Translations under genes and position numbers: made by a program
Origin: Geosiphon pyriformis uo1
Taxonomy: Eukaryota; Fungi; Glomeromycota
Assembly: GCA_016748015.1 (NCBI GenBank)
Contig: JAAOMT010000599.1
Coordinates: forward strand, 248,001 to 312,000
Length of the DNA: 64,000 nucleotides
Direction: 5' to 3'
In this document: positions 1-64,000 of the stretch, piece after piece
Position numbering within the stretch: position 1 is the first letter of the stretch
Layout: every line of letters begins with the position of its first letter
Notes under the pieces: model-generated
The model's database searches: none
The model's input: the letters and a program-made list of their open reading frames with translations, nothing else
Told to the model about the DNA's origin: nothing

Positions 1-3000
1 CTGGTGGGCAAGAAACAATGGATATTGCCTTGATTGCCCATGCTTTGGCTTTAAAGACTGGTGTACCAGTTTTGCATTTTTTCGATTCACATGCCCCTAA
101 ATTGGCTTCATCCGCCGCCTCCATTTCATCCGTTTCTTCAATAAAGTCTACTACATCTGAATATGAGAAACTGACATATTTTGGCAATGACATTATTAAG
201 AGACTTCTGCCAGAGGCAGATATTGTCAAATATAAAGAGTCGCGTCAGGCAAGTGAGGGAGACTACCAAAAAGAAATTTATTTTCGACCGGTAAAGGATG
301 CTACAGTAGAAACTGATTCTAATGAAAAATTTGATTATTTCGCTACTGCTGAGGAAATTTTTAGGCGCTTTAAATCAAATTCTGCCCGATCATATCATTG
401 CCTAGAATTCATTGGTAGTCCCGAAGCAAATTCGCTCCTTATAACTTTAGGTTCTGGATCGGTTTTGGTGCAACAAACTGTAAAGAAGTACCCCAGCTTA
501 AAAATTGCTATAATCAAAGTTAGACTTTATCGTCCATGGCCAGAAAAGTTACTGCTCAATGCCATTCCCAAATCTACAGAAAAGATTGCCATTTTAGAGC
601 AAGTGACTAAACGTACCATAAAGTGGACACCTTTATATTTAGATGTGATTGCATCATTTCAAAATCGCGAGTTATGGACCGGAGAAATTCCTATGGTTAC
701 AAGTGGGCAATATGGTTTATTAGATGAAAATTTAATTGATAACGCAGTTCTCGCTGTTTTCGAAAACCTTGCTTTAAGTGAACCGCGAAAAGATTTCATC
801 TTTGGAAGATTTCAGTCGCCAAAAGAGCTTCAAAGCATTAATAGTGTGGAGCCTGTAGGGTTCATAAAACCACCCGCACTTGAAACCTCTTATTTGAAAA
901 TGCTCCAGGAAATATTTTCGGATCGATTATTCATCGCAAATGCGACTTCTAAAGGAAATGTTGGACATTTGGAAACTCTTCAGTCTACGCCTGAATTTGG
1001 TTTTGGAGTTTTGATTTCAAAACTCCAAAATCGTACGCGATTCGCTGAACTTGTGTCACAACTTGTAAAAAATCCGTCCATCGATATTTCTGAGCCTTTA
1101 CACAGTGTACTGTCCCTATGGCTTTTGCACAAAGAAGATGCAGAACTATCAAAAAGTTATGGAAATTCAGCCATCGATCTACTAATCGAATCTCACCAAA
1201 CTCATCCTATTTTACATAAAATTTTTGAGCACAAAGACCAATTTATCAAACCAGCGCAATGGCTTGTTGGTTCAGATGCATGGTCCTATGATATTGGGGG
1301 TTCTGGTGTTCACCATGTTATATCATCTGGAAAGGATATCAATTTATTGATCATTGATTCTCAACCATATACCAAACGAACAGCGGCTGACCCTGAAAAG
1401 CGTAAAAAAGATATTGGCCTTTATGCCATGAATTATGGTGATGTATATGTTGCATCAGTAGCCTTATATTCTTCATATACTCAAGTATTGCACGCGTTAA
1501 TTGAAGCCGAAAAGTTTCAAGGTCCCTCCATTGTGCTTGCTTATTTACCATATCACAGCGAGAATGACACAACAATCACAGTTCTGCAAGAGACAAAACT
1601 AGCTATTGATAGCGGATATTGGCCTTTGTATAGATGGAATCCTGCACTAGAAAAAGAAGGAAAAGAGCCATTCACTTTGGACTCTGAGCGTATAAAACAA
1701 GATCTACAAGCTTTCTTAGATCGGGAAAACCATCTAACTCAAATTGTAAATACTAATCCAGAGTTGTCTTCTCTACTAACATCCTCGTTAGAAGCAGAAA
1801 TTGCTTCACGTCAAAAATTACGTGCGAAATCCGCTTACGAAAAGTTATTAGATGGATTAACTGGGCCGCCTCTCTTAATACTTTTCGGATCTGATAACGG
1901 GAATGCTGAAGGAGTTGCACGTAGATTACAAAAAGGAGCAGTAGCGCGGGGAGTTAATGCTAGATGCATGGCAATGGATGAGTATCTATTTGAGGAATTG
2001 CCCACCGAAAAAAATTTGGTATTTGTTGTATGCACAGCTGGACAGGGAGAATTTCCACAAAATGCACGAGATTTTTGGAAAACGATATCATCTACTACTG
2101 ATATTTCATTGTTGGAAACGAGATATACCGTGTTTGGATTGGGTGATAGCCATTATTGGCCTCGAGAAGAAGATAAAATATATTATAATAAACCTGGGAA
2201 AGATTTGGACGCTCGCTTGGAGTTACTCGGCGGGCAACGGTTATTGCACCTTGGCTTAGGTGATGATCAAGATCCAGATGGATATGAAACCGGGTTTCAG
2301 GCTTGGGAACCTGAACTTTGGAAATCGCTTGGTGTTAAACTGTTGGGCTCTGTTGTGGAAGAAAAGAGCAAAACAGATGATGATTTGAAAGTCGAATCAC
2401 GATTTTTGAGAGGTACAATTGTTCAAGGATTAGAAGACACTTCAACTGGAGCTTTATCTGAAGCAGACACCAAATTAACTAAATTTCATGGAATATATCA
2501 ACAGGATGATCGTGATTTGCGAGATGAACGTAAAGCACAAGGTCTTGAAAAGGCATATAGCTTTATGGTTCGAGTACGCGTACCTGGAGGGGTCTCCACT
2601 TCAGATCAGTGGATTGCAATGGATGAGGTTGCGACTAATTACTCTAGCGGGTCTCTCAAGCTCACAACCCGGCAAGCTTATCAATTACATGGTGTCTTGA
2701 AACGTAATCTAAAATCTGCGATTAGAGGCATCAACAAATGCTTACTAGATAGTCTTGCAGCATGTGGAGATGTCAACCGCAATGTTATGTGTAATCCAAA
2801 TCCATACTTGTCCGAAATACACGGACAAGTATACGAATTCTCCAAAAAATTGAGTTCTCACCTAACTCCTCAGACTTCTGCATATCATGAAATTTGGCTG
2901 GATGACAAACTTGTGGCTGGACAAGCTGTCCAAGATTATGAACCTTTATATGGCCCTACTTATCTACCCCGAAAATTCAAGATAGCTATTGCGGTACCTC

Positions 3001-4046
3001 CGAATAATGATGTTGATGTTTTTGCTCATGATTTAGGATTTATTGCAATTTCTGATGAAAATGGGAAATTGGTTGGATATAATGTTTCGGTGGGAGGTGG
3101 AATGGGGATGACTCACAACAATAAAAAAACATATCCGCGATTGGGTGACATTATTGGATTTTGTACACCTGAACAAGGGATTGAAGTGGCTGAAAAAGTA
3201 ATGCTTGTTCAACGCGATTTTGGCGATCGTACTAATCGTAAACATGCACGCTTAAAATATACTATTGATGATCGTAGCGTAGAATGGTTTGTCGAAGAAT
3301 TAGAGAAGCGTCTTGGATTTAGCCTACAACCTAAAAGACAATATACCTTTGAAAATAACGCGGATAGATATGGGTGGACACAAGGTGTTAATGACAATTG
3401 GCACTTTTGTATGTACATCGAAAATGGACGTGTGAAAGATTTCCCCAGTGCTCCAATTAAAACTGGCCTTCGTGAGATTGCTAAATTGCACAAATGCGAT
3501 TTCCGCTTAACACCCAATCAGCATTTGATCCTCGGTAATATCGCAGAAACAGATAAGCCCGAGATTGAGGCTTTACTCAAAAAATATCAATTAGATAATT
3601 TACAGTTCACTGCGTTACGATTGAACTCAATGGCATGTGTCGCATTACCTACCTGTGGTTTAGCGATGGCCGAATCAGAGAGATACCTTCCCACACTTGT
3701 AGAAAAATTAGAGTCCACAATTGAAGAGGCTGGATTGCGCGAGGATGCAATCACAATACGCATGACTGGATGCCCGAATGGTTGTGCAAGACCTTATGTT
3801 GCCGAGATCGCATTCGTTGGAAAGGCCCCTGGAACTTACAATTTATATCTTGGAGGAGGTTTCCAAGGGCAACGATTGAACAAGTTGTACAAGGAGAGTT
3901 TAAAAGAGGATGAGATATTAAAAGAGTTAAGACCTATTTTGCATCGATATGTAAAGGAACGAGTGGACGACGAGCGCTTTGGCGATTTTGTGATTCGTAT
4001 GGGATATGTTAATGCTACCACTGCTGGAAAAGATTTCCATGACTAA
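1..4046 (+). CDS. MET5: Sulfite reductase (NADPH) beta/hemoprotein subunit, 5'-truncated by the window edge
   Basis: 1342-aa ORF whose frame is open to the window start ([10 protein letters not shown]). PFOR-like N-terminal region, flavodoxin domain ([24 protein letters not shown]), NIR/SIR domains ([19 protein letters not shown]) and siroheme/4Fe-4S cysteines CVALPTC and GCPNGC. Confidence 0.96.
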
Positions 4047-4763
4047 GAACCGCGAAATAATCAAAAAATAATTATTCCATCATATAATCAGTAAATTTCT
4101 TGGGGTTTACTTTCATCATTTAGTTTACTATGATGGTTTTAATTTTCCCCAAGCTCAATCATGGACTATGCTATTTTTTATTGATTTCTGACTGCACATA
4201 TGGTTTTTCACAATGAAAGTGCCTACTTTAAATCGATATTTAATTAAGACATGCACTAATGCTGTAGTTAAATTGGTTTCCCTCCATTGAGATCTAATAA
4301 ATTTCTCGCAAAGAAAATCCGTGCTTTTTATATTTAAAAACCGTCGTGAATCCTGATCAAATAAAATTTTGATTTAAATTTGCTGTAGTACAGTTATTTG
4401 TTGGGTATTTCGATACAGAGTCGAAGTTTTTAATTAAATTTTCAACCCCTTTTATTAACTATTCCAAAGACCTAGGAAAATGAAAGTAATAATGAGTTAC
4501 AGAACTATAACCAAAATTCATGATCCTCTACCATCACCTAGCGGGTTTCTTATTCGCTCAGCCGCCAAAGATTGAAAGGCATCGGACCGCGTGACATCAT
4601 CGCTCGACAAGGATTACTGGCTAATTGGTCCAAAATTCTAAATTTGTACAACTCTGCAATATTATATCAGACTTGGCAATTTCTAAGTCAGTTAACTGAT
4701 TAACAATTTCGCGTTTGCCCGAATCAAACTAAGTTATAAGAGGTAGGGGCTTTCCCGTTTTCC

Positions 4764-6302
4764 ATGGCAAAGTATACCCCTCTCCACAGCGTAGAGAACG
4801 AAGAGTTCTCACCAGAAAAACACAATCCCTTCCCACAACAGTCCCACAATCACCTCCGTTACTCCACATCTCAACAACAACAAGAGGCTTATTTCCAATT
4901 CCAAAGGAGAAGACGGAAGCAACTCTTCTTTTTTCTTCTTTTCTTTATCGTTGGTATTTCTCTTTGGACGACGATTCCAGTGTATTTCTTTCATTCCGAC
5001 ACAGAGGACACTTCAAAAACTTCTCACGGCATACAGAAGCATATAGAAGATCAAGATTTGATAATGGCGGGTCGTAAACATATTAACGCTGCCTATTTTG
5101 TCTCATGGGGTATCTATGCAAGAGAACACACCGTGTCAAAAGTAGATGCAGAGAAAATCTCGAATCTTTTGTATGCTTTTGCCAACTTACGTGAGGACGG
5201 TGAAGTGTTTTTGGGTGATCCATGGGCGGATATCGAGAAACATTTTGATGGAGATTCCTGGAATGATCAGGGTACAAATCTGTATGGCAATTTCAAACAA
5301 TTGGGATTGTTGAAGAAACGATATCGTCATTTGAAAGTGAGTTTGTCCATTGGTGGTTGGACTTGGAGCACAAATTTCGCCGGGGTTGTTGCTAACCCTG
5401 ACGCAAGAAAAAAGTTCGTGGCTACGTCAATGGAACTTTTGAATGATTTAGGCTTAGATGGGTTGGATAGTAAGTAAATTGATATTTATCCGTTCTAGTC
5501 TATTTTCAACTACTAATCATTGGCATTTTTATAAATAGTCGATTGGGAATATCCTAAAGATAGTCAAGAAGCAAAGAATTTTGTTACCTTGTTAAAAGAA
5601 CTTAGACATGCACTGGACTTATATGCAGAGTCGAAAAATGAAACCAATCGCTATTTATTGTCTGCTGCTGTACCATGTGGCGAGGCCAAATATAAAGTAA
5701 TGCGTCTGGAAGAAATGAATAAATATCTCGATATATTTTATTTGATGGCATATGATTTTGAAGGGGCATGGTCAAGCCGGGCGAATCATCAATCAAATCT
5801 TTATAATGGTGAAGTTTCAACAGATAAGGCTGTTAGATATTACTTGAAACAAGGAATTCTATCTCACAAAATTATCTTGGGAATTCCAATGTATGGCCGC
5901 GCCTTCAAAAATACCAAAGGACTTGGGCACTCGTTCAATGGGGTGGGTGAGGGCACGTGGGAACAAGGTATTCATGATTATAAACGATTACCACGCCCTG
6001 GAGCCGTTGAATATTTTGATGAGAAAGCAATAGCTAGTTATAGTTACGATCCAGATGCCCGGGAATTGATCACTTATGATACACCACAAGTGGTTCAATA
6101 CAAATGTCGATATATTTACGAGAAAGAATTGGGTGGTTCAATGTTTTGGGAATTGAGTGGTGATTATGCCACCGATCATGAACGTTCTTTGCTTGCTGCT
6201 GCTTATCGCGGATTAGGTGGCGCTGGTGTTTTGGAGAATTCGGATAATCATATGTCATATCCCAATAGTAAATACGAAAATGTCAAAAATCAGTATAATT
6301 AA
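4764..6302 (+). CDS. GH18 chitinase with an N-terminal transmembrane anchor; exons 4764-5469 and 5539-6302
   Basis: Removing GT-AG intron 5470-5538 rebuilds the catalytic motif DGLDIDWEYP. Also SIGGWT, LMAYDF, MFWELSGD. Hydrophobic segment LFFFLLFFIVGISLWTTIPVYFF follows RRRRK. Confidence 0.95.
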
Positions 6303-6655
6303 AATGTATATTATAATAATTCTGAAATCTAGTTATTTCATTTGAGATAGTTTGACAAATTTATTGTAAGTGAACAGATCTTCAGTGAAAACGGTTTAGA
6401 AAAGCCATAAGCGAATCCATGTGTAAATTAGTCAGCGAGACACAATCACCATTAATACTTTAAATTTTAGTTAATACAAATCTGCTACAAATTTAAATAG
6501 ATCCTTGTTCTTTGAAATTGAAAGGGATTCGAGTGCTAATAGCCATAAAGCATATACTTTAAATTCTAATTTGTGTTAATGTAAAAATTTCCATTTCAAC
6601 TCACCTATGATTTACGAAAACAACCCAAACCATTCGTCTTGGTGGTTTTGAAATT

Positions 6656-8874
6656 TTAACGTTCAGCTGGTTCAGCTTCACCTTCCGCTTCCACGGGCCC
6701 AGGTTGAGCTTGTTGACCACCCCGCTTTTTAGAGGAAGTACCACTAACTATATCGTCTACTCGTAGAAGCAAAGAGGCACTCTAAATATTTAAAATTGTA
6801 ATAATGGGTCAAATTCGAGGATCGCATGAAACATTCAATAGAAATTAAGCATTGAAATTTGACCTCAATTGCCGTTTTGATAGTTTGAACTTTGACTACA
6901 TTTGGCTCCCAAATGCCATACTCATTCATATCAACGACCGCTCCAGTGAGGCCATCAATACCCCATGTGTGATTTCCGGTTGCGTGTTTTGCCTAAAAAT
7001 ACCGAGCTATGTTTAATTTAAATTTGAGTGTCTTTTAAAATTATCGTAAAGTTGAGATAAATGTACCCTTAATTGAGTCAAAACTTTTATTGCGTTACCA
7101 CCACAATTCTGGATTAATGTTCTTGGAATTACTTCAAGAGATTCGGCGACACCTCTATAGGGCCATTGTTTCAACCCCTCCAGGGTTTTTGCTTTTTCGG
7201 ATAATCTCACACTGACTGCCATTTCCGTTGCACCTCCACCTGGTGCCAAAAGTGGATTGAAAAATACATTCCGGGCGACGCTCATAGCATCCTGGAGATT
7301 TCTTTCAACTTCATTCAAAATATCCTTGGATGGTCCACGAAGAAGAATTGTACATGCTTTAGGATTTTTGCATTTAGTAAGGAAGGTGAAGTATCTATTA
7401 ATCAAGTAAAAAAATTAAAGAAAAATGTCATAATTTTAACAACTTAAGGATCTGGAAGAAAACATTGCTATTATCTACTCACTCATCACCAATCTTTTCT
7501 ACTGAAAAGAGCCCACAACCCACCCCAACATCATTTTCCTTTAAATCTTCAACACGGTTAACTATTGTTGCCCCTATTGCGCGCGCAATTCGATTATTAT
7601 CGGTTTTACGAACTCGGCGAATTGCCGTAATATTGGCTTTCAGAAGGTAGTGTTGAGCAAGGTCTATAAATTGGACAAAATAAAATTGAGCATTATCACA
7701 AAATAATTTTAATTACCAAAGATGCCAAGACTCACCAGAAACACCCTTTTCAGTGAAAACTAAATCTGGCTTGACAGATATGATCCTATCACACATTTCT
7801 TTGATCTGTTCCTCTTCAATTTCTAACAACCGACTCCAATGCCTCTCATCTATTATCTCTGCAGCCGTTTGCGACTCACCCTTTTTATATTCAAGAGGAC
7901 AATCTAGGAGTACAATACGAGGATTCTCTATTTTACGACGCATACTCGGATGGGTGACATCCTTGTTTAACATAATACCATCAAGAACCCTTGAATCTTC
8001 AATTTCACCACCGGGAACCTGCCAAAAATATGATAATTATTTTTGAGATAAAATATAGAATGGAAAATCAATCATCCCAAACCTTTTCAACTCTAGCGTA
8101 TCGTTTAATATCAACTTCGCGATTCCCATCTTCCTCTTTGGCAACTGTGCGAACAGCTTCTAAAGCTAGTTTGCATACCAAATCACTCCAGCGACTTACT
8201 AACTTTGTGCCAATCGCACTTTGCACTAATTTCAACATTTCCTCTTCATCGTCCACATTAATAGGTCTCGAGATTTCGTCAATTATTTCGATGGCATCCT
8301 CGAGAGCCTTTTTGAATGCGGAAATAATGACAATCGGATGGATATCTCTTTCAAGATATTGAAGGGATTGTGCGAGTACTTCACCAGCTTCGATTTTTGA
8401 AAACAGGTAACCATTCAAATTTGATAATTTGAGCGAGAAAATCGATCAAATCAGACCAATGGAAAAATTTCTACCCAAAATGATAACACTAGTTGTTCCA
8501 TCACCAACTTCTTCGTCCTGCGTCCGACTAAGCTCAATCATGCTTTTCGCAGCTGGATGGGCAACCTCGACTTCACGCAATATGGCGTTTCCATCGTTGG
8601 TGAGCACTATGCCACCCATGGGATCAAGAAGCATTTTAAGCATGGAGCGCGGCCCAAGACAAGTACGAATAATGTCCGCAACTGTTTTAGCAGCTGTTAT
8701 ATTGGAGACTTGGGCCTTACGGCCACTCTCCCGTTGTACGTTCGTGTCTATTAAAAAATAAGATATTTTCCAGATTCATTAAGCCGAAAAAACATCATCC
8801 AGAATTTGTACCTGCGCACAAGTTCATGTCACGAAGTAATGAAACTTACTCATTACAATCACAGGAGCTTGCAT
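6656..8874 (-). CDS. CCT3: T-complex protein 1 subunit gamma (CCT/TRiC chaperonin), multi-exon
   Basis: Starts MQAPVIVMN. Contains TNDGNAILREV, VGDGTTSV, LLDCPLEYKKGE, GGGATEM. Ends LLRVDDIVSG...AER* (stop 6656-6658). About 8 exons with GT-AG boundaries. Confidence 0.95.
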
Positions 8875-9133
8875 TTTTGGCGGAGTTTCTTAAAGACGCG
8901 ACGTAAGAGCCAGGCGAGAAAAGAGAAAGAAATATTTTTGTTGCTGTTTTTGCAATCTACAGATCAGCATAATAATTACATCATTCATAAGATCATCTGA
9001 TACCAAATTTCCTAATATACAACAATTTCCTTTTGTATCCATGTGATACTTCTGATTGGCTGTTGAGATCAGTGAAATGTGGTGACTATATTGATTGAAC
9101 AAACTCCCAAAATAGGCTGATCAGATCTTTACA
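8875..9133. promoter_or_regulatory. Bidirectional promoter between CCT3 and the tRNA thiouridylase gene
   Basis: 259 bp between divergent ATGs. CTGATTGG (CCAAT box on the minus strand) near 9052-9059. Confidence 0.65.
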
Positions 9134-11267
9134 ATGCAAAAGTACAAATTCAAGATGTTTGAGCCAAAATTCTGTCGAATGAATGCACGTTCATGGTTCC
9201 ATTCTAATATGTTTCCCAAGATTGGTAGTAAAGGTATCAATAAATTTTTGATTAAGAGAAGATATCTTTGATGATCTTCTGATATACCATTTAGTGGTAG
9301 TTGCTATGTCTGGAGGAGTTGATTCAAGTGTAACAGCCTACTTGTTGAAGAAGCAGGTAAAGATTAATCAAAATATGATTTGTTGACAAGAAAGATTTTT
9401 GAGAGTCAAGATCTTTATATAGGGATACGCGGTTGAGGGTGTTTATATGCAGAATTGGGATAAAGCTGATGAATTTGGCATTTGCATGAGTGAGAAAGAT
9501 TGGCAGGACGTTCAAAAAGTTTCTAATCAGTTGAAAATTCCTTGCAGAATGGTAAAATAACGGGTTACTTTGATTTTGTCTATGAATTGAATCCGAGATT
9601 GTTAAATATTTATACTTTGAATATCAAGGTTAATTTTACCAAAGAATATTGGTTAAAAGTTTTTACCAGGATGCTGGAAGACTATAGTAATGGTCGGACT
9701 CCTAATCCTGATGTTTTTTGTAATCGGGAAATCAAATTTGGCGCCTTTCTCGAAAAGCATACTACCTCATCATGGGGTGATGAAGTGCCCTGGATTGCAA
9801 CAGGTGATTAAAATAAAATAGATTCAAAGATTTGATTATTACTTCTGTTCATAGCATCTCGTATAATCTTATTTAGGCCATTATGTCCAGATTGAACGAA
9901 CCAAAAATGAAAAAGTAAAATTGATGCGCGGTACGTTGGCTTTTATTAATCTAAGTTTAATTTTTTTTTGCGACATCATGGCGTTATTATTACAATATTA
10001 TTTTTTGACACCTTTATTTCAAATATCCTAAAAGGATTAGATCTGAATAAGGACCAAAGTTATTACTTATCTACTGTTCCCGAACAAAGACTCCGAAAGG
10101 TAAGTGGAACCTTATTTTGAGATTTTTGATATAATTCATAGTAATCAAGATTTCAGGTTTTATTTCCTGTGGGTCACCTTCTGAAAAGCCAAGTCAAATC
10201 AATCGCACGATTTGCACAGCTGGTTACAGCCGATAAAACCGAGAGTATGGGATTATGTTTTGTGGGTCAAAAGGGTAAAAGATTTTCCAAGTTTCTGGAA
10301 CAATACATCCCAGATCGGCCTGGGAAGATTGTATCAAAAGAAGGAAAGGTACTTGGTAACGTATTTTACATTGGTTGTGAATTTCAATTTTCATATTGAA
10401 AACTTTTATCTTAATTTTAATCTAGGAGAACATCGTGGTTTGTTCGAATACACAATAGGTGAATGTGTACGGATAAATAGTGGCCCAAATCGGCATGTAA
10501 TTTAAATTTATTCCCAGTATTATCTTCAATGATTCCTTGCTTTCCGATAACCAGATTTATTTTGTAGATGGTACTTGCTTAGTAAAAATATTCAAGAAAA
10601 TACCCTCATAGTCGTACCTAATTCGTGAGTACCCTAATGCATCATTTTAAAAGAAAATTAATATTAGTTACCAAAATTTCCCTTTTCTTTTATAGGGAAA
10701 ATCCTTTACTCTACTCAAAAGGATTAATAGCTAGGGATTGGATATGGAACTGGGACTCACCTCCAGCAAACTTAAATAATGGTATTTTTATCTTTTATTT
10801 TAACTTTGAAACTATTTATAAGAAACTCAGAGGTTTCAATTGATAGGCATTGAGGCATTAGCACAAATAAGATATCGACAACCGGCTGGTAGGGTATTTT
10901 TTTTCCAAAGAAAACCATTTTCCCAAGTTATCTTTTAATCTCTAAAATCGCCTTTCTATACTACTAGAAAAATGCAGAATAATATCAAGGTTTAATCATT
11001 TCTCCTTTTCACTTTGTTTGGGTGGAATTAATTAACTAAATCCTCTTTTCAAAGATCTGATGCCAAGATTGAAGTTAATTTTGACAATCCAGTTCGAGCA
11101 ATTTCCCCCGGACAGGTAAGTCATCAATAAAATATTGAATCTAAGCGCTACATATTGTTAATGCAAACGCCTTGAATAACATCTTACTAAACATGGATTT
11201 CCAGTATGTTGTGGCTTGGCGAGAGAATTGGTGTCTTGGTGGCGGGATTATTGATTTTCCTTTATAA
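9134..11267 (+). CDS. SLM3: Mitochondrial tRNA-specific 2-thiouridylase (MnmA/TRMU/Mtu1 family), many short exons
   Basis: Spliced motifs [77 protein letters not shown]. Basic N-terminus could be a mitochondrial presequence. Start codon is tentative. Confidence 0.92.
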
Positions 11268-12230
11268 AAAAGTAATTTACTACTTCCCTTTATTTATCAT
11301 GTTAAGTGAAACATGTGAGATTATATCATTTAATCTGATATTTTAAAGTATAATCTCGATCAAAATTAGAAAATAAAAGCTACTTAAGAAATCTAGGCTA
11401 TTAATTCAAACCTAATTTTTCTTATTTTTCAACTTATATTATTTTGATAATAGATCATTACTTTTATATATTATCTCAGCACTTCACACAAAATTCTCTA
11501 TTTCTGCTTTCATCGCCTTAATGTGAATTTGCCACAATAAAATAATAGTTGAGTCATAACCCACTAAAAAGATTGAGAGATAAATATATACCACCCTTTA
11601 TTCATAGGAATTTCGTGAACTAGGAATTCGTCGTCTCACTGTACCTTATCCCGAAAAGGACCCAAGGATAGTTTACTTTCCGGGTTTCAAGGCTTCGACA
11701 TGATTTAATTTGATTTCGATTAAAATTGCCATATGATCTAATATTTATTTCTTTGTTTTTTTCCAGCAAATCTAAAAAACCAAATTTAAGTTAGCTCTAT
11801 CTTACTAACTATACCTTTAAATTTGAAAATTAAATAACTTTTTGCAAAAAATACTCACAAGATGTCTAGTGTTCTGTTTGGAACCTTTGCAAGTTCCTGA
11901 TCCGTTTTTCTTTCCATTTTCCATTCTATGAAAGTTTTTGTATGAAATTTTCTACATTTTATTCATAGCTTAATTTTTTTTATAAAAAAATGCTCAACTA
12001 CTTTTTGTTGATTGGCTTTAACAAATTATAGTTGAATGTGTTACTTTTATACTTTGGTGAAAAACCAGAGTTTTGAACTTTTAGTTTATTTTTCATTCCT
12101 ACAAATTCTATCCATGTAATTTTGCAATAAAATTCCCTTGATTAAGAGCCAGTTTTTTTTTGATCGATTATTGGAATTTTGCTTTAGAATAGACAACTAT
12201 TTTCAATGTTTTCGAATATTTTTAATGCCT

Positions 12231-13151
12231 TCACTCTTTTAATAGCTCCTCATTGGGTTTCTTCAAATTTCTAATGATTCGAGCTGGATTCCCCGCAACG
12301 ACGACGTAAGGTGGTACATCTTTGGTGACCTACCCAATATTACATAAATCAGTAAAAAATTTATAAAAATATATTACAAGAGATAATTCCTGATACAGTA
12401 CCACAGATCCGGCTCCAATTGTTGACTAAAACCGCAATTAAAAGTGAGAATTTTTAAAAAATAGAAAAGAAAAAAAGATGAAGAAACATACCCCATCACC
12501 AATGGTAATACCCGGTAAAATAATTGAACCGCCACCGATCCATACATCATTTCCAATCTTTTCAATTGAAATCAAAATCACATTATAGAGTTAAATATAA
12601 ATTCTCATTCAAACTAAAAAAAATCCACATACTTTAACAGGAAATGCCAACTCTGGTCCTTTGCCTCGTTCAATCGGGTCCACAGAGTGAGTAGCAGGGT
12701 ATATTGAAACATTGGGGCCAAATAACACTCGATCTCCAATTTCAACACGATTACAATCGGCAATGGTGCAATTAAAGTTGGCGTAAAATTCATCTCCGAT
12801 ATGAATGTTGTAGCCCTTTGGGGTGGGAGGTTTATAATTTATAGTATTAATATCACAATTAGGAAAAATAAAAGTTTAACATCATGTCCGACTCCTTACG
12901 TAATCACACCAAAACGGTGGTTCGATTTCGGCTTTCTCGCCAACACTACCCAACAATTCATGCATTAATAATTTTCGTTCCTCGGTTCGGACTGAACCTT
13001 CACCATCCCGTGATTTTGGGGCCGGGGGTGCTGAATTATTGAATTTTCGTAATAGCTCGCGTGCTCGAATTCGTTCATTAGTTAGTTCGACTGTGCTTGC
13101 TAGGTATGGAAGTCCGCCTAAAGCTTTTTCTTTTTCTGATAGATTGGACAT
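12231..13151 (-). CDS. Maltose/galactoside O-acetyltransferase family (left-handed beta-helix), about 5 exons
   Basis: MSNLSEKEKALGGLPY...IEPPFWCDY|GYNIHIGDEFYANFNCTIADC...FGPNVSIY...IGNDVWIGGGSIILPGITIGDG|STIGAGSV|VTKDVPPYVVVAGNPARII. An alternative ATG lies at 13163. Confidence 0.9.
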
Positions 13152-15209
13152 GATGATAATCATTATGATAATAGTGATGAATTTATAGAAAAATCTTTAA
13201 ACAACATTCCATTTTAGAATTCCCATATGCAAAATCGATTATCAGTGGCCAATAGAAGTTTCAAATGGAAACTTAAAGTAAATTATAAAAAGTAATTATC
13301 TTTCACTTTGTATTTCTTTCTTTCCCTCTTTTGCCATTACTGTTTTTTGTTCTTGTCATCATCACTGCTATTTTGCTATCACCTTGATCTGAAATTAAAA
13401 AAATTAGTACTTTTGACCACATATTTTTTTCCTTGACTCTCTATCTCATTTTTTTAATTTCTTTTCCTATTTGCCATTATTTTTATTTTTTAAAATACTG
13501 TAATTACTTACCTTGGTATAAATTGATTAAGAATTAATTTGACCACTTCTTTCAATGAATTTATTTATACATTAGACAACCAAAAAACTTAACATATTAT
13601 CAAATATTTTATGTTGTTGGATGAAGCAAAAAAAAATTGCTGTCAAGATATTTTTTTTCTAAGATAGCTTTTAAAAATATTAATTTTATTACTCTTACCT
13701 TTACCAAAAAATGTTATCTTTATTTACATGTTTTTAATGTCAAGCAAAAAAAATTTTGAATAACTAAAGCAGTCTTTTTATCAATTTTCAATCTAATTTT
13801 ATAAAAAAATAAGTTGATACGATTAATTTTTAAATGCAAAAAAGCTAAATAACTTAACAAAACAGTAATAAATATATGAATATTAATATTTTAATAAATA
13901 AAAATAAAAATAGTACTTGAAAATTTTTTTTGATATTGCTTGAATTTTTTCAAAATTATAAGAAAATAGTAATTGTATTTAGTAATCTATTTAAATACTA
14001 TTATGTTATAACTGCAATTTAACACATAATTAAATTATTATATATTTATTTATTATATAATTTATTAATATTATTACTAAATTTTATAATTTTTTTATAA
14101 TTTTTATAATTTTGTTAAATTTACTATATACAAATTAAAAAAAAACTATATTGGCAAGCCACATATAAAATTTTGTATATATTTTTAGGATAAATTTAGT
14201 TGTAACAACCTGTTACATGAAACAACTTCGAAAATAGCTTCAATTAGGACCGGAAATTTTATTAAATTTTAAAAAAATAACATGTAATAATAATATGTAT
14301 TATTTATTTTTATTGAACAAATTAAAGTTAGATTATTAATTTTACTACAAATAAATACAATGTTTATTTATTGCAAAATAAGAAATAAACAAATAATTTA
14401 CTAAATCTTACCTAATTTTGACATTGTTATTCATAAAAATTAGGAATTATAATAATAAATAAAATAGCCAATCAGAAATAGGTGTAGTAAAAAAAAAATT
14501 CCAGGATTTTTCTTGAAGAATTGCAGAATTTCAAAATTTCAGTATTTTAGAATTCCTTTCAAAGGAATTAAAGAATTTTAAGGAATCTTATATAACATAA
14601 ATTATATATATATAGTAAGAATATTAAAAGCAAAAAAAATAATGAAATCAATTTAATAGAATTCAAAACAACAATATTCTTTCTTTTAAAAAATAGTTTT
14701 CTATAACTTGAAATAAAATTACATCAATATCAATAAAATTATCTATTATTATCTAATTTATGTTATTATTACTTAATTAAAAAAATATTAATTCATTTAC
14801 TCTATTAATACTCTATGTTAATAAAATTCAATACTTAATCACACTGGAACAATAGTTCTTAATTATAGTTATTAACAGAATACTAATTTTTTATTTTTTA
14901 TTTTATTTTTTTTTGTTTTATTTTTTTGTTGTTTACTAATTAATTAAAAAAATTAAGTACTAAGTATTTAATATCAAAGATAGCCTGGTAAAAAACCCAA
15001 AAACAAGAGTAAAAATTTAAGAATAACTTATCAGAAGAGCACAACTGTCAAAATAAACCAGTCATTACACTAAAAAAAATTTACCAAAAAAACCATCAAT
15101 TAAATCTCTATATATTATATAAAAAACTCAACCAAAATCTTCAAACTTTAAAACTTTCAGAAATTATCAACATTTTTAGCTATTGAATACCAAGTTATGG
15201 ATTTGTTAT

Positions 15210-17600
15210 TTGTAATAATATTTTATATTATTGTATTTTAAAAACCATATCTACTACAAGTATATTTTATGTATAGTTTTTTTTAGTAGCAAACTTATAA
15301 TGTTTGGTTTCTGGGCATTTTTTATATTGTAATATTAATAGATTTTCAACTTGCTTAAGCTTATTTTTTTTATTAGTATTATCAACTTAATTGTTCACCA
15401 GAACTTGGTCTTAATTTTAAAATATAAGCATCATTTTTTTATATTGGCCAATAAATTGTTATAACTATATTATTATCTTATTATAATTGTTATAATTAAT
15501 AATCAGCTAAACAATCTGTCATATAAATCTTTATACTTTATTATATTTTTGTTTTTTCTGTGTTATAAAATATAAAATATTGATAATAGTTTTAGGTATA
15601 ATTAAAAGATTTAAGATTATTATTTTATCAAAAAAAATTTTTGTAGTCTTTTGATTTATAAAGCAAAAAGCTTCAATGACTAAATTATTGTCTTTTTTTT
15701 TATTAATATACTATTATGAGAATATTATTTGAATATAAAACTCCACAATTTTTGAATATAGTATTATTTAAAAATAATAACAACAAACAATACTACAAGA
15801 TATACTAGACAAGCATAAATAAAAATAAAAAACAGAATTAACAATTATAATAAAATATAAATAATTGTTGTTTTCTGGTTATAAATTTGTAATTTTTCAT
15901 ATTTCTTTGATGTTTTTTTCATTAACTTCAGCAATCATTGATTTTAATAAGATTTGTTTTATGTTGTACAGATATTTAATGAAATTATCTATTATATTAA
16001 GATTGGAATTTTAACTATTAAAATATTGTTAAATAAATAATTTGAAAAAATACATTAGAAAATAAATTTTTTTATTTTATTATAAGTATTAATATTTAAT
16101 AATAATTGACTCATAATAAAATATAGGCATTATGCCATTTTTAAATGTTTTATAAATAAGATATAAGACATAAAATATTGAGTTATTTATTTGTTAATCT
16201 CAAAAAAGAGATTATAATCAACTAATATAATTTTTATATAAGATAAAAGTATATGATATTCAAAAAAACAATTTTATTCTGCCTTACTTTCAAGTCTTGT
16301 ATCTAATATATTAGCAAGATTACACAAACTGCTATTTGCTGAAAATATGTATTTAATATAAAAAATAGTTTGAGTTCTTGCAGTAAATATTTTTGATATA
16401 AATGCATAAATTCATACTTGTTAATTAAGATAAAAAGCTTTTATTAAGTAATTTTTAGTATTAACATATATTTTAGTAAGTTGTAACTATTATCATAGAA
16501 ATTTTTTTTACATAAATTATTGTGACATAAAAAAAAATTATGAACAAAGCTTTTATATTAATTATAAAACTTTGACTTAAAATTTTTTGATAAGTTTTTA
16601 TTAATGTAAAAAATACAATAAATTTGGTAGATTATTTTATATACTTAAATAATTGTTACATTTACTATAAAATTAGCATTAGTAATAAACATTAATAGTT
16701 TTGTTATTGTTGCTTTTTTTGTGTATTTTAAAATCTATTTATATGATTTGATAGTTTTATCTAATACAAAGACTTATATAATAAGATGAAATTTTGTATT
16801 ATTATTTATAATAAAAAAAAGAAAGTGATATCTAATAGCAGTTGGTTTTTGTTGTATTATCATTTAAAACAATATTATAGTACTATAATCAAAGAATAAC
16901 TTGTGTAAAAAACATTTAAAATACACAGATAAGCTAATTTTTATTAATTTCAAACTTTATAACTTATTTAAAATTATTTAATTTGTGATTTATAAGAGTT
17001 ATTAACAAGCAAAATGTATTGTGCTTTTTGTTGTTATAAACTTTAAATATTTATATTGTATTTATAAAGTCACAATTAAAAATAGATACTGTTGGAAATT
17101 TCATTTTTAATAATTTTTTTGAATAATAATTGATAGATTTGTACATTTTATAAAAAATTAGATTTCTTAAAAAATGTTATCTGAAATTTTTCAATACATT
17201 AAAACATATTTTTTAGTATTAAATATAATAAATAATTCTATGTATCATTAAGAATAATGAAAATTATTTTGCATAAATTTTTGATATAATTAATATTGGC
17301 ATACCAACTATATCTTTAATGTTTTAATTTAATATTCTAATAATTTTGAATGTTGATCTTTTTTTTGGTTCATATTGACTGCCAAATTCACATCCAAAAA
17401 TGCAATATTTAATACTGCTATCTGAATGTTGTTTTAATTTCTTCTGAATAACTTTAAATTCTTGTTATTTATTATAAATCTTTATAATTATATTAATATT
17501 TTCTTATGTTACAAAAGCATAACTGGTACAAAGTCTTATAGCTAAATAAATATAAAAAAATCTGACACTAAATATGACTGAAATTATAACTAAAAATCTT
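15210..17600 (-). pseudogene. Degenerate FAR1-related / MULE (Mutator-like) transposase
   Basis: Manual minus-strand translation gives IKYCIFGCEFG (FAR1 DNA-binding-like, ~17390-17420), IVLNDNTTKTNCY*ISLS and YK*ILKYTKKATITKLLMFITNAN (MULE DDE core, ~16670-16880), and KIFTARTQT...SANSSLCNLANILDTRLEK (~16290-16400). A decayed basic/Zn-knuckle-like C-terminus lies at ~15220-15345. Many stops; boundaries approximate. Confidence 0.8.
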
Positions 17601-17699
17601 ATCTCTATTTATAGGCACTTGGTTATTTAATTAAAATAGATCTTTATTAACATTATTATTGGAGGTTTTTGGTTTTTTTTCTTGAATGTTGCTAATTTT

Positions 17700-20600
17700 A
17701 CATTTTCTGGAAGCAGTTGAACCTTCAATAACTGAATTTATCTTTAAATTATCTTCTATAATTTGAACTGCTAGACTTATAAGTAAAATAACCAATTCCA
17801 TACCAGTTGCTTTGTGTAGTTATATTGTAGTAAATATCAATTTTTTTCCAGAAATTGCTCATCTGGAAGTTCACTAAAATGTGTAGTTAATTTGCTGTAA
17901 AAGTCAACTCTTCTACAAAAATCTCATCTGTAGACTACCTTAATGATTATAATAAGAAAATAAAAGAAAAATAAAAGAAATGTAAAAGAAATAGAATTTT
18001 GTCAAGGGAAAACGTTTTCTATCCAAGCCTAGAGTTACTAACAAATTACTGAAATTAGTAACTAATCAATTTCAAAATATTAGTTGTGTTGAAGAAATTT
18101 CAAGTGTAATAATCAAAGGATTTGGTTTTTGAATATTTAATTTTTATTTGAAATATGTAAAAAGTGATTTGTTCTAATTAAGATATCTAAAGTAAAATAC
18201 TATGGTAAAGTACTATGGAAAGATACATTTTTTTGAAGAGAAAAGCTTTTTTTTTATACAACTTGTTGTAGTACTAGTCTTTGAACTTGCACTTTTTTTT
18301 TGCTCTAATTTCAGTAAATTAAAGATATATTTTGGTAAATTACAAGTTATTTCTACAAATTATTGATTATTTTGGTCAATTTTTATTAATTTCGACGAAT
18401 TTTGACTATTTTAAATGGTTCAGGATATTGTGTAATTTGATTATCTTAATTTTTATGATTCAAATCAGGTTATTAATTGAGTGATAATATTTGATAATTT
18501 AATTAAATAATAAGTGATAATTGAAAAAATAATAGTATATGCTAATTAATAATAGGAATTATGAGGATAATTTTATGCTAATTAATAGCTAAAATTCTAC
18601 TGGTAACAACATAATTTAAGAGTTGATTAATTAATTCTATATTAGAAATTGATTTTAAATTAGGATAAAAATAACTTTAGTCTTTAAACACATGATTTTT
18701 TACTAAACATATATACATATTTTCCTTTAAAAATGAACTAATTATTTCTTTTTACTTTGTATTTACACTAAAATATTAATCTTAATATGATATATAATAT
18801 ATAAAATATTATATTTAAAATTGTCAATATATTATTAATTATAATACTAATTAATATATCTAAGTAAATATTATCTAAAATAGTTTGAAGAGTCAAATTT
18901 TGAATAATCTGTTGCTTTTAACATTTTAAAATCTATAATTTATACTTAATACACAAATTTCCATGTTTAAATTTATAATATACAAGTTTTTTTATAACTT
19001 AAGCACTATTTGAAACAAAAAAAACTTCTTGTTGTACAAGAATAAAAGCAATTACACCAAAAAATTTGATGTGTTTTTATACTACAGATAATATGTATTA
19101 AATTCAAAAATCATGTGATGTGATATATGTAATTTATTTTTAACTATGAAAATGATTAATATTATATAATTTAATACAGATTGAGATGTCGATCACTGCG
19201 CCATATATAACACGTGTTACACGTACCATATATGGCGCAGTAATCGACGAAACAACTACATTTACGTGCCACAATATTAAATTACGTGCTTTTCCGAGAT
19301 TATTACAATTTTTTTTGTAACAGATTATTACAAATCTATTAATTCTTACCAATTTTATTAATTTTAATTAAAATAAAAAATTACTTGGAAATTTTAAAAT
19401 AAATATGTTTAATATTTTTAATAATAAAAATAATAATTTAATATTAATACAATAAAAATTTAATTATAATTATTAAAAAATATTGTTTATTTAAATATAG
19501 ATTATTTTTAATATTAAAGTAAAAATAAAATTTTTTTTTGTTTTAATTATAAATAGTTTTTTTAAATTTTATAATATTATTCTTAAAAAATTAATAAAAA
19601 TAATTATTTAAGCATAATAATTATAAAATAAAAAACTTAGAAATTTGGTTTTTAATTTTAATTAATAAATATATTTTAAAAATTAAAAGTTTTAATATTA
19701 TTTTATAAGTTTTAATATTTAAAAAGTTTTTTTAAAGTAAAAACAACTAAATAATACTTTTTTAAAATGTTTTTAATAATATAAAAAAATCAATTTTTAA
19801 TTATTATAAAAACATTATTTTTAATTTTAAATATAAGTTTTTTCTATTTAAAATATTATTTAAGCAATTAATTAACTTTGTTTTAATATAATTACTATAA
19901 TTATAAAAATTTTTAACAATAAATTAATAATTAATTAATTTATTTTTTTTGTGATTTTTTTTATATTTGCTTAAATAATTAAAAAATCAAAACTAATTTT
20001 TTTATTTTTAATTTAAAACAATCTTTTTTAAATACTAAATAAATATTTTTTTTTGATGTTTTTTAAAGTATTATTTTTATTTTAAAATTTGTCTTTTTTT
20101 ATAAATAATAAAATATTAATTTTATCTGATTTTTTGGTATTTATATTAATTATAATATTTAATCTAAATCTGATTATAAATACTAATTTTTTTTTTATTT
20201 AAATAATAATATATAATTAAATTATTTATTATGTTAAATTCCAATTAATTTTACCAATTTTAATAATAAAACAAGTTATATTTCTATTGTTATCAATAAA
20301 AATTGAGTCATTAATTAGCATAAATTTATTTTTATAATTTTTATTATTAAATAATATATATTATTGTTTAATTTATTACTTATTATTTAATTAAATTATT
20401 AAATATTATTATCTAATTAATAATTTAATTTGTATAATATATAAGCATAATTAAATATAATAATTATATTTTACAATACTTAAAATTTGTAATATTTAAA
20501 AATTTACCAAAATAATTTATAGTCTATTAAAATATTTAAAAACTCAATATTTTTTATTTATTGTTTTAAAATTTACAATTTTTATTAATATTTTAAAATT

Positions 20601-21700
20601 AATTTATTACTAATTTTAGTATTAGTTTAATTATTAAAAATTTACAGATAAGATTTTTTTGTAAAAAAATTAACTTTTACAATAAAATAACTATATATTA
20701 TTAAAAAAATCTACAGTTAAAAATTTTTGGAAAAAGATTTAACTTTTATTACAAAATAATTAAACAAGTAATTAATATAAAATTGGTTATTTTATTATAA
20801 ATTTAATAATTTTTATTTATAATAATATTAATAAATAAAATTAATATTAATAATATTACAAAAAACTATTAAAACTTTTAATAATATTAAAAAAATTGAA
20901 TTATTAATTAGCATATAATATTACTTTATTTTTTTAATTATTATTTAAATAATAACTTAATTTATATAATATATAAATATAATTAAAAACAATAATCAAA
21001 TTATAAAATATATTAAACTATATAACATTTAAAAATTTGTTAAAATATTTGAAAATTTAATAAAAAATTCAATAGTTTATTAAAATAAATTACAGTTTAC
21101 TAAAATACATATTTGGTTTTAAGTTTATAAAAATATTAGCAAAAAAAAGAGTATTAAAACTTAAAATAATGCTATAATTAAATAAATATAAAAAAACTTT
21201 ACTTTTTAAGAAAATATGTTATATTTTATCAATTATTACAAATAAAAAATAAACTTGTCTATAATTTTTTTTCTTAAAATTAAATCATTTTTAATTAATA
21301 CTTTGAAATTAATTAACTATTAATTTTAATAGACCAAAATTAGTCTTTTTACAAATTTATAAAGAAATATTGTTGTTTTTTTATTTACTTATTATTTTTA
21401 TATTATTGAAAATACAGTTAAGATTTTCTATAAAAGAATTAATTTTTATTGCAAAATAATTTTACATTATTAAAGAACTTACAATTAGAATTTCTGTAGA
21501 AAAGTTGACTTTTATCACAAAATAACTATATAAATTTATTGGTATAAAATTGGCCATTTCATTATAAGTCCAACAGAATATATAGTCTAAAGTATAAAAA
21601 AATACTTTGAAGATAAAATAACTTATTAGAGTTTTATTAACAACAGAATTAAAAGAAAAATTGACATTAACAACATTAAAAAAAAACGCCAGTTTAATTT
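17700..21700. repeat. Three diverged copies of a TE-associated segment: one minus-strand (~17700-18600) and two plus-strand (~20300-20830, ~20900-21700)
   Basis: The reverse complement of 18481-18590 (TTAATTAGCATAAAATTATCCTCATAATT...) matches 20311-20410. TGTAGAAGAGTTGACTTTTAC-like units occur at ~17895-17916 (minus) and ~20660 and ~21495 (plus). Confidence 0.7.
19188..19248. repeat. 21-bp inverted repeat (hairpin) with an internal 10-bp palindrome
   Basis: GTCGATCACTGCGCCATATAT (19188-19208) pairs with ATATATGGCGCAGTAATCGAC (19228-19248), 1 mismatch. The spacer contains AACACGTGTT. Confidence 0.9.
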
Positions 21701-22766
21701 AGAATATTTTGCTAATATATTGTATTAAATAGCAATTGGGCCATATTTTGTTAAAGTATAATAATAAAAAATAATGTTAATAGTATTTTAATCAACATAA
21801 AAAAATCTCTTTTTTTAACAAAAATTATTTTTATTAAAATTGTTTTTAATGTTATTAAATTAATTTAAAATATTTTTTAAATCTTCTTTTTTGAAAACAA
21901 GTATTAATTTAAAAAATTAAAAATAAATACATTTTTAGAAAATATGAAAATTTAAAATTAATTACATATTATTGTAATTTTGTATTGTTTTCAATAATTA
22001 AGATTTAAAGCTTATAATTAACAAACAATAAATTTGATTATTAAAACATTAAATTTTATACTTTTAGGATAATATTTGTTGCAAATATCTTAAATATTTA
22101 CAAACATTGTTTAAATTATTTAAAACAAAATATTTATACATTTTTTTAAGCAATGGAAACTTAAACTTCAAAAAACTCTTAGAATTATTGATCAAATGAT
22201 GTTTTTTTACACATTCTTAAAAATAAAACACAAATCGCATTTTTGATTATTAGTAAAAATAAGTTATCCAAAAATTGCAAACTTTTTATTTTAATTATTA
22301 AGATCCCAATTAAGTAAAATTAAAATTATAAAAGATTAATCACAATTAAAACCCTTTAATAAAATTGGAAATCATAATTAAGATAATTATTAAAGCTTAT
22401 TTTTACTTTATATTGCTTGCTCGATTTTCACTAAAGATTGCTTTATTCAGTATTTTAAATGGAATTAGGTTCATGGTTATTGTTAAAAATACTTAATAGT
22501 AATAGAATTTAACAATTCAAAGTTTCTTTAATCAAAGATAAATTTTCCAATGAATTTAATTAAAAGAATTTCTTTTACTACTATAGGCTGCATTTTACCA
22601 ATAATCTGGTAATCAATAACCGATGCGTCAGAATAACGTAATTCCCAAGAAAAAGATGGTGATCATGTTTAAGTTATTCCGGGTTGTAAATTGATAAATT
22701 ACCGACCTAAAAAATATCCGCTCTTTTTTAAATCAATTATTTTGATTCTCTTTATTATTAGCGTCC

Positions 22767-24063
22767 ATGAACTTTGATTTTATTGGCTTACTTGAAAGAC
22801 TGGTTGAAAAAAACCTTTCGTATGATAACAAGTCGAAACAGAAAAATTGTTTTATCGTCATAGGAAATGAATCTGCAGGTAATTTTGCGTGTTTATGTGA
22901 TTATGTCTGGAATTAACTTAATAGATACCTTTTGCTTAATCCCCATGTCTTTTTTTTGGATTAAAGATCTCGATTCAATTATCGGTTCTCTGGGTTATGC
23001 TTACTTGAATCAAAGATTAGGCGGCACAAGTGATGATATTTATCTTCCCGTTATCCAAATACCACGACAAGATCTTTCTCTTCGGCCTGAATGTGAATTT
23101 GTATTTCGGGAATGTGGAATCAACACCCAAAATTTTGTGTTTATAGAAGATTTTCAGGCCCAGTCTGATTCACTCACAGCAAATTATAATGTTCGTATCG
23201 TTATGGTTGATCATAACAAATTACTTCCTTCTTGGGAGAGATTCACGGATCGAGTTGATGTCATACTTGATCATCATCAAGACGAAGGGTTGTATTTAAG
23301 AGCACAGCCACGATGGATTGAACCTGTTGGTTCCGCTTCATCTTTAGTAGTTCTAACGTGTCGTGGAAGATGGAAAGCGGAATATGACGAGAATGACGAA
23401 GAAACAAGATTGTGGGATAAAAAAGTAGCAAAATTACTATTGGCTCCAATATTAATCGATACGGTTCTTTTAGATTTTTCCAAAGGCAGGACAACATCCA
23501 AAGATCAAGAAGCTGCAAATTTTCTACTTAATATCCTTCAGCCTGATAATAATTGGAATCAGCTCATCAAGGAATACTATAATAGCATTCAAGAAGGACG
23601 TTACAGTGTTTTTCATCTCCAAACCAGTGATTTACTTCGAAAAGATTATAAAGAATGGTCCTCGGTTGGAGATTTTCATCTGGGAATGTCGAGCGTTACT
23701 TGGTATTTGGATGCCTGGATCGAAAGGGATTGTGGACTCGACACTTGGATCAAGCATCTTAGAACTTATGCTGAAAAAAAACAACTGGATTTATTTATTG
23801 TGATGACAACTTATCATCATCCAGAAGGATTTCAAAGAGAGTTAGTAGTATATCCGATTGCGGATGCTTTGAAGAACGGAGAATTTATATCCAAATTATT
23901 GAATTCTGATCTCAACTTGGAGGATTATTCGTCTCAGCATGTTCTACCCGGAAAACTGGGAGGAATTTTTCTTTATCAGCAAAAAAACCTAAAATGGTCC
24001 CGAAAGCAGGTATACCCTTTCCTCAAAAGTGTACTCCAATCAATGCCAGTGGTTAAGCCATAA
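22767..24063 (+). CDS. PPX1: Exopolyphosphatase (DHH/PRUNE family); exons 22767-22878 and 22967-24063
   Basis: Splicing rebuilds GNESADLDS. Also MVDHN, ILDHH, VGSASSLV, ILIDT, LLRKDYKEW and SRKQVYP. Confidence 0.93.
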
Positions 24064-24249
24064 AACTTTGACCGTTTTGGGTAATGGATTGATTGGAAGA
24101 GATATTCTAGAAGCTGTTTTAATTTATGAAACCATTTTTCAAAAACCACTTGTCAAAAGTTCCCATATATTCAATAACCAAGACTCAAAATTGTGAGAGA
24201 ATTGGCATTCATTGTTTCTTAACTAAGCTTTCTTTAAATTTTTGATTAT

Positions 24250-26050
24250 TACATGTTTACAAGTTTAGAAAAATAAAGTTTGTTTTGCTTTTATTTAACA
24301 CATTATTTTACATATATTTATATAAAATTATTTTGTTTTTTTTGCCCTATTTAAACAAAATTTGTAAATATATTAATAAAATTTATCAAAAAATTTTATG
24401 TAATATAATTTTTTTTAATAGTAAATAAAGAAACCAAAAAACAAATTAACAAGTAAAAAATATTTTATTTTTGTAATTAATTTATTAGCTTAATAATTAT
24501 AAAAATAATTATAATAATATTTTTTTATTTATATATTAATATAAAATAATTAGTAAATTACATAAATAAATTGATTTTAAAAACATTAATTTATAATTTT
24601 TTTTTTCTTTTAATTTTATAATTATAATGAAACAAACAATAAAAAAATAACTTTTACTTTTTTTTATAATAATTGTTTTTACAATTATTTAAAAAACTTT
24701 TTTAATTACAAAAACAGTTAAATAAAATATTGTAAAAATACTGTTTTTTTTAATATTATAAATAAAAAACAGTTTTTAATTGTTTTAATAACATCTTTTT
24801 TTTCGTTAAAAATTTTTTAAAATAATATTTTAAATCTAAATTTAATATTATTAATACTATTTAAATAATCAAAAAAAATTAAAACAGTTAAAACACAACT
24901 TTTATTATTATTTAATATTATACTAATAAATTTTTTTATTATTTTTAAAAAAAGTTTTTCTTTTAGCATTTTATATATTATTAGTTCTGTATTTTTAAAT
25001 TTTTTATTATTGTCTTAAAATTTGTTTTTTTTTTTAAAATTTAAAAATTTAAAATTTATTTATTATTATTATTATTATTAATTAGTTTTAGTTTAATTAT
25101 ATTAATAATACTCTTTTTAATTAAAATAACAACAACAATAATAATAACAATATATTTATTAAAATAAATATAAATTAAAATTTAATTATATTGTTTTTGT
25201 TATTGTATTTTGTAAAAATATTTATTATTAAGTTAAAAATTATTAATTTTTTATTAATTATACAGTTAATAAAATTATTTAAATATATAATCAAACATGT
25301 TTTATGCTTTTGTTATTTAATTTATTATTAATTTTAAAATTTAAATTTTATGCTAAGACTTGTTTTTTGAATTTTTTTGTTGTTGTTGTTGTTGTTGTTA
25401 TTGTTGTTGTTGTTGTAATTATTAATTCTATAGTTAGTTTTAAATTAGCTTTTTTGAAATATAAGTTAATTAAATTGGTTTTATTAATTAAATTTATTGT
25501 TAAACTTATTAATATTGGTTTTATAATTAAAAATTTATTAAATAATAAAAAAATATTTAATAAAAATAATAGTGCTTTAAAAGCTTTAGATTTTTAATAT
25601 TAAATTTAATACAAAAAAGATTACTGTTTGGTTAACTGGTTTAATTTTGGTAATAATAGTTTGGTTGTAATTATATAAAAAATGACATTTTTAAATAAAT
25701 TTACTTTAGTAGATTTAACATAATATGTTTGATTTATATGTAAAAAATACATAAATTATATTTAATTTTGAATACTTAGTTGTTGTATTCTATTAAATAA
25801 TAATAAAACTTTACATGTTAAATAATAATAATAAATTTGATAAAATAATTTTAAATTATTATAAAAAAACTTTGTTATTATGTGTTATTATAAATTCAAG
25901 ATAAAATTTAACTAAGTAAGTTTATACAATTTTATAATACCAAAAAACTATTTTTGGTGTCTGATCTAGTTATACTTAGAGCGAATTTTTATATTAAATC
26001 ATATTTATTATTATCAAATAAGAGTCAATTTATACAATAATATATAGTAA
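24250..26050. mobile_element. Second AT-rich degenerate repeat/TE-like block, family not identified
   Basis: Same extreme G+C and CpG depletion as 13-22 kb. No recognisable protein motif recovered by eye. Confidence 0.45.
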
Positions 26051-28319
26051 ACAACAAAAATTTTAAATCAATGCTAATAATAAATACATGAACTAATATT
26101 TACTATTATAATTATATGTAGTCATTACAAAAAAATGTGGACAAGCAATATACAGCGAGTTGAAGAGAAGATGTATCACAAAGTTGGTTAGCGAATTTCG
26201 AACTCTCTAGTTATGTCATAATTAAATAAAGTAATGCTTAATAAATATCATTCATCTATTTTTAGATTTTCTTACATTGTGAAAAATGGTTTGGATCTCA
26301 AACAATTTTACACTTTGAAGATTTGTAGATCAGCTTATCTAACTCATTGGAATCGGGGGACTAATGCAAGAAATACATGTGTAATAATGGTGGATATAGA
26401 CAAGATATTTTTACTAGAAATTTAATACCAATTGCCTAGCTTTCAAAAGATAAACAATCTGAAGCCTGGTGTCACGTGAAAGCAGACATTAGTATTATAT
26501 TGAAACATGGAACCTGACAACAAAGGCCTAAAACTCGAGAATTACACCTTATTTTATTGCAGATCAAAAACACAACATAATGCATGCATAATTCTTCAAA
26601 AACCCTTAATTATCGAATGATTGCAAATAGAATGTTCATGAGTGGTAGCTTCTGCTATTTAGTTCCATAAATTATCAGCTTCCAACTTTCCTGTTCAGGA
26701 GGGTTAATTGTCCAAAGAAACTTCTTGGCTAATAATATCACCGTTGCACACAGAGCAAACACGAATTGGATACTGATGCCCACGTTGTGATTTAGTGGAC
26801 CTACCTATGTCAAAGTTCATGGCCGGATGATTCATTGCTGTTGTTCGACGTTTTACGCGTATATCTATTCGTTTTGATTCGTGTGTGTTTGTTTGCCAAA
26901 CCAAATATCGGTTTTTTTGTTTGTCTTTATGCATGTTGTCTCTGTTGTTATTAATAGTAAGGAAATTGGAAGCCCTCACATTGATTAATATGGCGGACCA
27001 CTTAATGAAATAAATTACGATATATTTATCCAGATAAGTTTTCTTGATTTCCTTTCGTGCAACACAAGAAATTTTCTTTCTGAAGTTCAAAAGAACACAA
27101 GTTTTAAAGGTATGACCCAAGGACTTATTAGTCTAAGCCTTTAGCTTTGAGCCCCATTCATCATCCTGAAAAATACGAGTCATAGCGGTTGAGGCTCAGG
27201 GCAACAGGTTTTTCATTTTTATTGATCAAAAATATAATTCAGGCGGATTTCGTCACGTTTGGTCGCCGGCCGTAATAATATCCACCGAGAATTATAGAAC
27301 CACATACATGCGAACAAGCCAATTAATTTCAACACGGCATGAAATCAACCAATAGTTCCACAGGCTATATAATCTTGTACGGTAATTGGGTCGGTTTGAC
27401 GTGGTACGAATGCAATTTTTTAGGCAGGAGAAATTAAAAACTCATCTTCAGTTGCCTATTTCTTGGAAAATTTACTCGAATTTTTACATCTCAACCTCTT
27501 CTTTTTTTCGTTGTTCATATTTCACTTTCCTTTTACTTTCCGTCGCAGCCTCCGCTCGAAAATAGAGTTTTTATCGGGTTCTTGGCTTAACTTCTCACAG
27601 CCTTGATCATTGAACAATCCTGAACCCAAAATCATCTTTCCCACTCAACAAATCCCTTTTTTTCACCATCATCATCGACATTTCTCAAACACAAATTCAT
27701 TGTATAGATAGATACAATTTTATTTCTTAATTTGTGAATATAAAAATAGACTTGTAATTCAATATCATCTATCTCAAGGAACAAAAACAATAATAGGGCT
27801 AAAAATTGACGACGGGCATCTTATTTTTTATATATTATTAACTGCTCAATTTAGTTTACAGCGACAAAATAAGTACTCTTTTTGTATTATATTTAATAAT
27901 TCCGTACAATCCCTCACTCGTGTTCATGATCATGGAAATTTCCCTGACACATTAAAATAAATAGAAGTTAATAATAGTTGCAAAAATCCGGTTCATATTC
28001 TCTCATTTTCAAGCCCCTCTCTCCCAACCTCCTTTGCCTCCTTTACTACCTTACAACCCGCCTGGGACTAACCCACACAACAAACTCTCCCTTAAAACTC
28101 AAACAATAGAAACTGGTCTTTTGACAAAATCGTTCTATTATATACTTTCACTTTTCTAATAGCAAATTGTTCTGCTACTTTACTATTGAACTCTCGTTTC
28201 TTTTTCTTTTACTTGGGTTTTATTTTTTTCGGGACGAAGCGGAAAATATAACTATTCTTAAAGCTTAAGAACATTAATAACCAACCCTAAATTTCAAATC
28301 ACATATTCTTCTGATATAA

Positions 28320-31300
28320 ATGGAGACGGGATACCCCCCACCAGCACGAGGGGCCACAATTAATCGTGGCAAGACTCTCAGCAGGCCTGAACGTTACCAG
28401 CCAGCCACTCCGCTACTCACAGGTCAAAAGGAGAGTTCATCTTGGGATCCATGGGTTGTTTTTTCGCGTGTTGTCACTTTTTGGGCACCTGGAGCTCTAT
28501 TATCGTCCATAGGTCATCTTGGTGATAAAGGTTCACAACAAGCGTGGCGAGAAAAGATTGCACTATGTTTCATCGCACTCATTATGAGCGGCATCGTCGC
28601 CTTCTTGACTATTGGCTTTGCTGCTGTGCTATGTCCACCGTCACAAGCAAGTAACCCTCAAAATTTTTTGCACTATGGCGATTCACCAGGTAAATAAAAA
28701 TCGTTAAAAATTGAAGAGTTTAAATTTTTAGTATTAACTGTCTGTTTAGCTAAGAGTTACAAGAGCTTATATTTATTTCATTGAAATCACATATTTAAAA
28801 AAGTCACCTCAATACGTTTAACTTAATTGATCATAACCGTTAACTTCAATATTTAACTAAACTTTTAGGAAATCTTGGTATCCTCGGTTGGCAGTTTAAC
28901 ATCTCATCTTCAGATAATCGTGGCAACAAAGCTCTTGACTTTTATGCATTGAACGCACAACAAAATGGGCAAGATATTACAAACAGGTTCAGACGTGACA
29001 ATAACCAAATTGCAGCATGTCAAGGGGATATCAAAAAGTTCATGGCCGTTAAAATGCCATTATGCCAAGACCCGACTCAATGTCCTCTTCCACTATCACC
29101 TGAAACTTTTAATCTTTTCAAAATCTACAACACCACTAAGCGAGTTGGTTATGATTGGAAACAATTAGCAAATAGCACCTTGAAAAATTATATGGTCATC
29201 GATGGAAATGTCCTAAATCTTGATCCATATATGAACGCCAATCGAAACCCAATACCTAATGATGACGTAGATCTTGCCATTCGCACAGTATTAGGCACTG
29301 ATCACGTCCAGGGTGGTAAAGATGGCACTCGTCTTTTCTTTGGAAGGAAGGAATTGAAGGACACTGTCAATTGTCTGGTAAAAAAATATTTTGCTGGAAA
29401 TATTGATAAAGAAACAATTGGTTGCTTCACTTCCCAACTCTTCTTATATGTTTCATTGACCGTTATTTTGAGTATTGTCATGGTTCGATTCTTCATGGCC
29501 TGTGTTTTCGATTGGTTCATCTCACATCGTCTTGCTCTAGAACCAAAGAAATCAGATAAAGCTGTCGTGTCTCCACAAGTTAGTGGCGCCGGTGGTCGTG
29601 CTGCTCCATGGGCTCAACGTAATGAATCTGGTTCTGTAATCAAAACTATTGGCATGGATGACGTAGGCAATGATCTTTTCACAGTATTACTGGTCACTTG
29701 TTATTCTGAAGGTGAAGAAGGTCTTCGATGCACTTGTGAATCAATGGCTGCTACTGACTATCCGGATGATCGTAAATTGTTATTTTTGGTTTGTGATGGT
29801 ATCATCACTGGTCATGGTAACGACAAGAGTACCCCGGATATTTGTGTCGATATTTTGGAATTATTGCCTGAATTCAAAGATCCTCAACCTCAATCTTATA
29901 TCGCTGTCGCTGCTGGCTCCAAACAACACAATATGGCTAAAGTTTATGCTGGTCATTTTGGTAAGTTAAATTCATGAGTCAGGTTGATCCGTAGTGGCTA
30001 TTTCATCTCCCAAGTTCTAATATGATTATTGAGTATCACTGATTTATACATTTTTAATCAAACATAGTCTACAAAGATCGTCGAATTCCAACTATCTGTG
30101 TGGTTAAATGTGGTGGTCCTGACGAACAAGGCAAACCAAAACCTGGTAATCGTGGTAAACGTGATTCTCAACTGATTTTGATGAACTTCTTCAGTCGCGT
30201 CACCTATAATGATCGTATGACTAGTTTGGATTATGATTTGTTTCGTAAAGTTCATCGCCTTATGGGCGTTACCCCCGATTTTTTTGAGATTGTTTTAATG
30301 GTATGTTCACACCTTTTTAATACTCCTCATTTTACATCGTCTTTGAAAATTACTAAATTAAACTCAATAAACTTTCTTTCGTATTAAAGGTGGATGCAGA
30401 TACTAAAGTATACCCTGATTCACTCCGCTTATTAATTAACTGTATGTGTAACGATCCCTTGATCATGGGTCTTTGCGGTGAAACCAAAATTGCAAACAAA
30501 AAAGATTCTTGGGTCACAGCCATTCAGGTCTTTGAATATTACATCTCTCATCACTTGGGTAAAGGTTTCGAATCTGTATTCGGTGGTGTGACCTGCTTGC
30601 CAGGTTGTTTCTGTATGTATCGTCTTAAAGCAAGGAAAGGTGATGACGATTGGGTACCAATCATCACTAAGCCAGAAATTGTTCAGGAATACTCGCAAAA
30701 TACTGTCGACACTTTACATCAAAAGAATTTATTGTTACTTGGAGAAGATCGTTTCTTGACCACACTGATGTTGCGTAATTTCCCACATCGAAAAATGATG
30801 TTCTGCCCCCAAGCCGTCTGCAAAACTATTGTGCCCGATGAATTTAACGTATTACTGTCACAACGTCGTCGATGGATTAACTCTACCATTCACAACTTAA
30901 TGGAATTAGTTCTTGTCCGTAATCTTTGTGGGACTTTCTGTTTTTCGATGCAATTCGTTATCTTCATGGAGTTGATCGGTACCGTTGTATTACCAGTTGC
31001 TATCATGTTGACTTATTCATTGATCATTGGTGTCATTCTGAAACCACCAAAGGATTTTGCTGATGGTATTCCATTGCTCATGTTGGGGATGGTTCTCGGT
31101 CTACCAGCCATTTTAATTCTCATTACTACACGAAAAATTGTATACATTGCGTGGATGTTGATTTATTTATTGGCTTTACCTATATGGAATTTCGTTCTAC
31201 CCACCTACGCTTACTGGCATTTCGATGACTTTTCATGGGGTGAAACAAGGTTTGTAAAAACCAAAAATAAATGGTTGATTTTGATGGTTGATTTTTATCA

Positions 31301-31775
31301 TTACTAATTTGTTTATCACCCCCTATTACTTGTGATTTACAGAAAGGTTGAAGGTGAAGGTAAAGGTGATGACCACGGTAAAAAGGATGGTGTATTCGAA
31401 GCTTCCAAAGTACCATTGAAACGCTGGGAAGACTGGGAACGTACACGTCTCCGAAAAGTGAAACGTGACGCTGAACGTCAACGACAAGCACAACAAATGG
31501 CACCAGCACATCTCACACACTCTGCCATATCAGGTGAGGATGATGATAAAGGTCTGGTAGATAATCAATATTACGCCGAAACCTCTTCAATAACATCAGC
31601 AGTATCACAAGACATTGGTCTACCACAACAATATTATGATTATTCAGTGGGTGGTGGTAATAATTCAACAGCACCAGGATATCCACCGCAACATTACGAT
31701 CAATATAATCAACAACAGCGACCACCACAAGATCAATACGGTAATCAATATGGTGGGCAACAGGGTCATTATTAA
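28320..31775 (+). CDS. Chitin synthase, division 2 (class IV-like, no myosin motor); exons 28320-28689, 28869-29960, 30068-30300, 30390-31249, 31343-31775
   Basis: [74 protein letters not shown]. All four introns are GT-AG and preserve the frame. Confidence 0.96.
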
Positions 31776-32942
31776 GGAGACAATTATAATCAACTCTTTA
31801 CTGGAAACATTACAACATTTAACATTATTCCTTAATAAAAATTGCATTGGGCGGGTCACCAGGCGGGTGAACCTATTGTGTGTGTGTAATTGTTACTATT
31901 ACAATGACTGTTATAATATAGAAGCTGAGCGATATGCGAGAGAAATTTTTGTATTTTTTTTTCTTTTCCTCGCCAATCACTTGGTGACAGGCTGTGTTCT
32001 TTTTGTAGACAAAAAAGTAATTTTATATAAATAGTGTGAATTTGGCTTTACTATAAACTTTTTCACTTCGTATCTACCAAAAACTCCACTACCATTATCA
32101 TCGCCACCAGTAGTGTCACCTTTGAATGTATTCCTACAAGAGGTTATTCTCTTTGAAATTTAATCCCAACCCGCATTCTCATAAGAATGAACTTTGATAA
32201 AAAGTTATACTCCATCTTCACTATCAACTCCCATCAAAAGTGTAGCTTTAAAATAATGATCTTTCCACCATCATCACCATCATCACCCTCATTCTCTCTT
32301 TTATAAATATATACACAAAGGTTCCAATATCTTTGGAAATAAATGTGAAACAAATTACATATAAGGAGGATGTGAATGGTCAATAATTGATATGTGTGCT
32401 ATACTTTTACTTAAAAATGAAAGGAATTAAAGGGGTAGGGAATTCATTTCTGAAATATCATTAAATTAATAATGTGAAGTAATTTCCATTCTTATTACTA
32501 TTACCATCATCATCATGTTTTTAACAATGAAATTAAAAAATTAATCTTTCGACAATGTCATCTGCAAAGACTTGAAACAATTTCTCTTTAAGTTATTTGT
32601 CGGCATGATATTATGTCTAAAAAAAGCGTGTGATTGTGAGATTTGTCCCTTAAAAAATCATTTGAGTTAGGATTTTTGTATGGTCTGCGGGTTAAATAAT
32701 AACTTTGCCTGAGATCCTGGTAATTTTATGACGTTTATATATAGCTTGGATTAAATAGATTTAAAAATGAAATATTAGGGATAAACTGTTTGTTGGAAAA
32801 ATCATAATTTGATTAGTTTTAAAAATCGCTTCATATAAATTCGAACTTTTCTTAGTAGGAAATGGAATGATTTTCTTCTACTTGACACAAATATCATATT
32901 CCCTTCATCATAACAATCCCGACACCGATAAACCTTTATTGT

Positions 32943-34535
32943 TTAATTCAAAAGATCATTAAGTGACATCCCACTTGGTCTTTCATATTTTATCTCCACT
33001 ACATCATCATCACCATCATCGTTATATTTTTCTATTTCTTGTGCTTCCTCTTCTGCCTCATCTTCATACTCATCCATAACTTCATCTAGATCTTCCATTT
33101 CAGGATCTGATTGATGATCACCAAAGTCTTTTAATGTTTCTATCAGAATTTGGCTAGCACTACCTATGGGGTTTTTTTCTCTGTGAGATTGAAGAAATAT
33201 GATAAATAAAAGGTAATAATGTGGTTTGCAATGAATCAGTTGGGACTTTGGTTTACCTCAAAGTGTGCAAAACCCTTATTAGTTCATCCTTTAGAGGAGT
33301 GTGATGGAAAATTTCAACCATCTTACGACATTGATCTATGCTAAAGATTGAGGCAGACGGTCGAGGCCACACACATATTAATATATGTGAGATTTGAAGA
33401 AGTGAAAAAAATGTGGCCCTTTAATTACCATGTTTTAAATTTTACTTCATCATTAGGCAAATTTTGTCCGTATTTCCGAATTTTATTGAGTGTTGTCTAA
33501 AAATTTTTGATATATTGAAAGATTATTTTTAAATTTACGCTCTGGAAAGCTAGCATATCTTTTGTTACCTCAACGATATCCGGTTTTGGTAATGGAATCT
33601 TTTGGTCAGATGCATAACTCTTTGGATGAACCCCGCGTAAGTTTCTGGGATCAATAAGTAAATGATGCTCAGATCCTTGAGGAAATATGCTCAAGTGAAA
33701 ATCTTTTTTAGAAGTAAAGTTTAAATAAATTACAATATGGTCCAAAGAAATATTAGAGCAGGGATATAAAAAAAGACGAAATACTTACATGGAGCTTCTC
33801 CTTTAACATATCCGTTTGGCTTTGGCGAAATCATTCCATACCAATCATCTCCTAACGGAATAATTCCTGTAAATTTATCTATATATGAGGCCTGTAATAA
33901 CATGTAGAAAACGTCGCTTTCATACTGATTTAAAATGGTTAATATTTTCAAATAATAAAGGTTAAATACTAAAATCAATGATTTCAACTAAAATTAATTT
34001 ACTTCATCTTTCAACTGTGTACTTAAGGTTATCCAATAAATGGACACGATTGGGAGTCTGATCTCATGTTTTGAGAATCCAATGATGGAAAGTATTGGAG
34101 GCAACTCTGGGGCTAATCACAAGGGAAGTAAAAAATTTGAACCGCGGCGCGAAGGATCCGAAAACTCGAATTAGCTTAATGTAATAAGAATAGGAATAGG
34201 AATAGGAATAGGAATAGGAATAGGAATCTGAGTGATTCTCTATGAGTGATTAATTGAACATTGGATTTATCTGCACTTACTAGAATCATCGGCAAAAATT
34301 GGAGTTAGGCAAATTGACATGGCAAGATGTCCACATGCGAGGGTCCTGCTGATATACAGATTAGCTTTATATGTAAAAATTGAGGTATTCTTAGATTTTT
34401 TGATTGAATTTTTAATCTTGAAATGAGATGAACCGGAGCAATATCAATGGGAAAATTTTCCAAATTCGGAACTCATTATATTTCCAAATCTCTCCCACCT
34501 TTTGTTGAAGATCCACTCATTATAGTAACTTCCAT
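32943..34535 (-). CDS. INTS14: Integrator complex subunit 14 (VWA9)-like protein, C-terminal region; 5' exon structure uncertain
   Basis: Phase-consistent GT-AG exons 34281-~34350, 34003-34112, 33789-33924, 33569-33702, 33429-33496, 33257-33340, 32943-33180. They give TLACGHL, LSIIGF, GIIPLGDDWYGMI, LSIFPQG, KSYAS and KPDIVETTLNKIRKYGQNLP. These are collinear with recalled animal INTS14 segments (LKCGHL, IVGF, VQLGPEWHGML, MSLFEPG, RSYAQ, KPSGLQTDVQKILRNARKLP). Confidence 0.72.
34187..34227. repeat. (GGAATA)n hexanucleotide microsatellite in an intron of the INTS14-like gene
   Basis: About 7 tandem units seen directly. Confidence 0.9.
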
Positions 34536-35758
34536 GTTTTTTTTAAGGATGGAATGTTTTTAAATATTCTATTTAAAAAATGATCCAAATTTGAGCGGGA
34601 ATCTGGAGTATTTATATTTTCCGAGTTCTAATCAGCAGATCAGCCTATCATTAGAATCTTGAGACAACTACAATATGGAACAATTGATTTTTGGGAATTA
34701 TTATTTTTATGAAAAATTAGTTAAATTGAATAAAAATTTAGATATAAAATCTTTAAGAATAAGTTTATTCAAAGATTATTATTTTTTTTTTAAAAAAATA
34801 TCTTAATGTTTTTTCTTGTGGATTTATTTTAAAATAACAAAAATATATATATAATTGAAATGACAATTATAAAAATTTCATTGATATTTTTTATCATGAA
34901 AAATTTTTACAAATGCGTCACATTTAAAAAATTTTTAAATTACATTTTTCTTTAATTATACAAATAAATAAGGTTACTTTAAAAATTATTTTCATTTAAA
35001 TTTAAGTAATTATTAATAGTATTAAATTAAAAAATATTCACTCCAAAAGCAAAATGTCTTACACTTTATCTTTTAAATAAATAAAATAAAAGATTTTAAT
35101 ATTTCCTTTATTTTAAAGAAAATTTGAAATCATTCACCGTTATAGATATTTTCATTAAGCATATAAATTTTTTTGTGAAATAGATACAATGATTAAAAAT
35201 TATGAATTATAAATAATCAGTTTTACAATAATACCCTATTAATCTTATGTTCTTATTTCTAATTTAGTACTCCCTTTTTACTTTTGTAAATTTATTTTTT
35301 AATTATCATCGATAAAGACATACATGTTAAAAACAAAATCTGTGGATACGTTTGGATCCAATAAAAATATTCCAATTTCTTTAATTGAATTATTTTTACT
35401 CTCCGAGATAGAGCTTTATTAAACTTTTAAACTTTCAATGGATTATAATTCTGAATTTCAAAGAAATAAAAATTTTCAGGTTTGAACTACCATATCAGAT
35501 TTTGGATTTCATTTAATAGCATAAGTTCAATATGTAAGATACAGAAAAAATAAGAATTCTCATTTGAAATTAATAAAGAAAAAACTTTTTTCTCCCACTA
35601 ATTTTAGTAGGGTTTGTCTCTTATAATATTAAAATTTTTTGAGGTTAACATTGTTAGGTGTTTGCACCTTATAAAGCCACATCATATTTACTGATATATG
35701 ATCGTAAAAATAAGTTTTCCATGAATTTTTTCAACCAACTCATTATATGGTATGATAC

Positions 35759-36305
35759 NNNNNNNNNNNNNNNNNNNNNNNNNNNNNNNNNNNNNNNNNN
35801 NNNNNNNNNNNNNNNNNNNNNNNNNNNNNNNNNNNNNNNNNNNNNNNNNNNNNNNNNNNNNNNNNNNNNNNNNNNNNNNNNNNNNNNNNNNNNNNNNNNN
35901 NNNNNNNNNNNNNNNNNNNNNNNNNNNNNNNNNNNNNNNNNNNNNNNNNNNNNNNNNNNNNNNNNNNNNNNNNNNNNNNNNNNNNNNNNNNNNNNNNNNN
36001 NNNNNNNNNNNNNNNNNNNNNNNNNNNNNNNNNNNNNNNNNNNNNNNNNNNNNNNNNNNNNNNNNNNNNNNNNNNNNNNNNNNNNNNNNNNNNNNNNNNN
36101 NNNNNNNNNNNNNNNNNNNNNNNNNNNNNNNNNNNNNNNNNNNNNNNNNNNNNNNNNNNNNNNNNNNNNNNNNNNNNNNNNNNNNNNNNNNNNNNNNNNN
36201 NNNNNNNNNNNNNNNNNNNNNNNNNNNNNNNNNNNNNNNNNNNNNNNNNNNNNNNNNNNNNNNNNNNNNNNNNNNNNNNNNNNNNNNNNNNNNNNNNNNN
36301 NNNNA
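35759..36305. other. Assembly gap (N run)
   Basis: Run of N bases. Confidence 1.
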
Positions 36306-37390
36306 CCCAAAAACCGGATAACAACCCAGACGAATAGGGTGGCAAGGTCGACTAATATGATTAAGCTGTTTGCGCTATTGGTCTACCTACGATTTGTATT
36401 TGTGGATTTCTTGGATCAATCATTTGCTTTCAGGATGAATTTTTCTTTTTACGCCACACAGAAATAATTAGTAAAGTGAGGCTAAAAAATTCCAAGCTAT
36501 TATGCTGGTTGATTGTTCCTTTTTTACGGAAGCCTGGACGGGTTGGCAAGTTTTTGTCAAGCTTTTACAAATGGTGCCATCCCTAGAATCGGGAATCTTT
36601 TTGAAAAGTATTCCAAACAAGTGGTATTTAAATATGATCTTTTGGCGCATAACCCATCTTCTCATTCAATGGAAACTCTTTTTTATATCTTAAACCCAAT
36701 TTCAAAAATTCAATACCCTCATTTAAAATCAAAAATCAAAAATTTTAAAGCTTTCATTTATTACATTTTCTTGAAGTAGCGGCTGACTATTTTTATTACT
36801 GATGCATCCGCATCATTTTACTCTATTTCCGATCAACCATATAAATTTTCCCAATTTTCCTATAAAAAGTTTAGAAATTACATCACCGGCTGATCTCAAT
36901 GGTCAAAAACCGAAACGGCTTACCCCCTCATGTAACCATATTTTCATACGTTACACCACTAAACGAAATGTAACAAACTTCAGGTTCATACAGGGAGAGC
37001 GAATGTATTTTGCACTCGCAAATTTGACGCAATCGTCACCCAGCCATTTGAGGCGTTGAACATGAAAATCGCAAGGCGAGAAAAATTACGCGAAAGATTT
37101 TCCAGAAAATTACCGTTTTTGTCAACATCGGATTGTCAAGGTCGAGGAGTTAGGAGTCCGAATTGTCATTCAAAATGAGGCCTATATATCCAAGACTTGT
37201 AGTTGGTGTGGTAAAAAAGAGCAGCGAGAGAGGGGTTTAGAAGCGTATAAATACTGGAATTGGAGGGATGTAATGAGCAGAGATTAAAATAGTGCTCAGG
37301 GAGTCCTCCCACAGGCATTGCTTGATGAAAGCCTTGAGGGTTATGCAGGAAATGGTAGTATTACTTAGCAACGCTTAGTACTACCTACGA
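36306..37390 (+). pseudogene. Degenerate Fanzor/TnpB (probably Fanzor2, IS607-like) RNA-guided nuclease relic
   Basis: Frameshifted fragments: SLDGLASF (RuvC-I-like, ~36532), QVH...TRKFDAIVTQPFEALNM, YRFCQHRIVKVEELGVRIVIQNEAYISKTCSWCG (RuvC-II plus Zn finger, to 37212), and VMSRD*NSAQGVLPQALLD (RuvC-III, DRDxNGARxI-like, 37270-37326). Confidence 0.82.
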
Positions 37391-38323
37391 TTATCAATCC
37401 AATCATTATGCAATTAATTTCTTTTTTTTAATGACATTTTTTTCACATTTATGGTTTAAATCACAAATTGCTATATGATAAAAAGTCACAAAATTTAAAT
37501 GGATCAAATTACCTCTTCAAAATCTGAAATATCCCTTTCTATATATAAAAATTAATAAATTTATTATTTGCTTGTCTAATCGAAATTAACTTTTTCGAAA
37601 TCAAATTGAAGTATGATAACTTGAAAATTTGTCAGATGATTTCTCAAACTTTACCTTTTAGATCCTTTGTCGATAAACTTTAACTTTTTAATAGAACCTA
37701 ATTTTTTCTCATCAAGATTTCAAAGATAAAAAGTATCATCATAGTTTGAAGTTTTTCAACTGAGCCCGATCAAAATTAACAAAAAGCGCCTGGCTAACGC
37801 GTTTAAACAGATATGCTTTTGTGGAATGAGTTCGCCTCAAAGGTTACCATAGAAAAAATTTTTAATTAAAAACGTACATAAAGCCTTTGGAAAACATTTA
37901 TATTTTTATTTTCAATTACCATATATATAAATAAAAGTTTTTATCACGCGAGTTTCCATTTTAAAAAAGTTTGTATTTATCATTTATAATTACACGTGAG
38001 AATAATATTTTTCAAAAAAAAAAAAAAAGCGAAGGAATTAATTTCACCCATGTGGTCTCGTACAAACTAGGGGCTGTTTATGAGTCCGAAGCTTAGCCCT
38101 AAACCTCTTTCATAATCCAAACTTAAATCAAAAAATCTGATGACTCATTGAACCATCAAGTTACTCAAAAAATTTCGTCATTTTTGTATCACCCAATTCC
38201 CGAACTTCATTTAAATACAAAACGATTGTTTGAAAATCATCCTGGGAAAAAATAATGCTATTATTCAACTCAAGTGGGCAGTGGTCTGGGTACGCTTTAG
38301 CCCATGCCATGCATGCACAGACG

Positions 38324-38371
<48 letters not shown>

Positions 38372-38373
38372 TA
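38324..38373. repeat. (ATC)n microsatellite
   Basis: Seen directly. Confidence 0.9.
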
Positions 38374-39715
38374 TAGAGCCGACAATGCTAAATGTTTAAA
38401 ATGGCTGTTGTTAAGTTGCTTTATTGTTTCTTAAAACTTTCAAAAGTTTAATGAAGCCTTTTCCCTCTCTCATCTTTTGTTCTTTCTCCCAATTAAAACT
38501 TTAGAAAATAACTATTTGTTTTTTGTTCGTTAAAGTGAACCAATCAAATTTCTTTTTAGATTTCAAGTTGAAGAATGAAATAATGAAATAATACGATTCA
38601 TGAAAAAAAAAGAGAAAGAAAAAGAAAAAAGAGACGTCTTTTTCTCGGTAATAGGAATCTTTTTTTTTTTTTTTAAAAAAGTTTCTTTTTATCAAGTTAA
38701 ATTAGTTAATCTATACCACGCGACAGATCTAGAAACCTGAGTTTATTTTAAAAATCCCTTCTTTAGAAAATCCCATTTTTGTCAATTCATTTTCTATTTC
38801 TTAAATCAAGTTATAATACAGAAAAACTATTCAAATCTGTAGATTTTAATGATCTTATTTTAAATAAATAACATGGTCTTTTTCCTTTGATTCTTTCATA
38901 ATTTCTAGTGATATAAAAAACGGCATCTCATTAATCAAAAGGCTGATTTTGCGTAGCATTAAACTCGATAATAAGTGTCACCACCTACCCAATCAAACAA
39001 AAACAATCTCAAAAAAGTTCCATGCAGAATAATCCGTCTTTCAAAATCCGATGAATCCGTTTATGGATAGCACTAATAACTGATTGGTTTATCAAGTATA
39101 AGATTTTTTTCTTGCGCACAAATATTTCTACTGCATATCTCAGGAAATAAGAGATTTCTTTTTAAAGTTTAGACCCTTAACATCGAAGGCAAAGTTGGCA
39201 CCTTTTCCCCGTACTACTATGAGAAAAAAAGGAAGTGGAGTTTTGTTGCTGTGAGCTGTTGTATCACAAAAATGGATTAAGTTATTCAATAAGAATTTTC
39301 AATGTCAGAATAGAGATAATATACCCACTTAATGATGGTGCCGTCAGTTGATTGATTTCTGATACTTTTGTTTCAAAGGGCTGCGGTAGGAATTTGCAAT
39401 GAACGCCAGCAGCTAGTAACAAGTAATGGTAATATAGGACGGAAAAAGCTTGTAATCATTTACAAAAACTCGAAAAAACAGGTTTTCAAAAATGAGATTC
39501 TAAAAAGTTATAAAAATGGAATTAGTCTGACATCGTTGAGTATTTTTATTCTTTCACGATTTTCATCTTTTAAAATAAAAAAATATTTTTTTCTTTTTTT
39601 AAAAAATAGAATTTTAATAAATATCTTACAAGTTTATAAGTTTATAAGTCTTATAATTATCATTATTATAATTATCATTATTATTATTATCATCATCATC
39701 ATCATCATCATCATC

Positions 39716-39746
<31 letters not shown>

Positions 39747-39765
39747 CCACCATCATCATAACTAC

Positions 39766-40425
39766 ATGTCACTACCAATTAGAATAAAAACTATTCCAAA
39801 AGATCTTGATTTCAGTCGACCACAAAGTTCTTCAGCACCATCGCTGGTCAGATGTTCCTCGCCAACACACTCAATTTTTTTAGAAGCTCATCACCAACTA
39901 CAACAAACAACAACTCAAGAAAATCTTTCAAATCAATCTTTCCAACAGCCACAACAAAACAAGAATAGATCACGATTTCAAAAACATTTACGAAAACCTC
40001 GTTCATTCGACAGTTATCTCGATTCCAATTTCAATATCTTACCCCAGGCAAAATCATCATGCGATAATTGTGTATCGATTGATTCGAATATGGTATTGAG
40101 CAATTGTTCAAAAGGACATGGATATATTAACAGTGAACAATCGTCATCCTTGTTTTCCACCACTCTGAAAATTTTACACCGACTTTTATATGCAATTCGG
40201 TTATTTGGATTTACGGAGCCTATTGAATATGATTCTAGACGAAGTAGTCTCTTAAGAATCGAATCCCCTACGTATGAGATGCAAGAAGATGAACTAGTCG
40301 AAGTTTATTGGACAGTTGAAGATGAAGTTTTTGGAAAATATAATCATGAAGAAGAAGAGGAAGAGGAATTTTTATTTATTGGTCATGGAAAGTCACCATC
40401 TTCTTTGCCACGATTTCTGCATTAA
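39766..40425 (+). CDS. Uncharacterised Ser-rich disordered protein, paralog A (219 aa, intronless)
   Basis: Intact ORF with higher GC than its flanks. Motifs SSPTHSIFL, LRKPRSFDSYL and EEEEFLFI are shared with two other ORFs in the window. TATAAAA at ~39508. Confidence 0.8.
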   Translation: MSLPIRIKTIPKDLDFSRPQSSSAPSLVRCSSPTHSIFLEAHHQLQQTTTQENLSNQSFQQPQQNKNRSRFQKHLRKPRSFDSYLDSNFNILPQAKSSCDNCVSIDSNMVLSNCSKGHGYINSEQSSSLFSTTLKILHRLLYAIRLFGFTEPIEYDSRRSSLLRIESPTYEMQEDELVEVYWTVEDEVFGKYNHEEEEEEEFLFIGHGKSPSSLPRFLH

Positions 40426-41106
40426 TATAGTGAAATATATATAATAATATAATGGTTGAAGAATGATATTTTTCATTGTCAATAGAAAGATATGTTATAG
40501 AGATTTTTATGATGATTTAGAAACACTTTTGAAAAGACTTATCCATTCTGAACATTTTTTTTTAGAAAAAATATATAACACTTATAATTTCCCTTGTGAT
40601 TTTTTTTTTTTGGAAATATTTCTCTTTTAAATTTCTCTGAAATTTACTTTTTTCATGTACCAAAATAATCACCAATGTCTTATAGTTTTAAGGAATTTCA
40701 GTAAAAATATGTATATATAAAAAATCAAAAGGTTAAAAAATAAAAATACGAAATAATTTTTTGCTACATAACAAATTTTACTTACGTTTTGAATATGAAT
40801 ATTCCCGATAATCTGAAAAAAAAAATAATTTGTATTCTATTTTTTCCGTTTTTTAAAAAATTTGCACCATAAAACTAAAATTTTTTGTGAAACTGTCATC
40901 AGATTTTTTAATATTTTTGTGTGGAACTGTTTTATCACAAATAGAACAAAAAAACCATCATTTATTTGTATCACCATTCAAAACCTTTCATTTACATTTA
41001 AGGAAAAATTTATAATCAAAAAAATGAAGATTTTTAATGAATGAACGAATTTACTAATTTGTAATGAATTTAGTGAAATCGAATAGGTGCAGAATGGAAG
41101 TAATGG

Positions 41107-41224
41107 TATGTAAATGAAGAAAATAATATGTAAATGAAGAAAATAATATGTAAATGAAGAAAATAATATTTAAATGAAGAAATGATATGTAAATGAAGAA
41201 AATGATATGTAAATGAAGAAAATG
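41107..41224. repeat. Minisatellite, about 6 x 20 bp (TATGTAAATGAAGAAAATAA)
   Basis: Head-to-tail near-identical units without spacers. Confidence 0.9.
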
Positions 41225-42058
41225 CATAAACCCTAATAACTTTACAGAACAATTAAATGATAAATGGGATGATGATAATAAAACAAAAAAAGTTTTTTTT
41301 TTTCCTGACTCTGTATAATCTCATAATTTAAAAATTTTCAAATACCTTTTTTGTTTAATAATTTTCTAAATCGAACGAAATAAAGTATTTTAGAAAAAAA
41401 AAAGGAAAAAAAACTCCTTCCTTCCTCCCCCTCCCTCTCCTGAAGTTTGATAATATGGAATCATGTGGAAAAAAACCCCCCAATTTCAATTGTTTAAAAA
41501 CCAAAAACAAAGGTTGAAAAAAAAAAAAGATTTTTAAATCTTTTTTGTTTTCCAAATAAATTTCCTTGTTTTGAAAATATCATTTCTAGAATAGAGTTAC
41601 CATATATGTAAATACAATAGAATATAATATAATCAAGTAGTCGTATAAAAAAAAAAAAAAATTTTTTTTGTAACAAAAAACTGGTTCTTTAATTCCATAT
41701 ACATACAAGAAGACTCTTTATTTTGAAAAATTGATTTATTGATTTTAAAAATACGTTTACTTTTTTCTTTTTAAATAATTTCGTTTTTATTCAGAATGAG
41801 AGTTTGGTTGGTATTCGGTTTTTAGAGAAAAAAAATAATAATTAAATCTTATTTTATTTTATGGAAAAAAAAATTTTTTTTTGATTAAAAAAAAAATTAT
41901 ATAATTTAAATTGTGTTTTGGTTTTTCAGAATGAAAAATATAATTTATTTTTCAAATATTTGGGAGAAATAAAAATCATAATTCGAGAATCTATAAGTTT
42001 TAGGGTCATAAGAAATAAGTCTGTTTAATGTGGTTAGAACGAGAAAATAAACTAATAA

Positions 42059-42598
42059 TCAAGAACTTTCAAAAGAAAATTTTTTGATTTCTGGTTGTTT
42101 AGGAAGTTTAATAAAGATAAACTCTTCTTCCTCTGTCTCATCATCAATATCCAGATCACTTTGTGACGAAATAATACTACTTCTCTTGCTAAATCCTCGA
42201 TCGTTAAATAAGGCATTCGTATTTGAAGGTTGGTTATAGATAGGTGACTCAGGTGGAGTTGAAAATCGTTTATTTTGGCACTGATACAAAGATTCTTTTT
42301 GGTCATAGTTCGAGGTGGAATTTGATGAAAAGTAAGAATCCAAACTGTTTATAGAAGAGCTCGAATCGGACCAGATTGATCGATGTAACAAGTATACGTC
42401 AAACGATTGTGGTTTTCGAAGATATCTAAAAAATTTATGTTTTTCTTTTTTAGATTTTCGTTGGCTTTCTAGAAAGATCGAATGGGTTGGGGATGAGTTT
42501 AGATCTGGTAAAGGAGATACATTTCCAGGATTGGTGTTTTGTTGATCATTTGGAATCGATATTTGAATCTTAGGTTTGGCTTGAATGGTAGAAAACAT
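42059..42598 (-). CDS. Uncharacterised Ser-rich disordered protein, paralog B (179 aa, intronless)
   Basis: Motifs SSPTHSIFL, LRKPQSFDVYL and EEEEFIFI. Convergent with paralog A. Confidence 0.8.
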   Translation of the reverse strand: MFSTIQAKPKIQISIPNDQQNTNPGNVSPLPDLNSSPTHSIFLESQRKSKKEKHKFFRYLRKPQSFDVYLLHRSIWSDSSSSINSLDSYFSSNSTSNYDQKESLYQCQNKRFSTPPESPIYNQPSNTNALFNDRGFSKRSSIISSQSDLDIDDETEEEEFIFIKLPKQPEIKKFSFESS

Positions 42599-42735
42599 TA
42601 AACCAACAGGAATTTATGATTAAACTATTCCCTGAAAGCTTTGAATTCTTTTGAAGAAAAAATTTATTTTTCAGAATTCAACCCGACTTGTTCTTAAGCC
42701 TTTTTTTTGTCTAAAATAAAGTGTATCAAATAAAA

Positions 42736-42804
42736 AATAACAACAACAACAACAACAATAATAATAAAAATAATAAAAATAATAATAATAATAATTATTA
42801 TAAT

Positions 42805-42860
<56 letters not shown>

Positions 42861-42865
42861 AACAA
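42736..42865. repeat. Compound (AAC)n/(AAT)n microsatellite upstream of paralog B
   Basis: Seen directly. Confidence 0.9.
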
Positions 42866-43279
42866 TACGGAGATGTAAGTCGGCTTTTGTAAATGTGTCA
42901 TCTGTCTGTTGAGAGAAAGGGTCATGTACGACCGATGTGATTTTATTTTTGATACAATTGGTGGGTTTTGAGAATTTCGGTGATCATAAATTAGCACAAC
43001 ACCGAATATTATTAGATAACAAAAAGTATTCAACTCCTTTAGACAGCAGGTTTCCTTAAAATTTATTCAAAAAGTATCCGTGCGCATTAATATAATTATT
43101 TACAGTTATTGTATTGAAACGTTTTTAATTTGGAAATAAAGCATGTTTTTTCTGTTCAACAAGGATCAGCATTCACTGTTAAGGGTGACAGTGAAGAGGT
43201 TCGTGTGTAATAAAAATTTTGAAGTTGAAAGCAGATATTATGTTTTTTTGATTGTTTACAATGATAATCCATCTTTATG

Positions 43280-43405
43280 AAGTAAGTAAAGTAAGTAAAG
43301 TAAAGTAAAGTAAAATAAAGTAAAGTAAAGTAAAGTAAAGTAAAGTAAAGTAAAGTAAAGTAAAGTAGAGTAAGGTAAGTAAGGTAAGTAAGCAAGCAAG
43401 TAAAG
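43280..43405. repeat. (AAAGT)n/(AAGT)n microsatellite
   Basis: Seen directly. Confidence 0.9.
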
Positions 43406-43890
43406 AAAAAATGTTTTTATATTTTATAGCATTTAAAAAAAGAAACAGTAGAATATTTTATAATTTTCTTCAAATTTTTAGAGGTCAGCATTTAATAAAG
43501 TTTAAAGTTTATCGTGACCAACAATGTGTATGGTCGGATGATTGAACTTTAACAATCGCGTGATGAAAAATTTAGTCAAAAATTTTTTCAATCTTTATCC
43601 TTTTTTAGAAATATGTTCAAGAGTTTGAGGGGTCAAGTGAGCATCATTAATTGAACTGTGACGTTTTTGTATTATTGAGCAAAAGAAGTTTGATTAAAAA
43701 TTATGTAATTGTCATTTTTAAATCAAAATCAGGTTAAATAAGTTATTAATTAATCGATTGATTATTATTATTATTTTTCACCCAGTTTGACAAAGCTTTA
43801 TTTTAAACTTTCATTGTTTTTGAGCTTGTCCGAAAAATTAAGTATTTCATTTTAAAAGATTTAGTGTGAAGATTAAAAATTCTTTGAAGA

Positions 43891-43970
<80 letters not shown>

Positions 43971-44559
43971 TACATTTTTTTTCAAATTAATTGATGTTTG
44001 AAATTAAAAAATTCAAGTGAAATATTAATTAGGTATGAAAGAAGAATAAAAAGGTTTCCAAAAAGAAGGTTTCTACATTTAGATATTAAATTTGTTTTTT
44101 ATTGGTAAATTAATTATTGTAAAAATATTATGTTCTCATGAATCTCTTAAATTTGAAGTTAAAAAGATCAATCCTTTTTTCTTGAGAATAATTATGCCAC
44201 CTCCATTTTAGCGTTAATTAATCCAATCACCATATTAGAACTCATAATAAGAAGAAATGAAAATTTTTACTTGTTTAACAACAAAAGTGATAATTTCTAG
44301 AATGCATTGATTGATGACATAAAGAGATTTTAAGATTTATAAAATTTATAAAATTTATAAAAATATTGAAAAAAATAAAAATTACATGGATATAATATGA
44401 TTATTAATTCTCATTCTCATTCTCATTCTCATCCAATTTGTAGTAATAAAATTACAAAATATGGATTTGTATAAAATTTTATGAAATCTAATCTAAAAAA
44501 ATTAAACGTATGATATTTTTTAATAAACATTAATTAACAATGACTGCTTATCTTCAAAA

Positions 44560-45036
44560 TAGCTAATTTAGGAGTTCAATTGCAAATTAATATTTATCTA
44601 TTATGTTTAATTGTTGAAATCTTCTTGGGATCTTTTGTCAAAAAAAATCTACGCTGATCATTAATAAAAAATTTCATTCATAATTGAACAATGATGCAGG
44701 GTCCTGGCACAATACATGTATTTTTAAAAAAGATCTTGACTCGATTCGTCTTATACCTTGGATCATCTTTGGCGACCAATTTTACTTTACTTTTCAGATT
44801 TTTAATTTTTTTCATCCAATTCACAAATTCTTTTTTGTAAGAGTGAAATTTTATATCAGGTTTGAGAGTTCAAAACTCATAGAATATACCGAATTCTCAT
44901 CATATTCCTTTCATTATAATCAGAAAATTGGTGAAGTCTTTTTTTTTAAATTTCTAGTTTTATAAATAAATAATTTGTTAAATCGTATCAGAATTATGTT
45001 CAGAAATGAATGATACGGTTTATTATCTGTGATGAC

Positions 45037-45081
<45 letters not shown>

Positions 45082-45540
45082 TCTTTTCAAGTTAAATTTT
45101 ATTGAAACTAAATACCATAACGGTGAAAACCCATTTTGAATCTTTCAAGATTTATTCAAAACCTCAAGAATAACCGATTTTTTTATAAAGAGAAAACAAA
45201 TATATATCTTTGATAAACTTAAATTTTTTATCAATAATATAAATAATTATCAATGGAAATTTTGATAAAATCTTTAAATATTGAAATGTATGGGCTGAAA
45301 AAAATGTTTCTAACCAAGAATCTCGTCTCTCAAATCTTGCTTGATCACCATATCTCATCAGAAATGTAGATTCCCCATAATAAAAACGGTCATCTCCGAA
45401 TTTTTCCCATGTTAATAAATCCTATCGTAGAAGCAGATGATGTAATTCATTACCCGATAATACCTAATTTTTCAAGACTCTCGATTTCTCATCGAAATCA
45501 ATAGTCGATTTGTCCTTTTTTTCCAATATCGAAAATCCGT
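44560..45540 (-). pseudogene. Possible decayed protein-coding gene of unknown family
   Basis: Long protein-like minus-strand stretches broken by stops and frameshifts (DLLTWEKFGDDRFYYGESTFLMRYGDQARFERRDSWLETFF; KPDIKFHSYKKEFVNWMKKIKNLKSKVKLVAKDDPRYKTNRVKIFF). Confidence 0.35.
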
Positions 45541-47037
45541 GTTTTTAATTATCGTGAAAAAATATAATAGGAATTTTTATTCAAAAAAAATACGAGAAAA
45601 AATAACCATTGTCCTCTCTTTTCCATCTGGAGACAACTGCACAGATCATGTTGAATGGCTCTTCATTTCTTTTTTTCGTTTAAAACTACTGCAGTTATAA
45701 ATTTTTATGCATCTATCCTGGAAAAGACTCTAGATTCATTTGAATCTATATCTTAACCAATAAAAAAGAGTCATCACTGTCAATGATGATTAAAAGTATT
45801 ATGGCCCATTGTCGGCGATGACTGCCGAGATGATCGAACCCTTTGCTGGAATTTTTGACATCCGAAATGAGTAAGTATCTGAGCCACCATTTTTATTTTC
45901 TTGTTAGCCAAGATTGACCTTATTTGTAAACTTACATTCCAGAAAAGTCACACTAAAAATATATAATTATTGGTGAAAAGATGTGTTTTTTTTCCCAGAA
46001 TTATTGTTAATCCTATATTGGTTACACGTTTTCAAGAAAAATAAGAAGTTTTGAATGTTTCAAAAAAGTTATTTTTTGGGGGTTAACGACCCAATTATGC
46101 AAGGAGAAACAATAATATTGAGATGGACAAATTTTAAAAATGGTTTTGACAAAAAATTGTGCCATTGAAAAAAAGACGACGAGCTAGAAAAAAGAGATAC
46201 TCCCAATTTTTAGATACAGTATGTCGGAAACACATTTTTCCTATATCCAACAAGCAAGTATTTATGATTCAGATTAAATGCATAATAGCTTCATTTATTC
46301 TTTTTAAGTTTTCCCTAAAAAATTATCCTACAAAATATATCATGATTACCTCATCATACAGAGAACTCATCTGGACTCATTAATGAGCATTGAATCTTGA
46401 TAAATTCAAAAGCAGAATCCTTAAAAAAATCCTACAAGAAATGGTAAAAGACAAAGGCTGAAAACAAAAAAACCTGCGAAAGTCTAAACAATTTTTTCAA
46501 TTCTGCATAGTCTTATTCCAAATTTTTACCCCAGAATACCTTTTTTAGTTTTTTAATTTTTAATTGTTGCACATATATATATATATTTTTTAATTCATCT
46601 TTTTTTCGTTTCAAAAACTTGATTAGGTTAGTCTGGTTTATTATTATTATTATTTTATTATTAAAACGCAAATAATAATGAATCGTTTCATTCAAATGAC
46701 CTTTTAATTAAATAATGTATGAAATTTTGGTTAGTGCATTTGGGAAATTTTAATGTTCTAAAAAGAAGTTTTACTTAAAAAAATTGAATCGACGACATTT
46801 ACTTATTTTGGGAATGTAAAAACGGGTAAGTTCTTTTCTTTTTTCAGGCAAGTCTTTAAAAAATGGACAATAATTATGTCTTGTTTACTCGAAATTTGTG
46901 ATTAGGTTCTTTTTCATTATCCAAAATTTTAAATTAAGTATATAAAAGATGTATTAATTTGAATTGAGGGATTCATAATTGGATGAAATAAAAAATATTT
47001 ATTCTGTTAAAATGGTTGGATAAATCGAGTAGGATAG

Positions 47038-47069
<32 letters not shown>

Positions 47070-49528
47070 TTTTTTTGTATCAAAAATTCTGCAAAAAAAG
47101 CTTTAACATAATATTATTTGTTAAAGATAATTTTCATAACATGAGATTTTTCAAATTTACATTTTTTGAAATAAAAAAATTATAATCGATTTTTATTTAT
47201 TTGATGAGATTCAAATAAATAAAATCTGAAGAACAATGAAATTTGGCCCTAATCCGTATAATGGACAATGAACGCCGTTAATTTTCAAATCTAACCATGT
47301 TAATCATCCCAAAATCTTGGGGGATGATCACTGCTTTCTATTCTTTGCACAAATATTTTTCAGCCTCAGAGAATCATCATCAAAGTAGGCATGAAAGACC
47401 CTGCAGTACCGCTTATCAGGATAAATACATCTCACATGTCTATTACATTTATATTTGTATCTTTTGTTAAAATGCCTTTCTTTAGTTGATAAAAAAAATT
47501 CCTATATCTCAGCGTTTTTAATCACTTGATTAAGGCATAGGATATAATCATTAATTCAAAAATGATGATGAAAAATGATGATATTTATTATATCACACTT
47601 TATTAGATATCACGAGAGCCAATCTGGCAAGAGATAAGGTAAAAATATTAGGTATAAATTTAAAATAATACTGCCTAATTTAATTATTAATATAACCTAA
47701 AAAACAATTAATATATATTTTCTAAAGATTAAAACTCGGGAAAGAAGAAATTAACTTTAATTTTTGGTTTATAAATTTTAAAATCAATAAATAGAAGCGA
47801 AAATAATATTTTCAAAATATTTCTAGGTCTAACTCACTTGATTTATAGTCAACTTTTTTTAAAATTTAAAATCGTTTAAATTGAAACATTTATTAAGAGA
47901 ATTACATAGAGGCTTCATTAAAAAAACTTATTTATGCTTCGAAGGACTAGCAATCTCTAACCCCTCTTCAATTATTCTCTCTAATGACGAAAAATGATCA
48001 AAAAATAGTGGCGCCAAATATTTCAATCTCTAACTTTGGTTGGAATTAAAATTTTATATGTATAAAGGTGACAACTTTATAACATCCTATCATTATCATA
48101 TCTGAATTAAGAAGGCTTTTATGTTGGTGGGCTGGTTCGCATTTTGTATTGCATGAAAATATTTACAATTTAATTGATTCATTATTTTATTTTTTTGAGG
48201 ATCTAGAATAGTTTTCACGGGGTCCAATTATATATATATATAAGTTTTGCGAAAATGATTTGCAGTGATTCTATTTGAAAAAAATCTTTTTTTTGATAAA
48301 ATTCAAAACAAGAAAATCTCTTGTTCATAACCTATTAAAGAGATCTTTTATTTTCAAATTTTTTTTTTTTTTCTAAAAAAAAAATTTTAATTAATATTTT
48401 TACCAATTTATTTTTGATTGATTACATTATTAATTTCTTTGAATAAAAATATCTAAAAAAATTTAATGATATAATAAAAAAATGTGTTGCAAATTTTCAT
48501 AATAGTTATGAATTTAAAATTAATATATATTTATTTTTTTATTTTGAAAAAATAATGAAAATTATCAAAACCAAAAGTAAAATATATTTATATTTTTTTT
48601 GGTTGATTAAAAAAATATATTTAATTTATCTAAAATATTTTTTTTGTTTACATAATTTTATAAATATTAAAAATAGTTAAATTTAAACAAATCATTTTTT
48701 TTTAAGAGATTATTAGGATTTTTTTTAAAAAAATTAAAACCAAATAAGTTTAAATATTTTCAAAAGTAAAAAACCGAAAATATTAAAAATTTTTTTAAAA
48801 TTATAAATTAATAATGATGAGTCAATGAGTTAATGAGTCAATTCTAATGATTCAGAATATATTTTAAATAATATTACAAAAAAAATTATATATATATATA
48901 TATGTGTGTGTACCATATTTTTTAATATTAATTTCATTGATATCACAATATTATATTATAAAATATTTTGGAAAAAATTTTAATTTCATCTTTCAAGTAT
49001 AAAAAATTAATAATAAATAAATAAATAAATAAAAATAAAGATTTTTTGATTACTGGTTATTGGTTACTGGTTTTTTGTAATAATATCTTTTTACAATAAA
49101 ATCTTTTTACCTGAAAAAAAAAATTACTAAATTAAAAAATTTTATTATTTTATTATTTTAAAACTAGCTAACAATTTTTAATGAATTAATTTTAATAAAA
49201 AGAAACACTATACTAATGAATTAATTTTAATGGAAAGGAACACACATATTAGAACAGAATTAAAAACGTAATTAATACAAGTTTGCTTTTAAATAATGAT
49301 TATTTTATACAATCTTTAAAAAATTCATGATTTTAGAATTAAATATATATATATATATATATATATTTTTTAATTATAAGAAATAAAATATTATATCAAA
49401 TATTATTATAAAATAATATATATTAGAAAATATATATATATATATTGTCATACCAAAAAATTTATTAATTAATAATTGAAAATAAAGTTTACAAAAAAAA
49501 AACCAGTTTATTAATGATAAAATACAAG

Positions 49529-49570
<42 letters not shown>

Positions 49571-52115
49571 GTTTTTTATTTGCATGACCTTAATTTATTG
49601 AATAAACCATTTTTATTTGCATGACCATAATTCATTGAACAAAACATTTTATTTTTTTTAAAAGACTTTTCTAATTAGAAATTAAAAATATGCACAAAAC
49701 AGATAACCAACATATACCTGTTCACTCTTTTTTTTTTTTTTTTTCGTTTATTGATTAAATGTAGTATCGTAACCTATCACAAAATAAAATGAATGTTGTT
49801 CAAAACCTTAAAAACGTATAAAATTCAAAGTTGTAAATGTTAATTTTTATTTTAAAAGTTTATATAAGAAAGCATAATAAATATATATATATATATATGA
49901 TAATTTAGAGTTTTAACATAATACACAACATTTTTCGATTATTATTATTATTTAAAAAAAAAAAAAGGGTTTAAAAATCACTTTTTAAAATAAAGTCTTA
50001 TTTTTTTTACACTTACTTGTTTAAAAATTATTGAAAAAATTATTCTCGAGTTAACAAATTATTAATTCCGTTTTACAAAAATTATTTCAATTTTAATTGG
50101 TTTAAGCAAAAAATTCCAATAGATTTATTAGACTATTATTATATAAAATAAATATGAAAAAATGAACTAAAACATCTGTAATTTTTTTTTCATCCCAATA
50201 ATCAAACCAATAAATTCCATCATAACCAATAAATTATTAGAAAAATTTAGGAAAAACTGAATGCTGCGAAAATCTTTGTTTTCGTTATATTCAAAAGTTC
50301 AAATCTAACCATATTTTCGGGACAATTTCACATATTGGTTTATCATTTCAAATTTGATCTTCAATTCATATAAATCCCTAATATTTGGGTTATTGAAATT
50401 AATGACATTCTAACTAAAAACTTTGGAAATTAATAAAATTATTATTATTAAAATCTGGTTTTAGTATTTAAAAAAAAGTTTCAAAATTATTACCGATCAT
50501 ATTTTTCTAATGGATCATATTAAATTGATATTAAATATTTTGTTTAGTATTCTAAACTATGAATGATTGACAAATGATAATTAAATGCTTTAAAAATATC
50601 TATTTAGAACAAAGAATCTCATTGTAATTTTTTATATTTGAGATGTCAAAAAACTTTTTCTTCGATCGAACATAGTTATAAAAAATCTTGAAAAATCAAA
50701 TACAAATAAAGCTTTCTGAAACAATCTATTTTCAAAGACAGTTGTTATATTAATTCATATGAAATGTTTAATTGATTGTATTTTCAGCTAAATATTGATG
50801 TCAATTTTTTTTTTCAATGCATAGATTTACAGCCCAGATTGTTTGCAGGACTTGAAAAAAGTTTTCTGCACGATATAATTAATAAGATAAGTATATATTA
50901 TTATTATTATTATTATTATTATATTATAGCTAAAAGGCAAAGAAGAAGATTGCTACACAACCAGTAAATGAAACTTTTTATCTCTGCACGTAGTAGAGCT
51001 CTTTTTTTTTTTTTTTTTTAATAATTGGCAACAGCCGGTTTCTAAACTGCCAAAGTTGAACTATCAAATTAGGATTTTCGTTACTCCTGTCAAGATAAGA
51101 TGAAAAAGTAAGTAACTTACCCACAGATCATTATTCTAAAAGCACGTCAAAATTTAAATGCAAATAAAATAAAATAAAATAAAAGATAGCCCTTTGAAGG
51201 ACAAACTTTTATATCCTATAAAAAATTGTAAATAATGTCTCATATCGAAAATTGGCGGGAAAATTGGGTAATTCATGAGATTGGAATATTTTTTAATGAC
51301 ACGATTGTGTTAAACGCACACCTTTTGTTTTCTAGAAATCGAAGATTGAGCATAAATAGAATGAATTAGTAGATTAGAAAATTGATCGAATTTCTCTGAT
51401 TCTGCGTGCTACAAAGATCGAGATCGGGTGATCATCACTACCGTCAACAATGATTCTTTTACAAATATCTATTTTGGGTTAGTAGAAATACATTTGACTT
51501 GGAGAGGTGGATCTTTTTTCAGATCTCAAATTTATTTCATTAGACAAAAGGTTATCTATAAGAGAGCTTTTCACGTTTTTTAGAATTCAAAAATTATTAT
51601 TTTAAAATTTTAAAAAATTGTTATTTTTCTTGTCTTTTAAAATTCAAATTTTTTTATTTTTCGTGTTTCTTTAAATTTAAAAGTTGTCATTTTCTTTTCC
51701 AAGCTACCATATTTCAGAAATCATGATTTGAAAACCTGAAATCAACCTTACTAAAAAAACTCGTCGTTAAACTATAAAGGATTCTAATGTTTAAATACAA
51801 CCAAAAAGTAGTTCAATACCTTTACTTGATAAGACTAATCAATTTTTTTTTAAAATATTTGGCGCTTTACACTTTTATTCATTTTGTTCATATTGCATAT
51901 TTCTTAATTTTTCAAGTAACTTTCTTCATTTGTTCCAATCATGTGAATTTTATTTATTTATAGTTTATTTTTTCATTTTTTCATTTTTTAAAAAAAGTTC
52001 TAGAAGCATCACTTTTAAGAAAATCAAATTTTGTCTAATTGGTAACTTTATTATAATTATAAAGAAACATATTTTACATATATATATTTTATACCATTTC
52101 ATGAAGTGTGAATTG

Positions 52116-52173
<58 letters not shown>

Positions 52174-54162
52174 TTCAAACTTTGAATATTATACATTTCA
52201 TAAAACAAAAACCTAGTTTTTTCAAAAAACGCCGTCATTGAATAACTATTACTAATAAAAAAAAATTTTCTTTATAGCATGCATCTGCGATGCAATGTCA
52301 GACGGCGGAAAAGAAATGTTTGTATGGTTACCATCCAAATAAGAAGAACTATAGAAATAATTTTTCCGTCGAGTCTCTTTGCTAACAATGTCATTGAGTA
52401 AAATCTGACATATTTTTGTGATTTTTATGCAAAAAAAATGTCGCTTACTTTCAGTGCATTAAAAAATGGTCAATCGGTTATTCATTCTCCATGATGAGAT
52501 TCAAAGCTTATACTTACTTACTTATTTTACTTACTTTCTTACTTACTTACTTTTTTATTTATTTATTTATTTATTCACTTACTTACTTGATCCCAATAAA
52601 TTTATTTCCAAGAACTATGTTTTGTGCCAAGTATTATCAATGTCAAAAGAAACTTATAATCATCACGTTCCTAAAACTCAGGGTGTTGAACAAAGGATTC
52701 TTCTATAGTTCTAACCTAAAAACGCGTCTTATTGAACCTTCTAAAAGTTGATAATAATATTTTTATTACGAAAAAAAACATCAAAATAAAAGTAGTAAGA
52801 AGTTTTATAATATACAAATGAGATTCTAACCTATTGAAGTCATTAAAATGAAAATTATCATTTTGAACCGTAATACAATGTTCCATGTGATCAAATATAA
52901 ATTTGGTAAACTACTTGCTGAGTTGATCGAAATAATTCTATTTAAAGATTTTCTAACTTTTGAGATATTTTAAATCAAATGTTATCGGTCGCCAAAGGAA
53001 GCAATCATTAAATAAATAAGGCATCTATTTTTGTCAAGTAATTTCACATAGCCTGATAATAAAGAAAATTCGATTCTTGACAAAATTTTGGTGAAGATGG
53101 AATATTTTGTGTGACAATATCTTGGCATAATTGAAGTAGTGGTGGAGCTATTTTTGAAATAAACTTACTTTTTAATATATATATATATCTTAAACTCATG
53201 TAATGAAAATAATTTTTTTCTTCCGAAAAAATCATTGTTACGTGAGATTTTTTGGAAATTAAGTAATATTTTAAGGTATAAATGTTTATTTTAATTTTGA
53301 TTTTAAATGCCTAATTCGAGATTGTTTGTGTACTAAAATCTTTGATTTCTTAAATAACGATGTAATTCTCAAAATTGGTGGTATGAAATGAAGTTTATTA
53401 AAAAACTAGTTTGAAATATTTTTTCATCAAAAATCAAGAACTATTTGGTTAAATATGTTTAAAATTCTTTTCAAACCAATGTTTTATTGCTCAAACAAGC
53501 ATGGAAAATTGAAAGATGTGAAGGTATCTTGATTTTTTTAAAATCTTTCAGAGTTTGAGTGTAAGAATGAGGCTTCAATAAAGATGACATGAGGGTGTCT
53601 CGTCAATATTTGGGCAAGATATATAATAATGATGTCACGATATATAGGAAAAAAACTCTGACAAAACTTTCAGAAATCCTTGTCATTTAGATATTGGAAT
53701 TTCTAATTTTTCATTCTTTTTGTGTTATGCATGCATGCATGCATATTTATTGTTATTGTATTACACGGGGTTAGTGGAGGATTACAAGAATGGGATAAAA
53801 TGTTTAGATAAAAATTCAAATGTTAATCTCCATCTTAGGAGATAAGGAAATTGTAAATAAGGGTTTTCAAGAAATTCTATTGGCGAAAAAAAAAAATTTT
53901 TCTAATATTCAGGAAATGTTTGGGTTAAATTTACCAAAAATATATCGAATCTTTAAATAAATAAAATTTCAAAACATTATGAAAAATGTCCATGGATCAA
54001 AGGTGTTAATAATAATAGGAAAACAAAAACGAAAACGAAATAAAAACGAAATAAAATATAACGAAACGAAAAGAAAATGATAATAATTAGTATAAAGACA
54101 AAGGCTAATAAATATTTTGGAATTTTTCATTTTTTTCGTTGTCTGGTTGGTTTGTCAATTAC

Positions 54163-54203
<41 letters not shown>

Positions 54204-54315
54204 GTCGTTCGGTTGGTCTGTCAATTATTATTATTATTCGTTGTCGTTTGTTTTGAAAATATTTGACAAATTTTTCTTTTTTGAAAAAAACTCATTTGAT
54301 CATAAATGACTTGTT

Positions 54316-54410
<95 letters not shown>
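54316..54410. repeat. (TGTATG)n/(TG)n microsatellite
   Basis: Seen directly. Confidence 0.9.
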
Positions 54411-55498
54411 CTATGTTGTGTGGTTTAGAAATCTTTAATAATAATAATATCACAAAAAAAAATCATCATCATCATTTATCATTATCAAGATGAACGCGAT
54501 ATTCCGTAATTAAAATTTTCATACTCTATATTATTCGCGCGCTTTTTTTTTTATTTTTTTTTATTTTAAATTCTTTTAATAATAGAATCTGGAAGAATAA
54601 GCATTTCATCTTGAAAATATATATATATATGATAATTTTGGAGTATTTTTCATAATTTTCATAAAAATGTAATGTAAATCTCAGTGTGAGTAATCCTTTG
54701 TTTAATGAAAATTCTCGAATGGGCATGTGCTGCTTTAAGAATTTTTTTTTTATATCAAATTAATGATGTGATCAATTATTCAATCCCCTTTTAGAAATTT
54801 CTTTTGTTCAAAAAGATCAATATTGGTAAATTTACTGGAAAGATAAAATCAGTTAGAAACAAAAATTCTTTTTCAATCAAAACATAGAATTAGGCAATGT
54901 GAACTGTGGAATTAGGAGACCCCACAACAATAGTCATCATTATCATCATCATAATTATAATAATAATAATAATAATCATTATTATCACAAACATTCAAAT
55001 GACATTTATCAATGATCATACGTTTACATTTTTTTTTATTTCATTCAATCAATTTTAATTTTCAGCAGATTTTTATAAAACTGTCAAATGGGCACCAAAA
55101 TTTTTTAAATTATTAAAGTTTGATTTCAAAGTCTTTAAATTTGAAATCAGTATTTACAACTTGACAAGAATCAAAAAGTTTAATTAAAGGAGATGTTTGG
55201 TCTTTTAACACAATCAATACATATTGATATTATGAAAAAGTTTTTTTGGGTTGTTTCAAAAGTATTCATCAAGTGAAATATTTTGTATTTTGATATAGTG
55301 TTAAAAAACTCTGTACGGTTGGAATGTTCATTTTTTTTGTTGTTGTTGTTGTTGTTATTGTTGTTGTTGTTGTTGTTGTTGTTGTGAAAAAAAAAGAGTT
55401 TTCAATACAAATAAACCATAGTTAATCTCTGAATATCATTGGAGTTTTTCAAGAGTAAAATTTACTTGTATTGGTTAATGTTGAAAATTTTTAATTTT

Positions 55499-55805
55499 TT
55501 AACAAGAAAATGAAGTATTTCGTGAAAGTCCTTTAAGTGGTGTTTGAGGTCGAGAAGAAGAACGAGATGATGAAGACATGTAAAAGAATTCTTCTTCCTC
55601 TGATTCACTTTCCTCAAAATGTGGTTCCCATTCTTCCCCTTCACTGATATTCGCCGAACTCAACGGTGTCGATAATTTTGAAGAGTGATTTTCACGAATA
55701 CCTTCCATTAAATTGAAACGAATTGCGGAAGAAACACGACGAATAAATCCTGGTGATTTATTTGAAGATTCATCTTTGGTGGTTTGTGCTAAACGAGAGT
55801 GTTTC

Positions 55806-55856
<51 letters not shown>

Positions 55857-56470
55857 AATGAAGATAATGAAGAGGAGGATGATGAGGATGATGATAATGA
55901 AGATAATGATGATGATAATAATGATGAAGAGGAAGAATTAAATAATAATTTATGATTATTGCTAGACTGAGATTCTTCAGAGAAATTCAAGGAACTTGTT
56001 GAATATGATCGCGAATGAGTTGAGTGAAATTGAGAAAGTGATTGACCATAAGGAATTGGAGAGTTAATTATTTCTTCTGTGAGAATCACTGATTGTGGAC
56101 GACTATTTCCTGAAATACTACTACTATCACAAGATGAAATGGAAGAGATAGAATTTGAACGAGATCTCAAGTAAGTATCAAAAGCGGGAGGTTGACGAAG
56201 TTGTTTCTTCAAATGTTTTCTTCGACGACGTTCATTTTGTTCTTGTTGTTGAATAGCGAGAAAGACTGAGTGTGTTGGAGAGGAAGAATAACCTGACCAT
56301 GGCGATGGTGATGGCGATGATGATAACGACGACGACGACGATGGTGACGAGATATTATTATTATTGGAAATTTTTGAAAGTGTTGCATACGCGGAATCAG
56401 GAACATTATAGTTCTTGTTCGAGTGAAAACTATTATAAGATTGATTTTCGAATGATGTAAGCCCTACCAT
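55499..56470 (-). CDS. Uncharacterised Ser-rich disordered protein, paralog C (323 aa from ATG 56470, intronless)
   Basis: Motifs SSPTHSVFL, LRQPPAFDTYL and EEEEFFYM. Poly-Ser tracts are encoded by TCA repeats. The ORF-track start at 56593 is a non-ATG codon. Confidence 0.8.
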
Positions 56471-56789
56471 TTTTGATGAAATTTTTTGGGGAATAGTATA
56501 AAATAAAATGAAAAATTTGATATATAGGTAAATTTGTTTAATTGAAAATATTTTCAATGTGACGAAGAATAATATTTCGCGATTGTTTTTCAAAAAAAAA
56601 AAAAAAAAAAAGAAATTCTCGAATTTGAGAAGATTATTTGGAATGGTAGTTTTTGGTAGTGAGAGTTGTAATGAGATGAGAGGAAATAGAGGACCTATTT
56701 ATTTAGAATTCAAAGTCTGATATTAAACACCCCTTGAAAACTGTTACGGTCGATTCCGACATAATCCTCCATATTCCGACCGTCACTTC

Positions 56790-56820
<31 letters not shown>

Positions 56821-57324
56821 TATTATTAATAAAAAAAATATACATAATTTTAAACTAGCTTATTTATTTTATTCATTTTATATATAGAATGAATTTTTTT
56901 TTTTTCATTTTTAAATCATTTTTCATTGAAATAAAATTCTCTATTTATTATCAGTAATGCACATAGTACACTGCTTCAATAAACCTTTTTAACCATAATA
57001 TGTATAAATTTTCTATTATACGACAACAAAGCAACCACACTATTTGTGAGAATATGTGTGTGATGTGTGTTTATGTTGTATGTGCTGCTTTTCCTTTCCT
57101 TTCCCCCCCCCCCCCTTCAAGCTTCACCAATTTCGGTTAAATTGCGTAAAAAAGCTTTTATTGTTAATCTACTTTTTAATAAGTTTTAATTTAGTGTATA
57201 TTTTATTCTTCAGAAAAAAAACGTTTGTTTGATAGTGTTTCACCGAATACGACCAATAGGTCATTCACTGCATATTGTCGATTGTTATTTCTTTCGCGTA
57301 CTTCGTTTTTAGGCTATAAAGTTT

Positions 57325-57360
<36 letters not shown>

Positions 57361-57857
57361 CTTTTTTTATTTTTAATGACAGATGATCTTTTGTGATATG
57401 AAACAAAAGGTGATATCAAAATTTCGAAAAGTGATATTAATTTTAGGTTTAGTTCCTTGTGATCGGTTACAAGGTGATTTTTTAAAAATTTTTAGGTTTA
57501 GGTAGGTGATATTAGTTGAAAAAAAAAAAAAAAAAACTAGGCAGACGATGATTTCCCTTCCAACACACACACACACACACACTAATTTCATCGACATTTC
57601 TTTTAAATAAATACATTTTCTTAATTTCCGTGAGAAATGATACCATGACATTTTTTTTTTGTTTCAAATCCTAATTGATTAGCAAAATAAGATACCAAAA
57701 AAATAAGGTATTCTTTAAACATTTGAAAAAACAAATATATACATATATATAATTTTTAATTAATTAATTAATTAATTATTAACATAAACCCTTAATTATT
57801 TTGAAGTTTTAAATAGTAAAAATTATTTTTATATTATAATTACAATATCTTCCCAAC

Positions 57858-57893
<36 letters not shown>

Positions 57894-59314
57894 GATATTT
57901 GACTTTGGAAAAAAATTTGAAAAGTACTTTAAAGAACAATTTGAAATCAAAATATCAAACATCCTGACTCCATTGATCACAAGATTCAAATCTTTAGAGG
58001 AATAACGATACATGGAAAATGAATTTTAAAATGTTGGAATTCGGATAATTTTGAAAAAAAAAGTTTGGAATTTCTTGACTTTCGACATCTATTTATCTAA
58101 CTAACTAACTAACTATCTATTAATTCATTTATTCATTCATTCATACATTCATACATTTCACCGCGATACACGAAAACCCGAATTTATCTTTGCATCATAA
58201 AAAAAGTTGAATCATGCAGAATGATCAATGCACACCCTTCTTTTACGTTGGAACCACAACAACAACCTGCAATCAAAAATTTTTGTTGCTCGATTTTAAA
58301 TTTTATACGTGGAAAAAAGGTTAAAAAAAAAACAATAATCATCAAAATGATGAGATTACTAATTAGTATTTCAATACTCTATGAATGACAAAAATTAATG
58401 ATTTATTACATCATAGATCAATCAGAATGTTCGATATCGAAATAGATCAAAAAAAAAATTTTTTTTTTTTAAATTGGGGGTATCACAAATTCATAATTTT
58501 TAAAAGAAAAATTATATTTTCTCGAAAAGATTTAGGTAATGGGTCAAAATTTTTAAAGAATACAATTGTTTCAAAAAATCATCAATTGGGAGATCTTGGG
58601 TTTTAGATTTTAATTTAATAAATTTTGTTTTTCTATTCACTAATTCAATAGTTGCTTTATTCGAAAATATTATTTATTTATCTTAAACATTCTCTATAAA
58701 AATGTAATAAATGTAGTACATACAGAATTAACTGTATAGTTTATGCATATTTAGCATATTTGCGTTATTTCTTATGCCTGTTCCTTCATTAATGTCAATC
58801 GAATTGCCTAGAACAATAATAATAATAAAAAAATATAAGATAAATTTATTATTTTTCATTGTGAAGATGATTTTAAATTAAAAAGTTTTTCCTAGTGTCA
58901 CCGCCTTTTCACCTTTAAAATTTTATTATTTTGGATTACATTTATTAGCATAATAGTAATTTGCATATAGGTATTATGTAAAATAAAATAAAATAAAATA
59001 AAATAAAATATAAGGGATAAAACTCTTTGATTTTTAATTTTAAACCGAATTCTACGACAGAACACTGTAATTAGTCCCTTCAGATCAAACAACAAAAAGT
59101 GAAAACTGTAAAAAAATAGGGAGAGAATAATAACAAATGTGACAGGAATTATTAAAGTCTTTTCCTTTTTCTTTTTTCTTTTTTTTTGTTTGTTTGTTTC
59201 GCAATTCAACACGTGGACAAACTTTTTGAATGATTGTTTTCATTGATCATATATTACGATTTAGAAAATGTTAAAGCTGTCAAATTTTTGAAATGTCAAC
59301 CATCATTATCATCA

Positions 59315-59355
<41 letters not shown>

Positions 59356-60637
59356 GTCATCGATTTCTGTTTATTCTTTATGAATTTGGCTAGTTCATGC
59401 CAGGGAAATCAAAGCAAAAATAAATTCTTAATATAGTCATGACTTTCCATTTCATTACACGTCATCTCTTGTTCTAAGCTATTTAATACCTATAGTAATC
59501 AAAATTTGGTAGAATTTTGATCTATCTGTTTTGCAACAAATTGAAATGAAAAAAATAACCATAGAATTTTCCCTTTAATCCTCGAAAATTCGGATAATAT
59601 ACCTTTTACCACAAGCCATAACAGAGACAATGAAGAATTTTTTCAAAAAGAAAATACAGTGTCATGCATATATTCATCATGGAGTTTCACGTTTCATTTC
59701 GTTAACGCGTGAATCAAAAAAGGATCCGATGTTCAAATATTGTTACTATTTTAATACTTATCCAAGCATTGTTCGTGATCATCATCGTTGTCGCGTCGTT
59801 GTTATCGCTGTCATCGTTGTGATCGTTTTTGAAAAAGGATGAAAATCTTTTCTAGGTATAGATAATTTTGAAATTGTCTTAAATTAAAAATATTTAATGA
59901 AACTCATATCTTTTGATCCTATTTCTCAATGAAATTGGTTATCTTATTTCAATGTTTCAATGTTTCAATGTTATATATTTGTTTTTTTTCTTTATTTAAA
60001 ATTTATTGTAATAATAATTTCAATGTTTGAAATCTTTTTCAAATGACAATATTAACAAGAGTGATTTTTTTATTTTTTTGGATTTGCTGTCTAAAAATAA
60101 CATTAGTTTAATTAAGAATTGATAAATTTAAATGAAAAAATGTATTCGATGATAAGTGTTTTTATTTACCTAATTAGATGATTTAAAGCAATATCCAATG
60201 AATATAACTAGTTGTCACATTTCTTACATTTTGAGAATTATTGTGATTTCAAGTTTTTTATCAGGTTGTTATCATCAAACCAAATTTATCGGCTACCAGC
60301 TCTTTATTTGCAAATGAATCTTTAAGCTTTCTAAATAAAATCCAAAAAATACAAGCAATAAATTATAAATATGAATTCATAATAAACAAAAAAAAAATTT
60401 CATTAAGGATCCAAACAAATAATACTCGATCATTATCAATCGATTTATTATGATTTCTTAATATTCGTTCTGTTGATTTTTTTGGTTCTTGAATAAAAAT
60501 GTGTTTTTTTTCACTAACGAATTAGTGAATTGGTTTGAAAAGAAAGCAGATCTAAAAAAAATCCTTTTAAATTTCGATGACTTATATTGAATGAACCCAA
60601 ATTTGTGATTGAAAATCATTTTTTTTTTTTTTTTTTT

Positions 60638-60657
60638 NNNNNNNNNNNNNNNNNNNN
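60638..60657. other. Small assembly gap within poly-T
   Basis: N run. Confidence 1.
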
Positions 60658-60717
60658 TTTTTTTTTTTTTTTTTTTTTCGGATAAAGTACCTCGGTAATT
60701 GGTTAAAAAGCATGAGA

Positions 60718-60750
<33 letters not shown>

Positions 60751-60799
60751 GTTATTATTGCTGTTGTTGTTGTTTTTGTTGTTTTTGTTATTACTACAT

Positions 60800-60864
<65 letters not shown>

Positions 60865-60876
60865 GTTATTATCATT
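60718..60876. repeat. Compound (ATT)n/(GTT)n microsatellite
   Basis: Seen directly; one of many (ATT)n tracts in 38-64 kb. Confidence 0.9.
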
Positions 60877-62770
60877 CTTCTCATATATTTTTTTTATGTA
60901 ATTTCAATCACACGATAACTTTTTGACCCGGTTCATTAAAACTTGGAATTAGATAATCGAATACTTTGTTGTATTTGTATAAAAAAAATTTTTTTGCTTT
61001 AGAATTTCAATATTATTGTGATCCTTTAAAATAACCTATGAAATCGCATTTAAACATGAATCGATCTTGAAATGTAATAGTTGAGCGAATTTGATGAAAT
61101 TTGATGAATCTGAATTAATGGTAAATCGTCTTTTTTTTTCAAATAATATTTTTAAGTTTTAAGGGGTTGTTTTATTCTTGTTGATTTTGAATTCGAAAAT
61201 GGAAGGTTTTTTTTTGATTTTTTATACTATAATAATAATTATCATTAAAGAATTTCAAGCACACAGGATCATCAATCGTACTTATACGCTTGTCAGTCGA
61301 TCATTGACGATTTATCGGCAAGTTACGCGTTTTTTATTTACAAATATAACCTAGCAACGATAGCTTTGAGCCATGATCACGATAAAATATGGCAAGTATA
61401 TTGAAACTTTTTAAATTATAACTAACGCGCTATAACTCGACAAAACATTCCGTAAAAAACAAAAGGATCTCAAAATTTACATCATTTTTCTACACCTTTC
61501 TATTAATGATAGGGATTCAGCTTTTGAAACAAATAATCACATGAAGTAAAATAACAAATTTGGTAATATCATGAATACCGTAAAAAAATTTTGGAATATA
61601 TATTATTTTGATTTTTCCGAGATACAATCATCGAGAATTATAATAAAAAATCAACCGATTTAATTTTAAACTAGAAAAAAAAAAAACAATTAATTTCCAT
61701 TACCAATTTCATGATAGATGGAATATTCGAGTATATTTTGGTAAAAAAAGAGAAATAATGGTTAGAGAAACTGATCCGGGCGATTTAATTCCCCTTTTTT
61801 CTCGATGTTGTCATTGTTTTTTTTTGTAGCCTATTAACAAAAAAAAATTTTTTTTTTTTGATCAAAACGTGATCAAACTTTTTTTAATTTCAGAAAAGTA
61901 TAATGTGTCAAAGGTATTTTTATTTTTCCTTTGTAATCATCTACCAATTTCTTAATATAGCCACGGTAAAATCCGAAAGATATTATAATAGCTATTGTTT
62001 TTTCTAAAATCCTTAAATCTTAAAAAGGAATTAAGAGGAAAAACTTTACAAATTTTTTTTTTTTGATAATTTAGCATAATAAAGCAAGTTTTTTTTGAAG
62101 TCGTTTAAAAATTGATCACACCGAATTCATTGACCTAATTACCTCTACTCGTAATATGTAATATATAGGTAAAATAGAGATTATACTTTTTTTTTTAAGA
62201 AATAATTGACTCGATTTTTGATATCCCAAGTTCAAATCTAAAAATATTAGAATTCTTTTCTGGTTAAATATATAAATATATTGATGGTTCATTGTTTTCA
62301 TGCCCAGCTTCAAGTTTAAAAACAAATTTTCTTAGAATTCTAATTATTTTTCATTTCAATGATTCAATTCGTAAGCTTGCCTTTTTTCTCTTTAACGTGT
62401 TGATCCGATGTTTTTAAAATTCTTTGGGATCGATCGATCGATCGCAAATGAGGTTAAAAACTTTTTAGTTTTTTTAGTTTTTTAGAACGTTTTTTCAATT
62501 TAATCTTAATTATATATTTTCGATCGATTCTAATGACAAAGTTTTGATAAAACTTGAAAAAAAAAAAAAATTTTTTTCTCTTTTCCTATAGATTTTGTAT
62601 TTTTAATAAAGAATCTTAAAAGATTATTTTAACGATTGAATGAATGAATGAATGAATGAATGATTGAATGAAAAGAAAATATTAAATTCAATAAATATAA
62701 TTTTTTTACACTAATTCACATTTTTTCTTTAAATTTAAAAAAAAATTTATAGAATTAATTTAATATTCAA

Positions 62771-62825
<55 letters not shown>

Positions 62826-63327
62826 TTTTATTTTTTTTTTAAAAAAAAAATTGATATAAAATCTAAATAAATTTTAAAAAAATTCCATTTTTAACATGTA
62901 TTTCTGCAAAATTGAATTAAAACCAAAAATTTTATGTTTTATGTTTTTATGTTTTAATGTTTTAATGTTTTAATGTATAATATTTATTCATTAAAATATA
63001 TATATATATATATATTTATTTATTTATTTAATGATTTACTAAAATTCTTTTAATACTTTTATTTTTTAATTAAATTAAAAATATATATATATTTATACTT
63101 TTTTATCAAACGATGATACAAATAATTATCTTTTTTAAAAAGTCCAAAAGTTCATTTTTATCAAAAAATACTTTCTCAATTCCTGAGTGAAAAAGATACC
63201 CTTAGAAAAAACTTTTTTTTATTTTTTTTTTCGTGGTAAAAAATGGGGGTTTTTTTTTCTAAATATTTGTCATTGTTTTTGCAATTATCATTATTTTTAT
63301 TTTTATTTTTTTGGTAAAAAACGTATT

Positions 63328-63359
<32 letters not shown>

Positions 63360-64000
63360 GAAAATAATAAATAGATTCAGTTCACTTTTTTGATGTGAAG
63401 AAACAAACCCACAGACCTATTGTTAAAAAATCTTTTTTTATTTTTTATTTTTTTCAATGAAATTACCAATTCAGTTTGGATTAAATTTACCAACCAACCA
63501 ACCAACCAACCAACCAACTAATCAATAAACCAGTATTCAAATTTTTTCTCAAGTGTCTTTTACATCGAAAGATTCTCGATTAATCATAAGTCGGGAAATC
63601 AACCTGTTATCATCGATACCAAATATTATTTTATTATTCCTACACGAGCAACTAAAAACACTGCTATAGGAAAAAAAAATCACATTCAAGAACAATCTAA
63701 CAACAATCTAGGAATTTCTAATTAAAAAAAGATCAAAAAATAATAATAATCAAATATTTTGTAAATAGACGAAAAACTCATTAAATCAAAATCCGAAAGT
63801 GACGAGATTTATTTTTTATTTTGATCGAACAAATAAACGCCTCAATCAATGACGAGCCCTTTTTATTAAGATCTAGAGTACCAAGAATTTATGTCCTACC
63901 CTCTTACTAATATTCCGCCTATTATTTACACACACGCACTCAAATTTTTCCCCCAAAAAAAGAAACCAAACTAAATCAAAAGAAAATTACTTTTGGTCCC

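Follow-up and report, generated by a model that had tools for sequence, protein, structure and literature searches.

The window examined here, a stretch of 64,000 nucleotides of a Geosiphon pyriformis uo1 contig, carries three intronless open reading frames, designated paralogs A, B, and C, which raise the question of whether they are genuine genes, to what family they belong, and what proteins built as a string of short motifs could do. All three frames are open and free of introns over the coordinates listed in Table 1, as an earlier note on this DNA had proposed, and reading frames are open at all family loci that were read. The cluster is larger than the three genes originally described: it comprises eight intronless paralogs within 81 kb, three of which are A, B, and C, and the sister of C is the paralog at 346.5–347.5 kb of the contig. 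A ninth G. pyriformis paralog is located on a different contig. Eight genes per 81 kb is close to what we take to be the average gene spacing in Geosiphon. A "gene desert" around the genes was dropped as a strong claim, since half of the G. cerebriforme locus consists of N and the spacing is near the genome average; in four other species, called genes are absent or tiny within 8–10 kb of the locus.

Blocks 1 and 2 and the acidic-aromatic end block occupy in A, B, and C the places and order claimed for them, and the AIR[L/F] segment common to A and C was confirmed and extends across the family. Paralog B has neither block 3 nor the acidic-Trp motif. Other motifs of the initial reading had to be revised. 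ESPxY was rejected as a family motif, being present in only four Geosiphon paralogs, where its positions do not correspond to one another, and missing from all 23 non-Geosiphon sequences. The strings RRSS, KRSS, and RRVSS, taken for one phospho-site, are not homologous: RRVSS of C directly precedes AIRF, and the counterpart of this region in A is LHRLLYAIRL, while RRSS of A and KRSS of B align downstream with the DGSSI block. Likewise, SSCDS of C had been paired with VSIDS of A, where its true homolog is SSCDN.

Table 1. Positions of the three paralogs, their motifs, and flanking elements in the window.
Feature	Coordinates	Strand	Remarks
Paralog A	39766..40425	+	Intronless ORF, 219 aa; identical to database protein P0004
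A block 1, SSPTHSIFL	39856..39882	+	
A block 2, LRxPxxFxxYL	39988..40020	+	Follows basic stretch
A block 3, LHRLLYAIRL	40174..40203	+	Amphipathic form; no PKA site, no canonical RVxF
A acidic tract and FLFI	40348..40380	+	AIM/LIR-like
Puf3-type element, 3' flank of A	40710..40717	+	Chance 0.19 taken alone
Paralog B	42059..42598	-	Intronless ORF, 179 aa; identical to P0001
B acidic tract and FIFI	42110..42133	-	AIM/LIR-like
B block 2	42389..42421	-	
B block 1	42470..42496	-	
B N-terminal PKIQIS	42557..42574	-	PxIxIT-like
Puf3-type element, 3' flank of C	55151..55158	-	
Paralog C	55499..56470	-	Intronless ORF, 323 aa; long poly-Ser linker
C acidic tract and FFYM	55577..55600	-	AIM-like only when Met is allowed
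C block 3, IRRVSSAIRF	55715..55744	-	PKA-type RRxS within amphipathic pattern; no canonical RVxF
C block 2	56168..56200	-	Ala at the place of the candidate phospho-acceptor Ser
C block 1	56258..56284	-	
SCB-like CGCGAAA	56575..56581	-	111 bases upstream of C

When 3, 8, and 29 proteins were scanned against Pfam, the only matches were scattered among single members (best E 0.002), with no HMM score above the curated cut-off where shown, and a PDB profile search returned no significant sequence match (best E 0.7). AlphaFold models are disordered apart from one short helix, with a pTM below 0.2 in both predicted models, and confident modelling is confined to block 2 (pLDDT 70–85). The chain is disordered, and the motif order is fixed across the family. 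These results bear out the view of an undescribed, motif-based family with no folded domain; the "undescribed system" that had also been suggested is rather a family of proteins whose general type is known. Among fungi, small families of disordered proteins specific to one lineage are frequent. An N-terminal signal peptide, expected of secreted effectors of arbuscular-mycorrhizal fungi, is absent, the longest hydrophobic run in A, B, and C being 4–5 residues. Literature searches with the Rhizophagus gene identifier and the motif strings found nothing relevant. A very distant relationship to an orphan family of ascomycetes similar in size and composition, either YBR071W-like or DUF4667 (PF15700), could be considered, since two queries with about 32% identity to each other both ranked "YBR071W-like" first in the ESM Atlas (0.84 and 0.85), with DUF4667 lower. 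However, all scores were below 0.9, in a range that one third of shuffled proteins also reach; PF15700 matched no member, the genome search was blank (run without a positive control), and no ascomycete appeared among the named HMM matches, leaving this relationship very improbable.

Within the reach of the searches made, homologs were found in Glomeromycotina only, to which the family appears to be restricted. Orthologs are present in at least 10 species, with one or two copies per species in Glomerales and Diversisporales (the single-copy lineage) and many clustered copies in Ambispora. The R. clarus record refers to the gene name GLOIN_2v1740781. A word search with paralog B alone matched only B itself, a region search with blocks 1 and 2 recovered already-known members only, and two metagenome scans confirmed no locus; genes A and B were absent from the alignments behind the later searches. 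The proposal that the family is old and selectively maintained was supported by the interleaving of Geosiphon and Ambispora paralogs in the tree and by the dN/dS comparison that the earlier note had suggested, which gave values of 0.26–0.51, below 1 in all 18 pairs. The genes are real and under purifying selection. The low-complexity linkers might point to random open frames, degraded copies, or remnants of transposons, but this reading is refuted by the conservation, together with the open frames and the conserved neighbours of the Ambispora loci, and its probability is negligible.

Motifs were counted in 31 proteins, 12 from the single-copy lineage and 19 Geosiphon/Ambispora paralogs, with about 20 patterns tried. 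Block 2 is found in all 31, versus 0.0 expected in shuffles, and the 16 residues before it invariably include 4–9 Lys or Arg, with Ser runs on both sides of the basic stretch. Its Ser is preceded by Leu at position −5 and Arg at −4 and followed by Tyr at +4, which agrees with the AMPK-type phosphorylation pattern; a corresponding regular expression matched block 2 of 27 proteins, although this pattern does not require the invariant Pro and Phe. The layout Leu-Arg-x-x-x-Ser/Ala-aromatic-Asp also resembles the substrate and pseudosubstrate peptides of kinases, namely the ACC SAMS site, the GluN2B Ser1303 site, and autocamtide/AIP. In three separate clades Ala stands in place of this Ser, and this natural alternation parallels that of substrate and inhibitor peptides. 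Block 2 departs from CaMKII sites in its invariant Pro at −2 and in a position −3 that is not basic in every member. One could hypothesise that a single conserved partner recognises block 2, with a CAMK-group kinase of the Snf1/AMPK type as the most likely candidate, for which the Ser form would be a substrate and the Ala form a pseudosubstrate. We know of no counterpart of block 2 in disordered PP1/Glc7 regulators.

Alternatively, block 2 could be an LP docking motif for G1 cyclins, and the gene an SBF/MBF or E2F target encoding a G1/S cell-cycle regulator. In all 31 proteins, Leu-x-x-Pro-x-x-Phe fits positions p1, p4, and p7 of the LP motif (10.1101/2020.03.02.973354), while at p5, a non-polar position of the motif, most have Pro or Ala and others Gln or Arg, and p2 is occupied by Arg where Leu is preferred. 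An SCB/MCB-like element, in which two Diversispora species differ by an exchange of CGCG and CACG, lies 84–202 bases upstream of 8/8 single-copy-lineage genes, the Geosiphon genome has a KilA-N match, and SBF is retained in basal fungi (PMC4862756). Nevertheless, this element is probably located inside the 5' UTR and is proximal to only one of 14 Geosiphon/Ambispora genes, namely C. Full CDK sites are not enriched (7/31 versus 8.9 expected), no Cln/Ccn1-type cyclin was recognised among seven cyclin matches read in an exon-wise genome search that could miss one, and the invariant Arg and Tyr of block 2 are left unexplained; a role in G1/S seems quite improbable to us. Upstream non-coding blocks are conserved among the single-copy orthologs, and no promoter element common to the Geosiphon paralogs was found. 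A Puf3-type element, as defined in PMC4654594, was detected in all seven evaluable 3' flanks of the single-copy lineage and in 5/9 Geosiphon paralogs.

A feature newly seen here is that block 3 exists in two mutually exclusive forms, RVxF with a PKA site and amphipathic. The canonical PP1-docking RVxF, [RK]-x(0,1)-[VI]-x-[FW], is present in 12/12 single-copy-lineage proteins versus 1.5 expected, with V-R-F invariant and a PKA site RRxS adjoining it in each; since these orthologs are related, they represent roughly one origin. A conserved Ile-Val/Thr located 8–13 residues C-terminal to the RVxF Phe is a candidate PhiPhi motif, and inspection of the alignments made no SILK or Arg motif, the secondary PP1 motifs, evident. 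None of the 19 Geosiphon/Ambispora paralogs, including A, B, and C, carries the canonical RVxF, in place of which 13 retain a hydrophobic-basic-Phe/Leu remnant and 11 have the amphipathic pattern. Homolog searches yielded no outgroup sequence, so that the RVxF may have been either gained or lost.

The amphipathic form could also indicate a phospho-regulated nucleocytoplasmic shuttle under NFAT/Crz1-like control but without a DNA-binding domain, where calcineurin would dock on a PxIxIT-like motif, nuclear import would depend on an NLS in the basic stretch that precedes block 2, and block 3 would serve the expanded copies as an NES. The Ser-flanked basic stretch suits this scheme, and block 3 has the CRM1 class 1d spacing Phi-X2-Phi-X3-Phi-X-Phi (PMC3442415) in 11/19 Geosiphon/Ambispora proteins and 0/12 others. 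However, true export signals prefer acidic spacers and their consensus is prone to false positives (PMC3442415), while the spacers here are basic. AlphaFold shows no helix at block 3, and the PxIxIT-like motif (11/12 single-copy-lineage proteins, 4/19 expanded copies) and the export-like pattern occur mostly in different lineages. Shuttling is an unlikely function.

An acidic tract followed by [FY]xx[LIV] was identified near the C-terminus of 14/31 proteins, or 21/31 with Met allowed, versus about 1.7 expected, and the canonical acidic [WFY]xx[LIV] core is present in A and B and absent from C. The DGSSI block, found in 12/12 single-copy-lineage proteins, resembles the Atg11-binding region of Atg19. 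These motifs could belong to a selective-autophagy receptor or adaptor, with the acidic F-x-x-[IV] tail binding Atg8, DGSSI binding Atg11, and block 2 binding cargo. Acidic residues ahead of the core are key to ATG8 binding, and the LIRs of Atg19/Atg34, TP53INP1/2, and the ULK1/ATG13 type likewise place an acidic run before aromatic-x-x-hydrophobic close to the C-terminus (PMC6499816). However, the family is not homologous to these soluble proteins, what is conserved in its tail is F-x-F, with Met, Gly, Ser, or Tyr often in the fourth position, and under half of the members have the canonical core. Neither a membrane anchor nor a known cargo-binding domain is present, and we doubt that this is the function.

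Our best, still tentative, explanation, with partners assigned from motifs, is a small disordered signalling regulator, probably short-lived, coupling a kinase to PP1. In the single-copy form, block 3 would dock PP1/Glc7 via K-x(0,1)-V-R-F, and PKA phosphorylation of the adjoining RRxS would gate this docking. The N-terminal PxIxIT-like motif would supply a calcineurin input, the acidic-aromatic C-terminal block may lead to Atg8-dependent or other protein turnover, and the Puf site may destabilise the mRNA. In the Geosiphon/Ambispora paralogs, A, B, and C among them, block 2 and the tail are retained but canonical PP1 docking is missing; these copies could be differently regulated kinase-side adaptors or decoys, or weak PP1 binders. 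The family is probably a signalling regulator because its single-copy relatives carry a textbook PP1 docking site, which makes the original idea of a signalling adaptor plausible, although A, B, and C themselves lack that site.

A PP1 gene is present in the Geosiphon genome at about 394–396 kb of contig C600, RVxF is the binding motif of most Glc7 regulators in fungi (PMC6506691), and RVxF combined with disorder is typical of PP1 partners (PMC4516873). Regulators of the Inhibitor-1/DARPP-32, Ypi1, Reg1, Afr1, Bni4, Gac1, and GADD34 type likewise have short or disordered chains with linear motifs, and a canonical RVxF beside a PKA-type site is a further similarity, confined to the single-copy lineage (PMC6506691, PMC4516873). 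The family has no sequence or Pfam relation to them, and none of its members matched the Geosiphon Reg1-type family. Yeast Ref2 may bind Glc7 via a similar non-canonical motif, but a literature search gave no confirmation, and this parallel is not used as evidence. RCAN/calcipressin and PxIxIT calcineurin regulators are also small disordered proteins with a PxIxIT-like motif and Ser-Pro sites, and by analogy a feedback role is likely; in contrast to RCAN, no calcipressin Pfam domain or FLISPPxSPP motif was found in the members scanned, and few expanded copies have the PxIxIT-like motif. It is a rather improbable extension that the family is a Glomeromycotina-specific kinase/phosphatase switch, in which block 2 would be a new Snf1 docking/pseudosubstrate motif and block 3 would have switched between a PP1-docking strand and an export signal/helix during expansion into the long-lived, order-conserved Geosiphon/Ambispora cluster.

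Altogether, the three genes are genuine and old, and they encode copies of an unstructured protein, as yet without a name, that was found only in arbuscular-mycorrhizal fungi. The assignment of function rests on short motif matches, for which the two natural forms of block 3 provide a ready-made test pair in yeast assays. Little genetics is available for these fungi, which are obligate symbionts, and few lineage-restricted conserved regulators are known in them. This gene is kept in each order where it was detected, and in the single-copy lineage its UTR and upstream elements are conserved as well, which makes it a concrete candidate for a phosphatase regulator specific to this group of fungi. 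If the kinase/phosphatase switch were true, the family would be a natural example of one motif turned into another in place and, Snf1 being the carbon-sensing kinase, a lineage-defining carbon-status regulator of these obligate symbionts.

The three ORFs A, B and C of the window lie at the coordinates given in the earlier note (39766-40425 +, 42059-42598 - and 55499-56470 -), are open and intronless, encode proteins of 219, 179 and 323 aa, respectively, and share block 1, block 2 (LRxPxxFxxYL) and an acidic-aromatic tail, which align in the same order. They are real paralogs, no family found in Pfam and PDB searches fits the proteins, and two AlphaFold models (mean pLDDT 53, pTM under 0.2) are disordered except for a short helix in block 2, in agreement with the undescribed, disordered paralog family proposed in the earlier note. 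That observation was largely correct, and three of its details failed on the family alignment. The RRSS of A and KRSS of B, equated there with the RRVSS of C, lie downstream, with the DGSSI block; the true counterpart of RRVSS is LHRLLYAIRL in A, and B has none. The homolog of the Ser run in A is SSCDN instead of the segment originally paired, and ESPxY, taken for a recurrent family motif, occurs in four Geosiphon paralogs only, at non-equivalent places.

An HMM search over 1.84 billion representative sequences with a profile built from Geosiphon members only returned 23 matches (A and B were excluded from the alignments used in later searches). All named matches belong to Glomeromycotina, with many copies in Ambispora gerdemannii and A. 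leptoticha and others in Glomus cerebriforme, Rhizophagus clarus, Funneliformis, Diversispora, Acaulospora and Scutellospora; three matches without a species name were placed within the Glomeraceae clade of the tree. Because the profile was Geosiphon-only and even R. irregularis was not among its matches, the apparent restriction to Glomeromycotina is provisional. A literature search found no paper naming the gene. No signal peptide was found, and the family falls outside the secreted effectors, RCAN and DUF4667; distant kinship with YBR071W/DUF4667 is very improbable. Several database models carry superfluous introns: ignoring these leaves an open frame in R. clarus, D. eburnea, F. geosporum and two Ambispora genes, and the modelled introns, which delete conserved blocks, look like annotation errors. 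Four environmental contigs of 1.0–1.2 kb hold the gene with short flanks and nothing else and look like possible transcripts.

The clearest new result is the existence of two forms of block 3 among the 31 proteins, which comprise 12 from the single-copy lineage (Glomerales/Diversisporales) and 19 expanded copies (Geosiphon/Ambispora). The canonical PP1-docking motif RVxF is present in all 12 single-copy-lineage proteins, with V, R and F invariant, and in none of the expanded copies, so that A, B and C differ from RVxF-type PP1 regulators. In its place, 11 of the 19 expanded copies, versus 0 of 12, carry a spaced hydrophobic pattern fitting CRM1 class 1d; a nuclear shuttle, which this pattern would suit in the expanded copies, is an unlikely reading. 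The two forms were compared without an outgroup, and RVxF may have been lost in the expanded copies or gained in the other lineage. Motif counts were compared with shuffled sequences; with about 20 patterns tried and related sequences being non-independent tests, block 2 was found in 31/31 proteins, the PKA-type site RRxS in 26, the acidic F-x-F tail in 24 and an acidic-Trp motif in 23, while a PxIxIT-like start characterises 11/12 single-copy-lineage proteins versus 4/19 expanded copies (B included). A charge split, with a basic N-half and an acidic C-half, is universal (31/31), and the block-2 Ser is changed to Ala in three separate clades, C included. An autophagy adaptor, a reading in which the DGSSI block would resemble the Atg11-binding region of Atg19, is as unlikely as the nuclear shuttle.

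In 8/8 single-copy-lineage genes an SCB/MCB-like element is found 84–202 bases upstream of the start, the probability of a chance occurrence being 1–5% for each; just 1/14 expanded copies have one near the start. Such elements would suit a G1/S regulator docking cyclin; none of the seven cyclin hits from an exon-wise search of the Geosiphon genome was recognised as Cln-type, and we consider this reading slightly less probable than the nuclear shuttle and the autophagy adaptor. A divergent A/B-type cyclin of this genome occupies one open frame of 414 codons, and a short N-terminal segment of it is duplicated. A Puf3-type element, as defined previously (PMC4654594), occurs in the 3' flank of 7/7 evaluable single-copy genes and 5/9 Geosiphon genes, A and C among them. 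In Glomeraceae (L037, L039, L042, L047), a second conserved 3' element of ~26 bases was seen about 55–85 bases past the stop, upstream of the Puf3-type site. Glomeraceae orthologs also have common colinear upstream blocks reaching −2.6 kb. Short non-coding blocks about 1.2–1.4 kb and 2.5–2.7 kb upstream of the start are near-identical in Glomus, Rhizophagus and Funneliformis (L037, L039, L044, L045) and are likely regulatory elements.

Profile searches of the 128-Mb Geosiphon assembly extended the cluster of three described initially: its paralogs are genuine, and the full cluster has eight, on both strands, five of them past the right end of the window. The window corresponds to C776:248001-312000, and this contig of 638,479 bases also carries a paralog annotated as Geosiphon pyriformis G9A89_022210. 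In a ninth, divergent paralog, on contig C642, block 1 is missing and Pro replaces the block-2 Ser. The cluster has a GC content of 19–32% and no repeats in common with its flanks, and transposon remains turn dense immediately to its right. Two ORFs of about 150 codons each inside it, with no Pfam match and no relation to the family, are probably one spliced gene.

Coordinates of the family members, neighbouring genes and other features
Feature	Location	Strand	Remark
Eight-paralog cluster	C776 287.8-368.6 kb	both	
Paralog	C776 312.2-312.7 kb	-	genome profile search
Paralog	C776 346.5-347.5 kb	-	genome profile search
Paralog	C776 354.9-355.6 kb	+	genome profile search
Paralog	C776 358.6-359.2 kb	+	genome profile search
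Paralog	C776 367.9-368.6 kb	-	genome profile search
Ninth paralog	C642 about 223 kb (L036)		
Sulfite reductase beta-type subunit	window 18-4046		by inspection
GH18 chitinase	window 4764-6302		left neighbour of cluster
DHH/DHHA2 exopolyphosphatase-like gene	window 22867-24063		left neighbour of cluster
Chitin synthase, class IV-type, with CHS4-like domain	window 28320-31775		left neighbour of cluster
Spliced gene	window 32943-34535	-	no Pfam match for last exon
Runs of N (assembly gaps)	window 35759-36304, 60638-60657		
Non-coding stretch, 130 bases	window 47516-47644		inverted copy within cluster, C776 about 340.4 kb, 78% identity
Two ORFs inside cluster	C776 326.2-327.1 kb (L016:4179-5138)	-	
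A/B-type cyclin	C563 about 73 kb (L049)	-	
Intron-containing public models, five orthologs	L039:10001-10603; L040:2091-2645, 7764-8366; L044:10001-10624; L046:10001-10666		

Paralogs of Geosiphon and Ambispora, two genera grouped as Archaeosporales, are interleaved in the tree: C and its sister paralog group with Ambispora 6396/11668 (100/99), two more pairings of the genera are supported at 92/90 and 97/79, and the Glomerales/Diversisporales sequences form a single clade (100/99). The Ambispora copies are adjacent too: a 17.5-kb contig carries three of them and a second contig two, and if one inversion is allowed their order matches that of the Geosiphon cluster, the middle orthology being weak. 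Together, the interleaving and the matching adjacent order indicate that the cluster is older than the split of the two genera. Nei–Gojobori dN/dS values were 0.28–0.49 for seven single-copy ortholog pairs and 0.26–0.51 for eleven Geosiphon/Ambispora pairs, with every bootstrap interval below 1 and distant pairs near saturation. The interleaving and these intervals bear out the suggestion of an old, selectively maintained family, and an artefact is scarcely credible.

We tentatively propose, as possible rather than probable, that the family regulates signalling by linking a kinase and PP1, canonical PP1 docking being absent from its Geosiphon copies. Block 2 would act as a substrate or pseudosubstrate that holds a conserved partner, for which a kinase of the Snf1/AMPK type is the likeliest candidate; it seems to resemble AMPK-type and GluN2B/AIP sequences. 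Block 3 of the single-copy form would recruit PP1, with PKA gating recruitment at the adjacent RRxS, while the tail and the Puf site would keep protein and mRNA lifetimes short; the expanded copies could be adaptors under different regulation, or decoys. The search of the Geosiphon genome gave one PP1 and one Ppz gene, and AM fungi possess Snf1, Reg1 and PKA pathways (PMC8401276). Partners other than those considered are improbable to about the same degree as nuclear shuttling. The proposed mode of action is like that of the disordered RVxF regulators of Glc7/PP1 (PMC6506691, PMC4516873), but the family is homologous to none of them. The general kind of protein is already known; the family is undescribed, and its block-3 motif switch and old cluster make it unusual.
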